From: an uncultured virus (IMG/VR IMGVR_UViG_3300010429_001259) | Lineage: Duplodnaviria > Heunggongvirae > Uroviricota > Caudoviricetes | Reading direction: 5' to 3' (one strand) | IMG/VR virus record: IMGVR_UViG_3300010429_001259 | DNA: 64,000 nt | Part shown: positions 1-64,000 of the stretch, in pieces | How the letters are laid out: the number at the start of each line of letters is the position of its first letter | How positions within the stretch are numbered: position 1 is the first letter of the stretch | Translations under genes and position numbers: made by a program | The notes under the pieces: generated by a model | The model's input: the letters and a program-made list of their open reading frames with translations, nothing else | Database searches by the model: none | Told to the model about the DNA's origin: nothing

Positions 1-2073
1 CGCTAAGGGGAGGTCAGGACACCACCAAGGCGACGTCGTCATGCATTGCATCATGTAGTCAAAGCACTTCTGGGCCTGTGCAGTCTTCGGATGAGCGACG
101 ACTTCATCGTGCGTCGTCATCACGACCGGATACTTCTTATCGATCTCCAGCAGCTGCTCCATCACAATGATCCGGGCCAAGGCCTGGACAATGTTTTCAG
201 TTAGCAAGCCGCCGTAGATCTTCTTTCGCATATCTCCGCTCTGGTATGTCCATTCAGAGTAGCCGTTTTCGTTAATCCGTTCCTGAAGGTCTGGGTACTG
301 AAGGTACAGTCCGTTCGGGAGCCGGATCCGCTCGTGTTCGATCGTGAGACACTTGTACTGGATTGGTTCACAGTCTGGATTCGCCATGATCGAAATCCAG
401 TCCTTGCATGTCGCCCAGCCGTCTGCGATTTTGTAGTTCTCGCGACGGTACAGATTGACCACACGATGGGCTTCATTCATCGAGATGGCGATCTTCGGAC
501 CGCCCAATGCGCCCTTTGCCAGGGTGATTTGGAACTTCGCCGGCCCCATCTGGAACCCAAGGCCGAGTACGCAGACTTTGCCGACGTGGCGATCGTTCTT
601 GTCTTCCTTCGTGATTGTGCGGCCGTAGACTTTCGTGGCGAACTCGCTGTAAATGTCCCGTTTATCACGGAACGCATCTAACAGTTCAGTCTGATCCCAC
701 AACCAGGCGTTCACGCGGGCCTCGATCTGGCCAGAATCAACTACAGCCAGCTGATGTCCTTCCGCGGCCAAGATCGAAAGCCGCAGTTCCCCACCGCGCG
801 TGAGGTTCTGCATGTTCATCTTGTTGTTTCCACCCAGCCGGTGCGTGTGAGCGCGGCTGTAGGCATAACCCACAGGCAGGCGCATCCCATTCGCACCGGC
901 TGTCAGAAATCGCTCCGCGCGCGTGATGTTCGTCGTCGACTTCACGGCCAGACGTACATCGACCAGTTGTTGCAGCCGCGCGCGACGAGCTTCTGCACGT
1001 AGTACATGTCCTGGGTCATTCAGGTCGAGATCGGGAGATAGCTCCCATACTCGGTCTGGTAGATCCGTGAACTGAAGGTCGTCTTTTGAGAACGCCGGAA
1101 TCCACTTGTCTTCTTCGGGCGTGGCTAATTTTTCAGCGGTCGATTTTTTGATGTACGCAGGGCTTGGTTTACGAGGAATATCCTGCGGCCGCACACCAGC
1201 TTCGGTCAGAAGCTCAATGAACTTTTCATTGCTACCGATGACACGCTTGACAATCAGCATGTCGCGTTCTTCGCCGGCCAGGGCTCGTTCTGCTTTCGTC
1301 TTCAGCGTCGTCTTGTCGTCGTACTTGCGCGGATCAATTACGCTGAGCATGAGCTCTTTGCGTTCAGTGACTTCGCGCTCGTACTCGGCTTGCACGCGAG
1401 GAATGTCCACGCGCAACACAGGCGCACAGAACATTCGGGTAACAGCATGCACGAGATCGGCTTCTTTGGCCGGGAACTTCTGGTGCATTTCCCGGAAGAT
1501 TGCGTATGTCAGTTCAATGTCCTGAATACAGTATTCAGCAGTAGCGTTATAAAGTGACCTCGGCCAGTTGAGGACGCCTTTCGTTGACTCCAGGGCGCCT
1601 TCGATCTTGCTGCCCTTGCCGTAGAACTGAGCCACCTCATCGAGTGAAGCGCCGATCTCATTGCTGTGTAGACCTCGCGCCATCGACAAGGTGTCGTAAT
1701 ACTTGGCTGGGACGATCCCGTAATGATGGCTCAAGATGAAGCCATCAAACTGGGTGTGGTGACAAAGTAGACTGTGCGTCTTCCAGTTGATCGCCCTGAG
1801 CGCAGCAGCCATCTGCTTAGGCCCATACACCTTGGTTTTCTTGCTACCAATTTTGATGCCGACCATCTGAGCCTTGAACCGCGGATCGCGGATGTATTCA
1901 GATGTGCTGAGCTTGCTCAGTGTGTACTGAACGTCGTAGTACGTCTCAAAATCGACAACGACGAGTCGATCCCAATCGACATCGGCAGGTTTGATTTCAG
2001 GTACGGGGATCGACGAACTCGATTGAGCGCGGATTGGTTTTTGCTTTTGCTTGATCGCGGAGTTCCAGCCCAT
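1..2073 (-). CDS. DNA polymerase family A with N-terminal 3'-5' exonuclease (C-terminus runs off the window start)
   Basis: Translated by hand; not in the ORF track because there is no stop in the window. MGWNSAIKQ... with ExoI VVDFETYY, ExoII HHTQFDG, ExoIII YCIQD, motif A VVDSGQIEARV, motif B RHVGKVCVLGLGF, motif C MTTHDEVV; ends ...PDLPLA at base 1. Confidence 0.93.
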   Translation of the reverse strand, partial: MGWNSAIKQKQKPIRAQSSSSIPVPEIKPADVDWDRLVVVDFETYYDVQYTLSKLSTSEYIRDPRFKAQMVGIKIGSKKTKVYGPKQMAAALRAINWKTHSLLCHHTQFDGFILSHHYGIVPAKYYDTLSMARGLHSNEIGASLDEVAQFYGKGSKIEGALESTKGVLNWPRSLYNATAEYCIQDIELTYAIFREMHQKFPAKEADLVHAVTRMFCAPVLRVDIPRVQAEYEREVTERKELMLSVIDPRKYDDKTTLKTKAERALAGEERDMLIVKRVIGSNEKFIELLTEAGVRPQDIPRKPSPAYIKKSTAEKLATPEEDKWIPAFSKDDLQFTDLPDRVWELSPDLDLNDPGHVLRAEARRARLQQLVDVRLAVKSTTNITRAERFLTAGANGMRLPVGYAYSRAHTHRLGGNNKMNMQNLTRGGELRLSILAAEGHQLAVVDSGQIEARVNAWLWDQTELLDAFRDKRDIYSEFATKVYGRTITKEDKNDRHVGKVCVLGLGFQMGPAKFQITLAKGALGGPKIAISMNEAHRVVNLYRRENYKIADGWATCKDWISIMANPDCEPIQYKCLTIEHERIRLPNGLYLQYPDLQERINENGYSEWTYQSGDMRKKIYGGLLTENIVQALARIIVMEQLLEIDKKYPVVMTTHDEVVAHPKTAQAQKCFDYMMQCMTTSPWWCPDLPLA

Positions 2074-2242
2074 TCAGAGTTCCTTTGAGTCGTTCAATAC
2101 GATCCGTGTGATACGCGACCATGGCGCGCGCGAAATCCATGCCGGTCTCGGCTTCGAGCAGTTCACGTTGAGCTTCTTCGAGTTCTCGACGAGCGAGAAC
2201 TTCGACGGGCATCGGGCGAAAATGTTTGAGTAGTGCTTTCAT
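1997..2242 (-). CDS. hypothetical phage protein
   Basis: 81-aa ORF; start overlaps the helicase stop (ATGA); coiled-coil-like. Confidence 0.65.
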   Translation of the reverse strand: MKALLKHFRPMPVEVLARRELEEAQRELLEAETGMDFARAMVAYHTDRIERLKGTLNGLELRDQAKAKTNPRSIEFVDPRT

Positions 2243-3645
2243 GAGGTGAAGAGATCCAGCAGAGTGATCATTCGGGCATTCTTGGTCTGAAGGATGTCGT
2301 ATACACGAGTGTCGATCGTCCCCGGAGCCAAGATCGTGATGGTTTCAGTTTTTTGGGTCTGTCCTGCACGATGTTGTCGTTTCGACCCCTGCTCGAAGAG
2401 TTCGAGGTCGTAAGTAGGGGAGGCCCAGATCGTTGTCGTGCCGCGCGTCAGGGTAAGTCCATGTGCCGCGGAACGAGGATGTGCGAACATGACTTGATAC
2501 TTGCCGGCCTGATAGGCTTGGACGTACTCCAGGCGTTCGCGTTCCGGCGTCGAACCATCAAGCAAACAGAACGTCACACCACGTCGCTCGGCCTCGTCAA
2601 TCAGCGCATCACGTTGGTGCTTCCAGAGGAAGAACACCAGACTATGCCGACGCTCCTGCACGAGATCCAGCACCATCTTGTAACGACCATCGTCGATCAG
2701 GTGATAGACATCCGGTGACTCATAAATCGCGCCAGATGCCACCTGAAGCAGCTTGTTCGCGACTACTGCTGCGTTGACTGCCGTGATCAATGTCGTGTCG
2801 GTTTGTGGTTGACCGAGTAATTTGGCAGCGAAGTTTTTTGGCGTCGCTTTCTTGATCATCAGCAGTTGCGTCTGCTCAAGCTGCATGTACGCAGCCTGCT
2901 GCTTCGGCGACAACTCGTACTCGAGCGTGTACCGGTAATTTTCCGGAATGTCGATACAGTCTTCGAAGCGATGACGAATGACGATATCGCTGATCAGGCC
3001 GAATACTGCTTCTTCGGCTCCGTCTTTGTCAGTCCACTGGATCGCGTTAGCGTTGCGTCCGACCTGTTTGGGCTCGCACACACTGTTCCGGAATGCGTAA
3101 TACGATGAGCCGAGGCGTTTGCCATCATCGAGCAGGTACACCTGATGCCAAACATCCGTGATGCTGCGGCCGTTCGGCGTGCCCGTCATGGCGCGGCGGT
3201 ATTTGAAGTGCTTCGCGATTTTTGCCACCGCACGGCTACGCTGGCTCGAGGCATGTTTGTAAGCCGACGATTCATCGATGATGAGTGTGTCGAATTTGGC
3301 GAAGAAACCCTTTGGCTGCTTGGCCAACCATTTCGAAGCATCAATATTCGTAATGTAGATGTCTGCGTCCTGAGCAAACATCTCACCCCGGTCTGTGGCC
3401 GTCGCCACCGATGCCTTCAGGCCAGGTGCAAAACGTTTAATGTCCGCCGCCCAGGTCGTACGCAGCAGACTTTTCGGGGCCAGCACAAGGGCACAACCGC
3501 CGTTGCGTTTGCGCCGGCGTTCGAATGCCCAGATCGCTACAGGTGTCTTGCCCGTACCCGGGTCACTGCAGTCAAAGACGATAGAAGTCTTTGTGTCATG
3601 CGCGAGCGAGCGTTTCTGGTGGGCAAATGGTTTTAGCTTTGTCAT
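2239..3645 (-). CDS. SNF2-family (SF2) helicase
   Basis: Q motif PFAHQ, Walker A DPGTGKT, DESS box, TGTP, motif V HGLTLT, motif VI RQHRAGQ; start MTKLKP chosen. Confidence 0.92.
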   Translation of the reverse strand: MTKLKPFAHQKRSLAHDTKTSIVFDCSDPGTGKTPVAIWAFERRRKRNGGCALVLAPKSLLRTTWAADIKRFAPGLKASVATATDRGEMFAQDADIYITNIDASKWLAKQPKGFFAKFDTLIIDESSAYKHASSQRSRAVAKIAKHFKYRRAMTGTPNGRSITDVWHQVYLLDDGKRLGSSYYAFRNSVCEPKQVGRNANAIQWTDKDGAEEAVFGLISDIVIRHRFEDCIDIPENYRYTLEYELSPKQQAAYMQLEQTQLLMIKKATPKNFAAKLLGQPQTDTTLITAVNAAVVANKLLQVASGAIYESPDVYHLIDDGRYKMVLDLVQERRHSLVFFLWKHQRDALIDEAERRGVTFCLLDGSTPERERLEYVQAYQAGKYQVMFAHPRSAAHGLTLTRGTTTIWASPTYDLELFEQGSKRQHRAGQTQKTETITILAPGTIDTRVYDILQTKNARMITLLDLFTS

Positions 3646-3847
3646 GACTTTTTTGAATGGAATGCATAGCACGCAGGGCAGCTAAACGATTTTCTGCGAA
3701 GAGCGTTAATATGGACTCAGTACGATAGCTGAGCGGAGCGAGATATCTTGACCCTGTCAGCTTTGCTATCAGAAGCGCCTGAGTCAGCTCTGCGCCATAC
3801 ATTCGTTCGAGTTGTCGGTGCTCTCGACGAATAACCTTTGCGCTCAT
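3596..3847 (-). CDS. hypothetical protein
   Basis: ORF fills the gap in the minus-strand operon; ATGA overlap with the upstream gene. Confidence 0.5.
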   Translation of the reverse strand: MSAKVIRREHRQLERMYGAELTQALLIAKLTGSRYLAPLSYRTESILTLFAENRLAALRAMHSIQKSHDKAKTICPPETLARA

Positions 3848-4260
3848 GGCCACACCCGATGAACTTCAGCAATATGCTCAAGCCCATCGTATTCTTCAAT
3901 TTGCCACTTGACGTCGTCAGGAATCTCTACGACCGTAAGTTTGGCAAAGCAGCCGTTGGCTTTATCGCCCAGTTCTTCTACAGCCTGAACCAATGCAGGG
4001 TCATTACGGGGGATGCTCTCGGCATGCAGCGTCTGCTTGGAAAATTTGCAGTTGTATTCGATGCGTTCCGCTTGCGACAAAGTGTAAAACTCTTCATTAC
4101 TGAGTTTGGCTATGCGATTTTCCGGTGGAACTGTCCAATAGATTGCGTTCCAGCCGATCCCCTCCGGATACAACGTCAAGCCTTTGAGTTCGCCATAACG
4201 CATCGTTCCCACATAGGACAAGCCAAATCCACCATGGCGTTCGTTGATAACTACTTTCAT
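3844..4260 (-). CDS. conserved phage hypothetical protein
   Basis: GGAG RBS; MKVVINxxxGGFGLS ... RNDPALVQAVEELG ... EIPDDVKWQIEEYDGLEHIAE resembles a widespread phage family. Confidence 0.8.
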   Translation of the reverse strand: MKVVINERHGGFGLSYVGTMRYGELKGLTLYPEGIGWNAIYWTVPPENRIAKLSNEEFYTLSQAERIEYNCKFSKQTLHAESIPRNDPALVQAVEELGDKANGCFAKLTVVEIPDDVKWQIEEYDGLEHIAEVHRVWP

Positions 4261-4428
4261 TGTTTCTCCAGTAATTAAATGAAGGTCCCGGCATGTGCGT
4301 TCCTTGGCCGGGGCAAGGTAGGGAGGTCCCTTCATCCGTCTGCTTCGCAGGCGGCACAGATGAAGGCCTGGCAATCCCTCTCGACGCACCGATCGGGTTG
4401 ACAGGGTAGAGCGAACGCCGCCTTAGAG

Positions 4429-5133
4429 TTACTTCACGCCGACTTGGCAGTGGCCACTGTTCCAGGGGCCGTATTGGCACCACTGACAACTGAATTTGTT
4501 CGGGTTGGGTGGCCAGTTTGTGCAGTTCGTGAGCTTCAGACCACGACGATCGAAGTTTGACTTGAACTTGAGCCCTTGATCGCGTGTGTAACGTTGCGAG
4601 GTTGTTTCGCCGATGTCCAGATACCAGAGTTCGGCGTAGACAGTTTCCAGCTTTGGGTAGCGAAGAAATGTCACCAGCTGATAGAGCGCGAGCTGTTCAC
4701 CATGCTTGATCTCATTGCCGAACTTCTTGCCGGTCTTGAAGTCGATTACGGTAGCCGTGCGGTCATCATGCATGACCATCGCATCGAGTTTCAAACGCAG
4801 CCAGGCAGTCTCCCAATCGGTCGGCTCCCAAAGTGCATTCATGCCCCATTCGCCTTCCAGGCTTACCAGGCCATCTTCGTACATCGTGCGAAGAAGATCG
4901 ATTTCAGGACCGAAATGTTTCTCGGCTTCATGTGCGAGACTGTCATCTTGGCCGCTGATGTAAAGCTCGCATGATTCATGTACGCGAGTACCGCGATCAT
5001 TGGCGTGCTCGGTTTTGCCAGGAGGAAGAGGACGCTCAGGCTCCGGGATCTTTTGATCGTGCTTGAGATAGCAGAGGAACTTGCACTTCTCGAAGTCTTG
5101 CAGTTTCGAGTAGCTCCAGGAGTTGACTGCCAT
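4429..5133 (-). CDS. PD-(D/E)XK nuclease, Cas4/RecB-like exonuclease
   Basis: SYSKL..C, GTRVH, KLDA..VIDFKTG, QLALY, C-terminal CQWC..C (split four-Cys Fe-S pattern). Confidence 0.87.
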   Translation of the reverse strand: MAVNSWSYSKLQDFEKCKFLCYLKHDQKIPEPERPLPPGKTEHANDRGTRVHESCELYISGQDDSLAHEAEKHFGPEIDLLRTMYEDGLVSLEGEWGMNALWEPTDWETAWLRLKLDAMVMHDDRTATVIDFKTGKKFGNEIKHGEQLALYQLVTFLRYPKLETVYAELWYLDIGETTSQRYTRDQGLKFKSNFDRRGLKLTNCTNWPPNPNKFSCQWCQYGPWNSGHCQVGVK

Positions 5134-5164
5134 GCTGAATCCTTGGTCGTTAGAAGAAGAATGA

Positions 5165-5569
5165 TTATGCCGCAGAGCTGCGAATATCAATCAGCTTGTG
5201 GTCGTCGTACTCACTGACGATTTGAGATGATGTCCAGGCCAACTCACTTCCATAGTTGAAATAGTGCCGTTCGACATCTTCGAAATCTTCACCGACTCGA
5301 ATGAACGCGCCAGAAAAGACATCATCGCGCCCTTCGAAATAGCTCCAGATTCGCTTATACGCCTGTACATCTTCGTAATCGTCGTACCACTTCCAGCTGG
5401 TACCACCATAGCCAAGAATTGCGACGGCCGATCCAGGACCATCATCGGCAATGATGAACTCGTCAAGCCATTCTTTCTGAACGCCCTCCAACGCGAACGA
5501 AGCGAATGCGGCGAGCAACTCGTCTTTCGGCCCACTGATGATCATTCGCACGTCTGACCTGTAGCCCAT
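5165..5569 (-). CDS. hypothetical phage protein
   Basis: MGYRSDV...WKWY...FIRVGEDFED pattern; AGGA RBS. Confidence 0.75.
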   Translation of the reverse strand: MGYRSDVRMIISGPKDELLAAFASFALEGVQKEWLDEFIIADDGPGSAVAILGYGGTSWKWYDDYEDVQAYKRIWSYFEGRDDVFSGAFIRVGEDFEDVERHYFNYGSELAWTSSQIVSEYDDHKLIDIRSSAA

Positions 5570-5570
5570 A

Positions 5571-6662
5571 TCAGTCCTCGATTCGGATTGTTTCGCCGAA
5601 CGGTGCAATGACATCAGTTGTCATGCACCACAGCACTGGATAGTTCGGTGGCGTCTTCGGAAAGTTGCCATAACCGTCGGTGAGATAGATGAAACACGCC
5701 GGTGTGATGTTTTTCTCTTCGACGTATTCAAACGGAGGGCAGAAATCAGTGCCACCGCCGCCGTGCATCTTGAACTTCAGTACGTCACCTGTTGTGAATT
5801 CATCGACATGATTTACTTCTGCGTCGCAGTAAACGTTGTAGAGCTTTTCAGGTCGGGTTGCGTCCCAGGCTGCAACGATTTCTGTGCCGAACACATCAAG
5901 TGTTTTTTGGCCGATTGAACCAGATGTGTCGATGGCTACAACCAGTGGTCCCATCTTTTCTGAATACATGCCAGGCAGGTACAAACCTGCAGACAGATAC
6001 CGACGGTTCGGACGCATCCAGCTGTAATCGTCACGGCTGAGTTGGTTCACAAACCGGCGCAGTTGTTCGCGCCAGTTAACCTGGGGTTTTGTGATTTGCT
6101 CAATGAATCGCTCGAGTGTTTGTGGCAATTTGCCGGCCTTCTTGGCTTCGTTTGCCGCCTGGATAGTTGCAAGGACCCACTCGGTCTCCATGACGGCCGA
6201 TTCTGCTGTATCACCGGGGAGAATTTCATCAAGTGCTTCCTCACCTCCTTCGCCACTGCTTCCATCCGGCAACAGGTTGTAGATTTCGTCAGCTGACATG
6301 CCCTTGAACTTGTCGTCGATGAGCCAGTCGTCGCCAAGTGTGAATTTCGAGTCGACCAGAATCTGGTTGAGTGCGTAGTCGCCGGCGACGTTCCATTTCT
6401 TTGGATCGCGTGAGCCGCGGCGACCGATGTGTGCCAGGACGCAATGCATGACTTCATGCGCAACAGCGGATTGTGTGATCTTGTCAGATAACGAGAGCAC
6501 AAAATCCGGGTTGTAGAAGATGTGTTTTCCATCGACGGCCAGCGTCGGGATATCCACGCGTTCGACAAACTGCAGGCGAAGCGCGAGCAGGCCGAAAAAC
6601 CCATGCTCGAGAATCAGCTTTGTACGTGCAAAACTCAACTTTTGCGCAGCTTTTTCGTTCAC
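5571..6662 (-). CDS. metallopeptidase + vWA-like protein (DUF2201 type)
   Basis: HEVMH zincin motif, WNVAGDYALN, MIDAS DTSGS, GGGTDF, YLTDGYG; GTG start after GGAGG. Confidence 0.88.
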   Translation of the reverse strand: MNEKAAQKLSFARTKLILEHGFFGLLALRLQFVERVDIPTLAVDGKHIFYNPDFVLSLSDKITQSAVAHEVMHCVLAHIGRRGSRDPKKWNVAGDYALNQILVDSKFTLGDDWLIDDKFKGMSADEIYNLLPDGSSGEGGEEALDEILPGDTAESAVMETEWVLATIQAANEAKKAGKLPQTLERFIEQITKPQVNWREQLRRFVNQLSRDDYSWMRPNRRYLSAGLYLPGMYSEKMGPLVVAIDTSGSIGQKTLDVFGTEIVAAWDATRPEKLYNVYCDAEVNHVDEFTTGDVLKFKMHGGGGTDFCPPFEYVEEKNITPACFIYLTDGYGNFPKTPPNYPVLWCMTTDVIAPFGETIRIED

Positions 6663-6859
6663 GTTACCTCCTTGACGAGTTGTTTGGTTAGATAAGCAGC
6701 GAAGTCGTGTGGGCGGATAAACATGTATGGCCCGCAAAACGGGCAAGAATCTTCACGGAAGAATGCGCAGTCCATGCTGCCTTTGAAACATGTAAGCGAT
6801 TTAATCGGAACGACTCTTTTCCCTTGTACTCCGATTTCTACTCCGACTTCATAGGTCAT
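6659..6859 (-). CDS. small Cys-rich hypothetical protein
   Basis: 66-aa coupled ORF with a CAF..C..C pattern. Confidence 0.6.
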   Translation of the reverse strand: MTYEVGVEIGVQGKRVVPIKSLTCFKGSMDCAFFREDSCPFCGPYMFIRPHDFAAYLTKQLVKEVT

Positions 6860-7140
6860 GATGTTTGCCTAGTGAGTTGACGAGCAAGAAATTTCGGATA
6901 AGTTTCTTCCGTTACCCAAAATATCCTGTTGTCGCATCCGTCCACACAGTTCACTTCAGCGCCGCTAAACGGACACACAATGCCGTGAGGATGACAGGTC
7001 TCGAAAAAATCTGACCTGATACGCCGAACTCGCCGACCAAACACTTCAACGAATTGCTTGTCAGCCAGCTCGAGCGTCTCCTGTGGAATGTCTTTCATGA
7101 AGTACATTGTGGATTCGTCAGTTGGTTCTTGAGATGACAT
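6856..7140 (-). CDS. small Cys-rich hypothetical protein
   Basis: 94-aa coupled ORF with a CPF..C..C pattern. Confidence 0.6.
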   Translation of the reverse strand: MSSQEPTDESTMYFMKDIPQETLELADKQFVEVFGRRVRRIRSDFFETCHPHGIVCPFSGAEVNCVDGCDNRIFWVTEETYPKFLARQLTRQTS

Positions 7141-7382
7141 GTGAAATCTGGTTCAGTGAGCCAGACTTCAGCTGTCGGGCAATCAATCCAGTCGTTAGTA
7201 CATGCATCGCCATCAAAAAATACACAGATGATGAGCGTGCCTGAATCTATATCTCCGACACTGCATCGGTGGCTGTTTGTCGGTACAAGGCGTACTTTTA
7301 TTCCACCTAGACGAATCGGTCCTTCGCGTGCTGCTTCGCGTTGTTTGGGTGTGATAGAACTCACTCTGAAGTCAGAATGCAT
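7095..7382 (-). CDS. small Cys-rich hypothetical protein
   Basis: 95-aa ORF with a CVF..C..C pattern; true start may be the GTG at 7364. Confidence 0.55.
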   Translation of the reverse strand: MHSDFRVSSITPKQREAAREGPIRLGGIKVRLVPTNSHRCSVGDIDSGTLIICVFFDGDACTNDWIDCPTAEVWLTEPDFTCHLKNQLTNPQCTS

Positions 7383-8161
7383 CGGATTGTCTCCGCTGTG
7401 TTTTGTGCGTGTGCATACACACCCCAGCGAATGTGTGTAGCCATTGCCCGCAGATGCAGCGCTGCGCTTGCGATTTTCTGATCATTCATGACGTTCAGTC
7501 CGTCGAGATGAATAGAAAGAGTCTCAAGTTTCTCGGCAGATACGCCTGAAGAAGATGCAGATACCGAACTATTCAGAAGCTTCAGGATTCGCGCCTGACA
7601 ATCTTCGAAGATCTTCTTTTGCCGGTCAGCAATCGATGCGACGATCTGTTGGCGCACTTCATCCTGTTCATCTGCACCGATCGACGTGCGGAAATCTTCG
7701 GCAGCAGGCACCGGAAAAAATTCCGTGCTGATGCCATAACATGAACGAAGATCTGAAATTGATGGATAGTCGTTCGGGTCGTACAGATGACCCAGCCGAA
7801 CGGCCTCGTGCTGTCGGTTTGAACCGTACCAGCTGAGAAACTCCTCGACAGCTTCTTCGAACTGTTGTTTCAGTCCGCTGATTTTGTCGCGATAGTTCAT
7901 GAAGAACGCTGCAGGCAGCAGACGCTGCCCACCATCAGACCAGGGTAAGGTCATGTGGTAGTGCTGGTTCCGAATACGCGACGCGTAAAGCGCGATAGAA
8001 GCCAGTGTTTCTTTGCGCACCAGCTGTTTGTTGTATCGGCCGGCGTCACTGGACGCATTGGCCAGATTGTTGACGCTGGCCGTAGCAGCACGATCGAATT
8101 TGCGGCCAGTCCATTGATGGATCGTGAGATTCACCAGCATGGCCTTTTCCTGGAGGCTCAT
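7361..8161 (-). CDS. hypothetical protein (DUF3150-like; commonly next to phage AAA/vWA pairs)
   Basis: AMLVNLTI..WTGRKFD..TLPWSDGG.RLLP..DYPS; coupled to the AAA gene. Confidence 0.7.
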   Translation of the reverse strand: MSLQEKAMLVNLTIHQWTGRKFDRAATASVNNLANASSDAGRYNKQLVRKETLASIALYASRIRNQHYHMTLPWSDGGQRLLPAAFFMNYRDKISGLKQQFEEAVEEFLSWYGSNRQHEAVRLGHLYDPNDYPSISDLRSCYGISTEFFPVPAAEDFRTSIGADEQDEVRQQIVASIADRQKKIFEDCQARILKLLNSSVSASSSGVSAEKLETLSIHLDGLNVMNDQKIASAALHLRAMATHIRWGVYAHAQNTAETIRCILTSE

Positions 8162-9153
8162 AACAACACATCCTTGTTCTTGATCAGCCAGGCAATGCCG
8201 ACTTTCGTTTCGGCCAGTTTGTTGTTCAGCTGGATCGCACTGCGCATGAACAAAATCTGAAATTCACGCGGCAAGCGCTCGAGGTACACCAACAGTTTCT
8301 CGAGGTTCGTCGGCGTGGCCTTTTTGTCCAGCATCGTGCACAGTGCGTACTGCGCGGCGGGTGATCCAGGAATCGGAGCACTGGCAGGATCAGCCAGGAT
8401 CTGTTCGGTCGTCGGCAAATCCCGCGCGACGCGTACGAAACTCAGGTATTCGGCCGCAGCACCTTCGCCAACTGTGCCTTTGATGAGCTCAAGTTCGACA
8501 TCAGCGCCCAACGAATGAGTCACAACGATGTCGTCCAGGAACACCCAGGAACGTGGCGTCGGAAATGCGCGTTCGTCAGACGATGGGTCAAAGCTGTGCA
8601 GCAGGCCCGGACGGAACTTGATGAACGCGCGTGTGACGTCCGATACGCCGTTTTTGGTCGCCCAAAGGAACCATTCGTCGGTGTCCACTTCGACGTCGAT
8701 GTGAACGAACCGGTTACGCAAGGCTGTGGACATTGCATGTACCACTGCCCGGTCACCAGCGCGGTTTCCGGCGCCGATTACGGCCCATCCAGGGGGTAGT
8801 TCGTAGTCACCCAGTCGGCGGTCCAGGATGAGCTGATACGCGGCTGCCTGGACGGCCTGGGGGGCGTTGTTAAGCTCGTCCAGGAACAGGATGCCAGAAC
8901 CTTTCGTGGGCAGGAAGTTCGGTGGCACCCAGGCCATGCTCTTGGCCTTTCCGGTGTCGGAGATTGTGGGGAATCCACGCAGATCGACCGGGTCCAGCAT
9001 GGACAGGCGCACATCGCGCAGTTCGATTTTCATCTCGGCAGCGACACTGCGCACGATGTCAGATTTGCCGATGCCGGGCGGGCCCCAGAGAAACACGGGG
9101 CGCTTGCGCTGGGCAAGATGGGTCAGGGATTCTTTGACTTTGGAAGGCTTCAT
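8158..9153 (-). CDS. MoxR-like AAA+ ATPase
   Basis: Walker A GPPGIGKS, DLRGFP, Walker B ILFLDELN, AGN sensor, ALRNRF, TPRSW. Confidence 0.92.
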   Translation of the reverse strand: MKPSKVKESLTHLAQRKRPVFLWGPPGIGKSDIVRSVAAEMKIELRDVRLSMLDPVDLRGFPTISDTGKAKSMAWVPPNFLPTKGSGILFLDELNNAPQAVQAAAYQLILDRRLGDYELPPGWAVIGAGNRAGDRAVVHAMSTALRNRFVHIDVEVDTDEWFLWATKNGVSDVTRAFIKFRPGLLHSFDPSSDERAFPTPRSWVFLDDIVVTHSLGADVELELIKGTVGEGAAAEYLSFVRVARDLPTTEQILADPASAPIPGSPAAQYALCTMLDKKATPTNLEKLLVYLERLPREFQILFMRSAIQLNNKLAETKVGIAWLIKNKDVLL

Positions 9154-9181
9154 GTTGTCCACCTATGAGATTGAGTTATTT

Positions 9182-9661
9182 CTAAGCGATACCGAGTTCT
9201 TTGCGGAGCTCGTTCGCTGCCTGTTTCCTGAGCTCGCGCGCAATTTCACCGGCTATGTCGTAAACCTCGCCGGAGTAACCCATCTGCTCCTTGACTTGGC
9301 GAATGATTGCTTTTTTGGCAGCTGTGCGCGCCGCAGCGAAGGCAGGAGAGTTTCTGAACTCGTCGAAAGATGCACGAACCCATTCGAGCAGAACAGGCCG
9401 GGCAATATCAGTGAGCATCTGGTCGATTGCTCCTTGTCGACCGTTGTAACGGTCGAATTCCATTTGCCCGTTGTATCTCTGCTCGATACCGAGCAGGGCT
9501 TTCAATGCCGATGCTTTGGCTTTGTTCAGATCGCCGATGATTTCTTTCGTCAGAAGTTTGGCTTGTTCTTCATCGAATACCTTATCCGCCTTCTTGATGA
9601 ATTCAGCCTTCACCCTCGCAGCAAATTGTGCGAGGCTGGGTTCAAGTTCGGCGCTCATCAC
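9182..9661 (-). CDS. hypothetical protein
   Basis: 159-aa helical ORF in the operon. Confidence 0.7.
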   Translation of the reverse strand: MMSAELEPSLAQFAARVKAEFIKKADKVFDEEQAKLLTKEIIGDLNKAKASALKALLGIEQRYNGQMEFDRYNGRQGAIDQMLTDIARPVLLEWVRASFDEFRNSPAFAAARTAAKKAIIRQVKEQMGYSGEVYDIAGEIARELRKQAANELRKELGIA

Positions 9662-9828
9662 CGCACCTTGTAGCGGCGGTGATCAGGACCGGGCGTGACG
9701 ACGTATTTGTCGACGCCCTGGGCATTGAGTTCATCCCGTGCCTTCTTGGCAGCGGGTTTGTCGGGGTAGTAGCCGTCAATCAGACGGCCGGTGGAAGTGT
9801 TGCGCAGGGCAAAGAGACGAAGTTTCAT
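9658..9828 (-). CDS. small hypothetical protein
   Basis: MKLRLFALRN...PGPDHRRYKVR; overlaps the next start. Confidence 0.6.
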   Translation of the reverse strand: MKLRLFALRNTSTGRLIDGYYPDKPAAKKARDELNAQGVDKYVVTPGPDHRRYKVR

Positions 9829-9856
9829 GAGTCCACTCGTTGAAAGAAAAACGGTA

Positions 9857-12268
9857 TTACACCACAGCTTTTGCGCGCTTCTTCGGCGTGCCTGAAGCAG
9901 GCGCGGCTGCACTAGGCAGATATTGGTTGAGGTAGCCCGGGAACGATGCAAAGTCCTTCCAGTCGACCTTCATGCCGCGCACCGCCTTGCCATTGAGCCA
10001 CACGACCTCCAGGTGAATGCGGTGGTGCTTCAGAAGCGCGGTGAACTTGTTCGGTGAGGTCGGCATGCTGCCCACCGTGAAGTCGAACAGAACAAGAAGT
10101 TCTTCGCGGCCGATGACACAGCGTCCGTTGGGTTGGGTGCGCGCGATCAAGGTTTTGAGCAGTTGCTGGTAATCGGCAACGCGATTGATCTGAAGCGCGT
10201 TTCGAGTTGGTGTGTCAGTTGGCAGCTGCTCAATGAAGAAGTTCATGTTCCCTTCCAGGAGCGCTGAGCCGACTGTGTCGACTGACGACTCACTGATCGA
10301 GATCATCGTACTGCGGTCTGTCGTGTGCATCACGGTGCCGGCACGTTCGAGGTCGATTGGATAGTTGATCAGGTAATCGTAGAAGGGTTGAAGTTCCTTT
10401 TCGATCTGAGCGATTTCGGTATCGGTGATGACGAGTTTATTGGGTTGATATTTGCCGACGTTATGGCGACGATCCTCCTTGTCGATGATGATTGGATCTG
10501 TCTTGTTGGACATGAAGATCCAGTTGGTGTAGTTCCGGACCTCCACCGCGTTTGCGTACATCTGGCGCAACGCGATGGTGGGCTCGGTGATGAAGTTCTT
10601 GAGCTTGGCCATGACGCCGCGTTCGTTCTGGAGTGCTTTCGTTTCGACCTCATCTACAAAGACGAGGAATGATCCCTCCATGAAGTGGTTGTACTTTTCG
10701 TTGAGCTCTTCCATCCGCCGGGTGGCTGTATGGGTACCGAACAAAGGCTTAAGGATGTTGTTGGTCAGGATGCCCTTACCGGTGCCCTGAGTCCCATGGA
10801 GTACCCAGGCGGTACGGGTGCGGTCGCGTGTCTGGACGATCGTGGCCAGCCAGTTGATGAAATGCTCGACGATTTCCGGATCGTCACCCAGGGCGTTGTT
10901 CATGACCTTGGAGATCACCTTGGGCACAGCCTTGGGCGGTTTGGTGCCAGTGTTGAGCATGTAGGGCGTCGGCTGGAATTTGTTCACGCGACGGTTCTGG
11001 ACATCGACACGTACGAGATCGTGTGGATCGAAGACCAGATCCCATTCAGGGATGAAGTCGCCGAGCGGCACACCATATTGTTTGGCAAAGTGGCGCAGCT
11101 GGGTCTCGTTGCGTGCAGGCGTGATATCCAGGAGGTCGGACGCAGCCTCGTAGGTGCCACGCCAGTACACGCCAGTCTGACGATCCAGGAAGGCCAGGTA
11201 TGTCAGGCCGGATGATGAGGTTCGAGTGGCAGAGCCGGTGCCGGTGAGTTGCTGCCAATATTCAGGCAGGAGTTCCTTGGTGAGATAGCTTGGCTCACCC
11301 TTGAAGTTGTGGATGTAGTCGGGATTGTCTTCAGGGTGATAGTAAGCCCATGAATCCCCGCCATTGAGATTGAAGTACACGAAACCGCGTTCAACTTTGG
11401 TCTCGGTGATCACAGCCTCGTCGGGTTTGAGCATGACCTCCGTCGTGCCATGCATCTTGTAGGTGATCTTGCGTTCGGGGAGGCCTGCTTCTTCGCGCAA
11501 TTCCTTGATGCGCTTGTGTGTGAGCTCGCGATTCTTGGTGGATGAGTTGATTGTGGTGGTGAGGGCGAGCTTTTCGTGCTTGCGACGCACCAGCTGGATG
11601 CGAGGTGTCTTGGCCATCGGGTCCTTGATGCCCTTGAGGGCGGGAGGAGCGATGTAAATCAGCTTGTCGTTCTGGCATGCACTGACATCAAGAGGCCAGG
11701 AGATGGAGTTGCCTGTCTTGGTCAGAGACATGGCACGACTGAGCAAGGGAACTTCATGATTCTTCTGAATGAGCCATTGTTTGAGCAATGGGGCTGCGTA
11801 GAGCTTGTTCAGAAGGATGAAGACATGCGCGCGCAGACGCCAGTTCTCAATCCCGTAGGACGCTGACCATTGAACGATGTAGGAAATGTCCTCCAGGCCA
11901 AGTTCCTTCAGGAACAGGTCGATGGTCAGTGGAGCGGAAGTGGTATGGCCGGAAGGTGTGGTGAAGTCGATCGTTTCGGGAAGTCCGTCGAGATCGAGCA
12001 CGAGCCATTCGGTACTTGCGTTGGTGTCGGTGCTGCCGGCGCGTGATTCACGGACGAGGTCACGACCGATGGTGCCTTTGAGTAGGCAGTGACCCTGTGC
12101 TGCATGCTGAGTGAGAAGACGTTCGAATTGAACGAGGGAAGTGCAAGACTCTTCGATTGAAGTGAACTCCCACACGAACGGGTAGGGCGTCTTGACGAGC
12201 TGACCGGTGGATGATTTGCCGTATGACTTGGTCAGGGGAACTGTTGCTTCGAGGAAGTAAAGGTTCAT
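9857..12268 (-). CDS. primase/helicase (N-terminal prim-pol-like domain, C-terminal SF3/DUF5906-type helicase)
   Basis: LVLDLDG and RAHVF primase-like motifs; Walker A GTQGTGKG, Walker B VFVDE, FMSN motif C, DRR finger. Confidence 0.85.
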   Translation of the reverse strand: MNLYFLEATVPLTKSYGKSSTGQLVKTPYPFVWEFTSIEESCTSLVQFERLLTQHAAQGHCLLKGTIGRDLVRESRAGSTDTNASTEWLVLDLDGLPETIDFTTPSGHTTSAPLTIDLFLKELGLEDISYIVQWSASYGIENWRLRAHVFILLNKLYAAPLLKQWLIQKNHEVPLLSRAMSLTKTGNSISWPLDVSACQNDKLIYIAPPALKGIKDPMAKTPRIQLVRRKHEKLALTTTINSSTKNRELTHKRIKELREEAGLPERKITYKMHGTTEVMLKPDEAVITETKVERGFVYFNLNGGDSWAYYHPEDNPDYIHNFKGEPSYLTKELLPEYWQQLTGTGSATRTSSSGLTYLAFLDRQTGVYWRGTYEAASDLLDITPARNETQLRHFAKQYGVPLGDFIPEWDLVFDPHDLVRVDVQNRRVNKFQPTPYMLNTGTKPPKAVPKVISKVMNNALGDDPEIVEHFINWLATIVQTRDRTRTAWVLHGTQGTGKGILTNNILKPLFGTHTATRRMEELNEKYNHFMEGSFLVFVDEVETKALQNERGVMAKLKNFITEPTIALRQMYANAVEVRNYTNWIFMSNKTDPIIIDKEDRRHNVGKYQPNKLVITDTEIAQIEKELQPFYDYLINYPIDLERAGTVMHTTDRSTMISISESSVDTVGSALLEGNMNFFIEQLPTDTPTRNALQINRVADYQQLLKTLIARTQPNGRCVIGREELLVLFDFTVGSMPTSPNKFTALLKHHRIHLEVVWLNGKAVRGMKVDWKDFASFPGYLNQYLPSAAAPASGTPKKRAKAVV

Positions 12269-12329
12269 GTTGCACTCGTTCAAAGATGATGGATCTGTCC
12301 GGGCAGAACAGTCGGTGGAGGCCTAAATT

Positions 12330-12475
12330 CTATCTACTTCTCTACCTTTATATACCTTACATTCTTACATTCTTACACTACTAAACTTTAGTTTAGAAAA
12401 AAAGTATAAAGAGTAGTATTAAGTATATATAGCCAAATAGAGTTTAGTAGTTGGCGCGCGAGTGTAAGTGTCATG
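12330..12475 (+). repeat. AT-rich element with three CTTACA(T/C)T iterons and a CTAAAC-TTTA-GTTTAG palindrome; inverted copy at 52605-52735
   Basis: 31-nt core CTTACATTCTTACACTACTAAACTTTAGTTT (12364-12394) is identical to the reverse complement of 52685-52715; similarity continues for about 110 nt. Confidence 0.9.
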
Positions 12476-12538
12476 CCCGTAAGACCTGGCGCTGGACGAG
12501 AGCCCGGCACCCTCTGCAGGGTGCCGTTCTCTGTCAGT

Positions 12539-13399
12539 TTAATCGCCGGTTTGTTCAGCCGTGCCGCGGACGAACTTGGTGCTCTTCAGTACGCGCTGGA
12601 GCTCGCCGACCGTTGCGCGGACGCAAGCGTCGAGTGCGACGAACTCAATCATCTCCATGTTGTCGTTGGAGAGTGCGAACTCACGTGCGCGTTGTGCCGA
12701 CGTGATGGCGTGGGTGATGAGCGCACGCTGGATGTTGAGATCGAGCATGTCGAAGCGGACGTCTTCCATGCGTACGGCTTTCTGCTGGATGAGTCGGAAG
12801 ATCTCGAGCATCACTGGGCCTTGTTCGGTGAGCGCCTGCGATTTGTCAGCAAGTTTGGCACGCTCGCGATCGACCACGGTTTTGACCATGGCCTGTTTGG
12901 CGTCGTCGTCCAAGCTGTAGGCCTTGGCGTCGAGATCGACGACCATCTTGATCTTGGCTTGCGTCGAAGCCTTCATCTTGAGGTTGACCGGTGCGAGGAA
13001 CAGGTCGTCGATGTCCGGCATTTCGTAGTGGCGCGGACGACCAGTCCAGTCGACTGTAAGCGCGGTCAATTGAGCAGCCGTGGAATGCGCCTTCTCGCGG
13101 AAGGACAACAGTTCACGCAACTGCGTGAATGCGCCGTCATTCTGAGCGCCGCTGGCGTCGAACCAGCGTGATGCAGCCTGAGCTTCGCACAACGCAGTGT
13201 TGATCTCCGCAGCCGTGTCGAGGCCGTTGCCAGCTTCGATGATGGTTTCGCGCACGAGTTTGTAGATCTGGCGTGTGGCGCCGACGATCATCGTGTCGAT
13301 CTTCCATGCGACGCCTTGCGCAGCTTGCGCAGCAACGTCGACGTTGGGGATGTTCTCGATTGCATCGAACAGATCGAAATACAAGTGGTTGGTAGTCAT
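12539..13399 (-). CDS. hypothetical early protein
   Basis: 286-aa ORF, AAGGA RBS, phage-like codon usage. Confidence 0.8.
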   Translation of the reverse strand: MTTNHLYFDLFDAIENIPNVDVAAQAAQGVAWKIDTMIVGATRQIYKLVRETIIEAGNGLDTAAEINTALCEAQAASRWFDASGAQNDGAFTQLRELLSFREKAHSTAAQLTALTVDWTGRPRHYEMPDIDDLFLAPVNLKMKASTQAKIKMVVDLDAKAYSLDDDAKQAMVKTVVDRERAKLADKSQALTEQGPVMLEIFRLIQQKAVRMEDVRFDMLDLNIQRALITHAITSAQRAREFALSNDNMEMIEFVALDACVRATVGELQRVLKSTKFVRGTAEQTGD

Positions 13400-13472
13400 G
13401 GTGAATTTCCTTTGAAAAGTTAAATGAAGTCGGATGACTTCACACTGGGCACTGTCACTACCCAGTAGGCTG

Positions 13473-13658
13473 TCATCCGTTACCGAGAATCAGGTGTTCA
13501 GCCTGTTCTTCGGTGACGCCGAGTGCTTCAGCCAGAGCCTCGACGCGCGCGATGAGGTCATCGCACACATCGGGTGCTGTGCCGATGTCCTCATCACGGA
13601 CATCGCCGAGACTGATTTCGACGATCGTGGTGGTGCGAGAAATCTTAATCTTCGTCAT
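13473..13658 (-). CDS. small hypothetical protein
   Basis: 61-aa ORF with AGGAG RBS. Confidence 0.6.
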   Translation of the reverse strand: MTKIKISRTTTIVEISLGDVRDEDIGTAPDVCDDLIARVEALAEALGVTEEQAEHLILGNG

Positions 13659-13836
13659 TTGCTTTCTCCTGATTGGTAAACATGACTTTCAAACCGTGGA
13701 CGGTGATCTTCACCTCGTTGTGATCGATGATCAGTTCATTGAGTTCGAATGAATAGGTGTCGAGGTTTTTCTGGGCTTCGACACAAGATTCGAGGCAGGA
13801 TTTGAGCAGTTCGAGTTCAGACATGATGTTCTCCAT
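13645..13836 (-). CDS. small hypothetical protein
   Basis: 63-aa acidic ORF; GGAG precedes the internal Met. Confidence 0.6.
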   Translation of the reverse strand: MENIMSELELLKSCLESCVEAQKNLDTYSFELNELIIDHNEVKITVHGLKVMFTNQEKANDED

Positions 13837-14056
13837 GGGTTAAAACCAGCGCCAAATGTGGCGCAACAATCGAACGAAGATGTTCGAGCTGGGTGCAGGA
13901 TAAATCTTGTAGGGGTAGGACCGAGTGCGTGGAGTCATCGCCAGCTCCAGTACACGCGGACGTAGTCATGCATGTTCTGTCCGACACGCGCGTTTTCTGC
14001 GCGCGCGAAGGGCAGTCTGAGGAGTAGCTGAGTGAACCAGCTATTGATACGTAGGA

Positions 14057-14365
14057 TCATGTCAACTCCTTCACGCTGTACTTGATCCAGCCGACCGTGT
14101 AATAGCGCCCGGACTCGATGAACCCGAACGCTTTGCGCGCGATATTGACAGTCAAGATCGACGCACAGAAGGCGACGATTGAGGACATCGTCCCAATGAC
14201 CGTACCCCAGTGAACGATAAGGTTTGCCAATAGCATCGCGACGTGCAATAGGCTGCGACTATTGCTCCCCAAAAGCCGCAGACGCGGCTTCACGGGCACC
14301 ATGCTGATCAACACCAATTCGAAGACGATGTTGACGAGTCCGAAGACGAAAACGGTCTCGATCAT
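14057..14365 (-). CDS. small membrane protein
   Basis: 102 aa with two to three hydrophobic segments; AGGAG RBS. Confidence 0.7.
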   Translation of the reverse strand: MIETVFVFGLVNIVFELVLISMVPVKPRLRLLGSNSRSLLHVAMLLANLIVHWGTVIGTMSSIVAFCASILTVNIARKAFGFIESGRYYTVGWIKYSVKELT

Positions 14366-14377
14366 GACCCATGCTCC

Positions 14378-14548
14378 TTATTTGATAGCGTCGATGTGGA
14401 CGAGCCAGTCGAATATGTCAGTAGGCAAGTCGTCAATCTTGACGACTCGCCCATCGTCGAACTGCACCATGTCCCCGTACACCCACGCCCGTTGTCCATC
14501 CGGCAATGGAACGCGCAGCCGGATGTAACCTGACTGCACGTCGTCCAT
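14378..14548 (-). CDS. small hypothetical protein (56 aa, MDDVQSGYIRL...)
   Basis: Read by hand; start overlaps the upstream stop; GGAGG RBS. Confidence 0.55.
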   Translation of the reverse strand: MDDVQSGYIRLRVPLPDGQRAWVYGDMVQFDDGRVVKIDDLPTDIFDWLVHIDAIK

Positions 14549-14814
14549 CACACCACCTCCTCGGTGGCGGCAGGGCGGATGACCGCGCGACCGGGCGCGA
14601 CCACTTCCTTCACCCAGCGCGAACCATCGCGCTTCGTGAATTCGGTGACGCGGTGCTCAAACGCGCACGCGGGCTTCACACCGCGCGTGTTGAGCGCAGC
14701 TTCCAGTTCACCGATGCGCCCGCGCTGGTCGCAATACACGCGGCGGGCGATTTCCAGACGCGCCTCGAGCGCGGCGATGCGCTCCTCGAGCGCCTTAACA
14801 GTCGTACGTGCCAT
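14548..14814 (-). CDS. hypothetical early protein
   Basis: MARTTVKALEER..., GGAGG RBS, short coiled coil. Confidence 0.7.
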   Translation of the reverse strand: MARTTVKALEERIAALEARLEIARRVYCDQRGRIGELEAALNTRGVKPACAFEHRVTEFTKRDGSRWVKEVVAPGRAVIRPAATEEVV

Positions 14815-14958
14815 GACGGCCTCCAAACAATGAACAGGGCAAACAGCGCCCTCAACTAACGCGTTCATCCGGGCAGCTTGCTGCCCGGAACAGAACCACT
14901 TGGCCCATACGTCCTGGGCCCCGACGCATCCGGCCCCCGGTTTCCCGGGGGCGCTGGA

Positions 14959-15228
14959 TCAGGCGCTGACCGCGACGGCCTTGCCGCGCTTGACGGCGAC
15001 CGGAACAGCCTGTGCCTGTGCACGGTGTGCTGCGATTGCAGCCTCACGGCGTGCTTTCAACTCGGCGGCCTTGGCCGTGTACGCGGCGCTGCTGCCAGCG
15101 ACGACGTCGGCGCCGAAGCGACCGGTGGCCTGTGCAGAGAGCGCAACGCCGTGGACGGCGTACGCCGCGCCCTTGCCGATGGCAGAGCCGATGGTGGTAC
15201 CGAAGGTGGTGGAAGAAGAAGCAGACAT
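14959..15228 (-). CDS. Ala-rich hypothetical early protein
   Basis: MSASSSTTFG..., AGGAG RBS; first gene of the leftward unit. Confidence 0.65.
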   Translation of the reverse strand: MSASSSTTFGTTIGSAIGKGAAYAVHGVALSAQATGRFGADVVAGSSAAYTAKAAELKARREAAIAAHRAQAQAVPVAVKRGKAVAVSA

Positions 15229-15454
15229 CACAAACTCCTGTTGATCAACGAGCAAGATCGCTCACACAACGCCTTCATCGCGGCAACTCGTTGCCGCGTA
15301 TCGTAGTGAAGAGACTCCTTATCCCCCCGGGCGCAGCGAATCCGAACCGGGGTACGGGGCGCTGCGACGGGGGAGGGAGTGTCTACGCACCGACGTCCCA
15401 AAAAATTTTGCAAAAATTCCCACGTCCGAAATCGTTCATCTACAATCGACGACC

Positions 15455-16033
15455 ATGCCAGGCCCAGTGAAACCACGCCCCACAGCCTCCAGGGGATCGA
15501 CAAGGCAAGGTGCCAAAGCTCGTTCGGCCCCCGAGACCTGCACCATGGACGCAGCCCGAGCCGTCAGCCCCGACAAGCCGCTGACCGCGCGCCAGAAAGA
15601 CTTCGCCATCGAGATTGCAAAAGGCAATTCCGTGCCCGTCGCACTCGCGCGCGCAGGTTTTTCTGACAAGGACAACTCGCTCGGCTACCGAATGGTCAAG
15701 ATGCCGAACATCTGCAGGGTGATTGACGCAGAGCGGGCGAAATTCGAGGCAGACAACCAGATGTCGCGCCGCAAGGTGATGGACATGCTGCTGGAGAGCT
15801 ACGACATGGCCAAGCTGGCAGCGGAACCGGCCACGATGGTCTCGGCGGCTCGGGAGATCGGGAAAATGTGCGGCTACTACGAGCCCCGGAAGATCCAGGT
15901 CGACATCGGGGTGAGTGGCCAGACGTTCATGGGCCGGATGAATGCCCTGTCTGACGCTGAACTGATGCGCCTGATCGAAGGGGGGCAGGCGCAGGGGCTG
16001 CTGGAGGAGCCACAGGATGATCAGGGGCTCTGA
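15455..16033 (+). CDS. terS: terminase small subunit
   Basis: LTARQKDF..IAKG..A..RAGFS HTH pattern, AREIGKMCGYY; directly upstream of TerL. Confidence 0.8.
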   Translation: MPGPVKPRPTASRGSTRQGAKARSAPETCTMDAARAVSPDKPLTARQKDFAIEIAKGNSVPVALARAGFSDKDNSLGYRMVKMPNICRVIDAERAKFEADNQMSRRKVMDMLLESYDMAKLAAEPATMVSAAREIGKMCGYYEPRKIQVDIGVSGQTFMGRMNALSDAELMRLIEGGQAQGLLEEPQDDQGL

Positions 16034-17748
16034 TGGCTACGACTACGAAGACCTCGCCGCGCTCCTCCTCCGTAAAAAAGCGGACACAGCGCGGAACGAC
16101 CAAATCTCGCGCCTCCACTGGTGGTCAACCATCAACCAAGAAGCGCCCCGGACGACCGAAGAAATCGCAGCCCTTGTCGACTCCCTCTGCGTTACCGCAG
16201 GCTCAGGCCGCAGATCCCAAGGCCATAGCAGAGATGGCTCAGCGGGTGCTGGCCAAGCGCCGGCTTCTGCCGTTTGTGAAGCGCCTGAACCCGAACTACC
16301 TGGCCGGATGGGTCCATGAAGACATCTGCCGGCGCCTGGAGAGGTTCAGTGAGGACGTCGAGAAGGGCCTGTCGCCCCGCCTGATGATCCTGATGCCGCC
16401 ACGGAGCGGGAAGAGTGAGCTGGCCAGCCGGATGTTCCCGGCGTGGCACCTGGGGCGGCACCCGGACCACGAAGTGATCTCCTGCGGCTACAACGTGTCG
16501 CTGGCGATGACGTTCAGCCGGAAGGTGAAGGAAGCCCTGGAGAGTCCGGACTACCAGAGTGTCTTCGAGACCCGGCTGCACCCGGACTTTCGGTCGAATG
16601 AGGAGTGGGCTATCGCCGGGCACCGGGGCGGGTACGTTGCTGCCGGTGTGGGCGGTGGTATCACGGGCCGCGGCTGTCACATCCTGATCATCGACGACCC
16701 GATCAAGAATGCCGAGGAGGCGGACAGTGCGGAGACGCGCGAGAAGCTCTGGGATTGGTACGGCTCGACGGCGTACACCCGTCTGGCTCCCGGCGGCGGG
16801 GTGCTGGTGATCCAGACGCACTGGCATGACGACGACCTGGCCGGGCGCCTGAAGCAGGCGATGGCGGCGGACGAGGACGCGGATCAGTTCGTGGTCGTGA
16901 AGTACCCGGCCATCGCGGAGTCGGACGAGTACCTGGACGAGGACACGGACCTGATCGTCTACGACGAGGCGCCGGAGAACGGGCGGCTGCTGCGCCAGAA
17001 GGGCGAGGCGCTGCACCCGGACCGGTACGACCTGCAGAAGCTGAACCGAATCAAGAAGACCTTGCCGAACAGGTTCTGGGCGGCGCTGTACCAGCAGAAC
17101 CCGGTGCCCGATGACGGGGCGTTCTTCACGAAGGATCAGTTCCGGCGCGCGACGCCGCCGAATACGCTGCGCAGTAACGTGTTCGTGGCGTTCGACTTTG
17201 CGATCAGTGAGAAGAAGCAGAACGACTACACGGTCGGTGTGGTCGGGCTGCAGGACGAGGACGACGTGCTGCACGTCGTGGACCTCGTGCGGTTCAAGTC
17301 GGGCGACGGGCTGTATATCGTCGAATCGATCTTGAATCTTTGCAAGAAATGGTATAGTCCGAGCCTGATGCTGGGGTGTGAAGACGGTCAGATCTACCGC
17401 GCACTCGAGTCGCTTCTCAAGAAGCGCATGCGCGAGCGGCAGTTCTACCCGCCGATCACCCTGCTGAAACCCATCACCGACAAGCTGGCCCGGGCAAGAC
17501 CCTTGCAGGGGCGGATGCAGCAGGGGATGGTGAGCTTCCATGACTCCGCGGAGTGGTACGACACCGCCCGCGCCGAGATGCTCCGGTTTCCGGCCGGGGT
17601 CCACGACGATCAGGTGGACGCGCTGGCCTGGATGGCGACGATGGCGGTCGGCCGAGAGGCCCCGCGTAGGCGGCAGACGGAGGCTACAAAGTCATGGCGA
17701 GACAAGTTGAAGGGCCTGGGCGGACAAGTGAGCCACATGGCGGCATGA
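16033..17748 (+). CDS. terL: terminase large subunit
   Basis: MPPRSGKS Walker A, GITGRG, LIIDDPIK, LYQQNP, nuclease DFA...DYTV, FPAGVHDDQVDAL. Confidence 0.96.
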   Translation: MATTTKTSPRSSSVKKRTQRGTTKSRASTGGQPSTKKRPGRPKKSQPLSTPSALPQAQAADPKAIAEMAQRVLAKRRLLPFVKRLNPNYLAGWVHEDICRRLERFSEDVEKGLSPRLMILMPPRSGKSELASRMFPAWHLGRHPDHEVISCGYNVSLAMTFSRKVKEALESPDYQSVFETRLHPDFRSNEEWAIAGHRGGYVAAGVGGGITGRGCHILIIDDPIKNAEEADSAETREKLWDWYGSTAYTRLAPGGGVLVIQTHWHDDDLAGRLKQAMAADEDADQFVVVKYPAIAESDEYLDEDTDLIVYDEAPENGRLLRQKGEALHPDRYDLQKLNRIKKTLPNRFWAALYQQNPVPDDGAFFTKDQFRRATPPNTLRSNVFVAFDFAISEKKQNDYTVGVVGLQDEDDVLHVVDLVRFKSGDGLYIVESILNLCKKWYSPSLMLGCEDGQIYRALESLLKKRMRERQFYPPITLLKPITDKLARARPLQGRMQQGMVSFHDSAEWYDTARAEMLRFPAGVHDDQVDALAWMATMAVGREAPRRRQTEATKSWRDKLKGLGGQVSHMAA

Positions 17749-18107
17749 ACCCCGTCGCCGAGCTCGTCGTCCGGTCGTTTGCGGTCCGTACGTTCTCCCA
17801 CCTCGCGCATCTGCGCTCGCGGTCGTACTCGGAGCACGTAGCCCTCGGAAGTTTCTACGACGACCTGATCCCAGCCGTCGATGAGTTTGTCGAGATTCAC
17901 CAGGCCCAGGGCCTGATCGAAGACTACCCACCCGCGCAGGCCACTGATCTCACAACCCCGCCGGCCGATGCGCTGGCTGAATACCACGACTGGCTCAAGG
18001 ACAACTATGCCGCGTGCTGCGGAGGCGATCCGGCCCTGGAGAACATCATGGACGGGCTGATCGGCCTCACCGCGCGAACGATCTACAAGCTGAAGTTCCT
18101 GAAATGA
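17745..18107 (+). CDS. ferritin/Dps-like four-helix protein (DUF5856-like)
   Basis: HLAH..SYSEHVALGSFYD..DEFVE..LENIMD..YKLKFL; ATGA-coupled to TerL. Confidence 0.75.
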   Translation: MNPVAELVVRSFAVRTFSHLAHLRSRSYSEHVALGSFYDDLIPAVDEFVEIHQAQGLIEDYPPAQATDLTTPPADALAEYHDWLKDNYAACCGGDPALENIMDGLIGLTARTIYKLKFLK

Positions 18108-18113
18108 GTCACT

Positions 18114-20264
18114 ATGCCCATTGACACCAAGATCGCGATGAAGCAATGGACGCGGTACGCATGGTGCCGCGACAACGGGCATGCCCAGTACGTCCAGAAG
18201 GCCGACAAGTGTGATGCTTTCTTCCGGGGCGACCAGTGGGACAAGAACGACAAGGCGAAACTCGACCTCGCCCGCCGCCCGGCCCTGACGATCAACAAGA
18301 TTCTGTCCACCGTGAGCAACGTGATGGGCGAGCAGATCTACAACCGCGCCGAGACGGCGTTCCGGCCACGATCCGGCGCGCCCGCCGAGACTGCTGAAGT
18401 CCTCACGAAGGTGTTCAAGCAGATCAGTGACAACAACCAGCTGGATTGGAAGCGCAGCGACATGTTCGCCGACGGGATCATCACGAGCCGGGGCTATCTG
18501 GACGTGCGGATCGACTACAACGACAGCATGGGCGGCGAGGTGCGCATCGAGGGCCTGAACCCGAAGAACGTGATCCCTGACCCGGACGCCGAGGACATGG
18601 ATCCGGACACCTGGAGCGAGGTGTTCACGACGAAGTGGGTTACCGCCGACGACATCGCGGTCCTGTACTCAAAGGAAGACGCTGAAATCCTGCGCAACCG
18701 GGAACAGAGCTTCTTCCCCTATGGTTACGACAGTATCCAGAGCCACCGCGACCGGTTCGGCGACCGGTTCAACCCGATGTACATGGGCGACTACGATCAC
18801 AGCAACGTGCTGCGGAACATCCGGATCATCGAGCGCCAGTACCGGGTGCTGGACAAGCAGAAGCACTTCGTCAGTCAGGACGGCGACACCCGGCCCGTCC
18901 CGGTGGACTTTGACCGGAACAAGATCGCGTTCTTCACGGAGCGCTACGGGTTCCAGGTCATCACGAAGCTCGTGCGCCGGATCAAGTGGACGGTGATCGC
19001 CGACAACGTCGTGCTGCACGACGACTGGAGCCCGTACAAGCACTTCACCGTGGTGCCGTACTTCCCGTACTTCCGCCACGGTACGACGATCGGGCTGGTC
19101 GAGAACCTGCTGGGCCCGCAGGAACTGCTGAACAAGGCCACGAGTCAGGAGTTGCACGTCATCAACACGACGGCGAACAGTGGCTGGAAGGTGAAGGCCG
19201 GGTCTCTTGTGAACATGACCACGGCAGAGCTCGAAGAGAAGGGCGCGCAGACCGGCCTCGTCGTCGAGACGAACGACATGGACGGCCTGGAGAAGATCCA
19301 GCCGAACGGCGTGCCGACTGGGCTCGACCGGGTGACGTACAAGGCCGAGGAGCACATCAAGACGATCTCCGGCGTGTCTGACAGTGCCATGGGCTTCGAC
19401 CGCGAGGACGTCGCCGCGAAGGCGATCCAGGCCAAGCGCCAGGCCGGCAGCACGAACATCGTCAAGCCGATGGACAACCTGACCCGCTCGGACTTCATCC
19501 TGGCCCGGAACACTTTGGATCTCGTGCAGGAGTTCTACACGGAAGAGCGGATCATGACGATCACGCACAACCGCGTCACGGGCGAGCAGGAGACGTTCAC
19601 CGTGAATCAGGTCACGCCGGAGGGCGATGTCGTCAACGACCTGACTGTGGGTGAGTACGCCGTCGTCGTGACGAGTGTGCCCGCGCGCGAGACCCTCGAA
19701 GATAGCCAGTTCGAGCAGGCGGTGTCGCTGCGCGAAATGGGTGTGGCGATTCCGGACGCCGTACTCATCGACGCCAGCCGGCTGCAGAACAAGCGCGACA
19801 TCATCAGCCAGATGCAGGGTGACCAGAACAGCCCCGAGGCCCAGGCCCAGCGCGAGCTCCAGGCCCGTCAGGCTCAGGCCGAAGTGTCGAAGGCCGAGGG
19901 CGAGGCCGCGCAGAAACACGCTGACGCCGGCCTGAAGCAGGCGAAGGCTCAGAAAGAGATGGTCATGGCCCAGAAGGAGGCGGTCACGCCTCCGGAAGGG
20001 CCGGATGTCGACGACTCGAACCCTGAGCTGGAGTTCGCCAAAGCTGAGCACGAGGCCGGCCTGCGCGAACGGGAGCTCGAGCACAAGCAGCAGATCGATT
20101 GGGCGAAGATCAGTCTGCAGCGCCAGAAGCAGGCGGACGACCTCCGTATGCGCGCACAGGATCAAGCCGCTCAGCGCGCTGAGCGGATGATGGTCGCATC
20201 GGCCGAGGCCGCGGCGGCAGCACAGAAGCCGGATTCCCTTCAACCAACCAAAGGACTACGATGA
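18114..20264 (+). CDS. portal protein (P22-like)
   Basis: FFRGDQW..RPALTINKI, F.DG.I..RGY, PQ..LNK, coiled-coil C-terminal barrel; position after terminase. Confidence 0.9.
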   Translation: MPIDTKIAMKQWTRYAWCRDNGHAQYVQKADKCDAFFRGDQWDKNDKAKLDLARRPALTINKILSTVSNVMGEQIYNRAETAFRPRSGAPAETAEVLTKVFKQISDNNQLDWKRSDMFADGIITSRGYLDVRIDYNDSMGGEVRIEGLNPKNVIPDPDAEDMDPDTWSEVFTTKWVTADDIAVLYSKEDAEILRNREQSFFPYGYDSIQSHRDRFGDRFNPMYMGDYDHSNVLRNIRIIERQYRVLDKQKHFVSQDGDTRPVPVDFDRNKIAFFTERYGFQVITKLVRRIKWTVIADNVVLHDDWSPYKHFTVVPYFPYFRHGTTIGLVENLLGPQELLNKATSQELHVINTTANSGWKVKAGSLVNMTTAELEEKGAQTGLVVETNDMDGLEKIQPNGVPTGLDRVTYKAEEHIKTISGVSDSAMGFDREDVAAKAIQAKRQAGSTNIVKPMDNLTRSDFILARNTLDLVQEFYTEERIMTITHNRVTGEQETFTVNQVTPEGDVVNDLTVGEYAVVVTSVPARETLEDSQFEQAVSLREMGVAIPDAVLIDASRLQNKRDIISQMQGDQNSPEAQAQRELQARQAQAEVSKAEGEAAQKHADAGLKQAKAQKEMVMAQKEAVTPPEGPDVDDSNPELEFAKAEHEAGLRERELEHKQQIDWAKISLQRQKQADDLRMRAQDQAAQRAERMMVASAEAAAAAQKPDSLQPTKGLR

Positions 20265-21268
20265 ACCCTCTCCTGCAGAACCTCCTGCGCCGGTACATGG
20301 CGCCCGCTGGTGACGGCGCCGACCTCGGCGGTGCCGACCGTGGCGACGACTTCGAATCGACAGACCCGGACGAGCCGGGAGAAGTCGAGAAGAAACCCGA
20401 GCCGAAAGCCGCCGACGAAGACGACATCGACCCGGAAGACCCGGACGGTGAGCTGAAGGAGGGCGAGGAGGCCGAGAAGAAGGCCGACAAGCCGAAGAAG
20501 GACAGCCGGATCCCGCTGTCCCGCCACAAGGAGCTCCTGGAGAAGGAGCGGGCGAAGCGCGCCGATCTGGAGCGCCAGCTGGCCCAGTTCCAGAAGGGCG
20601 GGGAAGTCGCCGCCCTGAACGAGAACATCACAAAGGCCGAGGACGACATCCTGAAGCTCGAGAAGGAGTACAACACGCTCCTGGCTGACGGGGAACTCGA
20701 CAAGGCGTCGGCGAAGATGACGGAAATTCGCCGTCTTGAGCGCCAGATCAACGAGTCGCGCAGCGACATGAAGATTGCTGCGGCCGAAGCCCGGGCCACT
20801 GAGCGCGCGCGGTACAACATCGCCCTGGAGCGCATCGAAAGCGTGTATCCGGAGCTGAATCCCGACGACGACACGTACGACGAGGAACTGATGCAGGACG
20901 TCGTGGACCTGAAGGCCGCGTACGAGACCCGCCGGAACATGACCCCGACCGAAGCCATGCAGGCGGCGGTCCGGAAGCTGCTGGGCACCCGTACGAAGAG
21001 CCAGGAGAAGGCGCTGGACACGACTCCGCGCGTCTCCGACAAGGACGTGGCGGACGAAGTGCGCGCCGAACGGAAGAAGGACGCCGTCTCGAAGGCCGTG
21101 AAGGCCGTCGAGAAGCAGCCGCCGAGTACGGCGAAGGTCGGTCTGGACAGCGACAAGGCCGGCGGCGGGCTGTCGGCGAAGGACGTGCTGAAGATGAGTC
21201 AGGAGGACTTCCGGAAACTGCCGGAAGAGATCCTGGCCCGGATGCGCGGGGATGAGGTGGGGGCGTGA
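20261..21268 (+). CDS. capsid scaffolding protein
   Basis: Acidic N-terminus, RIPLSR motif, coiled coil, ends MSQEDFRKLPEE..RMRGD; between portal and capsid. Confidence 0.8.
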   Translation: MNPLLQNLLRRYMAPAGDGADLGGADRGDDFESTDPDEPGEVEKKPEPKAADEDDIDPEDPDGELKEGEEAEKKADKPKKDSRIPLSRHKELLEKERAKRADLERQLAQFQKGGEVAALNENITKAEDDILKLEKEYNTLLADGELDKASAKMTEIRRLERQINESRSDMKIAAAEARATERARYNIALERIESVYPELNPDDDTYDEELMQDVVDLKAAYETRRNMTPTEAMQAAVRKLLGTRTKSQEKALDTTPRVSDKDVADEVRAERKKDAVSKAVKAVEKQPPSTAKVGLDSDKAGGGLSAKDVLKMSQEDFRKLPEEILARMRGDEVGA

Positions 21269-21669
21269 TCATGATGCACATCCCTTCACCCCAGACCGGC
21301 GATCAGGCCATCGAGCAGGCCATCAAAGACGTCGGCGCGGACAAGTACCCGCGCGTGACACCGGCTGACATCGAGGCGAACATCGTCAGTGAGCACTACT
21401 TCACAGCGGCGGAAGGGGTGAATCACTGCGCCAGCGACACGCCGGAATTGGACCTGCTGACCTTCTGCGTCCTGGTCCTGAAGAACGGCTTCACCGTCAC
21501 CGGTGAGTCGGCCTGCGCCAGCCCGGAAAACTTCAACGCCGAGATCGGACGTCGGATCGCCCGCGAGAACGCCGTGCAGAAGATGTGGCCGTTGATGGGC
21601 TATGCGCTGCGGCAACACCTCCATACCATGGAGTTGGTGGACGCTGCAATCGACGGGGGAGAAGCATGA
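21265..21669 (+). CDS. N4 gp49 / Sf6 gp66 family protein (candidate Acb4-type sponge)
   Basis: PRVTP.DIEA.I..EHYF, TFCVLVLKNGFTVTGESACASPENFNAEIGRRIA..A..K.WPLMGY signature. Confidence 0.85.
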   Translation: MIMMHIPSPQTGDQAIEQAIKDVGADKYPRVTPADIEANIVSEHYFTAAEGVNHCASDTPELDLLTFCVLVLKNGFTVTGESACASPENFNAEIGRRIARENAVQKMWPLMGYALRQHLHTMELVDAAIDGGEA

Positions 21670-22025
21670 AATCCCTCGCTCACTCCATCGCCCGCGTCGC
21701 CCACGAGGTGAACGCCGCCTACTGCCGCAGCCTCGGTGACTACACCCAGCCTGCGTGGGAGAACGCCCCTGAATGGCAGCAGAAGAGCGCCATCGCCGGC
21801 GCTGAACTGCACCTGAGCGATCCGTCACTCTCGGCCTCGGCGTCTCATGCCGCCTGGATGGCGATCAAAGTCGCCGAAGGCTGGGTCTACGGCCCCGAAA
21901 AGGACACCGAGAAGAAGACCCACCCGTGTCTCGTGCCGTTCGACGAGCTACCGCCCGAGCAGCGCGCGAAGGACTTCATCTTTCAGGGCGTTGTGCACGC
22001 GATCGCGCGCGAGATGGCTCGATAG
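21666..22025 (+). CDS. RyR-domain protein
   Basis: H.AW...K...GWVYGPEKD..KKTHPCLVPFDELP.EQR.KD matches the RyR repeat signature. Confidence 0.85.
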   Translation: MKSLAHSIARVAHEVNAAYCRSLGDYTQPAWENAPEWQQKSAIAGAELHLSDPSLSASASHAAWMAIKVAEGWVYGPEKDTEKKTHPCLVPFDELPPEQRAKDFIFQGVVHAIAREMAR

Positions 22026-22066
22026 CCGCACCAGTTGTCTCCCCCGGAGGGCTTCGGCCCACCATT

Positions 22067-22100
22067 GAGCCACGGCAAGCACTTGTCGTGGCTCTTTTTT
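22067..22100 (+). terminator. intrinsic terminator
   Basis: GAGCCACGGCAA-GCAC-TTGTCGTGGCTC followed by T6. Confidence 0.75.
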
Positions 22101-22110
22101 CGAGTACACT
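22083..22110 (+). promoter_or_regulatory. possible sigma70 promoter for the capsid gene
   Basis: TTGTCG-16 nt-TACACT overlapping the terminator, about 110 nt upstream of the capsid ATG. Confidence 0.35.
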
Positions 22111-22218
22111 ACGGCCAATTCGGTAAAGGCAAGGTCCCGACAGCACCTACCACCTCCGCATGTCGAAGCGACATTCGACAGAGAAGTCGTTTATCTATCA
22201 TCGATAGGAGGTGCCACC

Positions 22219-23331
22219 ATGGCATTGACCAATTTTGGACTGCTGACGTCCGAACAAAAAACCGTATGGGGAATGACCCTGTGGAAACAGGCTCGCAACC
22301 ATTCGTTCATCAACCGCTTTCTGGGCAAAGGCCCGAATAGCCTGGTCCAGCACATCACCGAGCTGAAGAAGTCCGAGAAGGGCGCCCGCGCAGTCATCAC
22401 GCTGCTGGCCGACTTGACCGGTGACGGCGTGGCCGGTGACCGCACCCTGGAAGGCAACGAAGAGGCGATGCAGACCTTTGATCAGGTCATTCGCATCGAC
22501 CAACTGCGTCACGCCAACCGCCACGAAGGCCGCATGGCCGACCAGAAGTCGATCGTCGAGTTCCGCGGCAACAGCCGCGACGTGCTGGCCTACTGGCTCG
22601 CCGACCGTATCGACCAGCTGGCGTTCCTGACGATGTCGGGTGTCTCCTACACGAAGAAGAACAACGGCGCGACCCGCACCGGTTCTGATCTTCCGTTCCT
22701 GGAGTTCGCTGCGGACGTCGCCGCGCCATCGGCCAACCGCCGCCTGCGCTGGGACGGCACTGGTAAGACCCTGGTCGCCAGCGCCGCCACCAGTTCGATC
22801 GCGTCGACCGACACGCCGACCTGGAACATGTTCGTGCAACTCAAGGCCTACGCCAAGGACCGCTACATCCGCGGCATCCAGGAAGACGGCGGTGAGGAGA
22901 CCTTCCACGCGTTCCTGACTCCGCAGGCCATGGCCAAGCTGAAGATGGACGACAACTACATGCTGAACCTGCGGCACAGCCAGCAGCGCGACAAAAACGA
23001 CGCGCTGTTCAGCGGCACCAGCGTGAAGATTGACGGCATCTACCTGCACGAGTTCCGGCACGTCTATAACACGTCCGGCGCGGCCAGCGGCTCGAAGTGG
23101 GGCGGTTCCAGCACCACCGACGGCTGCCAGGTCTTGTTCTGCGGCGCCCAGGCGCTCGGTATGGCCGACATCGGCGCACCGGAGTGGAACGAGAAGGGCT
23201 TCGACTACGAGAACCAGCAGGGTATCTCCGTCGGCAAGATCCTCGGCTTCCTGAAGCCGAAGTTCGGCAACATCTACGAGAACGGTTCCGTCGAAGACTT
23301 CGGCGTGATCTCGTGCTACGTGGCGCAGTAA
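22219..23331 (+). CDS. major capsid protein (DUF4043 / N4-gp56-like)
   Basis: ELKKS.KG..A..TL..DL.GDGV.GD.TLEGNEE, IDQLRHA, LFCGAQAL; strong AGGAGG RBS. Confidence 0.92.
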   Translation: MALTNFGLLTSEQKTVWGMTLWKQARNHSFINRFLGKGPNSLVQHITELKKSEKGARAVITLLADLTGDGVAGDRTLEGNEEAMQTFDQVIRIDQLRHANRHEGRMADQKSIVEFRGNSRDVLAYWLADRIDQLAFLTMSGVSYTKKNNGATRTGSDLPFLEFAADVAAPSANRRLRWDGTGKTLVASAATSSIASTDTPTWNMFVQLKAYAKDRYIRGIQEDGGEETFHAFLTPQAMAKLKMDDNYMLNLRHSQQRDKNDALFSGTSVKIDGIYLHEFRHVYNTSGAASGSKWGGSSTTDGCQVLFCGAQALGMADIGAPEWNEKGFDYENQQGISVGKILGFLKPKFGNIYENGSVEDFGVISCYVAQ

Positions 23332-23346
23332 GAAAGGAGCCTTGAA

Positions 23347-23757
23347 ATGGCCAATACCACCCTGACCCCTTCGCGCGGTCGCCAGTACCCGCTGTACGCG
23401 GAAGTGTCGTTCACGTTCGGTAACGTCGCTGACACCGGCGTCGCCGTGCCGGCGATCAAGCTGCCGCCCGGCGCCGTCGTCATTGACGGTGCTGTGATCG
23501 TGGACACCGTCTTCAACACCGGCACGTCCATCGTGCTGGATGTGGGCGACTCCACGACCGGCAACCGCTACAAGAACGATGCGGACCTGAAGTCCTCGAC
23601 CGGTGTGATTGCCCTGGTTCCGACCGGGTACGTCAGCGACGGCGCGGACATCCTGATCACTCCGACGATCGTCGGGGCCGCGGCCACCACCGGTGCCGCC
23701 CGCCTCTGGGTCGCATACGTGATCCAGGGTCGTACCCACGAAGTTCAGACGAACTAA
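23347..23757 (+). CDS. putative capsid decoration protein
   Basis: Beta-rich, LPPGAVV..G.V.V.T.FN..LDVGD; directly after the capsid gene. Confidence 0.65.
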   Translation: MANTTLTPSRGRQYPLYAEVSFTFGNVADTGVAVPAIKLPPGAVVIDGAVIVDTVFNTGTSIVLDVGDSTTGNRYKNDADLKSSTGVIALVPTGYVSDGADILITPTIVGAAATTGAARLWVAYVIQGRTHEVQTN

Positions 23758-23767
23758 GTGACCGAAG

Positions 23768-23791
23768 AAACGGGGCCTTCGGGCCCCGTTT
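23768..23791 (+). terminator. intrinsic terminator
   Basis: AAACGGGGCC-TTCG-GGCCCCGTTT. Confidence 0.75.
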
Positions 23792-23816
23792 CCACATCTT
23801 TGACTGAGAGGAACAC

Positions 23817-24191
23817 ATGAATTTCATCCTGAATCGTGACCGCACCGTCGTATCGACATTGGGGCACTCTGTCGAGTTCAAGAAAGGCGTGCCGACGTAC
23901 GTGCCGCCCGAGTTGTATGCCGAGGTGTCCGCCGTTGGCGCCATGCCCGAGCACGAACTGACCGAGGAAGAGGTCAAGAAGACCGCACCGGCCGAACCGG
24001 CTGATCCGGCTGAACGCGAAGCCGCCGTGTTCGCGGCGTTCGAAGGGATCATGCTGCGCGGCCGTCGCGAAGACTTCACCGCCGGTGGCGCTCCGCACCC
24101 GAAGGTCCTGGCGCAAGCCCTGGGCTGGACGCTGCACAACAAAGAGCGCGACATCCTCTGGGCGAAGTTCCGCGCCGGTTCCGAGGACTAA
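23817..24191 (+). CDS. hypothetical virion-block protein
   Basis: 124-aa ORF, GAGG RBS. Confidence 0.75.
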   Translation: MNFILNRDRTVVSTLGHSVEFKKGVPTYVPPELYAEVSAVGAMPEHELTEEEVKKTAPAEPADPAEREAAVFAAFEGIMLRGRREDFTAGGAPHPKVLAQALGWTLHNKERDILWAKFRAGSED

Positions 24192-24194
24192 ACC

Positions 24195-24851
24195 ATGAAC
24201 TCCACAGAACTGCTTGCTGCATTTCGAGATGAAATGTTCGATACGGTCGAGCCGTATCTGTGGAGTGACGCGTTCGTCTATCGTGCGATCGACGACGCGC
24301 AGAAGATGTTCTGCCGGCTCACGGAGGGCATCGAGGATGCGCGCACCGCTGACATCACGGTCCTTCCGATCGAAGTCGGCACGGACTGGTACACCCTGTC
24401 TCCGCTCATTCTGAAGCCCCGGTTCGCCCACCGGGCCGACAACGGCCGTCCAGTGCGGATCGTCGGGGCAGAACTGTGTGACAAGCTCGGCATCCAGTTC
24501 GATGGTTCAACCGGGCCGGTGACGGCGCTCGTGACAGGCCTTGAGAAAGGCGCCGTGCGCGTGTGGCCGATGCCGAACGAGACGGTTGACCTGAACCTCT
24601 CCGTATTCCGTCTGCCGCTCGAGCCGATCACGGACGTCGGTGACCAGACCCTGGAGATCGACGAACAGCATCACTGGCACCTGCTCGATTGGGTCAAGCA
24701 CCTGGCCTACCTGAAGCCCGATCCTGAGACCCTCAACCGCAAGACGGCCGGCGAGTATGAGCAGGCGTTCCGCACCTATTGCGCCCAGGCCCGAATCGAG
24801 CAGGGCAGAGTGCGCCATCCCGCCGGCGCAGTCGCGTACGGCGGACTTTGA
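24195..24851 (+). CDS. putative head-tail adaptor/completion protein
   Basis: FRDEM.D..EPYLWSD..IDDAQ..FCR, EI.E.HH..LLDW...AY.KPD; position after head genes. Confidence 0.65.
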   Translation: MNSTELLAAFRDEMFDTVEPYLWSDAFVYRAIDDAQKMFCRLTEGIEDARTADITVLPIEVGTDWYTLSPLILKPRFAHRADNGRPVRIVGAELCDKLGIQFDGSTGPVTALVTGLEKGAVRVWPMPNETVDLNLSVFRLPLEPITDVGDQTLEIDEQHHWHLLDWVKHLAYLKPDPETLNRKTAGEYEQAFRTYCAQARIEQGRVRHPAGAVAYGGL

Positions 24852-24867
24852 ACGGAGAAAACCTACC

Positions 24868-25272
24868 ATGTCCCTGTCCAACACCACCGAACTGGCCGCT
24901 TTGGCCATGTTCCTGCAAGGCACCGACCCGAGCTACCGAGCCGGCGCCACCCAGTACCTGGCCCTGTTCACGGCTGACCCGACCGAAACCGGATCCCTGG
25001 CCGCCGAAGCCACCTACACCGGCTACGCCCGCGTGGCGCTGACCAAGGCATCGGCGTGGACCGGTGGCGCCAACCCGTTCGTCAACGCCAACCTGATCCA
25101 GTTCGGCGCCTGCACAGCAGGGTCCAACGCGATCACCCACTTTGCCGTGGTGGACACCGCTTCCGGGGCCGTCAACATGATGATCTCTGGCGCGCTGTCG
25201 TCCACGCTCAACGTGAGCGCCGGCATCCAGCCGCAGTTCGCTGCGGGCGCTCTGAGCGTTTCGGCGGACTGA
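24868..25272 (+). CDS. virion structural (tail-associated) protein
   Basis: YLALFTADP.E.G...EATYTGYARVA pattern. Confidence 0.7.
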   Translation: MSLSNTTELAALAMFLQGTDPSYRAGATQYLALFTADPTETGSLAAEATYTGYARVALTKASAWTGGANPFVNANLIQFGACTAGSNAITHFAVVDTASGAVNMMISGALSSTLNVSAGIQPQFAAGALSVSAD

Positions 25273-25276
25273 CACC

Positions 25277-26179
25277 ATGGCCGGCTTCTCGAACGCTGCG
25301 GCTTGGGCGGCGGCGGTCGATGCCGGGAAAACACACGTCAGTACGTTCCGCAAGACCGTCGCCAGCGCCGCGACAGCGGCCAACGACTTTGTGGACTACA
25401 CCTACTTCGCCGGCAACCCACCGGCGAACTTCTACGCCAGCGCGCCGCTTGAGGCCGCGTATGTCGAGAGCATCCGGGGCATCCATGTCCCGCAGATGTC
25501 AGGTGATGACCGGCAGTTTCTGAAGTCCATCACTGCCATGTCGGCAGCGGCCAGTGCCACGGGCACCAGCAACCAGAACCAGCGCCAGATGCTGGCGGAC
25601 TACCTGATGTACTACCCGTTCATCGATACCGATGCCGTCGGGGAGTTGCAGGAGACTTCGCCTATCGTGGCGTTGCCTCGGTACAACTCAGGACAAGTGA
25701 TCTGCGTGGCGCAGTCGGCCTCAAGCACGGTCGGCCAGTTCACGATGACCTACACCAACCAGGATGGTGTACCGGGCCGCGTCAGTCAGAACACCTTCAC
25801 CAAGGTCGTTTCCGGTGGTGGCACGCTGGTGTCCAGTGCTACCAGTGCCGCTGCAGGCAGCCTGCCATTCGTCGGGCTGCAGGCAGGCGATTCCGGGGTG
25901 CGATCCATCGAATCCGTGACCTTCACGGCCGCGGGCGGTGGCCTGATGGCGCTGGTGATCGTGGAGCCGCTGTTCAACTTCTACACCACGCAGGAGTGCC
26001 GCACCACCACCACCGGCAACATCGAGAGCTACGGAGCGGCCACCTACTTCGAGACTGTACTGATGCGCCAGCCGGTCGAAATCAAGAACGGCGCGGTGCT
26101 GGGCGTCGTTGGCCTGGGCAACGCTGGCAGTCTCGCGTCGTCGGTCTTGGTCGGCACCATCCAAACCATCTGGAGTTAA
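25277..26179 (+). CDS. virion structural protein (paralog of the next gene)
   Basis: 300 aa, TYTNQDG..G and PF..LQAGD.GVRSIES.T. Confidence 0.75.
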   Translation: MAGFSNAAAWAAAVDAGKTHVSTFRKTVASAATAANDFVDYTYFAGNPPANFYASAPLEAAYVESIRGIHVPQMSGDDRQFLKSITAMSAAASATGTSNQNQRQMLADYLMYYPFIDTDAVGELQETSPIVALPRYNSGQVICVAQSASSTVGQFTMTYTNQDGVPGRVSQNTFTKVVSGGGTLVSSATSAAAGSLPFVGLQAGDSGVRSIESVTFTAAGGGLMALVIVEPLFNFYTTQECRTTTTGNIESYGAATYFETVLMRQPVEIKNGAVLGVVGLGNAGSLASSVLVGTIQTIWS

Positions 26180-26181
26180 CC

Positions 26182-27087
26182 ATGGGCTTCAACTCATCCG
26201 ACGACCTCATCAACCAGATCACGACCAACGGCAAGGCCGACAGTCAGATCCTGCAAAAGACGCTGGTTGCCGCAGGCACCGCCGGCCATTGGCAGCACCT
26301 GCTGACCAGCGCGGGCAACATCCCGGCGGCGACCTTCGGCGGCGCCGAGGCGACCTTCGTTGCGACCGACAACACCTGGAGCGAGGGCGCGATCCCGATC
26401 GGCGACCAGACGGCGCCGGCCACCAAGCACCTGACCGCCGCGGGCGCGTCGCTGATCGCCGCTGCCGGCGCTCCGTGGTTCGTGCAGCTTGTCGATATGG
26501 TGGGCTACGCCAAGCTGACCACCACCAACGTCAGCACCACCGGCACCAAGACGATCACCATGACGCCGATCGGGTCGAGCGCGGCCAACGTGGACCGCTA
26601 CCCCAACGGGGACGGCCTGCGCCTCGCCGTCGCCGCCATCGCTACCATGGGCGCCAACGCTCCGACGATGCAGATCACCTACACCAACCCGGCTGGCACG
26701 ACGGGCAAGACGACCCTCGCCGGCTGCGTGTCCACCGCATCCGCCGCCAGCGGCACCATCCTGAATAGCGGCAACGCGGCGAACAAGTACGGCCCATTCC
26801 TGCCGCTGGCGGCGGGTGACGCCGGCGTGAAGGACATCGAATCGCTGACGTGGGGCGGCACCGCGCACGCCTCGGGCTCCGTGGCGATCCTGCTATGCAA
26901 GCCGCTGGGCCAGCCGATCCCGGTCCCGGCCACCGGCCTTTACAACGTGTTCGACTACGTGAACACCCTGCCGTCGCTGCCGCGCCTGCGAAACGGCGCC
27001 AACCTGACGGCGCTGGTCTACAACACGGGCGCCACGACCTCTGGCGGCACGTTTTTCATGTCGTTCGACTACGCCTGGGGTGGATAA
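26182..27087 (+). CDS. virion structural protein (paralog of the previous gene)
   Basis: TYTNPAG..G and PFLPLAAGD.GVKDIES.T. Confidence 0.75.
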   Translation: MGFNSSDDLINQITTNGKADSQILQKTLVAAGTAGHWQHLLTSAGNIPAATFGGAEATFVATDNTWSEGAIPIGDQTAPATKHLTAAGASLIAAAGAPWFVQLVDMVGYAKLTTTNVSTTGTKTITMTPIGSSAANVDRYPNGDGLRLAVAAIATMGANAPTMQITYTNPAGTTGKTTLAGCVSTASAASGTILNSGNAANKYGPFLPLAAGDAGVKDIESLTWGGTAHASGSVAILLCKPLGQPIPVPATGLYNVFDYVNTLPSLPRLRNGANLTALVYNTGATTSGGTFFMSFDYAWGG

Positions 27088-27948
27088 ATGGGCTTGATGC
27101 AGAACGGGTTCCGCCACAACGCCATAGGCAAGCTGTTCGGGGGCACCAGCCTCGACGGCGCGAACCCGTCCGTGCATGAGTACAGCGGGCACCTGACCGC
27201 GCGGATGCGCAACCAGTTCGCGGGCGAGGGCATCACCGACGACCTGGCCTCAGTGCCCAACGGGGCGCGGCATCCGGCTGCGTGGATCATGGCCCGCGCC
27301 AACGGCGGCATGGCCTCGCGCAGCGCCGCTATGCTCGCGTTCGCCCCGGCGGGTGCAGCGGTCGGCGGCGTCACATCGCCGGGTGAAGCGACCCTGACCC
27401 TCACGCCGGTCGCCACCGCCTGGCCGCTGGATGACTCAGTTCAGATCCGCACCGCCAGCGCATCGATCACGTTCACCGTGGCCGATGCTGACGGGCAACT
27501 AATCTCCAGCGGGTCCGGGTCGGCCTCGATGGCGTTCAGCACCAACACGCCGTTGCTGACCGCCTCGCTAGCGGCCATCGGGTCAAGCTCGTTCGCCCTG
27601 TCTGCATCCGGCGCGCTGGGCGCCGAAGCCAGCGGGGAGGGCGCCGCCTCGATGGCGTTCTCCATGGCGGCGACCATTCTGCCGACCGTCGATACGCCAC
27701 CGGCCCGCACCGCGACCGCCAGCTTCGCCATCACCGGCGCCCTGGTGCCCTACGCCATCGGGCAGATGGTCGGGAGCACGGTCAGCACCGGGGTGCTCAC
27801 GACCGACACCATCGCGGCAGCGGTATGGGAGTCGCTCGCCGCCTCGTTTGCGAACCCCGGCACCATGGGCCAGAAACTCAACAATGCGGCCAGTGGGGGC
27901 GTCGACTACGCCGATCTGGCCAACGCAGTCTGGAACCACACGCAATGA
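27088..27948 (+). CDS. Ala/Ser/Thr-rich structural protein
   Basis: 286 aa, IAAAVW/LANAVW repeats near the C-terminus. Confidence 0.7.
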   Translation: MGLMQNGFRHNAIGKLFGGTSLDGANPSVHEYSGHLTARMRNQFAGEGITDDLASVPNGARHPAAWIMARANGGMASRSAAMLAFAPAGAAVGGVTSPGEATLTLTPVATAWPLDDSVQIRTASASITFTVADADGQLISSGSGSASMAFSTNTPLLTASLAAIGSSSFALSASGALGAEASGEGAASMAFSMAATILPTVDTPPARTATASFAITGALVPYAIGQMVGSTVSTGVLTTDTIAAAVWESLAASFANPGTMGQKLNNAASGGVDYADLANAVWNHTQ

Positions 27949-28187
27949 CCGCCTGGGCCCAACTCATCCTGCACAGCACGCTCCCGTCCGGGAGCGCCTG
28001 GGACCACCTGAACGCGCAGCAGGCGGGTGGCACCGGCGTCGTCGTGAACGACGGGGTCGTAGCCGAGTTGGAACTTTCGCCCATCGACGTGGAGATCGAC
28101 ACCGGCGACATCGACGCGATCGTGGAGGACGCCCCTATCGAGGTCTTCATCGAAGACGCCCCTGTATATGTGGAGGTTCAGGAATGA
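27945..28187 (+). CDS. small acidic hypothetical protein
   Basis: MTAWAQL...; ATGA-coupled at both ends. Confidence 0.6.
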   Translation: MTAWAQLILHSTLPSGSAWDHLNAQQAGGTGVVVNDGVVAELELSPIDVEIDTGDIDAIVEDAPIEVFIEDAPVYVEVQE

Positions 28188-28516
28188 CTGACATCACTCG
28201 CAAGCGCGGCGATACCTACGCCGACGAAATCATCGTCAAGAGCAAGAAGACGAAGCAGCCGATCAACATCACCGGTTACTCATTCCTGCTGACCGTTGAC
28301 TCCAGGCAGGCGCCGACCGACGAGACGACGAAACTCTATCAGCTGACAGGGACGATCCTGGATGCAGCTGCTGGGCGCGTCGAATTCGCCCCCACAGCGA
28401 TGCAGGCAGACCGGGTAGGGGCTTTCTTCTACGACGTGCAGATGGTCGATGGGTCGGGCCGAAAGAGAACGATCGAAGGCGGCAAATACAAGTACGTCCA
28501 GGACATTACGAAATGA
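28184..28516 (+). CDS. BppU-N-like structural protein
   Basis: RGDT..I..PINITG..G.V.F..YDVQ..TI..G pattern. Confidence 0.65.
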   Translation: MTDITRKRGDTYADEIIVKSKKTKQPINITGYSFLLTVDSRQAPTDETTKLYQLTGTILDAAAGRVEFAPTAMQADRVGAFFYDVQMVDGSGRKRTIEGGKYKYVQDITK

Positions 28517-28923
28517 GTGAGAAGAAACTCCACCCCTTCGACATCGAGGAAATGATCGCCCGCGAGGACGATCCGAAGGCCCGCGCCTACCTCATCATCC
28601 TGTCCAGCCTGCACCACGCCCTGATTGCCAACACGTCAGCCACGCTGGAAATCAAGCGTTCGCTGGATGAACACCTGAACAACTTCGAGAAGCAGACCGA
28701 GGAGCACCGGGCGCTGATGAACCAGGGGCGTGGTGCCGCCAAGGTGGTGGCCTGGGTGCTTGGGATCGTCCAGGTGATCGGCCTGGCGATCTGGGTCGAG
28801 GCCAAGGCCGACCTCAAGGGCATCCACGACGCGCTCATCGCCGCGCAGGCGGTGGACATCCGGGCCGATGCCCGCATCAACGAACACGAGGCGCGCCTGA
28901 AGGCGCTGGAGGGCAAGAAGTGA
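28513..28923 (+). CDS. single-TM protein (holin/antiholin candidate)
   Basis: One hydrophobic segment VVAWVLGIVQVIGLAIW; upstream of the endolysin. Confidence 0.55.
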   Translation: MSEKKLHPFDIEEMIAREDDPKARAYLIILSSLHHALIANTSATLEIKRSLDEHLNNFEKQTEEHRALMNQGRGAAKVVAWVLGIVQVIGLAIWVEAKADLKGIHDALIAAQAVDIRADARINEHEARLKALEGKK

Positions 28924-29102
28924 CCCGTTTCACCAGCCGCAAGTTCCTGCTGGCGCTGGCTACGCTGCTGATAGCCTCCTTGCTACTGGCGCTGGGCGTG
29001 GTCACGGCGTTGATCTGGCGTGACGTAGTGATCGCCACCGTGGGCGCCTACATTGCCGGCAACGTGGTCCAGAAGGCCACATCGAAGGAGCCCGTGTCAT
29101 GA
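28920..29102 (+). CDS. putative holin
   Basis: 60 aa, SRKF followed by two TM segments, YIAGNV.QK. Confidence 0.65.
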   Translation: MTRFTSRKFLLALATLLIASLLLALGVVTALIWRDVVIATVGAYIAGNVVQKATSKEPVS

Positions 29103-29320
29103 AGATGCTGCCCAAGGAAGAGCGCCGCCGGGTGCTGAAGAAGAGCCAGTCGATCCGCTGGATCGCAGCCGGCTTCGTGTTCACGGTGCTGGAGGCCGTG
29201 GCCAGTGCGGTCGGCGACGAGCTGCTACCCGGGCCGAAGTGGTTGCGTGCGGCGGCGATCGGGCTGATCCTGGCCTGCGCGTTCGTGGCGCGCTTCATGG
29301 CCGCGCGGGAGGACGATTGA
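29099..29320 (+). CDS. putative holin-like membrane protein
   Basis: 73 aa, two TM segments, coupled to the endolysin start. Confidence 0.6.
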   Translation: MKMLPKEERRRVLKKSQSIRWIAAGFVFTVLEAVASAVGDELLPGPKWLRAAAIGLILACAFVARFMAAREDD

Positions 29321-29814
29321 TGGCACTCGATTCCAGAGGTTCCCGCACGGCTGCCGCCGGCTTGGTGCTGGCAGCCAGCACGCTGGTCGGCATCGCGCTC
29401 AAGGAAAGCTACACCGACAACACGGTGATCCCGGTGCCTGGCGATGTGCCGACCTATGGGTTCGGCACTACGCACCATGCGGACGGATCGCCCGTGAAGA
29501 TGGGCGAGAAGACCACACCCCAGCGAGCATTGGTAGACCTGATGCGTGAGGCGGATCAGGTGTCCATGACCGTGAAGCGCTGCGCTCCGGTGCCGATGTA
29601 CCCGCACGAGTTCAGCGCCATGGTGAGCCTGACTTACAACATTGGGGAGAGTGCCTTCTGCAAGTCCACTGCGGCGCGACGCCTGAATGCGCTCGACTAC
29701 AGCGGTGCGTGCGAGGCGATCCTGATGTGGGACAAGGTGAAGGGTCGCACGGTGCGTGGGCTGACCCTGCGCCGGCAGGCCGAATACCGAGAATGCATGG
29801 GGGAGGGTTTATGA
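29320..29814 (+). CDS. endolysin, GH24 lysozyme, probable SAR type
   Basis: N-terminal Ala/Gly-rich TM, ESY..GDVPTYGFGTT catalytic region, SLTYNIG..AF, GL..RR..E. Confidence 0.92.
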   Translation: MALDSRGSRTAAAGLVLAASTLVGIALKESYTDNTVIPVPGDVPTYGFGTTHHADGSPVKMGEKTTPQRALVDLMREADQVSMTVKRCAPVPMYPHEFSAMVSLTYNIGESAFCKSTAARRLNALDYSGACEAILMWDKVKGRTVRGLTLRRQAEYRECMGEGL

Positions 29815-30017
29815 ACGACGAAATCAAGGCTTTGCGCGAGGAAGTCGCACGGCTGCGCGAGCGAGTAGCCGTGCTGGAAAGCCGTCCGCAGGTCGCCCCA
29901 CATACCTACCCGAGCACGCCATGGCCGGTGTCCCCTTACGATCAATTCAAGCCGCCATGGATGCCGCCATTCGTTGTGACGTGCGCGTCAGGTGCTGAAG
30001 TCAGAGGCGCGGCATGA
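29811..30017 (+). CDS. small hypothetical protein
   Basis: MNDEIKALREE...; ATGA-coupled at both ends. Confidence 0.55.
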   Translation: MNDEIKALREEVARLRERVAVLESRPQVAPHTYPSTPWPVSPYDQFKPPWMPPFVVTCASGAEVRGAA

Positions 30018-30499
30018 GCTTCCTCGACCCACGCCAATGGATCATGGCCATCGCCTTCCTGGGCGCGGCCTTCCTGGGCGTCAAGTTCTGGGAGCACCGC
30101 CTGGTCCAGCAGGGCTTCGATGCTGGATACGCCAAGGCCGAGCAGGTCTACAAGGCGCGCGACGCCAAGGCCCAGGCCGAAGCCGCAGCCAAGACCGCCC
30201 GACTGCAAACCGCTGTTGATACGGCACGAAAGGAGAAGACCGATGCGATTGCCAGCCTTCGCGCTCAGCACGCTGCTGATCTTGAGCGCCTGCGCCAGCG
30301 CCCCGCCCGCCCTGCAAACCTGCCCCCGGCTGCCGGAGATGGACAAGTTGCCGGCGGATGTACTGCAGCCCAGCTTTACCGAGAGGACGCGGAGTTGGCT
30401 CTCCGGGAATCCCTACGAGCTGAAACCGTCCGACTCGACCTCCTCGCATGTTACGCCCAGTACGACCGGGCCCGGTCCGAAGTGAACGGCGCGCCATGA
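30014..30499 (+). CDS. i-spanin (Rz-like)
   Basis: N-terminal TM, periplasmic coiled coil, C-terminal Cys residues. Confidence 0.8.
   Translation: MSFLDPRQWIMAIAFLGAAFLGVKFWEHRLVQQGFDAGYAKAEQVYKARDAKAQAEAAAKTARLQTAVDTARKEKTDAIASLRAQHAADLERLRQRPARPANLPPAAGDGQVAGGCTAAQLYREDAELALRESLRAETVRLDLLACYAQYDRARSEVNGAP
30243..30485 (+). CDS. o-spanin (Rz1-like lipoprotein) embedded in the i-spanin
   Basis: +1 frame, AAGGAG RBS, signal MRLPAFALSTLLILSAC with LSAC lipobox, Pro-rich mature part. Confidence 0.75.
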   Translation: MRLPAFALSTLLILSACASAPPALQTCPRLPEMDKLPADVLQPSFTERTRSWLSGNPYELKPSDSTSSHVTPSTTGPGPK

Positions 30500-30735
30500 A
30501 CAAGCTGGTGAGTGTTGGATGGTTGCTACTCTGGTGCTGGCCGAAGGGCTTGTACCTGCACACAAAACTGATTCTGCTGGCGTGTGCGTCAGTGGCCATG
30601 GCAAAGAACTGAACAGCGGCGATCGCCCAAGTCAGGGGTGGGTGCCGTTCACGGGGCGCGTGTTCCTCGTTACCCAACCCCTGACCGCGGTGGCGCCTTG
30701 TACCTTGGCAGGGCGCCACCGCACCCCGGAACGCA

Positions 30736-30799
30736 GTAAAATTCAGTGCAAACTTACCTGAGCCACTGGCTATGACGGTTCCTCGACAGGAGCCTCATC
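30736..30799 (+). promoter_or_regulatory. conserved leader copy 1 (TAAAAT box, kink-turn hairpin, RBS-sequestering hairpin)
   Basis: GTAAAAT..AAACTTACCTGAGCC-ACT-GGCTATGACGGT-TCCT-CGAC-AGGAGCC; second copy at 40952-41013. Confidence 0.75.
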
Positions 30800-31204
30800 A
30801 TGGCCAATGCCTTCTACACCAAAGGGAAAGAAAAGATTCTTTCCGGCAGCATCAACTGGGTGTCTGACACTATCAAGGTGATGCTGGTCAAGAACACCTA
30901 CCCACAGAACCTGGCAACCGACGAGTTTGTCTCCGGCATCTCGGCTTACCGGCTGAACACCGATCAGACCCTCGGGTCCAAGTCTGTCACGGGCGGTGTC
31001 TTCGACGCTGGTGACGCGACCTTCACTTCCGTGACGGCTGGCGACACCAGTGAGGGCGTGGTGATCTACAAAGACACCGGCGCCGAAGCCACATCCCCGC
31101 TGCTGATCTACATCGACACGATCACTGGCTTTCCGCTGGCGACCAACGGCGGAGACATCACCATCGCATGGGACAACGGCGCTTACAAGATCTTCAGCCT
31201 GTAA
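30800..31204 (+). CDS. virion structural (tail-associated) protein
   Basis: MANAFY..GK..IL...INW.SDTIKV.LV, PLL.YID, NGGDITI.W. Confidence 0.75.
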   Translation: MANAFYTKGKEKILSGSINWVSDTIKVMLVKNTYPQNLATDEFVSGISAYRLNTDQTLGSKSVTGGVFDAGDATFTSVTAGDTSEGVVIYKDTGAEATSPLLIYIDTITGFPLATNGGDITIAWDNGAYKIFSL

Positions 31205-31213
31205 GGGATCGGC

Positions 31214-32086
31214 ATGGCTGGCGACGCCAACTACAACAGCGTCTCGCTGCTGCTGCACGGCAACGGCTCTGACGGTTCGACGACCGTCACGGACAACAGC
31301 CCGTCACCAAAAACCGTCACCGCCGTCGGAAATGCACGGATCAGAACCGCGCAAAGCAAGTTCGGCGGTTCGTCGCTCTATTGTGACGGCTCTGGAGACT
31401 ACTTTTCACTCACCGGGGTGTCCTTCGGTACAGGTGTATTCACCGTCGAGGGCTGGGTGTACATTGTCGCAACGGACAAGACAAACGCCCTGATTGACAC
31501 GCGCAATACCGACATAACGACGAGCGGCTTTTTGTTGTATGTCCGGTCAACAAACAAACTGACGGTCGGCACCGGAAATCCTTTTGTAGCCACGGAGGGA
31601 GCAACAACGGTTACAACAGGCTGGCACCACTTTGCCCTGGTTCGCACCGGAGGCAACTTTTACACCTATCTGGACGGCGTGCTTGAAGCGACAGTCGCCA
31701 ATGCGGCCACGCTGTCCAGCACAAGCTGGCGCATTGGAAATACGTGGGACGCATCGGCGAACGGCGAGGTCTATATTGACGACCTGCGCGTAACCAGTGG
31801 AGTCGCCAGGTACACCAGCAATTTCACGCCTCCCGAGCGCGCATTCCAGGATGGTTTGGGCGAGATAGAAGGCGTTGTGCGGGACGGCACAGGGGCGCTC
31901 TGCTCGCGCACAGTGCGTGCGTACCGGCGAGACACCGGGGCGCTGGCTGGGTCGGCGGTCAGCGACGCCACGACAGGGGCTTACCGCATTGGCACACCAA
32001 CACTTGACGAAGTGAGCGTCATCGCCCTTGACGATGCGGCAAGCACCTTTGAAAACGATCGAATCATCCGGGTTGTACCAGCATGA
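31214..32086 (+). CDS. tail fibre/spike protein with LamG (ConA-like) domain
   Basis: VSLLLH..G, SKFGGSS, FTVEGW, WHHFALVR, YIDDLRVT.GVARYT.NFTPP. Confidence 0.85.
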   Translation: MAGDANYNSVSLLLHGNGSDGSTTVTDNSPSPKTVTAVGNARIRTAQSKFGGSSLYCDGSGDYFSLTGVSFGTGVFTVEGWVYIVATDKTNALIDTRNTDITTSGFLLYVRSTNKLTVGTGNPFVATEGATTVTTGWHHFALVRTGGNFYTYLDGVLEATVANAATLSSTSWRIGNTWDASANGEVYIDDLRVTSGVARYTSNFTPPERAFQDGLGEIEGVVRDGTGALCSRTVRAYRRDTGALAGSAVSDATTGAYRIGTPTLDEVSVIALDDAASTFENDRIIRVVPA

Positions 32087-32817
32087 CGCACAAAATAATC
32101 GACCGCTGCAAGGAAACGACCGGCACGACCGGGACCGGAAACCTGACGCTCACCGGGCCAGTGGCCGGGTGCGTGTCCATGGCGTCTGCCCTGACCAGCG
32201 ACGGCGACACAAGCTGGTTCTGTGCAGAGAACGGAACCGAGTGGGAAGTGTTTCTTGGCACCCGCGTGAACTCCACCACGCTGTCGCGGTCGCTGATCTC
32301 GTCCAGCACCGGCAGCACGGTCAACTTCACGGCGCCGCCGGTTGTGTTCTCGACGGTGCCAGCGTCGCGAATGCCGGTTGCCCAAGGGCCTGCATTTTCT
32401 GCCTACCTTAGCAGCCCACAAACAGTGTCGAGCGGGGCTGCAACAAAAGTCGCCTTCAACGCGGAAAGCTTTGACATCGGCGGCTGCTTTGACAGTACAA
32501 CCAACCGCAGGTTTACCCCGACGGTGCCCGGCGTCTACAGCGTGTCATGGCTGGTCACATTCAGAAGCACTGGCGCGATGTCGGCCAGCACCTATATGCC
32601 AACGCTCCTGAAGAACGGTCAGTTGGTCGCGGGCTCGAACTATGCAAACTGTGCCCCAACCACTGCCGCACTTGGAGGCCAGGCCCTAGTGTTCATGAAC
32701 GGGACGACCGATTACCTGGAGGTATACGGGGTCGTTACGGGAACTGGCACACTGACGTTCGGTGGCGGGGTTGGTGAGACGTTGTTTTCTGCGTTTCTCG
32801 TCACCGCCACTGGATAA
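32083..32817 (+). CDS. tail fibre protein with C1q/TNF-like C-terminal domain
   Basis: DRCKET..TTGTG..TL N-terminus; PAFSAY..F.....D....F...RFTPTVPGVY..MNGTTDYLEV..FSAFLV. Confidence 0.8.
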   Translation: MTHKIIDRCKETTGTTGTGNLTLTGPVAGCVSMASALTSDGDTSWFCAENGTEWEVFLGTRVNSTTLSRSLISSSTGSTVNFTAPPVVFSTVPASRMPVAQGPAFSAYLSSPQTVSSGAATKVAFNAESFDIGGCFDSTTNRRFTPTVPGVYSVSWLVTFRSTGAMSASTYMPTLLKNGQLVAGSNYANCAPTTAALGGQALVFMNGTTDYLEVYGVVTGTGTLTFGGGVGETLFSAFLVTATG

Positions 32818-32820
32818 CCC

Positions 32821-34164
32821 ATGCTCGGCTTCGCCCCACTTTCGACGCTGCCGTTCGGCGCAACGCCGGCGCCGCTGGGGCCTTACGTTCGCCCGGCGGC
32901 AGCGTCGGCGGACATCTCGTTCAACGGCACCACTTATACAAGCCCGGCGTACAACGCTGCGAACCTGACGTTTGTAACGGCACCGGCGAACAACGTCACG
33001 GCGGTCCCGCCGGTGGCAACCTTCGGGGTGCCCATTGCCGCCTACGCACGCACCTCCACCGCAACTGGGTTGGCGCCGACAACGAATGTGCCCGCGCCTG
33101 GGCATCGCCTTACGCAGCCGACATCGGGAATCTCAACAACGTCCTTCGGGGTGGGGTTCGGCGCGAACTACCAGCGGCCGGTCGGGTTCAGCACGACTGG
33201 GATTGGGGCCGCCAGGATATTCCCGTACAACACAGCGCCGTGGCCAGTCTCGACGCAGATCGGTTCTCCACGGCTATTCCCGTTCCATGTGGCGCCGTGG
33301 CCTGTCTCGACCCGGTTCGGTGGAGTGGGCGGCAACCAGTTCTGGCGCGCGCCGACAATGGCGGTCGTCGCGCGCCTGGGGACGCCGACAACGCCGACGA
33401 ATCGCACAGGGGAGGCGTCGGGTTTTGCTGTCGCTAAACTCGGTAGCCCGCTGGCTATCCGCCACTTGCCGCCGAACACGAACATCATCTGCATGGCAGA
33501 AGACTTCAAGCCGGTGCATTTCGGCACGCCCGCGGCCAACTGGGACCAGTCCGGGCAGGTGCAGGTCGTCGCGCCGACCGTGCAGTTCGGGGCGCCCAGA
33601 GCGATCACCGCGCACCACGTTGACGGCCTCGCGCCGATCATGCGGTTTGGCACGCCGATCATTCGCACGACGCAGCGGGCGCTCGGCGTCAAGTCAACCT
33701 CGTTTGGGTCGGCAAAGGCGATCCTGACGCAGCACGGCACTGGCTCGGCCCCGATCATTCACGTCGGTTTGGCCAAGGCGATCACCACGCATCATGTAGG
33801 AAGTGCCGCGCCGACTGCCCAGTTTGGCGCGCCGACCATTCGCACGACGCATCGAGTATCGGGATTCAAGCCCGTGCAGTTCGGCACACCCAGGGCCATC
33901 CTGACGCAGCACGCGACCGGCACTGCGCCCAAGGCGCGCTTCGGCACACCGAAGACCATCCGATCGAATTGGTATGAGGTCCGCGGCTTCTGCCCGTTTC
34001 GGTCGGGCACGCCACGCGGCTACCAGCGCAACAACCGCCGGGCCGACGGGTTCGGTCCTGTCCAGTTCGGCGCGCCGGCGGCATTCCATACGCACTGCTG
34101 CACATCCATCCCGCCAATTGCCAGGCTCGGCAGGCCGCTGCTCAAGAGGAACACAACATGCTGA
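32821..34164 (+). CDS. repeat-rich structural protein (FGxP repeats)
   Basis: MLGFAPLSTLPF start; many ~20-aa repeats containing FG(T/A/S)P. Confidence 0.7.
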   Translation: MLGFAPLSTLPFGATPAPLGPYVRPAAASADISFNGTTYTSPAYNAANLTFVTAPANNVTAVPPVATFGVPIAAYARTSTATGLAPTTNVPAPGHRLTQPTSGISTTSFGVGFGANYQRPVGFSTTGIGAARIFPYNTAPWPVSTQIGSPRLFPFHVAPWPVSTRFGGVGGNQFWRAPTMAVVARLGTPTTPTNRTGEASGFAVAKLGSPLAIRHLPPNTNIICMAEDFKPVHFGTPAANWDQSGQVQVVAPTVQFGAPRAITAHHVDGLAPIMRFGTPIIRTTQRALGVKSTSFGSAKAILTQHGTGSAPIIHVGLAKAITTHHVGSAAPTAQFGAPTIRTTHRVSGFKPVQFGTPRAILTQHATGTAPKARFGTPKTIRSNWYEVRGFCPFRSGTPRGYQRNNRRADGFGPVQFGAPAAFHTHCCTSIPPIARLGRPLLKRNTTC

Positions 34165-35387
34165 CCTTCAAATCGTTCACAGGGATCAACAATGTCATCC
34201 CTTCGGCCAGGCTGACGCATGACCGGGAATCGAAGACTGCTGAACTGGCCTCTGCGGTCAACGTAGACATCGGCCTGACTGGTGAAGTGCGGCGTCGCGC
34301 CGGGTATTCCGAGCTGCTGGCGACCTGTCACAAGAACCTCCACCAGGCGGACGGGTTCATCCTGGCCACCGTGGACGGCGGCGACCTGATCTCGATGGAC
34401 GCTGCCGGTGACAACCGCGTCACGTTGTATCCGTCGCTCGGCGTGTCGCGGGTCTGGTATTGCAACCTGCCCGACGGACGCACGACATTCTCGAACGGCC
34501 TGATCTGCGGTGTGACAGACGGGGCCACGGCTACTGCGTGGGGCGTTCCGATCCCTGCGTCGCTCGGCGCCCTGTCCGCCACAGCCGGCGACTTGTACCC
34601 GGGCGACTATCAGTATCAGCTCACGTACGTCCGGCTCAGCGACGGCCTTGAGGGCGGGCCAATCTATTCGAATCCAATTCCGGTAGCCAGCGGCGGCATC
34701 ATCCTGACCGGTCTGCCGCAACTCGACGGCTACAAAATCAACGTCTACATTACCGCCCACAACGGCGACTACGGGTTCTATGCTGGGGAGACTACCGGCA
34801 CGACGTTTACCTACACAGGCAAGAACGACGCCTTGGTACGCCCTTGTCACACGGACAAGATGTATCCGGCGCCGGCCGGTACTGTGCAGGCGATGTTCCG
34901 CTCCCGCGTCTTGACGGCCGTCGAGAACGTCTTGTATGCATCCCGCCCAGGTGGCTGGGAGTTGTTCGACATCCAACGCGACTTCAAGCAGTTCTCTGCC
35001 CCGATCACCCTCGTCCAACCCGTCGACGACGGGCTGTACGTCGGTACGACCGACGAACTGGCGTTTCTCGCTGGCGGCGAGTTCGACAAACTGGTGTACC
35101 GCCGAGTGGCCGGTCCAACAGTCCTCGGGTCTGGCGTTTCGGTCCGGGGAGAGCTGATCAAGTTGGGTGAGGGCACTGGGCACGGAGGCGCTATGATTTG
35201 CATAGCGGACGGAGTAATCTGCGCGGGGTTCTCCGGGGGTAACATCGTCCGGATAACCGAAAAACGATATCAGGTCTCCGCCACCGAGGTGTCTGCCACG
35301 TTCCGGATGGCGCGCGGCCGAGTCCCACAATACGTCGCGGTTCCACAATACGCCGAGGTTCCACAACCCGGCGGGGATCCGGTATGA
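34158..35387 (+). CDS. tail structural protein
   Basis: F.GINN..A.NVDI..G.V.RR.GY N-terminus typical of podovirus tail/stabilisation proteins. Confidence 0.65.
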   Translation: MLTFKSFTGINNVIPSARLTHDRESKTAELASAVNVDIGLTGEVRRRAGYSELLATCHKNLHQADGFILATVDGGDLISMDAAGDNRVTLYPSLGVSRVWYCNLPDGRTTFSNGLICGVTDGATATAWGVPIPASLGALSATAGDLYPGDYQYQLTYVRLSDGLEGGPIYSNPIPVASGGIILTGLPQLDGYKINVYITAHNGDYGFYAGETTGTTFTYTGKNDALVRPCHTDKMYPAPAGTVQAMFRSRVLTAVENVLYASRPGGWELFDIQRDFKQFSAPITLVQPVDDGLYVGTTDELAFLAGGEFDKLVYRRVAGPTVLGSGVSVRGELIKLGEGTGHGGAMICIADGVICAGFSGGNIVRITEKRYQVSATEVSATFRMARGRVPQYVAVPQYAEVPQPGGDPV

Positions 35388-37984
35388 ACCTCAACGACCC
35401 GTCCTTCCTTAAGTTCGACGGCTCGCCCGATCTCGGGCGGGTACCACCGCGTCTGGTGATTGATGGGAACGGCGGCGTCCTGACAGGGGAACAATGGAGT
35501 GCCGTGGAGCACGCCTACCTGCACTTCCGCAGTATCTGCCGGCTGTCGGTGGCGCCGTTTCACTCCGAGCAAGTCGCGCTCAGCGACGGGACCGAGGTAT
35601 GGATGTGGTCGCTGCAGGGGCGAGACGAGGTAATAGTTCGGCCGAAGTCAGGCAAGACAAAAAACAAACTCCCGCATGGCTTTGCCGTGGCGACGAACTG
35701 GCACAGCCCGATGATTTATCGCCGCGACCTGAACGACGGCGTGCACTGGCTGCTCGGTCCGCAGGCTCCACAGATTGTTAGCCACGCAACAGCGCACTAC
35801 GACAACCAAGTGTTTCGTAAGAACGTCGAGGCGAACGAATTTTTCAACCTGCCGCACGTCCGGAACCACTGGAATACCGTTCTGTGGGACTACCGGATGA
35901 ACGGCGCGCCGACTGTCAGCGCAACACCTGCCGTCCCGTTCCTGCTCAAGAACAGCACGACGGATCAGTTCACCATCGGCTCGCCACACTACGCGGCCGG
36001 CGGTGAACTGATGGATGCCACCGGCGCTACGATTTACACCATGGCCGACGAGGCTCCGATCCTGGTTCCTGACCACCCGGACTACCCGGAGTCGGTACAC
36101 CAGCGCGCGGCAATCACGGATGCCGCCGGAAACCAGATCGCATTGCAGGCCATGCGCTTCACGGTGATCTCGCCGACGAACAATATCTGGAAGTTCCGGT
36201 TCTGGAATGAACGACTCAACCGCACGGATGACAGCACCTACGCACTGGTCGAGCGGGCTGCGACAGAGTTCACAACCCCGTGGGGGAAGCAGACAACGAC
36301 GACGACCTCGATCAACGACAACAGCCTTGGCGAAGACCCGGCGCTGCTGTTCAAATTCAAGGCAACCAGCGCCATGAAGCCGGGTGGCTACCACTCCGGT
36401 GGCCTGTGGAACGGTCACTTTGGATGGTCCGGCCCTGATGCATGGAGCGACATAACTGGCGTTACGATCAGAGGCTCTGATAACCAGTCGCTGCGACAGA
36501 TCAAGGAGCAGGGTGCAGGCGTCGCCACCTACGACAAACTGATCGCCACGGCTGGGGAGACTGAAACCGGGCACATCCCGATCGAGCGTCGGTTGAACTA
36601 CCCGGCGAAGATTTTCTGGCGCGGCGGCTACCACCAAAAATGGAGCTGGGTGGAAGATGTCGCAGAGCTTTTGCTTGGCAGCAAGTTTGCGACGCTTCCG
36701 TATAACTACAGGGTCATCGACGCAGCAATCACAAGATACAACACAGAATACGACGTAGACGGTACTCCGACCATTACGGCCAAACTGGGGTGGATCGATT
36801 TGCTGCTACTGGAGGGGACCACGACAGGACGAATGAGTGGGAAAGAATACATCAATCAGTATGCACAGATTGGTGTTTACCCGTGGGTGGACTATATGTT
36901 CCCGTGGAGCAATTTCTACATCACCCAAGAAATCAAGCGTCCGACTGACTTCCCATACAGCCCATCGGGCGACCCATACCCAGGGTACACGGCATGGGCC
37001 GAGGCATCCAACGTCAAGGATCTGTACTGGTCTGACTACCTGGCACATGGAACAGGAACATCTTACTTGGGCGGCCCTCCACCACAACCCGCCATCAAGT
37101 ACGAATACCCGTTCAACGACCGACCGGCCAACACGGTCAGCTATGCGCTCAAGAGCCGCTACGTGATCGACTTCGACCAGAAAGGGCGCTTCTACGCGGC
37201 GATCCGGTGCGAAGTGACGGCCACCGGCGCCGCGTGGAAGGAAGACATCGCGGTCTACAAGGGGTTCATGGTCAAGGACACGGACCCGAGCTACACCGTG
37301 AAAATCTGGTTCGAGTGCAACTGGGGCGGTGAACCGTTCGGCACGCCAGCCACCGGGCCGACCGAACTGCTGCTGGTCGAGGAAACCATCACGCGCCCGA
37401 TGTTCGAGGCGATCGTAGTCTCGCAGTTCAGCCCGTGGTATTGGCCCTACCCGGCCTACATCGACCGAGACTGCAAGGTGCGCACGCCGCCCGAGCCGGT
37501 GCCGGACGAAAACTTCATGATGATGTTCGCCAACCTGGCCAGCCACCAGGGCGTGAACACGAACCTCTGCTGCGCCGATGTGCGACCCGACATCATCGGC
37601 ACCGACATTGAGAAGTCCTACAGCAAAGACGGCGTGGAGTATTCCTACGAGGACAACGGGATCGTCACGCCGCATACCCGGTACGTGACCGGCCAGCTTT
37701 ACGCGCGAACCTTCAAGCTGTCGGACTTCTACGAGGCGTTCTGGATGCTGTACCAGTTGAAGGTGGACGCAGCCGAGGGCGATGTCCAGGATGAAGGCTA
37801 TCCGAAGTGGTTCTATCATCCGGTCATCAAGGCTGCGATGGACGTGACCCGGCACATCGAAGTCCGCGACGGGGTGATCGTGCAGTGGTCTGACAACATT
37901 CCGACACCGATCAGCGGGCACCCGCCGACACCAGAGCCGCACCCGGCTCCGACCGACCGAATCATCAAACTCTACAGGGTGTGA
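35384..37984 (+). CDS. large virion protein of unknown function
   Basis: 866-aa ORF, aromatic/Pro-rich, coupled at both ends. Confidence 0.75.
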   Translation: MNLNDPSFLKFDGSPDLGRVPPRLVIDGNGGVLTGEQWSAVEHAYLHFRSICRLSVAPFHSEQVALSDGTEVWMWSLQGRDEVIVRPKSGKTKNKLPHGFAVATNWHSPMIYRRDLNDGVHWLLGPQAPQIVSHATAHYDNQVFRKNVEANEFFNLPHVRNHWNTVLWDYRMNGAPTVSATPAVPFLLKNSTTDQFTIGSPHYAAGGELMDATGATIYTMADEAPILVPDHPDYPESVHQRAAITDAAGNQIALQAMRFTVISPTNNIWKFRFWNERLNRTDDSTYALVERAATEFTTPWGKQTTTTTSINDNSLGEDPALLFKFKATSAMKPGGYHSGGLWNGHFGWSGPDAWSDITGVTIRGSDNQSLRQIKEQGAGVATYDKLIATAGETETGHIPIERRLNYPAKIFWRGGYHQKWSWVEDVAELLLGSKFATLPYNYRVIDAAITRYNTEYDVDGTPTITAKLGWIDLLLLEGTTTGRMSGKEYINQYAQIGVYPWVDYMFPWSNFYITQEIKRPTDFPYSPSGDPYPGYTAWAEASNVKDLYWSDYLAHGTGTSYLGGPPPQPAIKYEYPFNDRPANTVSYALKSRYVIDFDQKGRFYAAIRCEVTATGAAWKEDIAVYKGFMVKDTDPSYTVKIWFECNWGGEPFGTPATGPTELLLVEETITRPMFEAIVVSQFSPWYWPYPAYIDRDCKVRTPPEPVPDENFMMMFANLASHQGVNTNLCCADVRPDIIGTDIEKSYSKDGVEYSYEDNGIVTPHTRYVTGQLYARTFKLSDFYEAFWMLYQLKVDAAEGDVQDEGYPKWFYHPVIKAAMDVTRHIEVRDGVIVQWSDNIPTPISGHPPTPEPHPAPTDRIIKLYRV

Positions 37985-37986
37985 CC

Positions 37987-38427
37987 ATGACCAATGCCAT
38001 TGCGATGAATACGCTGACCGGCGCCGTGACCGAGTACGACAACTTCGAGTTCCAGTCCGTCACGCCGACACACGCGGGGGCCGCAACCGGGCTTTTCCTG
38101 CTGGGCGGCGACCTGGACATCGATCAACCCATCATCGGGTCGATCCAGACCGGCAAGACCCTGATCGATGAGACGCGGAAGAAGTACGTCGACTTGGTCC
38201 ACTTTGCCATGACCGGCGACGGCACAGCGGCCTGCGCTGTGGTAGGAGCGAACGCCTCGTACTCCTACGACTTCCCCGTACGTGACACCGGAGTCTCGCG
38301 CTCTCAGCCGGGGCGCGGCATCCGGGAGAACTACCTGGCCTTCGGCATGACAAAAACTGACGGTGGGGACTTTCAACTCGATAAAATCGATGTGTCGGTC
38401 GTCGCCTCCACGACCAGAAAGGTGTAA
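37987..38427 (+). CDS. hypothetical virion protein
   Basis: AMNTLTGAVTEY.NF.F.S; in operon. Confidence 0.7.
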   Translation: MTNAIAMNTLTGAVTEYDNFEFQSVTPTHAGAATGLFLLGGDLDIDQPIIGSIQTGKTLIDETRKKYVDLVHFAMTGDGTAACAVVGANASYSYDFPVRDTGVSRSQPGRGIRENYLAFGMTKTDGGDFQLDKIDVSVVASTTRKV

Positions 38428-38430
38428 GCC

Positions 38431-40929
38431 ATGACCACCCCAGCAGAATTTGTCTCACAACAGTTCTCAGCGGCGCAAACATATGCGGACACCGCCACGA
38501 GACAGCTGACGAGTTTCCTGAACGTCCTGAACTCCGCGGCGAGTTACACAGTCCCGACGATCGACCTGACCTGGGAAACGGTCGGCGCGCCGGCGGTTGT
38601 TGCGCCGCCAGAACCGCCGACTCTGGACGACGTCACATTTGAGACGCCAGAGGAGCCGACGGCACCGACCTTGACGGTGCCGGACATCAATGCGCCGACC
38701 TTCAGTGATGTTGCGCCGACCCTGAGCTTTGGCTCCGCGCCAGTCATGGCGAACACCGAGGCTCCGGTACTGGACTTCGGAACGAAGCCGACCCTGAGCG
38801 CCGGCGACGCGCCTGCGCTTGACTTCGGAACCGCCCCAACCATCGACGCCGGCACTGCACCGACGCCAGCTTATGGCGCCGCCCCCGCGGTGAGCATCCC
38901 GGCAGCGCCGACTCTCGACTTTGGTGTGGCGCCGACAATCAGCCTGCCTGCCGCACCCGATCTGTCGATCGGCGCGGCCCCGACGCTGGATTTCGGCGTG
39001 CGGCCGACCGTTGGCGCCGTCGCTGACATCACGTTCCCGGACGAGATTTCGTTCTCCATGCCGTCTGCGCCATCGCTCATGTCGCTTTCCACGCCGACGT
39101 TCGCGGGCGTGAACATCCACGAAGATTGGATGACCAAGTTCGACAACATCCCGACACTCGATCTGGTTTCCCCAACTCCCTACAGCTACGCGCATGGGCC
39201 TGAGTACGCCTCCACCCTGCTGAGCAACCTGAGCACAACCCTGAACGCGCGCCTTTCGGGCGGCACCGGTCTGCCCGAGGATGTCGAGCAGGCCATCTGG
39301 GACCGCGCGCGCAGCCGTGAGACCCAGACTGCCTTGGCCAACGAGGCAGACGTCCTGCGCACCTCAGACGCGCTGGGCTTCCCGATGCCGCCCGGCGTCG
39401 TGGCAGCGCAACTGCGAATGGCGCAGCAGGACTACTATGACAAGCTCTCTACCCTGAGCCGCGATGTGGCGATCAAGCAGGCCGAGCTTGAGCAGGAGAA
39501 CATGAAGCAGACGATCCTGGCTGGCATCCAGCTGGAGAGCAAGCTGATCGACTACAGCTACCAACTTGAACGACTGACCTTCGAGGCCGCCAAGGAGCAG
39601 GCCGACAACGCCATTCAGGCCTACAACGCCCAGGTCGAAAAATACAAGGCGCTGCTGAGCGTGTACAGCATTTACTCGGATGCCTACAAGACCATCATCA
39701 GCGCCGAACTGGCCAAGGTCGAGGTCTACAAGGCCCAGCTGCAGGCCGAAGAGACGAAGGCCCAGGTGAACATGACGCTGGTGGGCCAGTACAAGGCCGA
39801 GATCGACGCCCGCATGGCCTTCGTGGAAATCTACAAGGCCCAGATCGGCGCGGCAAACGCGCGCATCGGTCTGGAGCAGGCCAAGCTGAGCATGGTCGGC
39901 GAAGAGATCCGCGCCTATGTGGCGGGAATCAACGGAGAGACAGCCAAGCTGGAAGCGTACAAGGTCGGCGTTCAGGCCAAGACCGTTGTGGCCGATCTCT
40001 ACAAGAGCGGGGTTCAGGCCGAGATGGCGAAGGTCGAACTCTACAAGGCTGGCATCGAGGCGCAATCCGCGACCATTGCAGCGTACCGCGCCGGCATCGA
40101 GGCTCAAATGGCCGGCATCGAGGTCTACAAGACTGCGCTCCAGACCGACCAGATCAAGGCTGAACTCTACAAGCTCGGTATTGAAGCCCAGATGACCACG
40201 GTTCAGGCGTACAAGGCTGGGGTCGAGGCGAAGGCCGCAGTCGTCGAGGCATACCGCGCCGCGATCCAGGCCGATGCAGCCAAGGTCGAGCTCTACAAGG
40301 CCGGCGTAGACGCGGAGACGACCAAGATCGAAGCCTTCAAGGCTGGCGTGCAGGCTGACGCCACCGCGGCCGAGGTCTACAAGATCGGCGTGGACGCTCA
40401 AGTCTCCCAGGTCGGCGCGTTCAAGGCGAAGGTGGATGCCTTCGCGGTTCAGTCCGGCATAGCCGTGGAGACCGCCAAGGCGAACATCGCCAGGATGGAC
40501 GCCATGGTGCGCGCCAAGGCCCTTGAGTGGGACGGCTACAAGGCCAGGCTGTCGGCCGGCGAGGTCGCCATGCGCGGCCTGATACAAAGCAACGAACTGA
40601 TGATCCAGAAGTACCGCACCGAGGGCGACCTCGGCGTCGCCCGGTACGGCTCGGCCATCAAGCGCTGGGAAGCCCAGCTCAAGGACTATGAAGCCGGCAA
40701 GCAGGCTATGATTCAGGTGGCGAAGATCAACGGCGACCTGGCCATGCACGCTGCTTCTGTCCGGGCCGATGCCGCCAAGGCTGGTGCTCAGGTCCACGCC
40801 CAGCTGGTCGGGTCTGCGTACTCAATCATGAAGGTCCAGGCCAGTGTGGCAGGGCAGGGCTCGACGAGCGTGCAGTACCAATACCAGAACAGCACCCAGA
40901 CTGCGCCGCCGTCGATCACGACGGCATGA
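38431..40929 (+). CDS. repeat-containing coiled-coil virion protein
   Basis: 832 aa; Pro-rich APxLDFG repeats followed by 14-aa YKAG repeats. Confidence 0.8.
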   Translation: MTTPAEFVSQQFSAAQTYADTATRQLTSFLNVLNSAASYTVPTIDLTWETVGAPAVVAPPEPPTLDDVTFETPEEPTAPTLTVPDINAPTFSDVAPTLSFGSAPVMANTEAPVLDFGTKPTLSAGDAPALDFGTAPTIDAGTAPTPAYGAAPAVSIPAAPTLDFGVAPTISLPAAPDLSIGAAPTLDFGVRPTVGAVADITFPDEISFSMPSAPSLMSLSTPTFAGVNIHEDWMTKFDNIPTLDLVSPTPYSYAHGPEYASTLLSNLSTTLNARLSGGTGLPEDVEQAIWDRARSRETQTALANEADVLRTSDALGFPMPPGVVAAQLRMAQQDYYDKLSTLSRDVAIKQAELEQENMKQTILAGIQLESKLIDYSYQLERLTFEAAKEQADNAIQAYNAQVEKYKALLSVYSIYSDAYKTIISAELAKVEVYKAQLQAEETKAQVNMTLVGQYKAEIDARMAFVEIYKAQIGAANARIGLEQAKLSMVGEEIRAYVAGINGETAKLEAYKVGVQAKTVVADLYKSGVQAEMAKVELYKAGIEAQSATIAAYRAGIEAQMAGIEVYKTALQTDQIKAELYKLGIEAQMTTVQAYKAGVEAKAAVVEAYRAAIQADAAKVELYKAGVDAETTKIEAFKAGVQADATAAEVYKIGVDAQVSQVGAFKAKVDAFAVQSGIAVETAKANIARMDAMVRAKALEWDGYKARLSAGEVAMRGLIQSNELMIQKYRTEGDLGVARYGSAIKRWEAQLKDYEAGKQAMIQVAKINGDLAMHAASVRADAAKAGAQVHAQLVGSAYSIMKVQASVAGQGSTSVQYQYQNSTQTAPPSITTA

Positions 40930-40951
40930 TAGGCAGGAGGGCAGCAGGCGG

Positions 40952-41013
40952 GTAAAATGCCGAAACTCACCTGAGCCGCGGGCTATGACGGTGCTCGAAC
41001 CTGGAGCACACTC
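40952..41013 (+). promoter_or_regulatory. conserved leader copy 2 (TAAAAT box, kink-turn hairpin, RBS-sequestering hairpin)
   Basis: GTAAAAT..AAACTCACCTGAGCC-GCG-GGCTATGACGGT-GCTC-GAACCTG-GAGCAC. Confidence 0.75.
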
Positions 41014-43263
41014 ATGGCCTCTCCACGCCTTCGCCTCGAACCGCTCGAGGCAGACATTCCGGCCCCGAACACGGCGATGTCGGTCGCTATGGATGCGGCC
41101 AAGAATAACTCGCCGCGTCTCTGGGCGCCGCAACCTGGCTTGCCTCCGGGCGTGGCGCAGGCAGGGGATCTGGCCTTCGACAACGGCCGTCCGCGCCTCT
41201 CCCCGCTCAAATTCGACCCGACCCCCATCCCGGAGGCTCCGAGACTGACGACGTCGCCTGGCGCCGCTCCCGGGCGAGCCTTGGTGCCTGTGTACGGGGC
41301 CGGTGAAACGACCCGAGTCGGTCCACTACCGTCCGCCCCGCCGAGCCCGGCGTTCTATCCTCCGACCGTTACGGACGGGCAGCTGCGCGGTGGGTACACC
41401 GGTCCGACTGGCGCACGCCCGAATTTCACAGCAGGCAGTGATGGGGCTTTCTCGCCATGGAGTCAGTTTGAGTCTGAGGTCCGCGCACGAGGAAACCCCT
41501 GGGCGGGCAAGTCTGAGTTCGCAGGGCCGGAACCCATGCGCGGCGGCGTACCGACTGCGCCGACTGCGCCGTCTGTCGCCCCTCCTACTCTCCGTGAGCG
41601 AGCAGCGGGCGCCGCGCGCACAGCTGGCGGGCTCGCCGTAGGCGTCGCAGCGGCTTACGGCGGCAACAAGCTGGCCGAGGCGATGAGCAATGCCGGAAAT
41701 CCAGGCAGTGCCGCGCCGGGCGCGCCCACCATCATGGGCTCTCAGGCAGCGAGTCAGATCCCTGCTGACGGGTATCCAAAGGCGCCGCCTGCCCAACCCT
41801 ACAACTTCTGGACGGACAGCGAAGCCGGGCGCAACCTCGGCAACGCAGCGCAGGCCGTCGCGCCGCTCGGCGGTCTCGCCGCCGCCACGAAAGTGCCGGG
41901 TACGGCCACCCGTGCGGCAGGGCTCGCTGACGCGGCGCTCGTCGGGCTGGCGACCGGGGTCAATGAGCAGCGCCAGCAAGCTGTGCCGCCTGCTCGCGGC
42001 ACTATGCCAGCCTCCGCCCCTACCCCCGTCACCGCCGCCTCCACCCAGCCAATCACCTTCGCGCCCACGGACGGTCCGGAGCAGCCCTCGGGAGCGCGCA
42101 CCAACGTCCTGCGCGTCGGCAACAGCTACAGTGGTCCGGAGGGCGTTGGCGGCAACATCTCCATCAACAACGCTGGACCCCGTGGCACCGTCAACATGAT
42201 GGGCGGTCAACCCGGTGACGCCACCCCGGCGGAACGCCTGGCCCAGATCGAACGCGACACTCTTCATGCCCGGGAGATGAACGGCCTGCGCGCCCAGCTC
42301 ATGGACCGTGGTGCCCCGCCCCCGGGCGTGACGATGTTCAGCGGCGAAACTCTCGGCAGTGCCCTGCGCAAGCAGTCCGACGCCCAGGGCTCGCTCAGCA
42401 CGATCAACAACAGCGACATCGGTGCGAAAGACCGTGCCCTGCTGGCGCAGAACGAGCGCAACCAGAGCCTCCAGGCTGCGACGACGCGGCGCAGCCAGGA
42501 CATTCAAGCCGAAACCCTGCGCCGCGATCAGGATTTCTCCCATGCCGACCGAGTGCTGAACGTGCAGACACAAGCCGCCACGAACCGCCGAGACCAAGAC
42601 ATGCGGCTTCAAGGACAGCTTTTGCCGAAGCAGATGGAGATCCAGATGGCGCAGCAGATGCGCCGTATCCACGGCGATCTGATGAAGGCCTCCGGCGGCG
42701 ACTACGGCAAGGCTGCGCAACTGGCCAGCGCGTACGGGCTGGGCGACCACGCGAAGAACTTCATGGAGCTCGGTCAGGCCGAGCAGAAGTTCGGGTCGGA
42801 AAAACTCAATGCTGTGCGCGACATGTTCAAGGGCCAGTTTGCGAGCCCTGACAAGGACGGCAAGCTCGTACGCGACGAGTTGCTTGAGTCCCAGGCAGCG
42901 GCGATGGCCCTCGCGGCGAATCCCAGCTTCGCCAGCATGCCGCAGGATCAGCGCAACGAACTCGTCGGCAACATCGGTCGTCAGGTCAAGCAGCTGCAGA
43001 GCGCGAACATGAAGAACGGCGACATCTGGTCGTGGATGAAGCTCAAGAACGCGCCGTCGGCATACACGAGCATGCCGAGCCCGGAGGAACTGCGCGGTGC
43101 GACCTACGGCGACGCGGGATGGGGTGCGATCCTGCCCGGCGGAGCGAACCGCCTCGACCGCCAACTGCGCCTGAAGGATGGGCGAGAGTTCAACATCGAT
43201 CCGAGCCTTGTCACCCAAGGCGACATTGCTCTCTGGGAAAAGTACGGCGCCAAGCCGCGATAA
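41014..43263 (+). CDS. putative internal virion/ejection protein
   Basis: 749 aa, Pro/Ala/Gly/Gln-rich low complexity, RR.QD repeats; upstream of the giant protein. Confidence 0.65.
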   Translation: MASPRLRLEPLEADIPAPNTAMSVAMDAAKNNSPRLWAPQPGLPPGVAQAGDLAFDNGRPRLSPLKFDPTPIPEAPRLTTSPGAAPGRALVPVYGAGETTRVGPLPSAPPSPAFYPPTVTDGQLRGGYTGPTGARPNFTAGSDGAFSPWSQFESEVRARGNPWAGKSEFAGPEPMRGGVPTAPTAPSVAPPTLRERAAGAARTAGGLAVGVAAAYGGNKLAEAMSNAGNPGSAAPGAPTIMGSQAASQIPADGYPKAPPAQPYNFWTDSEAGRNLGNAAQAVAPLGGLAAATKVPGTATRAAGLADAALVGLATGVNEQRQQAVPPARGTMPASAPTPVTAASTQPITFAPTDGPEQPSGARTNVLRVGNSYSGPEGVGGNISINNAGPRGTVNMMGGQPGDATPAERLAQIERDTLHAREMNGLRAQLMDRGAPPPGVTMFSGETLGSALRKQSDAQGSLSTINNSDIGAKDRALLAQNERNQSLQAATTRRSQDIQAETLRRDQDFSHADRVLNVQTQAATNRRDQDMRLQGQLLPKQMEIQMAQQMRRIHGDLMKASGGDYGKAAQLASAYGLGDHAKNFMELGQAEQKFGSEKLNAVRDMFKGQFASPDKDGKLVRDELLESQAAAMALAANPSFASMPQDQRNELVGNIGRQVKQLQSANMKNGDIWSWMKLKNAPSAYTSMPSPEELRGATYGDAGWGAILPGGANRLDRQLRLKDGREFNIDPSLVTQGDIALWEKYGAKPR

Positions 43264-43272
43264 GGACTGACC

Positions 43273-46200
43273 ATGGCCGATCTCCGCACCGCGCTCTACA
43301 CCGGCAACGGCAACCTGTCTGCAGACCAGTTGGCGCGCATTGACGCCGCCGACATGGGCACCCTGCGCCGCTCCTACACCGGCGGCAGGATCACGAACGA
43401 CATCAACCCGATGCTGGCCGACATCGCCTCCCTGGAGGCGGACGGCACGCCGGAGGCGCGGACCAAGGCCGCTGGACTACGCGATCAGGTCAGCGCGCTG
43501 GAGCAGCGCCGAGCGGCGTACGCTCCGGAGGTCGGGAAAGTCGAGAACATCAACGGCATCGGGTCCGGCCTGACCTGGGCCGGCGAACAAGTGGGGCAGG
43601 GCGTCGCGTCCATGCAGGACATGATGCTCACGGGCGCTGGCCTGACCGCCGCCGGAAGGGCTGTCGGTGCGATTCCGCATCCGATCGCGAGGGCCGCAGG
43701 GATGGCGCTGCAGGGCGGTGGCGTCCTGGCCCCGTACCTCATGAACCAGCGCCAGCTGGCTGGCGAGGCGTACGGGGACATGACGGAAGACTCGGCGCTC
43801 ATGGCCCGGACCACGCCGCAACAGCGCTACGAGATGGCGCGGAACTACGGTGCCCTGGCAGCGATCCCGGACACGGCGCTCCCGGCGCTGGTCGGGCGGC
43901 AGCTGGCTGGCGCGGGGCTGCGCAAGGGCTTGTCGAAGATCGGCCCTGCCGCCATGACCGGGCTCGAGTTGCTGGGCGAGGGCACGACGGAACTCGGCCA
44001 GGAAGTGGGCAAGCAGTACGCCCTGGGCCAGTTGAACCCTGAGCGCGACACGAGCCAGGATGCCTCGGCGAATCTGAACTCTTTCCTCGGTGGCGCAGTG
44101 GGTGCAGGCCCATTCGCTGCGGCTGGTGCCTACGCCGATGCCGGCTACCGGCGCGTCGGCGACACAGCCGAGAAGATCGGCACGAAGGCTGGTCAGGTCG
44201 TTGATCTGGCGGGTCAGAAACTCGGCCCGATGGCCGAAGAAGTGGCGAAGAAAGGCCGCGGCTGGATCGGAACGGGCAAGGAAAAAGTCGACGCCGCCCT
44301 CGACTCGTTCAAAGGCGAAGACGGGCGGGTCGATCTGAGCAAGGTCGTGGCCGCAGGCAAAGAAACTGCCGGTGAAGTCCGCGACAGCGCCGCGCGCGCG
44401 GTGTTCGGGATCACGCCGCAGGAGCGGGATGTTCTCGAGCAGAACGTTCCGGAGGACATCCTCAACGACCAGGACCCCGCGAAGATGTCTGCGTGGCTTA
44501 CGCAGAACGATCAGGCCCGCGCCGGCATGGTCACGGATCGTCTATCTTCCATCGACGATCCGCAGGCCGCGGACATTGTCAGCCGAATCGCCGCTGCGAC
44601 GCAGGCACAGGACACCGGCGCGCAGCAGCTGGCCACCGACGAAGGGGCCAAGTACCTGCTCGATCGGGCCGAGGAAACCAAACTCGCCGGTCGTGCTGAA
44701 CGCTTTGCCCAGACCGCCGGCTCCGTTGCGGCGACCGCTGGGAAAGGAGTCCTTGAGTTCGGCAAGGCCGTCGTGCGCGGCGCGAAGGAGGGTCTGTCGA
44801 AGAAAAACGCACAGGTCGAACCCTACGACGCGTGGCGCGCGCGGCGCGTCGCCGGCGAGTCGTCTGCGGAGCGCATCCAGCGCGAGGACTCTGCAGCCCA
44901 GGCCGGGAAGACGAAGCCTGCCCCGGTCGACGCGGCAGGGGCTGAGCGCAGCCGGCGCAGGGCTGAACTGTTCGGCGAAATCCTCGCCGCCCAGGCCAAG
45001 GACAAGGGCGTGCTGAGGGCGCACGGCACGCGGGCTCAGGAAGCCGCGCCGATGCTGATGCGGGAGATGGGCTACCAGCTGGCGGACCTCGCCGAGAGCT
45101 GGGGCCTGAACGAGGGCGGCACGAAGCCCTCCCGGGCGGCAGCGGGACGTCAGGCGTCGGGGCTCACGTATGCCCTCGACCGGGTCGCGAACAGCCTGCG
45201 GGTGGCGTTCGGGAAGGACGCTGAAGCGACGGTGAACGACCTCGAGTCTCTGATGCAGGAGCCGGGGGCGAAGCCGTTCTTCGACCACATGCGCGAGTCG
45301 ATCGCTGCCGGCCGCACGCCAGCTGGCCGGGTGAAACTGGAGCAGGCCCGCAAGGACGTGGCGAACCAGATGATGAGTCTCCTGCCCGTCGAACAGGCGA
45401 AGGCGATCATCGCCAACGGCCAGCAGATGGATCTTCTGGAGCACATCGAGGACTTCGCGGACGGTCATGCCGCGCCGGCGCTGCGCCCTGCGCTCGAAGC
45501 CGCCGTCGGCAAGGAGAACCTCACCAAGATGGTCGACCTCGTGAATGGGGTGACCACGAGCAAGGACCGCGGCAACGAGGCGCTCCTGGAGGCGCGGGAC
45601 GATGACACCACCGACTACGAGCTTCGGCAGGCCGAGAAGAAATCCGTCAAGGGCTCAGGACCGAAGATCTACGGCGTGTCGAAGTCTCCAGTGCTGCGCG
45701 ACAACCCGTTCGCCCCGAACGAGCGCATGTCGAAGGAAGAGTTCCAGCGGTGGGCGAACGAAGAAGCCCAGCGCAAGAGCGAAGGCCTGCCGCCGCAGAT
45801 CGAGCCTGAATTCAAGCGCCCGATGCTGTTCAAGACCGGCGACCCCCAACTCGACGCGCGCATCGCGCACATGGGCGAGAAGCTCGACTCGACCTACCAC
45901 ATCGCCCCGCGCTCGGCCTGGGAGGTGATGGACGACACGGACATGCCGCTGGCCCGCCGGCTGGCGACGTACCGCGACTACATGCGCGAGGATGGTCAGA
46001 ACACCGGCATGATCCAGAAGGCGTTGATGGATGCGATGGATGGGCACGACTTCGGTGAGTGGGCGAACCCCGCCGGCGGAACGTCCGCCGAGCAGCAGCG
46101 GGGGAGCGGGATCAAGACGACGACCCCCGCCGCCCAGACAAAGTCCAAAGCCCGTCTCAGCGCCGGCCAGCGCAACGTCCTGTTCAATGAGATGCAGGCG

Positions 46201-49200
46201 TACTTCAGCGAACGCCACCTCGCCGTGGCTGAACAGATCGCCGACCGTGAACCGAGCCAGATCGGGCGCACTGAACTCCTGAGCATGGTGCGCGCGGGCA
46301 AGCGCGCGTTTGACCTTCACCGGATGAAGGACAACCCGGACGAGCATCTCGACCAGAGCAACCTGCTCATGTTCAAGTCGGAGATGGCCAACCAGAAGAC
46401 CGGCGCTCCGGGCGTGATCTACATCCCGGTTCACCAGCTTGTGAAGTGGGTACAGGCCCAGCGCGAGCGCAGTGAGACGGTCGAAGTCAAGAAGGACGAC
46501 GAGAAGGACAAGACCTACTCGAACCGGAACAAGAACGAGGCCTATCTGGCCGACGTCATGGAGGGCATCTCGATCATCCTGAACAGCGGGATGGTCGAGG
46601 ATCAGCTGCCGGCCCGGGTGGAAGGTCTGCGCGAGGACGGCACGGCGAAGTACACGCGGTTCGCCGGGCAGAACATCCCGAAGAACCTGCGGCTGGCGAC
46701 GATGACGTACGGCCAGATGATGTTCGGGCGGGAAAAGGCCGCGGCGAGACGCGCCGAGGAGGGCAAGACTGAGCTCAGCCCGCACCACAACGAGTACGGC
46801 AGCGCAAAGAACGAGGCCGACGATCTTCGCGACCCGAACAGCGCGTTCGTTGCGGAGCAGTCACCCGACAACGAAGGCGTCGATCCGTACGAGCTGTGGG
46901 GCGATCTGAAGCAGGTGAAGCGAGTCGCCGAGAGGACTGTGGACACTGGCATCGACCGCGGGCGCAGGCTCCGCATCGCCGTGGCTGAGTCCAGCAACAA
47001 AAAAGCGAAACAGTACGTCACCACCGACCCAGACGCGACCCCTCTCGACTTCTTCAGCGACACCGAGAAGCCCGCAGTTCCCGACGAGTTCGACGACCAG
47101 CAGTTCCGCACGAAGAATGGCGGTGAGTCCGCCTACTCGCCGCTGCCGGCCGAGAGCAAGATGAACGCCTGGAAGGACGCCGACAAGAATGCTGCTGCCC
47201 TGCTGAATAAGTTCCGCAAGTATGTGGAAACCAACGTCGGCGGCAAGATCGTCCGCACGCCGATCGAGAGCGACGTAGCCGGCGGGCTGACCGAGATCGA
47301 GCAGCGCCTGCGGGCAGCGAAGACGCCGTCGTACAGCCCGGACAAGTACGCCGCCGTCGGCGGTCTTCACTACGCCATCCCCCTGGCCCAGGTCCTGAAT
47401 CCCGACGTGATCAGCACGATGGATATCGTCGATGCAGACGCTCAGCGCATCGTCGCCGCGCGCGCCGAGCTGGCCGGGCTGGTGCGGGATGCGAAGGGCT
47501 TCAGCGACGCACAGCGCGTGCGGCTGACCCGGGCGATGGCGCCGGCTGAGAGCGCCGCGCGGATCAATCTCGGGAACTACCGGAAGGCCCTCGAGAAGGC
47601 GATCAATGCCGCCCCGACCGAAGAGCAGATGACCGAAGTCCCGAAGGCTGCAGCCTCGAAGACCGAAGCCCCGAAGGCTGCAGCCTCGAAGGATGCCCTC
47701 GCCACCGCGATCACTCTCCGGCAGAACTACCTCGACAACCCGCCTGCGGACTACAGCGCCGACACTGTGCGCGGAATCATCAAGTGGGCCGAGCGCCAGG
47801 CTGAGCGCGTCGCGGCGGCTGCGAAGGAGCTCGACGGCAGCGAGGACTTCAAGCGCGTCGACGAAGTGAACGACCGGGCAATCGATCTGCGGGTCCTGAT
47901 CAAGAGCGCGAAGGAGTCCCTGGCCCGGGATGAAGCCGCGCGCGCGGCAGACCCGACGCTGTTTGGCACTGACGCCGCCCCGGAGGTGGCGGCTCAACCC
48001 CCAAAGTCGAGCTCCGCGCCCGATGGGGCGGCTGACTGGAGCGGCAGAGGGCGCAAGCTCAACGCAATGGCCGCGGACATCCACCGCGATCTCGGTCGCG
48101 AAGGGTTCCCTGCCACGCACGACTCGCCCATCAAGCACGAGGGCAAGTTCGATTGGCGCGCGCATCAGGGCAAGGGCGAGGGGAACGCGGCGTTCGGCGC
48201 GGGGACGTACCTGTCGACGGCGGATGGGGTTCACCGGAGCTACAAGGAGCAGTTCACGGCGGCGGTTAGTGGGCGGTCCGGGGGGCTCGATGCTGCATAT
48301 CGCATCACGTCTGGTTATGATGGGGAGCCCGAGATTATCGCCGCCGTTCAGGATTTGGGGAGGAAGGCACCTATCCAAAGCATGAGGGATGCAGCTGCAG
48401 AGGCCGTGCGTGAAAGCGTCGTAGACGACGAAGACGGCATTCGCTACTCGATCATCCAGCGCATTTTGTCAGGGAAAGTCGATAGCGAACTCCGCGCGAT
48501 CGCCGATGCGGCTACGAACGAAAAGTCCCCCACCTACGAAGTCTCCGTGAACATCAAGCCCGAGCAGCTGCTGGATTGGGACGCGCCGCTGAGCGAGCAG
48601 AGTAAGCTCGTGAAGAAGGCCAAAGGAGACATTCTGAGCAAACTCTGGCGAGGGATGGGTGCGTTCGACGCTTCCTACGACCGCTATGTGGAGCAGATTG
48701 AAGACGGCGTCGCCCACGGCGCCACGGTGTACAACGCCCTGGCTGAGATGCTCGGCTCCCAGGCCAAGGCCTCTGACTACCTTCAGTCCCTCGGCATCCT
48801 GGGCCACAAGTACGCCGCCGCCGGCGGGAAGAACAACACCCACCCGAACTATGTGATCTACGACGACAGCAAGATCACTACGAACTACGTCCACTTCAAC
48901 GCCCAAGACCGCTCCGGCAGCACCCGAGTCGCCTCTGACGCCGACATCGCCGAAGCCAAGGCCTACTTCCGCAAAGTCCTCGGCCCGCAGGTCAAGGTCC
49001 TGTTCAAGGAGATCACCGGGTGCTCCGGCGAATGGCTGGACGCCGAGAACACCGCCGTCATCAGCACCATGGCTGCCGCCGGTACGATGCAGACCGCCTA
49101 CCACGAGGCCCTGCACGCGTTCTTCTCCAAGTATGTGAAGGGTGACCCCAAGGTCCTGCCCATCATGAAGGCCCTGGCCGAGAACGAGCGGATCCTTGAG

Positions 49201-51672
49201 CGGGTCAAGGCCCTGCTCCACGAGTACCCCGCTGCCCTGGCCCAGCTGGCCGACGGTGAGGAGCGTCTGGCCTACATTTATCAGTTCTGGGCGGCCGGGC
49301 TGCTCAAACTGGGCCCAGGGCCGGGGCGTACGTGGCTCCAGAAGCTCGGAAAGTTCTTCCGGGGTGTCCTGGGTATGGTCAGTGATTCCGAGCGCGCTGT
49401 GGACCTCCTGGAGGCCTTCCACGCGGGCAAGATGGCCGAGCCCAGCGCTGCCGGGCGGGTGATCGCGAAACTGACGGCCCAGCCGGTGACCGTGAAGGTC
49501 CGCCGGAAGCTCGACGGACTGTCCCAGCTTGTCGCTGCGGCGACACTTCCAGCTGAGTCGATCCTCCTGAACAGCCCGAGCGCCGCCGTCAGGGACCTGG
49601 GGCGGAAATTCTTCAGCAACCCGGGCGACGAGGAAGCCGGCAAGTACCCGGAGGGCTACCTCAACGCCCGCAAGCGGGAGTCCATCAAGTACCACGGCGT
49701 GTTTGCGCGGGCCGTGGCTGGGCTGGACAGCAGCGACCTGAAGGAAGTCGCCAAGTACCTCCAGCAGGGCACCGACCCAGCCAACATCCCGTACAAGCCC
49801 CACGCCGATGCCGTGAAGGGCGTGCGCGAGGCCCTGGACCGGTTCTACACGTACATGAAGGACGAAAAGGGCCTGAGCGTCGGCTACATCGAGCGGTACT
49901 ACCCGGTCATCTGGAGCACGGACATCCTTCATGACAAGAAGGACGAGTTCATCAAGATGCTCACCGACAACTACGGTGACATCCTGGCCAAGGGCGTGGC
50001 ATCGTCGAAGGGCAACCTTGACGAGGCGGGTGTCGCCGAGCGCATCTGGGCGGCGCTGATCCGCAACGGTGGCGGCGACAACAAGATCGCCCCCGCCCGT
50101 AGCGACGGCGTTCTGGTGCCGTACTTCGAAAGTGGTGAGCACCGGGTCCTGAACTGGATCAAGCCCGAGCACCGCGAGCCGTTCCTGCAGAAGGACCTGA
50201 TCGGACAGATCAGCAAATACTTCCACGAAGGCGCGCGCAAGGCCGAGTACCAGAGCCGGTTCGGTGAGCACGGCGAGAAACTGTCCGAGCTTCTCGACCC
50301 AACGACGGAAGCATTCGACGAACTCCGGTGGGCTGACGCGAACAAAGACGGTCCGCCACCTGGGCTGCTGGACGTCGAGTACGTCACCAAACCCGGCCAG
50401 AAGACCCTGATCATCGCGACATTCGCCGGCACCGCTGAAACGGAGCTCATGGCCGAGGCCGACAAAATGGTCGCCCGGGGTGAACTGAAGAACACCACCG
50501 CAGCGAAGAAGTGGGTGGCCCGGCAGATGCGCGACGTCCGTCAGGCCGTAGGCGCGATGGAGGGTACCCTGGGCAAGGACATCCCCGAGGGCTGGCGGAA
50601 GTTCAACAGCTGGATGACTGTCTACCAGAACGTGCGCCTGCTGCCGCTGGCCCTTTTCAGCAGCATCGTCGACCCGCTGGGGATGGTGGCGCGCGGGGCT
50701 GAGCTCAAGGACGCCTACGCGGCGTTCCTGGCCGGCATGAAGGAAGTTGTGCGCGCCTGGGGCAACGAGTTCAGGGATGAGCCAAAGGCCAGCGGCCTGG
50801 ACCCGAAATGGACCCGGTTGGCCGAGGCGGTGGGAGCCACTGAGGCTGAGCTCTTTGCCCACCATGTGTCCGAGGAGTTCTCGTCGGACTACATGGTGCA
50901 CGGCGCGAAGACGATCAACGACAAGATGTTCATCCTGAACGGGATGGAGGCGTGGAACCGGGCGATGCGCATCGCCGGCACGAAGGCCGCGGTGGAGTTC
51001 ATCGTGAAGCACAAGGGCCTGCCTGACAAGATCCACAGCGCGCGCTGGCTGCAGGAGCTTGGACTGAAGCCTGAAGACATCGTGCTCAATGCTGACGGCG
51101 AGCTCGTGACAGACCGGCACGAACTGGCACGGCTGAAGAACATCCCACTGGAGCAGGCGACGAAGGAGATGCAGCGCACCCACTGGGCGATCAACCGGTG
51201 GGTGGAGGGTGCGATCCTGACGCCGAACGCGGCACAGCGCCCGTCGTGGAGCAGTGACCCGCGCTGGGGCATCTTCTTCCACCTGAAGCAGTTCACGTAC
51301 AGCTTCCACTACACGCTGATGAAGCGGGCCGTGAAGGAACTTGAGTATGGGAACCTGGCCCCGATCGGTGCGTTTGCGTGGTACATCCCCGTCATGCTGG
51401 CGAGTGACATCACTCGCGGGCTGATTCAGGGCGGTGGCGAACTGCCGGCGTACATGAAGGGGTGGGACGTGGGCGACCACCTTATCAACGCCACACAGCG
51501 CTCGGGGTTCCTGTCCATCGGACAGATCGGCGTGGACGCGGTTGCAGACCCGGCCAGCCTGGGCGGGCCAGCGATCGAGCAGATGATCGACGCGATGCGC
51601 GACCCGCTGGAGCACTCGACCATCAAGGCTCTGCCGCTGCAGCCGATTTTCAGGAACGCGGCACTGAACTGA
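43273..51672 (+). CDS. giant polyvalent internal virion protein with ART-like and HExxH metallopeptidase domains
   Basis: 2799 aa; HDSP..GKGEGNAAFGAGTYL..YEV..LLDWDAPLSEQ..LGILGHKY..NYVIYDD and AYHEALH. Confidence 0.8.
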   Translation: MADLRTALYTGNGNLSADQLARIDAADMGTLRRSYTGGRITNDINPMLADIASLEADGTPEARTKAAGLRDQVSALEQRRAAYAPEVGKVENINGIGSGLTWAGEQVGQGVASMQDMMLTGAGLTAAGRAVGAIPHPIARAAGMALQGGGVLAPYLMNQRQLAGEAYGDMTEDSALMARTTPQQRYEMARNYGALAAIPDTALPALVGRQLAGAGLRKGLSKIGPAAMTGLELLGEGTTELGQEVGKQYALGQLNPERDTSQDASANLNSFLGGAVGAGPFAAAGAYADAGYRRVGDTAEKIGTKAGQVVDLAGQKLGPMAEEVAKKGRGWIGTGKEKVDAALDSFKGEDGRVDLSKVVAAGKETAGEVRDSAARAVFGITPQERDVLEQNVPEDILNDQDPAKMSAWLTQNDQARAGMVTDRLSSIDDPQAADIVSRIAAATQAQDTGAQQLATDEGAKYLLDRAEETKLAGRAERFAQTAGSVAATAGKGVLEFGKAVVRGAKEGLSKKNAQVEPYDAWRARRVAGESSAERIQREDSAAQAGKTKPAPVDAAGAERSRRRAELFGEILAAQAKDKGVLRAHGTRAQEAAPMLMREMGYQLADLAESWGLNEGGTKPSRAAAGRQASGLTYALDRVANSLRVAFGKDAEATVNDLESLMQEPGAKPFFDHMRESIAAGRTPAGRVKLEQARKDVANQMMSLLPVEQAKAIIANGQQMDLLEHIEDFADGHAAPALRPALEAAVGKENLTKMVDLVNGVTTSKDRGNEALLEARDDDTTDYELRQAEKKSVKGSGPKIYGVSKSPVLRDNPFAPNERMSKEEFQRWANEEAQRKSEGLPPQIEPEFKRPMLFKTGDPQLDARIAHMGEKLDSTYHIAPRSAWEVMDDTDMPLARRLATYRDYMREDGQNTGMIQKALMDAMDGHDFGEWANPAGGTSAEQQRGSGIKTTTPAAQTKSKARLSAGQRNVLFNEMQAYFSERHLAVAEQIADREPSQIGRTELLSMVRAGKRAFDLHRMKDNPDEHLDQSNLLMFKSEMANQKTGAPGVIYIPVHQLVKWVQAQRERSETVEVKKDDEKDKTYSNRNKNEAYLADVMEGISIILNSGMVEDQLPARVEGLREDGTAKYTRFAGQNIPKNLRLATMTYGQMMFGREKAAARRAEEGKTELSPHHNEYGSAKNEADDLRDPNSAFVAEQSPDNEGVDPYELWGDLKQVKRVAERTVDTGIDRGRRLRIAVAESSNKKAKQYVTTDPDATPLDFFSDTEKPAVPDEFDDQQFRTKNGGESAYSPLPAESKMNAWKDADKNAAALLNKFRKYVETNVGGKIVRTPIESDVAGGLTEIEQRLRAAKTPSYSPDKYAAVGGLHYAIPLAQVLNPDVISTMDIVDADAQRIVAARAELAGLVRDAKGFSDAQRVRLTRAMAPAESAARINLGNYRKALEKAINAAPTEEQMTEVPKAAASKTEAPKAAASKDALATAITLRQNYLDNPPADYSADTVRGIIKWAERQAERVAAAAKELDGSEDFKRVDEVNDRAIDLRVLIKSAKESLARDEAARAADPTLFGTDAAPEVAAQPPKSSSAPDGAADWSGRGRKLNAMAADIHRDLGREGFPATHDSPIKHEGKFDWRAHQGKGEGNAAFGAGTYLSTADGVHRSYKEQFTAAVSGRSGGLDAAYRITSGYDGEPEIIAAVQDLGRKAPIQSMRDAAAEAVRESVVDDEDGIRYSIIQRILSGKVDSELRAIADAATNEKSPTYEVSVNIKPEQLLDWDAPLSEQSKLVKKAKGDILSKLWRGMGAFDASYDRYVEQIEDGVAHGATVYNALAEMLGSQAKASDYLQSLGILGHKYAAAGGKNNTHPNYVIYDDSKITTNYVHFNAQDRSGSTRVASDADIAEAKAYFRKVLGPQVKVLFKEITGCSGEWLDAENTAVISTMAAAGTMQTAYHEALHAFFSKYVKGDPKVLPIMKALAENERILERVKALLHEYPAALAQLADGEERLAYIYQFWAAGLLKLGPGPGRTWLQKLGKFFRGVLGMVSDSERAVDLLEAFHAGKMAEPSAAGRVIAKLTAQPVTVKVRRKLDGLSQLVAAATLPAESILLNSPSAAVRDLGRKFFSNPGDEEAGKYPEGYLNARKRESIKYHGVFARAVAGLDSSDLKEVAKYLQQGTDPANIPYKPHADAVKGVREALDRFYTYMKDEKGLSVGYIERYYPVIWSTDILHDKKDEFIKMLTDNYGDILAKGVASSKGNLDEAGVAERIWAALIRNGGGDNKIAPARSDGVLVPYFESGEHRVLNWIKPEHREPFLQKDLIGQISKYFHEGARKAEYQSRFGEHGEKLSELLDPTTEAFDELRWADANKDGPPPGLLDVEYVTKPGQKTLIIATFAGTAETELMAEADKMVARGELKNTTAAKKWVARQMRDVRQAVGAMEGTLGKDIPEGWRKFNSWMTVYQNVRLLPLALFSSIVDPLGMVARGAELKDAYAAFLAGMKEVVRAWGNEFRDEPKASGLDPKWTRLAEAVGATEAELFAHHVSEEFSSDYMVHGAKTINDKMFILNGMEAWNRAMRIAGTKAAVEFIVKHKGLPDKIHSARWLQELGLKPEDIVLNADGELVTDRHELARLKNIPLEQATKEMQRTHWAINRWVEGAILTPNAAQRPSWSSDPRWGIFFHLKQFTYSFHYTLMKRAVKELEYGNLAPIGAFAWYIPVMLASDITRGLIQGGGELPAYMKGWDVGDHLINATQRSGFLSIGQIGVDAVADPASLGGPAIEQMIDAMRDPLEHSTIKALPLQPIFRNAALN
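47631..47690 (+). repeat. 30-bp tandem duplication
   Basis: GACCGAAG(T/C)CCCGAAGGCTGCAGCCTCGAA x2, encoding TE(V/A)PKAAASK. Confidence 0.9.
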
Positions 51673-51697
51673 TCGCGCCCCATACGTGGTGACCCAC

Positions 51698-51721
51698 AAA
51701 AAGAAAAGGCCCCGCAGGGCC
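51698..51721 (-). terminator. intrinsic terminator at the convergence point
   Basis: Minus strand GGCCCTGCGGGGCC followed by TTTTCTTTTT. Confidence 0.65.
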
Positions 51722-51744
51722 CTGGAGATTCATCGACGGTCAGA

Positions 51745-51891
51745 TCATGCCGGGAGAGCGCGAGACTTGGACCCGGTGTGGTTCTTGATCCAGCGGTAGA
51801 CACCGTGGGACACGATCATGATGCCGGCGGCAGCGCGCAGGGCGCGGTAGGCGGTACGGATGACGCGGGCGATGAGGAAGAAGAGACTCAT
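51745..51891 (-). CDS. small basic/hydrophobic protein (48 aa)
   Basis: MSLFFLIARVIRTAYRALR...; ATGA-coupled; read by hand. Confidence 0.5.
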   Translation of the reverse strand: MSLFFLIARVIRTAYRALRAAAGIMIVSHGVYRWIKNHTGSKSRALPA

Positions 51892-52172
51892 TTGGTGGAT
51901 TCACTTTCTAGTTGGACAGTGGTCGAGCCCCAGGACTCGGATGTGATGACGAGTACATAGCCCTGTGACTCGTCGGTGGGATCGATGATGTAGCGCGATA
52001 CGATCTGGCCGGCGTTATCCATCGCGATGCGATTTTTCTGAAGCTGTTTTGCGCCGACGACACCATGATCACTGACAGCATGGCGGGCGATCAGATCGAG
52101 TGGTGTACGGCCGAGGCGCTCACGGGCTGCGTCGGTGATATGTAGGTTGCCGAGGAGGAAGTTTGAGTACAT
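51888..52172 (-). CDS. hypothetical protein (plasmid/phage family)
   Basis: F.LG...IT..A..ARH..D.G..N..A..SRY..VIT..STT pattern. Confidence 0.7.
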   Translation of the reverse strand: MYSNFLLGNLHITDAARERLGRTPLDLIARHAVSDHGVVGAKQLQKNRIAMDNAGQIVSRYIIDPTDESQGYVLVITSESWGSTTVQLESESTK

Positions 52173-52641
52173 GTACTTATGCTCTCGCGTCTATTACTGA
52201 GCTCTAACGGAGATTGATTGCTCATGATCTGCAGCTACTTTTATGGGTTTGTTTCGCCAATTCTTCAGCGACGAAGCCTGGTGCGTAGCCGTGCTCTATC
52301 AGCCTCTTTTGTACGGATGCTGAATGGCGCTCCCACGTAGCGCGAATCTCTCGCTTTACCTCCTCTGTTTTCCCGCCGCTTCCAGTGCACAAATGCTTGA
52401 TCCAGGCCCAGTAGTGCTCATCGCAGCGATACCCATTGCAAGCGTGCAGCGGGACGCCATACTCGTTTAGCTGATTGAGGTCTCTCATGATTTACACGGC
52501 CGTGGCCGATCCTTACTGTCTGAAAGCGCGCAGTCGACCGCGCCACGTTTTTTGGCTTTGTTCACGTCGGCGATATGTAGGTCGTCGAGGAGGAAGTTCG
52601 AGTACATGTACTTACGCTCTCGCGTCTATTACTAAACTCTA
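52131..52641. repeat. 76-bp direct repeat pair (52131-52206 and 52566-52641)
   Basis: 7 mismatches in 76 by manual alignment; flanks ORF 52222-52488. Confidence 0.9.
52222..52488 (-). CDS. hypothetical protein between the direct repeats
   Basis: 88-aa ORF. Confidence 0.6.
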   Translation of the reverse strand: MRDLNQLNEYGVPLHACNGYRCDEHYWAWIKHLCTGSGGKTEEVKREIRATWERHSASVQKRLIEHGYAPGFVAEELAKQTHKSSCRS

Positions 52642-52735
52642 TTTACCTCTATCTACTTAATACTCTAATACTTACTATTTTTCCAAACTAAAGTTTAGTA
52701 GTGTAAGAATGTAAGAGTGTAAGTAGATAGAGATT
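52605..52735 (-). repeat. second, inverted copy of the AT-rich iteron/palindrome element
   Basis: AGTGTAAG AATGTAAG AGTGTAAG at 52700-52723; reverse complement aligns to 12330-12475. Confidence 0.9.
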
Positions 52736-52821
52736 AGATATTACGGCGCATAGATAGTCCGCCAGCTGCTGCGCGATCAGATCGGGTGATGCGGCGGCGC
52801 AATCAAAGATGAATGATGGGC

Positions 52822-53103
52822 TCATAAGCCCCCTCCTGAGAGTGAGTGAACCATACGCAGGTATTGATTGAGGCGGTTGCACATGCCAATGACTTCGTCA
52901 ACTTCGTCGGCGAAGCCAATATAGAGTATGGCATCGGACTGGAAGCGCTCTCTGTGCACGGCTCGAAGTTCGGCGCCCGGTATCAGCAAGTCATTTACGA
53001 AAAACCGCCGGTACTCTGTGATCGGTCGTTTCAGTTTCGCCAAGTCACGTTCAAGTGCCATGGCGTCGAGAACGTTCGCACTGCTCCTGGGCTCTGAGGT
53101 CAT
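52822..53103 (-). CDS. hypothetical protein
   Basis: MTSEPRSS...; AAGGA RBS. Confidence 0.6.
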   Translation of the reverse strand: MTSEPRSSANVLDAMALERDLAKLKRPITEYRRFFVNDLLIPGAELRAVHRERFQSDAILYIGFADEVDEVIGMCNRLNQYLRMVHSLSGGGL

Positions 53104-53114
53104 ATCTGTGTCCT

Positions 53115-53822
53115 TCACACGGCAGGATCCGTCACGTCGTTCAATCGTCGTCGAAAGAAGATGGTCTGGGCCTTCTTCGCCCCCGACCCATGTGCCGGAA
53201 ACCCGATGATAGCCTTGCGGTGCGGCACCGCACAGACGCCACAAGTCGCGCAGTCGACGTGATCGTGGAGCACGGCCGGGCACACGCTGACATAATTCCC
53301 AGCCGGCGTGCGCAAAGGCTTCGTGGCGTCCGCAGGCAAGACGGTGACAACAGGCCCAACACCCAGGGCCACGAGTTCGTCAGCATGCTCCAGGCTATTT
53401 GCCGACAGGTTCATGGTGAACCCGCCATCGTTCATGCTGCGGATCACCTTGCCGTTGATGCGTGGATCGTAGTGGGTGTATCCAAAGCCACGACGGCCGG
53501 CGTTGGCCTCGATCAATTTCCGGACGGCCTTGGTGTCGATACGCCGGCCGTCACCTGGCAGATCCCCAGCTTGAGCCCAGCGCCACAACTGATGACGCGG
53601 AAACTTCTTGATTGAGGCGCAGAGCTCTTCCAGGGTGCCGCCGCGCGCGCCGGAGTCGACCGCGCGCCAGTGAAGCGCGAGCGGACCAGACTCTGCGTAG
53701 CAACCGCTGCCCTTAAGCGGGCAGTCGACGGGGCACGTTGAGGAAGAAGTAGTAGTGACTGGGATTGGCCCGGTCTTCGCGTTACGACCCACGCGAGTGA
53801 GGTGATAGGTATGTTTGGACAT
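53115..53822 (-). CDS. Cys-rich phage protein (Gp88/DUF7227-like; possible Fe-S enzyme)
   Basis: N.KTG.I, TCPVDCP....GCYA, R...AGD, GYTH, NLSA, CPA......C..C..C, IGFPAHG. Confidence 0.75.
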   Translation of the reverse strand: MSKHTYHLTRVGRNAKTGPIPVTTTSSSTCPVDCPLKGSGCYAESGPLALHWRAVDSGARGGTLEELCASIKKFPRHQLWRWAQAGDLPGDGRRIDTKAVRKLIEANAGRRGFGYTHYDPRINGKVIRSMNDGGFTMNLSANSLEHADELVALGVGPVVTVLPADATKPLRTPAGNYVSVCPAVLHDHVDCATCGVCAVPHRKAIIGFPAHGSGAKKAQTIFFRRRLNDVTDPAV

Positions 53823-53829
53823 AACACCC

Positions 53830-53858
53830 AAAACAAAAGCCGCACAAGGCGGCTTTGT
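53830..53858 (-). terminator. intrinsic terminator
   Basis: Minus strand AAAGCCGC-CTTGT-GCGGCTTT followed by TGTTTT. Confidence 0.6.
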
Positions 53859-53875
53859 CGGATGCTTGTCCTACA

Positions 53876-54121
53876 TCAGTCAGGTCTCGGGCAGTTCGGT
53901 GGGACGCGCACGACATCCCACACAGCTTCGTACTTTGATCGGCCCACCCCATGAGGAACTCTGTTCCACCGGTCGATGTAGGCGTCGGGCATCGAATTTT
54001 TTAGGCTTCTCCAGATGCTGTCGCGGTGGACGCCGAGAGCTTGAGACAGCTCGGCTGTGGTGGCGCCTTCTTCAAGCGACAACAAATGCGCTCGTACGGC
54101 CTTGACAGTGGATTTGAACAT
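53876..54121 (-). CDS. small HTH-like protein
   Basis: G.TTAELSQALGVHRDSIWRSL..MPDAYIDRW. Confidence 0.65.
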   Translation of the reverse strand: MFKSTVKAVRAHLLSLEEGATTAELSQALGVHRDSIWRSLKNSMPDAYIDRWNRVPHGVGRSKYEAVWDVVRVPPNCPRPD

Positions 54122-54266
54122 TCTTATCCCTTCCTGATTGCATCGGTGTAAACCCAGTGGCAGATTAAGCACTTGCTTAACCATCACGGCTGCGGACTGG
54201 TAGCGGATTTGATGTCCTCTTTCGCCGCCTTTTAGAAGCGGCGTATCAATCCGCATGCGTGGTGAT

Positions 54267-54385
54267 TGATGGTGGCCGGTGCTGATCTCCGGCTTTACGG
54301 TTCCTCGATTCCCGAACCAGATCAGGTCTGCTGCCGTGGCCACGGCCTGCCCGATGGAGCGCATCAGCCTGCGCGTTCACCATCA
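54267..54385 (-). ncRNA. c4: C4-type antisense RNA, copy B
   Basis: TGATGGTG-AACGCGCAGGCTGATGCGC...AAGCCGGAGATCAGCACCGGC-CACCATCA; conserved blocks match the P1/P7 C4 RNA family as recalled. Confidence 0.78.
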
Positions 54386-54522
54386 TCTAGACAGGCCGGT
54401 GCTGATCTCCGGCTTGCCGATTTGGATCGCGTTCTTCCCCACTTAGCCGTGCACTAGCATAGGGGTACAACGTCGGCTATTCCATTAGCGCATCAGCCTG
54501 CGCATTCCGCCTAGATGATGGT
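54379..54522 (-). ncRNA. c4: C4-type antisense RNA, copy A
   Basis: ACCATCATCTAG..GAATGCGCAGGCTGATGCGC...AAGCCGGAGATCAGCACCGGCC..CTAGATGATGGT (12-bp closing stem). Confidence 0.78.
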
Positions 54523-54599
54523 CATCCGATATGTCCGCATGGCCCGCGTCGGATGAAGCGCAGGGTGTATATGAAACAGTTGGACGTAGTCTAAGCGGT

Positions 54600-54674
54600 T
54601 CAAATCCGCTTGGCAATGGATTTTGTTCGCTTGCTGATCGACAGCAGCGCGGCGGCTTCGGTGGCGGTTAGCAT
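54600..54674 (-). pseudogene. truncated excisionase-like HTH remnant
   Basis: MLTATEAAALLSISKRT then diverges and stops at 24 aa. Confidence 0.4.
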
Positions 54675-54841
54675 TACTGCGCCTTCACTTTCAGCTTGCA
54701 CTCAAACACCTTGTCGCCAACGTAAAACGCACCGAGGCGTTCGCAATCGCGGGCGATGGTAGAGGGGGCTGAGGCGTAGCCAAGCACCGAGCCGATGGAA
54801 AAAATAAGAGCGGCAGAAAGAAAAGCAACTATTGAGTCCAT
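54674..54841 (-). CDS. small membrane/secreted protein
   Basis: MDSIVAFLSAALIF..DCERLGAFYVG.KVFEC. Confidence 0.6.
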   Translation of the reverse strand: MDSIVAFLSAALIFSIGSVLGYASAPSTIARDCERLGAFYVGDKVFECKLKVKAQ

Positions 54842-55092
54842 CACCCCCCTCCCTTCCTGATTGCATCCGCGCAGCAAAATTGCGGGAATGTCGATGGACT
54901 GATGCCGGCCTTATGGCAGGTGTTTATATAGTGTGTCTGAGCAACGACAGCGCACCACTCCCGCTCGGCTGCGATGTTGGCATCCATCGCCGCCCGGTCA
55001 TACAGCGGCTCCCAGCCTTCGCCGGGCGTGTAGCCTTCCATCGGCTTGATGACGCTCTCGCTGTCTCTATACTTGTAGAGAACGGGTTTCAT
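54841..55092 (-). CDS. hypothetical protein
   Basis: 83 aa, AAERE.CA...CA.AIR pattern. Confidence 0.6.
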   Translation of the reverse strand: MKPVLYKYRDSESVIKPMEGYTPGEGWEPLYDRAAMDANIAAEREWCAVVAQTHYINTCHKAGISPSTFPQFCCADAIRKGGG

Positions 55093-55499
55093 GCTGCACC
55101 TCCTTCCGCCTCAGTGTCCTGTGGGATCGGGCCGTACCAGCGTGCGCCAGTCTGCCTCCAAACCATATAATTAATTTCACCGAACATCATTGCCCGCTGG
55201 TTGATTGAGTTAAGCCAAAAACCAGCGCATACTGGTTCGTCATGCCATGCGGGGGTGGGTGGGTGCAGGTAAAGGGGCTTCCAGTTTCGCTGATAAGCGT
55301 CCATCCACGACCCAGCGTTTTTGCGCGCACCGATTGGGAAGACATTCCCAAACTCATCCATCCAAGCAACTGGCTCAACCTGCTCCGGCTTCGCCAGTTC
55401 GGAGCGGATGGCACCCTCTAAATCCTCCTTGCCTGTCGTGTTTGCAACAATGACTTCAAGCGCCTGCTCCAGCAGGGCGCGGGTGTTATCTGTGGTCAC
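55089..55499 (-). CDS. mosaic hypothetical protein
   Basis: RALLEQAL, EPVAW, PLY modules; AGGAG RBS. Confidence 0.65.
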   Translation of the reverse strand: MTTDNTRALLEQALEVIVANTTGKEDLEGAIRSELAKPEQVEPVAWMDEFGNVFPIGARKNAGSWMDAYQRNWKPLYLHPPTPAWHDEPVCAGFWLNSINQRAMMFGEINYMVWRQTGARWYGPIPQDTEAEGGAA

Positions 55500-55572
55500 G
55501 GTGCTCCTTCAATCAGAATACACAGGAGCGCAAGGACTATGATCACAAGGACAGCTATCCAAGACTTATTTG

Positions 55573-55935
55573 TCATTCTGCGCCCCCTTTCGCCTTGGCG
55601 ATGGCTGCTTCCATTTCAAATACACGGTACTCAGACCACTGTGATTCAGGGTACTCGCTCTTGATTTCGGATGAGACGTATATCAACAGAGCCAGCAACT
55701 CGTCACGCTGGGCTTTTAGATCGGCCACCTCTGGCGCGTCGTGCCATGTGTGGGTGGGCGGCTTCGCCAGTTCGGTGCGGAGTTCTTCGAGCGCCGAATC
55801 AATCTGGCCCATTGCTTCGTCGTCACTGTCGTTTGTGGCATCAGGGTAGGTATCCCCATACCACAGAAGGCCATTTTTCGCGGCTTCTAAAGCATCAAGC
55901 GCCTGCTCCAGCAGGGCGCGAATGTTGTCAGTCAT
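55573..55935 (-). CDS. mosaic hypothetical protein
   Basis: RALLEQAL, ELAKPP, QRDELL, AAIAKAKG modules. Confidence 0.65.
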   Translation of the reverse strand: MTDNIRALLEQALDALEAAKNGLLWYGDTYPDATNDSDDEAMGQIDSALEELRTELAKPPTHTWHDAPEVADLKAQRDELLALLIYVSSEIKSEYPESQWSEYRVFEMEAAIAKAKGGAE

Positions 55936-56171
55936 CCCGCCCTCACTTTCGTCCCTTGCAACACAGCCATATCAGCAGCTTGATCGTGCGCGATTTCGAT
56001 TTCGCCGGGGCTAAGTTTGCGGAACGTGACCCATTGGCCATCAGCGCCTTTGGTGTAGAGCCAGCCGTAGTCCTTGGCTCTTGCGTCAAGCTGGGCCGCG
56101 CAGTCCGGGTTTACTTGAAGCAGCGTCAGCCCGTTTGGCAACTGGTTGAATGGGTTGGTGTGATAGGTCAT
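55932..56171 (-). CDS. hypothetical protein
   Basis: 79-aa coupled ORF. Confidence 0.6.
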   Translation of the reverse strand: MTYHTNPFNQLPNGLTLLQVNPDCAAQLDARAKDYGWLYTKGADGQWVTFRKLSPGEIEIAHDQAADMAVLQGTKVRAG

Positions 56172-56869
56172 GCTGCACCGCCTTCCTTGGTGCTGTGAAA
56201 GGCTTCAGCAGATTCCACGCCATCTAGAAAACTTTGACGGCTTAACCGATTCCTTTCGGAATTTGCCACTAACCACAGTGCGTTTTTTTGTGCGTCTGAC
56301 ATTGGCTTGCGCTCAGCCACCTCGGGCGCGTCGTGCCATGCTGGGGTGGGCGGCTTCGCCAGTTCGGCGCGCAGCCGATCAACCTCGTTTTGCAGCGCCG
56401 CCTCACGCCTGCACGCCAGTTGATACGCCTTGAAACTTTCGCAGGCGTCGTAGGGATTTGGCTGCTCTGGCGCAGTTGCCGGCGCTTTAGGGGCGGCAGA
56501 CAGCAAGTCCTGCACCAGCATTCGCAGTACGTTTTCAGGGTTCCTTGATGTGCTTGTCGTGATGGCGGAATATCCGTTCGGAGCGACTACGCGGATCGTC
56601 TTGAACAGATCATCTTTTGCGTCCACGCGCCAACCTTCAGGGAGGCTGGAGACTGGCGCAGTTGCTGGCGCTGCCAGTGCGGCTTCCACTTCCTCGATAA
56701 GCTCGCGCAAGTCCTCGTTGCGCTGCATCACAGAACTGATTCGGTCGGCATGATCTTGATTGGTTTCATTCCGCTTGCGCCTGTCACACTCGTTTTCAAC
56801 AAGCCGACGATCATTCAGGTATCGAAGCGCCTGCTCCAGCAGGGCGCGGTCAATGGTGATGGTGGTCAC
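56168..56869 (-). CDS. mosaic hypothetical protein
   Basis: 233 aa; RALLEQAL, APATAP x2, ELAKPPTPAWHDAPEVA. Confidence 0.65.
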   Translation of the reverse strand: MTTITIDRALLEQALRYLNDRRLVENECDRRKRNETNQDHADRISSVMQRNEDLRELIEEVEAALAAPATAPVSSLPEGWRVDAKDDLFKTIRVVAPNGYSAITTSTSRNPENVLRMLVQDLLSAAPKAPATAPEQPNPYDACESFKAYQLACRREAALQNEVDRLRAELAKPPTPAWHDAPEVAERKPMSDAQKNALWLVANSERNRLSRQSFLDGVESAEAFHSTKEGGAA

Positions 56870-57096
56870 GGTGTTCCATCCAATTTACTTACGACCCACG
56901 ACGTGACAATCATCGTCGTGACGAACACGAAGACGCACCACATCGTCCAGCCGATGAACTCGACAGCCCGGTCAATTCCACTGCGCATGTCGGCGTGCGG
57001 GCTCGACCCGTCCGAGTTCTCGGTCACGAGATTGCCGCAGTCACAGCACCACGGGTGCCGACCCTGATTGCATGATCCAGTTCCTTCGCAGGTCAT
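56866..57096 (-). CDS. small Cys-rich membrane protein
   Basis: C.G.CNQGR..C N-terminus plus a TM segment. Confidence 0.55.
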   Translation of the reverse strand: MTCEGTGSCNQGRHPWCCDCGNLVTENSDGSSPHADMRSGIDRAVEFIGWTMWCVFVFVTTMIVTSWVVSKLDGTP

Positions 57097-57446
57097 GATT
57101 CCTCCCTTTCCAGGCGTTCGTCCATGTCACGGTCAGCGCGATCGTTCAGGCGCTCTTCAGCCCAGGCATCGACCGCGTCCTCGATCTCGTCGGACTCATA
57201 GCCACGATCCTCCATCGTGCGGCGGATGAAACGCTCAGTTGGCATAGCTACCTTCCTTCCAGTGCAGTCCGAACACACTTGGGAAAAACTCTCCCTGGTC
57301 CGTCCAGACGCGCCCTGTGCTGCTCGGCTTATGCGGTGGCGTTCCGCCTTGGAGCGTGTGCGCCTCCCCTCGAAAATCGAGGACCGTCATGCCCTCATCA
57401 ACATCCTGACCAGCAGCGGTCACAAGGCGCCAGTTGTCTTTCGCGA

Positions 57447-57956
57447 TCATTTGTGGCTGTCCTCCATTAGTTTTTTGAACACGAGTGCGTCTTCCTTTTG
57501 CGCAAAGTCGGCAACCCAAGTTTCTAAGCCGCACTTCGTAGTCTCGTAGAGAGTCCAGCAGTCAGCTTTGCTTTCCAGACAATGGATATAAATTCCGTCT
57601 ATGTTGGCGCGGGATCGCACTTCATAGGTGAAGACCGGCCCCACCCACTCAGTCCACCTACGGTCAAGTTCGGCGACGTACTCGTCATTGGTTGGCAAGC
57701 CGTCAAGCTCGTAAAGCCACGCACCCATCGGCTCCGCGAACTCGTAGGCATACACGCCAGGGCACCCAGTATCTGCGTGACCTCGATCCAGAAACCACTG
57801 CTCCTGAATCTCTGCAAGAGAGGCGATTTCAGCCATCGTCTCAACCTGCCCGCCGTCGGACAACATGCATTTGCCGGGCGTTTTCTTCTCAGCTTCTGTA
57901 TAGCCCTTAGCCAAATAGATGGCGGTCATGGCAACTTCAGTTACATCAGGTGTCAT
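57447..57956 (-). CDS. hypothetical protein
   Basis: 169-aa ORF, AGGAG RBS. Confidence 0.65.
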   Translation of the reverse strand: MTPDVTEVAMTAIYLAKGYTEAEKKTPGKCMLSDGGQVETMAEIASLAEIQEQWFLDRGHADTGCPGVYAYEFAEPMGAWLYELDGLPTNDEYVAELDRRWTEWVGPVFTYEVRSRANIDGIYIHCLESKADCWTLYETTKCGLETWVADFAQKEDALVFKKLMEDSHK

Positions 57957-58047
57957 GGTTCTTCTCCTATGGATTCAAGCCAATCCCGCGCCGCCGACTC
58001 AGCCGCGAGCATTCTCTCCGAAGGCTTTTACATCGGAGCTTGGGTAG

Positions 58048-58608
58048 TTAGGCAGGGTCATCGGGCACCTCCACGTGAACTCCAGGCTTCACCTCCTGGA
58101 AGTAATCCAAGGCGTCCTGCACCGTTGAATGCAGCTGTGACAGCTCCGACTCTTCCGAAGGGAAGACGGATTGGTAAAAGTCGCCGGTCCGTTCAACGCA
58201 GTAGACCTCTGAGGCAAGCTCATCGGGCACCTCCACGAATTCTCCCAGCTTGGACGACACGTAGCAGCGGGCCTTGGCGATTAGCTCGGTTTCGCCCATT
58301 ACCTCTTGGTGATCGTCACCGTCAGTGACCCACGCGCCCCAATTAGGCACCTCCCATTCTGGATGGAAGGTGGCGCCGATCCTCGCCCCCGAGAAGATAG
58401 GCCCGCCTTGGGACCAGTCGGTTGTGGGGGAGTAGGTGCAGCCGTTCAGCGTGGCGACGGCAACTTCTTTGGTGTATCGGGCGATTTTGAATTGCACCGA
58501 GCCGTCATTCGGGAAAGCATACCAATCGCCCATCCAGACCCCGCCCTCGATGGTTGCCACCATCCAGTTCAACTGGTTCTTGGTGGCTTCACTGACTTTG
58601 ATTTTCAT
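58048..58608 (-). CDS. DUF2591 / NinX-like protein
   Basis: L.W.VA, YSPTTDWSQGGPI, G.T.LIA..RC.V.SKLG..VEVPDEL. Confidence 0.75.
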   Translation of the reverse strand: MKIKVSEATKNQLNWMVATIEGGVWMGDWYAFPNDGSVQFKIARYTKEVAVATLNGCTYSPTTDWSQGGPIFSGARIGATFHPEWEVPNWGAWVTDGDDHQEVMGETELIAKARCYVSSKLGEFVEVPDELASEVYCVERTGDFYQSVFPSEESELSQLHSTVQDALDYFQEVKPGVHVEVPDDPA

Positions 58609-58781
58609 GTCGTCTCCTCCGGGATTTCGACTTCCTCGCCCAACTCGGACATCACGACGCAACGCAAGCCGGCGATGAGCGGCGTTAGTCCGAATACATA
58701 GAAATGGCCGCGATGCTCGGCGGGAGAGATGAATACTCCCCGTTTACCAATGCAGGCTTTCTGTGTGAAGAAGTTGGTCAT
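58605..58781 (-). CDS. DUF2591 C-terminal-like short protein or fragment
   Basis: GLTPLIAGLRCVVMSELGEEVEIPEE resembles the neighbouring gene. Confidence 0.55.
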   Translation of the reverse strand: MTNFFTQKACIGKRGVFISPAEHRGHFYVFGLTPLIAGLRCVVMSELGEEVEIPEETT

Positions 58782-58999
58782 GTAAATTCCTGGCCAACTA
58801 TCACCGGCGGGGGTATGAGACGAACAGAACCAGACCCTCTGCAAAAATCCACGATCGTGAAGGGCCTTGGGAAATACAGCTCTGCAAAGGCAAGGCCTTC
58901 ATCGAGCGCGGTTTCTGGCGTCGCTTCGTAGGGGCCAATCCAGAGGGCATCTTTGCCGCGACACATGATGCGGATCACGTAGTCGACGGGGACGCTCAT
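58778..58999 (-). CDS. hypothetical protein
   Basis: 73-aa coupled ORF, GGAGG RBS. Confidence 0.55.
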   Translation of the reverse strand: MSVPVDYVIRIMCRGKDALWIGPYEATPETALDEGLAFAELYFPRPFTIVDFCRGSGSVRLIPPPVIVGQEFT

Positions 59000-59187
59000 T
59001 GATCACCTCCGTCAATCTCCTCCTCTTCGATCGAATCGTCCCGGCCGCAGTCGTTACAGAACCCATTGTCGTAGATCCCACCAAGCTCCCATTCCTGAGT
59101 CTCTTTGTTCCACGACACATAGGCATCTCGGCCTACGTTCTCACTACCGCAATGTTCGCAGACCATTCGTATTCTCACGTCGCTCAT
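58996..59187 (-). CDS. small zinc-ribbon protein
   Basis: CEHCGS...FCNDC. Confidence 0.65.
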   Translation of the reverse strand: MSDVRIRMVCEHCGSENVGRDAYVSWNKETQEWELGGIYDNGFCNDCGRDDSIEEEEIDGGDQ

Positions 59188-59822
59188 CGTTCATTCTCCA
59201 GACGTTGATGGGAGCCGTATTTCCAAACCGGCATAGGAGTGCACGCCAATGAACCTCGTACATGGCTTGAATGTGCCATTCGGCTCGGGCATAGCGTCTC
59301 TGCCGCTGCTTTTGCTTCCTTGATGGCATAGTCAAGCCCGTAGAGCCCCCAACAGGACTCAACTTCATTGTCTCCATCCATGATTCGGTAGCCGTAAACG
59401 TCCCCTTGCAGGTATTGACTGAACGTCTCAACTTCAGTGATCATCGTCCGCAACGCTTCTCGGCGAACAACTTTTTCGACTTGTCCAGGAAATTCCTGAA
59501 TGGCGCGCTCGTAGGTACAAAACACGAACCCAGACTGACCACTGTCCCATGGACAATCGAATGGATTGCTTTCAGCGGCGTGGATCACGGCACTGCCGTG
59601 GACATAGGCGAAGACCGGCATACCGATCAATTTATAGGAAGTGATGCCTCTGCGGATGTCATCCATCTGCGCGTGTGTGACATGCCGAGTCCCGAGTGTG
59701 TATTGAAGAGACGTATAAACGATCTCGCCGACGTTGTCCCACTCAGCGGGTGACTGAGGATCACAGTCCTGCTCGATGAACACCCGCAGATGACCAACTT
59801 CAAACGACTTCAGGGGTGGCAT
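59184..59822 (-). CDS. conserved phage/plasmid hypothetical protein
   Basis: Y.HG, CPWDSGQ.GF, YL.GDVYGY, SCWG.YG. Confidence 0.7.
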   Translation of the reverse strand: MPPLKSFEVGHLRVFIEQDCDPQSPAEWDNVGEIVYTSLQYTLGTRHVTHAQMDDIRRGITSYKLIGMPVFAYVHGSAVIHAAESNPFDCPWDSGQSGFVFCTYERAIQEFPGQVEKVVRREALRTMITEVETFSQYLQGDVYGYRIMDGDNEVESCWGLYGLDYAIKEAKAAAETLCPSRMAHSSHVRGSLACTPMPVWKYGSHQRLENER

Positions 59823-60213
59823 TTTTCAGTTCCTTCCATCTTCCGCCGCTCGAACATTTCCACTTCTTGCCGTCAAACAAGTAGAACCACTCGGCACCGC
59901 ATTCACGTCCTGCATCGAGAAACGATGTCAGATTGTCGTGTACCTGCGCATCAGTCTCTACTTCACCCCGATCACGGCCGTAGGCAACACACTGTCCGTT
60001 ATCTGGGCGATCGAAGTCGGTACGTTCACCAAGTCGTTCGCCGAGAGATGACAAATCACCCAGGCTCATCAGCTTCTTGACAGCGTCATGCTGGTTATAG
60101 TGATTCAGCAGGAGTGGCCCATGATGCTCAGGATAACCATCCCAATGGACATAAATTGACAGGATCTGCCCGTCTGGCAGCTTCATACCAACACGTGAAC
60201 GAGTAGCCATCAT
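59800..60213 (-). CDS. conserved phage hypothetical protein
   Basis: MATRS..SIYVHWDGYP..G..L..HY..LGDLSSL..AYGRDRGE. Confidence 0.75.
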   Translation of the reverse strand: MMATRSRVGMKLPDGQILSIYVHWDGYPEHHGPLLLNHYNQHDAVKKLMSLGDLSSLGERLGERTDFDRPDNGQCVAYGRDRGEVETDAQVHDNLTSFLDAGRECGAEWFYLFDGKKWKCSSGGRWKELKNATPEVV

Positions 60214-60284
60214 CTTCTCCTTGTGTTATTCGCGAGGCTCGTCAAGCGCTCGCTGCTTTAAAAAGCCGTTTAATTTGCTTGAGT

Positions 60285-60530
60285 TCACCTGATCAGCGAC
60301 TCCAGTGCAGCCACAACACTCGGACCGGCCAGCAACGTGTTGAGGAATGAAAGCATTCCGGACTTGTCCGTGGGCACATCGATCTCAGCTGTGGTGATTT
60401 CTTTGCGGTGCCAGCCCACAATCCCCAACCGCTTACGTTCAGCGGCTGCGTCAGCCTGAGTGCCGACGAATTTGGCCGAAGCCATGAGTTCGGAATCTGC
60501 CGTGTTTGTATAGACGAGGTATGTCTTCAT
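60285..60530 (-). CDS. hypothetical protein
   Basis: 81-aa ORF coupled to the dUTPase. Confidence 0.6.
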   Translation of the reverse strand: MKTYLVYTNTADSELMASAKFVGTQADAAAERKRLGIVGWHRKEITTAEIDVPTDKSGMLSFLNTLLAGPSVVAALESLIR

Positions 60531-61162
60531 TTTGCTTCCTTGGATGTCGTGTAAAGATGATCGAGCTGAACCAACAACTCGTCCGGAGAAAGTCCGGGAC
60601 GGGACGACATGACCCAGGCCAAGACCTCGTTGTCTTCTTTCCCGTTCCAGACTTTGCGGTACGTGCCTTCCTGATAGCCATGGTCCTGGCGGAACAGATT
60701 CAGCACGTTTTTGGCGATGTACATCTTGTGGAGTTCATCGCCAGATAAGTTCAGCTGTTCGGCCAAGGCCGTGAAACGCGTCGGCAGCGACAGTGTGTGC
60801 GTCGTGGCATTCACAGCCAGCATTTCCAGGTTCGTCGGAATCGGCTGCGTGCGAAAATACTGCAGCGACATGGATTGGAGATGACTGAACAGTCGCTGTG
60901 ACGCGTCATTGACAGAGCCATAGTCCTGCAGATACTGGCTCAGGATGAAGTGCCAGATATCTACCAACTCGAGTTTTGTCTGGACAAGATCGGGCTCTTG
61001 TTTCTTCCACCACTTCCAGCCGTAATGCTCGAGGGCTTCAGCCGCTTCGACCATGATGGCGCGGTGCCACGGGAAACCGGCGGAGCGCCAGGTCGGATGA
61101 ACGATGCAGTTCAGGCGATCTTGCAGTTCAGCCTGCACGCGAATTTTTTCGAGGGATAACAT
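60527..61162 (-). CDS. dimeric (all-alpha) dUTPase, dUTPase_2 family
   Basis: E..E...H.GWKWWKK, ELVDIWHF, KN.LN.FRQDHGY.EGTY.K.W.G.EDNEV. Confidence 0.9.
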   Translation of the reverse strand: MLSLEKIRVQAELQDRLNCIVHPTWRSAGFPWHRAIMVEAAEALEHYGWKWWKKQEPDLVQTKLELVDIWHFILSQYLQDYGSVNDASQRLFSHLQSMSLQYFRTQPIPTNLEMLAVNATTHTLSLPTRFTALAEQLNLSGDELHKMYIAKNVLNLFRQDHGYQEGTYRKVWNGKEDNEVLAWVMSSRPGLSPDELLVQLDHLYTTSKEAK

Positions 61163-61361
61163 TGAGCTTCTCTTCCTTTTCCTTGTCACGTTTCGGGAGT
61201 GGGTGCCAGCCGGTGTAGAACCCGTTATTGCTCCATTGACCGACGGTACAGATACCGCCGATCGTCAGGAGAAGAACTTTTGCACTGGGTGGCGGTTCTT
61301 CATCCCCAGCACCCGGGTAATAGAACTGCGCGCCGCCGGCGATGTATTCAGGGTTTGTCAC
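61128..61361 (-). CDS. hypothetical protein
   Basis: PP...KVLLLT.GG....G.W......W.PLP pattern. Confidence 0.6.
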   Translation of the reverse strand: MTNPEYIAGGAQFYYPGAGDEEPPPSAKVLLLTIGGICTVGQWSNNGFYTGWHPLPKRDKEKEEKLNVIPRKNSRAG

Positions 61362-62251
61362 AGGTCGTCCTTGTGACGGAGGCCGAGGTACACCGGATGC
61401 CGGGGCTTGTCCTTGACGCCGACCGGGAAATACTTGTATTTCACGATCATGCCGCGACGGTCGCTCAGCCAGAATTGCTGCTTATCCAGGTCCGTGAATC
61501 CGGTACCAATCTGGAACTCCACGCCTGTCTGAATGTCGCGCACCAGCAGAGCACCCATGCGCTGCTTACCGGTTTTGTTCTCCTGATGGCTGCTGCGTTT
61601 TGTGCGACCGAGCTCATTGGTCGTCGCTTCGTTACCGTTGTGCATCTCCTCGATGATTTCGAGGATCTCGGCCTCACTGTCGCAGAACCGCTTGAGCTTC
61701 AGAAGGTAGCCCTCCTTCACAGTGCTACGACCGAACTTGTACGGGCTGTCAATAGAACGAAGAATGACTCCTTCAAAGCCTAGACCGACAGTCTGTGCTT
61801 CGTAAGCCTGAAGTCCAGCTTCATCCGTGATCAGAGTCTGCGCAAGATAGTCGATCTTGACTGAACTGGTTAGATCGTCACGACCAAACCAAACGTTTAT
61901 CAGATGGTCGTATCGATCGGCATACGGCCATCCATCCTGGTTGTGAAGATCAAAGACCCAGTATGTGGCTTGAGGTACGCCATCCCGGGACATCACGCCG
62001 CTCACTGTATCGCGATACACCATCGGGCTCGATGCAGGGCCGACGATCAATTCGCCGTCCAGGCCAGTCAGTTTGTGGTCCGAAAGGGCGTTATAGATGA
62101 ACCGATTCGGAACTTCCTTGAGTGTGCGGGTCAGAAGTCGGCCGTCAACAACAGAAGCACGAATTCCATCGAGCTTTGGAGACGCATAGACAGGAAAGCG
62201 GAGCTTATCCAGATCGGCGTCTGTTGCCAACATTGGTTTGAAAAGGGTCAT
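61358..62251 (-). CDS. lig: ATP-dependent DNA ligase
   Basis: Motif I PKLDGIR, LDGEL, VFDL, EGVIL, LLKLK, IGTGF, PRHPVY. Confidence 0.95.
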   Translation of the reverse strand: MTLFKPMLATDADLDKLRFPVYASPKLDGIRASVVDGRLLTRTLKEVPNRFIYNALSDHKLTGLDGELIVGPASSPMVYRDTVSGVMSRDGVPQATYWVFDLHNQDGWPYADRYDHLINVWFGRDDLTSSVKIDYLAQTLITDEAGLQAYEAQTVGLGFEGVILRSIDSPYKFGRSTVKEGYLLKLKRFCDSEAEILEIIEEMHNGNEATTNELGRTKRSSHQENKTGKQRMGALLVRDIQTGVEFQIGTGFTDLDKQQFWLSDRRGMIVKYKYFPVGVKDKPRHPVYLGLRHKDDL

Positions 62252-62484
62252 TTCTTCGAAGCTCCGTGACTTTGTGTGATGAGTTGAAGAGCGCGCGAGG
62301 CGACTTGATCGCCGGCCTGTGCAGCTCGAATGACGATAGCTTTAGCCACGGCAATATTTGTGTTCGTGCCTGCCGCCAAGGCTTCGACTTGCCAGTGGCA
62401 TGCGTCCTGCACATAGACATGGCACAACTGCCAGCCTTGGCGTTCTGCATATTCTTTCTCTTCGTCGTTGAGCAAGTCGTACAT
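62248..62484 (-). CDS. hypothetical protein
   Basis: 78-aa ORF coupled to the ligase. Confidence 0.6.
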   Translation of the reverse strand: MYDLLNDEEKEYAERQGWQLCHVYVQDACHWQVEALAAGTNTNIAVAKAIVIRAAQAGDQVASRALQLITQSHGASKK

Positions 62485-62495
62485 GGCTTCGCGTG

Positions 62496-62984
62496 CTACA
62501 CAGCTTGGTTCTTGGGCCAGCCGGCCCTCACAAAGTCCGCCACGACATTGGCAATCGCCGGCAGGTTACGGGTCTTCGTTTCTTCTGCCGGCAGATATTT
62601 CGCAAACTCCGGAAACATCTCGGCCAAAGCTTTGGTGGTCGTCGCGCTGGCTGCAGCCTGTTCAAGCTGGTTGCGAAGCCTGCTGAGCGCGAGACTTTGT
62701 TCTTTTTCCAGTTGTTTGAGCCGATCCATCGCCTGGATGTCTTCGGCGTGAAATGCAGCGTGTTTGCGAGGAAATGGTCCGTAACCATACCATTGACCAA
62801 TGCATGCCCATTCAAGTTCGAACCAGTCAGGGTACTTGTCGTATACCGCGGCAATCTCCCACGGCATCATCGCGCGGCCGATCCGATTGGCTTCCCTTTG
62901 CATCTGGTCGATGTAGTCGACGCTCGGCACGTCATTCATGACACTGTTCACGAACGCGCTACGGATGGAATTGGTAAGTCTCAC
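62496..62984 (-). CDS. Nmad5-like (nucleotide-modification-associated) protein
   Basis: MRLTN.IR..., L.......T.K.L.E.FPE..KYLP. Confidence 0.65.
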   Translation of the reverse strand: MRLTNSIRSAFVNSVMNDVPSVDYIDQMQREANRIGRAMMPWEIAAVYDKYPDWFELEWACIGQWYGYGPFPRKHAAFHAEDIQAMDRLKQLEKEQSLALSRLRNQLEQAAASATTTKALAEMFPEFAKYLPAEETKTRNLPAIANVVADFVRAGWPKNQAV

Positions 62985-63379
62985 TGTGTTCTCCTGGTGA
63001 TGAAATCTGCAAGTTGTTTACGCGAAATAAGCAGTTCGCGAAATATTGCTGCGGTGCACTTGTTTTCCCATGCGGCGGGCGTTGTCCACATCACGCCGCC
63101 TTCCTTACTCCCGACGATCACGGCCACATTGCGTCCCTCACAGTAGCGGGCACCGAGCCATTCCTTCTGGAGTTCTGACAGCCCGAACTCGATGAGCGTG
63201 TCGTCGCGCTTCGGAACTGTAATGAATTTGTATTCGGCCCAAAGGTCTCCCTTCGGGCCGCTGTACCAGACATCGGCGATACCGCCGTTGTACTGGTTGT
63301 GGTTCTTCATCCAGTAGAGTCCATCCGGCAGATGCCGGTGGACACTGGCGATGAAGGTATTCTCAGGACCCTTGGCCAT
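62981..63379 (-). CDS. VRR-NUC / resolvase-like PD-(D/E)XK nuclease
   Basis: PE..F, GIAD, W.EYK, LSELQ.EW, VAVIVG. Confidence 0.7.
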   Translation of the reverse strand: MAKGPENTFIASVHRHLPDGLYWMKNHNQYNGGIADVWYSGPKGDLWAEYKFITVPKRDDTLIEFGLSELQKEWLGARYCEGRNVAVIVGSKEGGVMWTTPAAWENKCTAAIFRELLISRKQLADFITRRTQ

Positions 63380-63875
63380 TGATGTGAACGACTTCGATGT
63401 TGTTGCCGAAGACCTTCTTTAGCTCGGAAATGAGTTTTTCGTCGAACCGATCGAGCTCAGGTGCGGGCCTGAATCCGAACTCCGAGTCAACCAACTCCTT
63501 GATGAGATCGTTGATCGCGGAAACCGATTTCTTCGCATCGGTGGCGTGGGCCTTGGCTTCCCGGGCAAGCGTCGAAATGGTCTCGTCCTGCGCCTTGTTC
63601 GAGTGCGCCACTTCAGCGTCCATCAGCCGCTTCTCGACCAGGCGGATGTAGCCGCCGATGTCAGTCCAGCTGTCGATGTAGTTCGGATCGCCGTTCAGAA
63701 TGCGGCCAATCTTGTGCGCCGTCATCTCGAGGGCTTCCTTCTGGTCGTCGGCCAGTGCTTTCCAGTTAGGCGTCGCCCACATGACCTCTTTCAGGCCCTG
63801 GGTGATCTCGGCATGGTTGGGAAATTCGCCATAGCGCTTGCCGCGCTCGGCCAGGGTGTTGTCAATAGAGGTCAT
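63363..63875 (-). CDS. DUF6378-like protein
   Basis: L.ERG.RYG.F, KIGRI.NGDP...DSW.DI.GY. Confidence 0.75.
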   Translation of the reverse strand: MTSIDNTLAERGKRYGEFPNHAEITQGLKEVMWATPNWKALADDQKEALEMTAHKIGRILNGDPNYIDSWTDIGGYIRLVEKRLMDAEVAHSNKAQDETISTLAREAKAHATDAKKSVSAINDLIKELVDSEFGFRPAPELDRFDEKLISELKKVFGNNIEVVHINGQGS

Positions 63876-64000
63876 TGCTTTACTTTCGCTTTCGTGAAAA
63901 GGGCAGCATGGATTTGCTGCAGGGTCATCGCCTGCTGAACGGCATCGCTCAGGGCGTTGTGCTTGGTGCCAGTAGGAGGCAGACGAATGTCTTTGGCGCC
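63872..64000 (-). CDS. 3' end of a DEDDh 3'-5' exonuclease (partial)
   Basis: ...GTKHNALSDAVQQA...; gene starts beyond the window end. Confidence 0.7.
   Translation of the reverse strand, partial: GAKDIRLPPTGTKHNALSDAVQQAMTLQQIHAALFTKAKVKQ

Follow-up and report, generated by a model that had tools for sequence, protein, structure and literature searches.

The window, a stretch of 64,000 nucleotides from an uncultured virus whose full record runs to 66,333 bases, carries the following features in its head-gene region.

18114-20264, + strand: P22-like portal gene (Pfam), flanking the region of ORF A and ORF B
20261..21268, + strand: probable scaffold protein gene (335 aa), placed between the portal and capsid genes
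21265..21669, + strand: ORF A, Acb4-family protein (134 aa, PF13876 match), predicted cyclic-dinucleotide sponge
21666..22025, + strand: ORF B, stand-alone RyR-domain protein (119 aa, PF02026 match), predicted cADPR sponge
22067..22100, + strand: intrinsic-terminator-like hairpin with a 12-bp stem and a run of six T
22083..22110, + strand: probable sigma-70-type promoter for the capsid gene (TTGTCG, 16 nt, TACACT), overlapping the terminator
22132..22179, + strand: conserved leader of the capsid gene; its two hairpins have CGA(C/T/G)A loops (alignment of 34 leaders)
22219..23331, + strand: major capsid protein gene (PF13252, 138 bits)

The two coupled small genes that the initial annotation saw between scaffold and capsid are there as described: both lie on the + strand, the end of the scaffold gene overlaps the start of ORF A by four bases (GTGA), and the end of ORF A overlaps the start of ORF B by another four (ATGA). 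ORF A begins at GTG, with ATG codons at 21271 and 21274 as other possible starts. The GC3 values of ORF A and ORF B are 0.83 and 0.82, and those of six flanking genes span 0.78-0.88. The capsid protein is 64% identical to the capsids of KPP25 and phiR18 (Kochitakasuvirus). The label ‘scaffold’ comes from the location of the gene, since the 335-aa product of 20261-21268 has no match in Pfam or PHROG; a homologue of the gene is seen in 76 of the 80 related loci used here, the best 80 out of 270 capsid-related loci in IMG/VR. Naming the host through the capsid relatives was tried and set aside, as these assemblies are mostly Comamonadaceae and, at ~50% identity, too remote.

Outside the head genes, a DUF5856 gene (17694-18107; PHROG 858, labelled starvation-inducible regulator) lies between terminase and portal; it is kept in many relatives and missing from some, and near relatives in runs X1 and X9 carry 141 additional bases directly after it. 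The lower-GC minus-strand arm holds a MoxR-like AAA ATPase and its DUF2201 metallopeptidase-vWA partner and, in the same arm, an Nmad5 domain gene (jointly 5571-6746, 8158-9162 and 62496-62984).

ORF A matches PF13876 at 118.4 bits against a curated Pfam cut-off of 27, and an Acb4 structure, that of SPO1 gp1.3 (PDB 9E4W), with an E value of 0.0014. Both comparisons agree with the earlier placement of the gene in a gp49/66 family that includes Acb4, PF13876 being the Acb4 family of Chang et al. (bioRxiv 10.1101/2024.12.30.630793). Acb4 is described there as a tetramer that binds 3'3'-cGAMP at about 157 nM; this ligand is bound by all eight homologues tested, one of which has an N-terminal stretch much like that of ORF A (supplement of the same preprint). 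N4 Acb4 is reported to bind c-di-AMP at 111 nM. ORF A is 46% identical to N4 Acb4 across 96 aa and 39% identical to SPO1 Acb4 across 49 aa, and differs from both in an N-terminal extension of about 25 residues and in its head-module location. The Acb4-Sequestin protein Ab09 gp59 is another known relative with PF13876.

Residues F48, G52, S54, F62, N63, I66 and G67 of the SPO1 protein are also present in ORF A. When the SPO1 pocket set of K36, F48, E49, V56, Y57, F62, N63, I66, T70 and K81 is compared, four of the ten positions are identical (F76, F90, N91 and I94 of ORF A), so that the stacking F48 and the adenine-side F62, N63 and I66 (SPO1 numbering) are retained; V56 is replaced by C, and K36, E49, Y57, T70 and K81 are missing, the same five that N4 Acb4 lacks. 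ORF A is likely to bind cyclic dinucleotides; with half of the SPO1 pocket missing, as in N4 Acb4, the comparison points to no preferred one among them.

ORF B matches the RyR family (PF02026, Repeat12-like) at 46.8 bits, with a Pfam cut-off of 27.4, and the structure of RyDEP (PDB 35TM) with an E value of 5.7e-11; 30 of its 30 Atlas feature matches fall within the RyR set. The initial annotation stated that RyR domains can bind adenine nucleotides, and in the published work phage RyR-domain proteins are indeed anti-Thoeris proteins, mostly sponges of cADPR isomers (bioRxiv 10.64898/2026.05.28.727677, 10.64898/2026.06.04.730250). One of these, RyR Tad, is gp68 of Pectobacterium phage vB_PatP_CB1, a 3'cADPR sponge (43 nM) that contacts its ligand through H129, W132, K147, H154, K170 and D171 (Fedorova et al., bioRxiv 10.64898/2026.06.04.730250). 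ORF B has PF02026 in common with this protein and is 53% identical to it across 107 aa; all six contacts are present, as H61, W64, K79, H86, K102 and D103, at a constant offset of 68, and none of the six varies among the 18 distinct RyR proteins of the hotspot described below, ORF B counted. CB1 gp68 differs in having an N-terminal domain, whereas ORF B is stand-alone, like the RyDEP homologue H4, to which it is 45% identical across 118 aa. H4 and H7, sponge-type homologues of RyDEP, are among the closest known relatives of ORF B (bioRxiv 10.64898/2026.05.28.727677). Another difference is in the setting, since ORF B lies in a head module and RyR Tad-type relatives adjoin primase or polymerase genes.

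RyDEP itself (Mycobacterium phage DyoEdafos gp78) is a RyR-domain glycosidase for 2'/3'cADPR (Lopez Rivera et al., bioRxiv 10.64898/2026.05.28.727677), so ORF B might cleave 2'/3'cADPR to ADP-ribose rather than just hold it. The two proteins belong to one fold family, the catalytic dyad H75/D117 of RyDEP corresponds to H61/D103 of ORF B, and equivalents of W78 and H100 are present as well. The dyad does not discriminate enzyme from sponge, however, because the non-cleaving homologues H4 and CB1 gp68 have it too. At three positions where RyDEP has Q54, R93 and D102, ORF B has S41, K79 and C88, as do both sponges, and its alignments to the sponges extend over 107-118 aa but to RyDEP (43% identity) over just 68 aa. 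RyDEP, in this respect alone in its family as the founding member, is set in a NARP1 NAD-rebuilding operon, whereas the neighbours of ORF B are head genes, and no NARP1 enzyme is matched by Pfam among 90 window ORFs scanned (2.3 kb of the record lies outside the window). Among the eight RyDEP homologues tested by Lopez Rivera et al., six bound cADPR, two did not and none cleaved it. A tree of the RyR proteins, mostly unresolved with 2 of 21 branches well supported, decides nothing between sponge and enzyme. On this evidence a glycosidase is very unlikely, and ORF B is likely to be a sponge. Its ligand is likely to be 3'/2'cADPR and not a CBASS signal, so that, of the earlier suggestion of a sponge for CBASS/Thoeris signals, the Thoeris part is supported, with the ligand residues kept, and the CBASS part is not, the published ligands being cADPR isomers. 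The suggestion was also not new, as RyDEP and RyR Tad already appear in 2026 preprints.

The hairpin at 22067..22100 had been taken as the gene pair's own terminator. Its position is kept in 66 of the 76 related loci, with 0 of 76 for control windows inside the capsid gene, and it is present in all nine loci where the gap between scaffold and capsid is empty. A terminator belonging to the cassette is ruled out by these nine loci, which show it to be ancestral, with the genes inserted ahead of it; it closes the portal-scaffold unit and is older than the inserted genes. Terminator-like sites across the region as a whole number four, not above the 6.5 +/- 2.8 of shuffled sequences.

The capsid gene probably has a promoter of its own. 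The candidate has 8 of 12 consensus matches, which is under the threshold of the scanner, and a sigma-70 scan of 17000-26000 gave no site at threshold; by eye, most of the 34 aligned leaders have a TAnnnT-like hexamer after the T run. Further down, the second leader hairpin shows two-sided changes at six of six pairs (20 sequences), and the first was judged by eye alone. Rfam has no match in 20000-24000. The two hairpins could be a protein-binding translational control element; the leader is conserved in the capsid leaders of L004-L079. Four RNA-library runs hold contigs of a roughly 96% identical relative, and contig X1 spans scaffold, ORF A, ORF B and capsid, but with one depth figure per contig, and DNA a possible source, they are uninformative on transcription. 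The proposed co-expression with head proteins holds in part: ORF A and ORF B are coupled to the scaffold gene, whereas the capsid gene is set apart from them by the terminator and, probably, by a promoter of its own.

How variable the inserted genes are can be seen among the best 80 of the 270 IMG/VR loci. Both the scaffold-capsid and the portal-scaffold gap were surveyed, with gap genes called by a codon-model caller and 129 of 133 distinct proteins scanned with Pfam; lineages are clusters of 95% capsid identity with the window's own genome left out (n=53). Among these best 80 loci, the scaffold-capsid gap ranges from 179 to 4521 bases. A known sponge family occurs in 36 of the 53 lineages, two or more families in 15; another 11 have other genes exclusively and six have no gene in either gap. 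The sponge families are Acb4, RyR, Tad2 (PF11195), Sequestin (PF21825, according to Tal et al.), the Acb2/Tad1 hairpin and Tad1, the last through a homologue that matches PDB 8KBB with an E value of 4e-27. Content varies inside 5 of 15 multi-member lineages of this sample, and the sole difference between L057 and L063 is an acb4 gene, with flanks 90-96% identical. The gaps flanking the scaffold gene in KPP25-like podoviruses are a sponge hotspot, with fixed core flanks and variable content enriched for six sponge families, in which single genes are gained or lost between close relatives.

Five family searches over 40 longer contigs (1.53 Mb) gave 43 matches, 40 of them in the two gaps. With the window's own copy removed (39 other contigs) the figure is 38 of 41, in gaps that make up 3.8% of the 1.53 Mb, an enrichment that is inflated because the contigs were chosen through the capsid gene. 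In a near-complete set (ten contigs at least 90% complete, with KPP25, AP1 and phiA008), 6 of 11 matches are in the gaps. Matches outside the gaps include Acb4 upstream of the terminase genes in KPP25, Tad2 and Acb4 behind the lysis genes in AP1, and RyR and Acb4 side by side amid replication-type genes in G013. A strong Acb4 or RyR match is present at three of 29 capsid loci (mostly about 50% identical) taken from prokaryote assemblies; a survey anchored on RyR gave 11 loci, a number too small for statistics. Sponges are not the only content of the slot: 61 of the 111 genes called there are outside the known sponge families, lysis and tail-like genes included.

A comparable arrangement is known from N4-like phages, whose hotspot lies between the primase and the virion RNA polymerase genes and holds swappable Acb4, Tad2, Sequestin, RyR and fusions of these, as here (Fedorova et al.). 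The KPP25-like slot differs: it belongs to another phage group, has head genes around it and a conserved terminator behind it, and also holds Tad1 and an undescribed sponge-fused domain, c3.

Some further tenants may be noted. A 65-aa family in four loci (L028:3766-3960, L033:5259-5453, L035:2099-2293 and L082:5640-5834) has no Pfam or PHROG match and always adjoins an Acb4, Sequestin or Acb2/Tad1 hairpin gene. A family of 124-126 aa with conserved cysteines (L009:2965-3342, L044:866-1237), likewise without a Pfam or PHROG match, adjoins Acb4 in L009, L010 and L038. L041:5370-5669 is a stand-alone phrog_419-type domain in the slot; phrog_419 also has an Acb4 match, in its C-terminal part, a hint of a further domain that is fused to sponges. 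In the related contigs L107 and L108 (2932-3321 in each) the RyR gene is broken over two reading frames.

Within this slot the two genes of the window are not a dedicated pair, as had been supposed. Acb4 is present in 22 of the 53 lineages, RyR in 15 and both in eight (Fisher p 0.36), so a specific Acb4-RyR pairing was rejected; clustering at 90% capsid identity gives p 0.48. Co-occurrence of CBASS-type with Thoeris-type families is also not significant (p 0.27), and of ten loci compared for gene order seven have Acb4 first and three RyR first. Acb4-RyR fusions do occur, in L064, Maynard gp85 and phiEa2809 gp88, and Acb4-Tad2 fusions are also found in the slot (Pfam). The last two fusions, at L088:1485-2321 and L089:1461-2333, are H8 (phiEa2809 gp88), one of the tested RyDEP homologues, and Maynard gp85, which is closely related to H6. 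The RyR part alone was cloned there, and Acb4 goes unmentioned in the main text of that preprint (bioRxiv 10.64898/2026.05.28.727677). In phage 8P, L002:6001-6861 combines RyR with a 170-aa C-terminal part and lies between post-capsid structural genes.

The location among head genes and the translational coupling to the scaffold gene could mean that ORF A and ORF B are required head structural or assembly components with no immune role, and one homologue carries the GenBank label ‘minor head protein’. That homologue, however, sits amid DNA polymerase and recombination genes, and neither family is named in a passage that lists 11 structural proteins of podophage A1002. A required structural role is extremely unlikely because three cultured relatives, KPP25, AP1 and phiA008, have nothing between scaffold and capsid; the six lineages with both gaps empty (among the best 80 of 270 loci) also argue against it.

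The location would also be explained if the two proteins were sponges carried inside the head and released when the next cell is infected. There is a precedent in phiKZ gp184/Tad1 (PDB 8Y6V match), reported as a non-essential minor capsid protein that is injected in the next round; this sponge being capsid-associated, association with the capsid would not in itself refute a sponge role. The RyR domain of phage 8P, moreover, is fused to a longer protein within the head module. Against packaging, other phages have these families amid replication genes or in further modules, ORF B does not extend past its RyR domain, and a common transcript would account for six unrelated folds in one slot better than a common packaging signal. 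We regard packaging as unlikely. Most probably, ORF A and ORF B are accessory genes for nucleotide sponges in an interchangeable slot, ORF A acting on the cyclic dinucleotides of CBASS and ORF B on the 3'cADPR of Thoeris.

Insertion ahead of the terminator would put a gene on the portal-scaffold transcript, translationally coupled, so that the sponge would accumulate in the cytoplasm while heads start assembling. By analogy with other systems, this may be the stage at which capsid-sensing Thoeris and late-acting CBASS are set off: staphylococcal Thoeris is activated by major capsid proteins, and phages that escape CBASS are reported to be changed in prohead protease, capsid and tail fibre. The sponges, which like their solved relatives would form a tetramer (ORF A) and a dimer (ORF B), would bind the alarm nucleotides before effectors can. 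Late timing is not a trait of the Acb4 family, since SPO1 Acb4 activity arises early in infection (bioRxiv 10.1101/2024.12.30.630793). The content of the slot would turn over with host defences, and Acb4 may be lost where it sets off Panoptes-type traps; it is reported to trigger Panoptes and PanDA, which makes this a plausible reason for its loss.

The c3 domain, absent from the window, is about 90 aa long and is the third most frequent of the unknown slot tenants (examples are L068:4796-5068, L016:3299-3607 and L018:5036-5368). It occurs in eight loci (L068, L016, L013, L014, L018, L049, L054 and L011), always beside Acb4 or RyR, and adjoins a known sponge in seven of seven lineages (p 0.04). 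It matches the N-terminal part of phrog_2293, has no Pfam or PDB match, and compared by eye is unlike Acb5A/B or LockinA. Sponge domains are carried by 27 of 46 longer c3 homologues, namely Acb4 in 20, Tad2 in four, Sequestin in two and RyR in one, and no other Pfam family is found in these 46; five of the fusions were re-checked, and L156 is a triple fusion of c3, Acb4 and RyR. The same fusion test, with this outcome, led to Sequestin. In the supplements of Tal et al., as far as accessible, the c3 motif appears just in the table of Sequestin homologues (eight motif matches). The Atlas neighbours of c3 are unnamed, one being fused to PF13876. Beyond the KPP25-like group, a known sponge lies within 1 kb of c3 or is fused to it in 4 of 30 loci, and in phages Sopo and PA8 c3 lies amid head genes with no known sponge there. 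L039:5130-5393, L044:313-582 and L009:4412-4687 resemble distant relatives of c3. The combined proposal, that the scaffold-adjacent slot is an undescribed anti-signalling hotspot timing sponges to head assembly and that c3 is a new sponge family, is tentative, and we put it at a little short of an even chance.

Both families were already characterised, Acb4 in 2024 and RyDEP and RyR Tad in the 2026 preprints, so the original guess of sponges for the gene pair is likely to be right but is not new at the family level. By themselves, ORF A and ORF B extend published families by one ordinary protein each and contribute little. The new element is the head-module site, which is a variant of the known idea of a hotspot, in a phage group and a module that are both new for it. 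No description of this site or of c3 was found in the literature searched, which had most subscription papers beyond its reach, and neither is in the accessible text of a review from October 2026 that covers seven sponge families.

With more than half of its genes outside the known families, the slot is a circumscribed region in which new inhibitors of nucleotide-based immune signals can be sought. It also poses a question of timing, whether phages place sponges on the transcript for head assembly on account of head proteins setting off CBASS and Thoeris, and one of turnover, whether Acb4 may come and go because Panoptes-type systems punish it.

What the first reader, a model, noticed from the sequence alone, without database searches (positions are those of the whole stretch)
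30736..41013. Repeated kink-turn / anti-SD leader in front of two virion genes: candidate phage translational switch
Seen: two intergenic leaders 10 kb apart (30736-30799 and 40952-41013) share GTAAAAT..AAACTYACCTGAGCC-NNN-GGCTATGACGGT. As RNA this folds as ACC-U-GA-GCC / GGC-UAU-GA-C-GGU: a 3-bp stem, a 3-nt bulge and tandem G.A/A.G pairs, with CUGA opposite AUGAC. Each copy is followed by a hairpin of different sequence but the same role (GGUUCCU-cgac-AGGAGCC; GUGCUC-gaaccug-GAGCAC) that buries the Shine-Dalgarno and shares bases with the 3' end of the first helix. Established: this geometry is the kink-turn (box C/D-like) consensus bound by L7Ae-type proteins. Inference: a promoter plus a protein-responsive structure switch that sets expression of the tail-fibre block and the ejection-protein block.
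Basis: partly seen in the sequence, partly recalled or inferred. Interest (0 to 1): 0.85.

Follow-up and report, generated by a model that had tools for sequence, protein, structure and literature searches.

The report
Kink-turn-like leader before phage virion genes
Two late-gene leaders of this phage carry a small conserved RNA hairpin with the sequence signature of a kink-turn, wired so that it competes with a second fold that hides the ribosome-binding site and start codon; the same element turns up in unrelated phages and is not in the RNA family database.

Summary
ACCTGAGCC-NNN-GGCTATGACGGT occurs exactly twice in the window (30756, 40969; none expected by chance). Each copy lies behind a rare TAAAAT hexamer and 20-21 nt before an ATG.

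The element is not private to this phage. About 17 distinct leaders carry it, all co-oriented with a gene and 20-30 nt before its start. They come from GC-rich relatives, AT-rich unrelated phages and one Ottowia genome.

The sequence meets every sequence-level kink-turn rule: a C:G pair at -1b:-1n, a 3-nt bulge, invariant G.A/A.G, and a 3b.3n pair that is never Watson-Crick.

In GC-rich leaders the 3' half (GGCURUGA-N-GGUG) also pairs with the Shine-Dalgarno and the start codon (UCAUGGCC), giving -15 to -27 kcal/mol. The two folds exclude each other.

Best reading: a cis-acting translational control module on late virion mRNAs.

Not supported: an L7Ae-type partner. No such gene is in the window, and published rules predict that 16 of 17 copies fold with Mg2+ alone.

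Weak points: no covariation in the kink-turn helices, no mapped transcription start and no identified binding factor. Rfam has no match.

The parts
30737..30742 (+). TAAAAT, -10-like hexamer of a putative late promoter with no -35 match
   Evidence: One of only 4 TAnAAT hexamers on the + strand of 14.8-52 kb. The same class of hexamer lies 6-18 nt upstream of the motif in 16 of 16 GC-rich leaders.
30756..30779 (+). Motif copy 1: ACC-U-GA-GCC / ACU loop / GGC-UAU-GA-C-GGU (kink-turn-type hairpin)
   Evidence: 44.6 bits with model R1.
30777..30794 (+). Inner helix GGUUCCU-cgac-AGGAGCC, burying the Shine-Dalgarno and sharing GGU with the motif
30798..30805 (+). UCAUGGCC (start codon 30800 plus second codon), which pairs with GGCUAUGA of the motif (30768-30775)
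   Evidence: MFE fold, z = -3.4. The 8-of-8 complement occurs at only 2 of 27 gene starts in the window.
30800..31204 (+). 134-aa gene (phrog_644; annotated as minor tail protein or subunit in some phage records), first gene of the tail block
40953..40958 (+). TAAAAT, -10-like hexamer of the second leader
40969..40992 (+). Motif copy 2: ACC-U-GA-GCC / GCG loop / GGC-UAU-GA-C-GGU
   Evidence: 49.5 bits.
40991..41009 (+). Inner helix GUGCUC-gaaccug-GAGCAC, burying the Shine-Dalgarno
41012..41019 (+). UCAUGGCC (start codon 41014), which pairs with GGCUAUGA (40981-40988)
   Evidence: MFE fold, z = -3.7.
41014..43263 (+). 749-aa gene with no known family, followed by a 2799-aa virion protein gene (43273-51672)

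Best explanation
The element is a cis-acting RNA module at the 5' end of late virion-gene mRNAs that sets translation initiation by choosing between two exclusive folds.

Shown by sequence and comparison:
- A rare -10-like hexamer lies 6-18 nt upstream, so the motif would sit 0-12 nt from the 5' end of the transcript.
- The motif can form a short hairpin, ACC/GGU plus GCC/GGC, around an asymmetric loop with tandem G.A/A.G. This matches the standard kink-turn consensus.
- In GC-rich leaders its 3' half (GGCURUGA-N-GGUG plus an anti-SD) also pairs with the Shine-Dalgarno and with (U)CAUGGCC at the start codon. The result is a long hairpin that hides the whole initiation region.

Inferred:
- The 5' hairpin forms first on the nascent RNA and keeps the initiation region open.
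- It is much weaker by nearest-neighbour energies, so it must be held by its kink-turn tertiary fold (Mg2+), by an unknown factor, or only kinetically.
- Otherwise the RNA collapses into the closed state.

The module would therefore limit or time the synthesis of tail and ejection proteins relative to head proteins, whose operon lacks it. In AT-rich phages the hairpin has a 7-10 bp outer stem, is the stable fold, and leaves the initiation region free. The hairpin itself is therefore the conserved unit and the switch is an add-on.
For: Specificity: 2 exact copies in the window, 0 expected.

Spread: the relaxed pattern gave 78 hits in the three collections. Of these, 25 have an SD plus start codon 20-30 nt downstream on the same strand; 3 of the 25 are the window's own contig. 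Of the other 53, 50 lie in stop-free frames of 114 codons or more. Model R1 and a looser pattern added 4 more leaders, with 4-nt loops and L1 = C.

Unrelated hosts of the element: the window shares no protein at E 1e-4 with the AT-rich phage G008 or with the Ottowia region.

Optional module: 18 of 18 homologous leaders of the 134-aa gene (L003-L020) lack it, and several have just TAnAAT plus a short leader. Five records of cultured or uncultured relatives and four near-complete IMG/VR relatives also lack it.

Kink-turn rules: -1b:-1n is C:G in all copies. GA/GA is invariant; a scan that freed these positions returned 52 hits, and only the 2 known leaders have leader context, both with GA. 3b.3n is A.G in 12 leader groups, C.U in 4 and U.U in 1, and never Watson-Crick. 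The homologous leaders of the window (copy 2) and G003 differ within the 26-nt core at exactly 3n, L2 and 3b.

Exclusive folds: the MFE buries SD and AUG in 9 of 11 GC-rich leaders (L043 buries only the SD region; in L058 the start codon pairs instead with the 5' flank) at -15 to -27 kcal/mol, against -8 to -13 with the motif hairpin forced. The nascent RNA folds into the motif hairpin in 8 of 11. The inner helix shows a compensatory C-G to U-A change between the GGUGCUC/GAGCACC and GGUGUUCC/GGAACACC forms. L1 U to C turns the U.G opposite the AUG into C-G.
Against: No covariation supports the two kink-turn helices. All 6 core pairs are invariant in 15 of 15 sequences, partly because the search patterns fixed them.

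The outer helix also shows no double changes, and shuffles equal the observed value. Part of its pairing follows from AUG plus a common Ala codon; 5 other window genes reach 7 of 8 pairs.

The family is small, about 17 leaders from a few lineages, so the counts are not independent.

No transcription start is mapped. The metatranscriptome material available was contigs only and cannot show starts.

The closed fold is 7-17 kcal/mol more stable than the open one, so the 'open' state is hypothetical.

AT-rich copies have no competing fold, so a switch cannot be the universal function. No binding factor was identified.
Confidence: 0.5

Rival explanations
1. It is an RNA element, but its job is mRNA stability or processing rather than a translational switch. 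A 5'-terminal (or intercistronic) structured hairpin would protect the late mRNA from 5'-end-dependent decay or mark a processing site. On this reading the SD/AUG hairpin in GC-rich leaders is a separate, constitutive damper.
For: With the inferred promoter, the hairpin sits 0-12 nt from the 5' end. In AT-rich phages it is a stable stand-alone hairpin between two genes, behind another hairpin, and nothing competes with it.
Against: A protective hairpin needs no invariant asymmetric loop and no fixed 20-30 nt distance to the start codon. In GC-rich leaders its 3' strand is systematically shared with the SD/AUG helix.
Confidence: 0.18
2. It is a DNA site: an operator just downstream of the late promoter, bound by a phage or host protein that blocks or activates transcription.
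For: The sequence is extremely conserved without covariation, as expected of a protein-DNA site. It lies within about 40 bp downstream of a -10-like hexamer in all GC-rich cases.
Against: Spacing to the hexamer varies from 6 to 18 bp, while spacing to the start codon is nearly fixed. The site is an asymmetric 3-versus-6-nt interrupted repeat. AT-rich copies have no such hexamer (0 of 3), and their outer stem is lengthened by different, complementary bases. The pairings use G.U. All 25 leader-type hits are on the coding strand.
Confidence: 0.12
3. It is a nascent-RNA element that modifies RNA polymerase (put- or nut-like processive antitermination) so that the long late operons are read through.
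For: There are two copies per genome, each directly behind a promoter and ahead of a roughly 10-kb operon. A terminator-like hairpin precedes leader 1 and its relatives.
Against: A fixed distance to the start codon and wiring to the SD/AUG are not needed for antitermination. G003 has only one copy. The scan found no intrinsic terminators above the shuffled expectation inside the operons: 12 found against 11.3 expected.
Confidence: 0.08
4. It is a decoy or upstream initiation site. GGAG, a 9-nt spacer and AUG/GUG inside the motif would recruit ribosomes to a leader ORF that opens the hairpin.
For: In 12 of 17 leader groups the 5' half reads GGAG, and the RUG lies 9-10 nt downstream.
Against: The window's own copies read UGAG. 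The frame of the RUG relative to the main ORF is 28, 29, 30 or 34 nt in different leaders, and 30 versus 28 nt in close relatives (L023 versus L390). No conserved stop follows.
Confidence: 0.04

Closest known systems
Archaeal L7Ae autoregulatory kink-turn stem-loop in the 5' UTR of the l7ae mRNA (Daume 2017, PMC5539422, search listing only; Huang, Ashraf & Lilley 2019, PMC6298567, abstract and passages read)
   Same: A short stem-loop in a 5' leader with a 3-nt bulge and tandem G.A/A.G. The helices are short and weak, the terminal loop lies on the C helix in some members, and the Shine-Dalgarno is in close proximity. Folding of the kink-turn decides whether the ribosome-binding site is accessible.
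   Different: In the archaeal case the regulated gene encodes the binder, the kink-turn cannot fold without the protein, and folding hides the SD (an OFF switch). Here the regulated genes are virion genes and no L7Ae-family gene is present. Most copies have the ion-folding sequence type. In GC-rich leaders folding of the hairpin would free the SD and AUG.
Kink-turns as architectural elements of bacterial riboswitches and ribosomal-protein leaders (SAM-I, T-box, L10 leader; PMC4382518 Results read; the L10 and T-box examples are recalled)
   Same: A bacterial cis-regulatory leader context. The 3b.3n = A.G / -1b:-1n = C:G sequence type is predicted to fold without protein.
   Different: Those kink-turns sit inside large ligand- or protein-binding folds. 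Here the kink-turn-type hairpin is essentially the whole conserved element, 24-30 nt long.
Box C/D RNA kink-turn (C box RUGAUGA, D box CUGA)
   Same: The AT-rich copies read AUGAUGG opposite CUGA, with a U.U at 3b.3n and G:C at 4b:4n, as in box C/D (PMC5689011 section 11).
   Different: There is no guide region and no C'/D' pair. The terminal loop is 3-4 nt. No Nop5, fibrillarin or L7Ae genes were found. -1b:-1n is C:G.
Delayed-folding control of translation in RNA phage MS2 maturation gene and lambda N-leader control (recalled, not read here)
   Same: The leader folds into a closed structure that hides the initiation region, and translation would be possible only before or unless that fold forms.
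   Different: The sequences and folds are unrelated. No kink-turn-type anti-sequestor is known there.

Membership tests
Standard kink-turn (Lilley nomenclature) | Three-nucleotide bulge between a Watson-Crick C helix and an NC helix | tested here: met
   GCC/GGC, then the U/C-R-U bulge, then the NC strand, in all 15 aligned copies and in the 4 extra variants. This is tested at sequence level only.
Standard kink-turn (Lilley nomenclature) | Tandem G.A (1b.1n) and A.G (2b.2n) pairs | tested here: met
   GA opposite GA is invariant. With these six positions freed, 52 IMG/VR hits included only the 2 known leaders in leader context, and both have GA.
Standard kink-turn (Lilley nomenclature) | -1b:-1n usually C:G; 3b.3n usually not Watson-Crick | tested here: met
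   C:G in all copies. 3b.3n is A.G in 12 leader groups, C.U in 4 and U.U in 1, with 0 Watson-Crick. The rules come from PMC4382518 (Results) and PMC5689011 (sections 8 and 11).
Standard kink-turn (Lilley nomenclature) | Helices supported by covariation | tested here: inconclusive
   The 6 core pairs never vary. Only the outer extension differs, at 7-10 bp in AT-rich copies against 3-5 bp in GC-rich ones. The search patterns fixed the core.
Standard kink-turn (Lilley nomenclature) | Kinked geometry with cross-strand A-minor contacts | not testable with these tools
   This needs FRET, a gel-shift test of kinking, crystallography or chemical probing.
L7Ae-dependent regulatory kink-turn | A cognate L7Ae/L30e-family protein encoded by the phage or the regulated gene | tested here: not met
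   81 window ORFs were scanned against Pfam (35, 46). None matched an L7Ae-family or other known kink-turn-binding domain. Host proteins could not be examined because the host is unknown.
L7Ae-dependent regulatory kink-turn | Kink-turn sequence of the type that stays unfolded without protein | tested here: not met
   16 of 17 leader groups have 3n = G or 3b = C together with -1n = G, the ion-folding type by the published rules. Only the L032 group (U.U) is of the box C/D type.
Box C/D guide RNA | C and D boxes plus a guide region and C'/D' motifs | tested here: not met
   The element is a 24-30 nt hairpin with a 3-4 nt loop and no room for a guide. Rfam gave no snoRNA/sRNA match on the motif.
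Any Rfam 15 family | A match at gathering score, or any overlapping match at E up to 10 | tested here: not met
   0 matches in the window at gathering score. There were 7 weak matches in 4 leader loci, none overlapping the motif.
Sigma-70-type promoter | A -10 hexamer plus a -35 hexamer at 16-18 bp, and a mapped start | tested here: inconclusive
   A -10-like TAnAAT is present and strongly enriched. The -35 is a weak match at copy 2 only (TAGGCA). No start is mapped.

The most novel reading that the evidence does not exclude
This may be a previously undescribed class of phage riboregulator. A minimal kink-turn hairpin would act as the anti-sequestor of a start-site-burying helix on late virion mRNAs. 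It would be shared by horizontal transfer among unrelated phages of Proteobacteria and of AT-rich hosts, and read by a still unknown kink-turn-binding factor of phage or host in bacteria that have no L7Ae homologue. That would be the first natural kink-turn translational switch in bacterial viruses, and a lead to a new family of bacterial kink-turn-binding proteins.
Probability: 0.25. Interest if true: 0.85.

Novelty: new variant of a known kind. Interest (0 to 1): 0.66.

Why it matters
Post-transcriptional control of late genes in tailed phages is poorly mapped, and natural kink-turn regulators are known mainly from archaea and eukaryotes.

This is a 24-nt element that keeps the same letters in phages with no shared proteins and very different base composition. 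It always sits 20-30 nt before a virion-gene start. That points to a strong and specific constraint: a precise tertiary fold or a conserved partner.

If the switch works as proposed, it offers three things. It gives a compact natural part for translational control in bacteria. It explains how tail and ejection proteins are dosed separately from head proteins. And it gives a bait for finding kink-turn-binding proteins in Proteobacteria.

Tried and rejected
DNA similarity to deposited phages: only short coding matches near leader 1, none at leader 2.

Exact window motif in IMG/VR: 0 hits.

Relatives of the AT-rich downstream gene: 79 loci, no motif. The 400-nt flanks mostly did not reach gene starts, so this says little.

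151 genomes of the family of the Ottowia genome: only that genome has the motif. A 26-bit hit in G048 has GU instead of GA and lies in coding-like sequence.

rRNA mimicry: the weak second hit in the Ottowia genome is not in any Rfam RNA.

Sigma-54 and -10/-35 readings of the motif itself were rejected by eye, because the required GC or T bases are not conserved among copies.

Hammerhead and GAAA-receptor readings were rejected from recalled consensus; the GAAA after stem II and the CCUAAG strand are missing.

Sequencing runs: two metatranscriptome runs of one sample hold contigs of a roughly 90%-identical relative that cover both leaders. These are contigs, which cannot show starts, strand or level, and DNA may be present in the library. 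Nothing was concluded from them.

The third model hit in the window (25785-25824, minus strand, 22 bits) lacks the inner stem and lies antisense in a gene.

A column-wise covariation count of the inner SD helix was not attempted, because its register differs between leaders in the MAFFT alignment.

Our-findings look-ups returned nothing.

Five literature searches found no description of a kink-turn leader in phage late genes. This covers only the open-access library searched.


Full report
**The observation.**
The pattern ACCTGAGCC-NNN-GGCTATGACGGT has two matches in the 64-kb window, even with three mismatches allowed, and none in 100 shuffles.

Each copy is preceded by GTAAAAT and followed by a hairpin. 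That hairpin uses the GGT of the first helix and contains the GGAG of the ribosome-binding site. The ATG follows 20 nt (30800) or 21 nt (41014) after the motif. Rfam 15 has no match, either at gathering score over the window or at E up to 10 over four leader loci.

**The setting.**
The window is a podophage-like genome. A + strand structural block runs from 15455 to 51672 and holds terminase, portal, major head protein, a GP4-type fibre protein, lysis genes, the 134-aa phrog_644 gene, a Hc3-type head-closure protein, an 832-aa repeat protein, a 749-aa protein and a 2799-aa virion protein. Minus-strand replication and early genes flank it.

No RNA polymerase gene was found among the ORFs scanned. 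The closest cultured phages by major head protein are Pseudomonas phages KPP25 and phiR18 (64% identity) and Acidovorax phage AP1.

On the + strand of 14.8-52 kb, TAnAAT occurs only four times:
- 8 nt before the terminase-small ATG;
- in leader 1;
- 49 nt before the 832-aa gene;
- in leader 2.

These are most simply the -10 elements of late promoters that lack a -35. Two of them carry the motif.

**Spread beyond this phage.**
A relaxed pattern, ACCNGAGCCNNNGGCTNTGANGGT, found 2 IMG/VR loci, 53 metagenome loci and 23 genome loci.

Of these 78 hits, 25 have a Shine-Dalgarno and a start codon 20-30 nt downstream on the same strand. Three of the 25 are the window's own contig. Of the other 53, 50 lie inside stop-free frames of at least 114 codons and look like chance coding matches, many in collagen-like repeats.

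A covariance model (R1) and a looser pattern added four more leaders, with a 4-nt loop and C at bulge position L1. I count about 17 distinct leader groups.

They precede four kinds of gene:
- the 134-aa gene;
- a set of genes with Pro/Ala-rich N-termini at the position of the 749-aa gene;
- one other structural-looking gene;
- in AT-rich phages, a large tail-fibre-like gene.

The AT-rich phage G008 and the Ottowia pentelensis region share no protein with the window at E 1e-4.

The element is optional. All 18 homologous leaders of the 134-aa gene in L003-L020 lack it. So do KPP25, phiR18, AP1, phiA008 and one uncultured record, and four near-complete IMG/VR relatives. G003, a relative, has one copy, at the leader-2 position.

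**Kink-turn features.**
Written as RNA, the hairpin is NC strand ACC, 3n, G2n A1n, and C strand GCC. A 3-4 nt loop follows. Then come GGC, the bulge L1-L3 (U/C, R, U), G1b A2b, 3b and GGU.

- Every copy has -1b:-1n = C:G and the two GA dinucleotides.
- When the GA and 3b/3n positions were freed in an IMG/VR scan, 52 hits came back. Only the two known leaders have leader context, and both have GA.
- 3b.3n is A.G in 12 groups, C.U in 4 and U.U in 1. It is never a Watson-Crick pair.
- The window's copy 2 and the homologous G003 leader share the same GCG loop. Within the 26-nt core they differ at exactly three places, 3n, L2 and 3b, the positions a kink-turn leaves free. 3n and 3b change together.
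- In the four L1 = C variants, the A-U pair that nearest-neighbour folding puts between A1n and L1 cannot form. A plain 4-bp stem is therefore not what is conserved.

Published rules state that 3n = G or 3b = C (but not both) and -1n = G permit folding in Mg2+ alone, while U:U with 4b:4n G:C is the box C/D, protein-dependent type (PMC4382518, abstract and Results; PMC5689011, sections 8 and 11). By these rules 16 of 17 groups are of the self-folding type. The geometry itself cannot be tested here.

**What does not support the kink-turn.**
The six core base pairs never vary, in part because my patterns fixed them. A scan that freed the inner stem returned 118 rows (its limit), and only the two known leaders had a complementary stem.

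The only helix variation is in the outer extension: 7-10 bp made of A/U in AT-rich copies against 3-5 bp in GC-rich ones.

**The second fold.**
In both window leaders the minimum-free-energy structure is not the motif hairpin. It is a long hairpin in which GGCUAUGA pairs with UCAUGGCC (start codon plus second codon), and GGU(G) plus an anti-SD pairs with the SD. The energies are -21 and -24 kcal/mol, with z of -3.4 and -3.7.

The MFE buries both SD and start codon in 9 of 11 GC-rich leaders. L043 buries only the SD region. In L058 the start codon pairs instead with the 5' flank. The range is -15 to -27 kcal/mol, against -8 to -13 when the motif hairpin is forced.

The two folds share GGC and GGU, so they exclude each other.

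- In the window, the full 8-of-8 complement to GGCUAUGA occurs only at the two motif genes out of 27 starts. Five others reach 7 of 8.
- The outer helix pairs in 86% of cells, against 25-52% in slid registers, but shows no double changes.
- The inner helix differs in register between leaders.
- The inner helix does show a C-G to U-A exchange between its two main forms.
- The L1 U to C change makes the pair opposite the G of AUG a C-G.

With a start about 7 nt after the hexamer, the nascent RNA up to the end of the motif folds into the motif hairpin in 8 of 11 leaders. AT-rich copies have no competing fold.

**Mechanism.**
I read this as a translational control module. The closed hairpin is the ground state. 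The 5' half of the motif is an anti-sequestor that can hold the 3' half in a small kink-turn-type hairpin, keeping SD and AUG free.

The open fold is much weaker on paper. It therefore needs kink-turn tertiary stabilisation, an unknown factor, or the head start of co-transcriptional folding. These steps are inferred.

A protein partner is possible but not indicated. No L7Ae-family or other known kink-turn-binding domain appears in 81 scanned window ORFs.

The rivals are a stability or processing hairpin, a DNA operator, put/nut-like antitermination, and a decoy initiation site. They are weighed in their own sections. The near-fixed distance to the start codon, strand co-orientation in 25 of 25 leader-type hits, variable distance to the hexamer and use of G.U pairs favour an RNA role tied to initiation.

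**Comparison with known systems.**
The nearest known system is the archaeal L7Ae 5'-UTR kink-turn stem-loop (PMC6298567, abstract and passages). It has the same architecture and the same proximity to the SD. It differs in partner, in folding class and probably in sign. The element is not a box C/D RNA and not an Rfam family.

Five full-text searches found no report of such a leader in phages.

**Verdict.**
The feature is real and conserved, it is not in Rfam, and I found no report of it in the library searched. I file it as a new variant of a known kind (a kink-turn-containing leader regulator), with moderate confidence in the mechanism.

Noticed in passing
window 15441-15457: TACAAT lies only 8 nt before the ATG of the terminase-small ORF (15455). 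If it is the -10 of the first late promoter, the mRNA would be leaderless or nearly so, or the true start lies further downstream. The same CTACAATCGAC string forms the leader of the 134-aa gene in relatives L012 and L013.
   Followed up: partly
window 38382-38387: A fourth TAAAAT hexamer lies inside the 148-aa ORF, 49 nt before the start of the 832-aa gene (38431). It may be an internal late promoter without the motif.
   Followed up: no
window 30699-30729 and loci L003, L009, L012, L013: A GC-rich hairpin (GGTGGCGCC...GGCGCCACC) follows a conserved GTTACCCAACCC block just upstream of leader 1. Relatives keep the block and a hairpin of different sequence. It is likely the terminator of the lysis operon, but it has no T-run.
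   Followed up: no
window 39685-40431: The 832-aa protein (phrog_10969) holds at least 9 copies of a 42-nt (14-residue) repeat beginning TACAAG (Tyr-Lys).
   Followed up: no
window 52130-52206 / 52565-52641 and 55386-56867: The early region contains direct repeats: a 77-nt pair at 91% identity 435 nt apart, and several 23-62 nt families at 84-96% identity. These suggest tandem paralogous small genes or repeated regulatory sites on the minus-strand arm.
   Followed up: no
window 14001-52000 versus the flanks: The structural block is 59-68% G+C, and the two minus-strand arms are 51-57%. This is a sharp compositional split within one phage genome.
   Followed up: no
L120 18277-18778 (Ottowia pentelensis contig, minus strand): The bacterial copy of the motif precedes a 149-aa ORF. 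The ORF's N-terminus matches the start of a longer gene (at least 493 aa, reaching the end of the fetched locus) in metagenome locus L050, so it looks truncated. Neighbours are ORFs of unknown family and a RES-domain ORF, flanked by ordinary chromosomal genes. It is likely a prophage remnant.
   Followed up: partly
L026 1515 and L023 1036: In G003 and L023 the RUG inside the motif is in frame with the downstream gene, so mechanical ORF calling starts the gene 30 nt too early, inside the leader element.
   Followed up: yes
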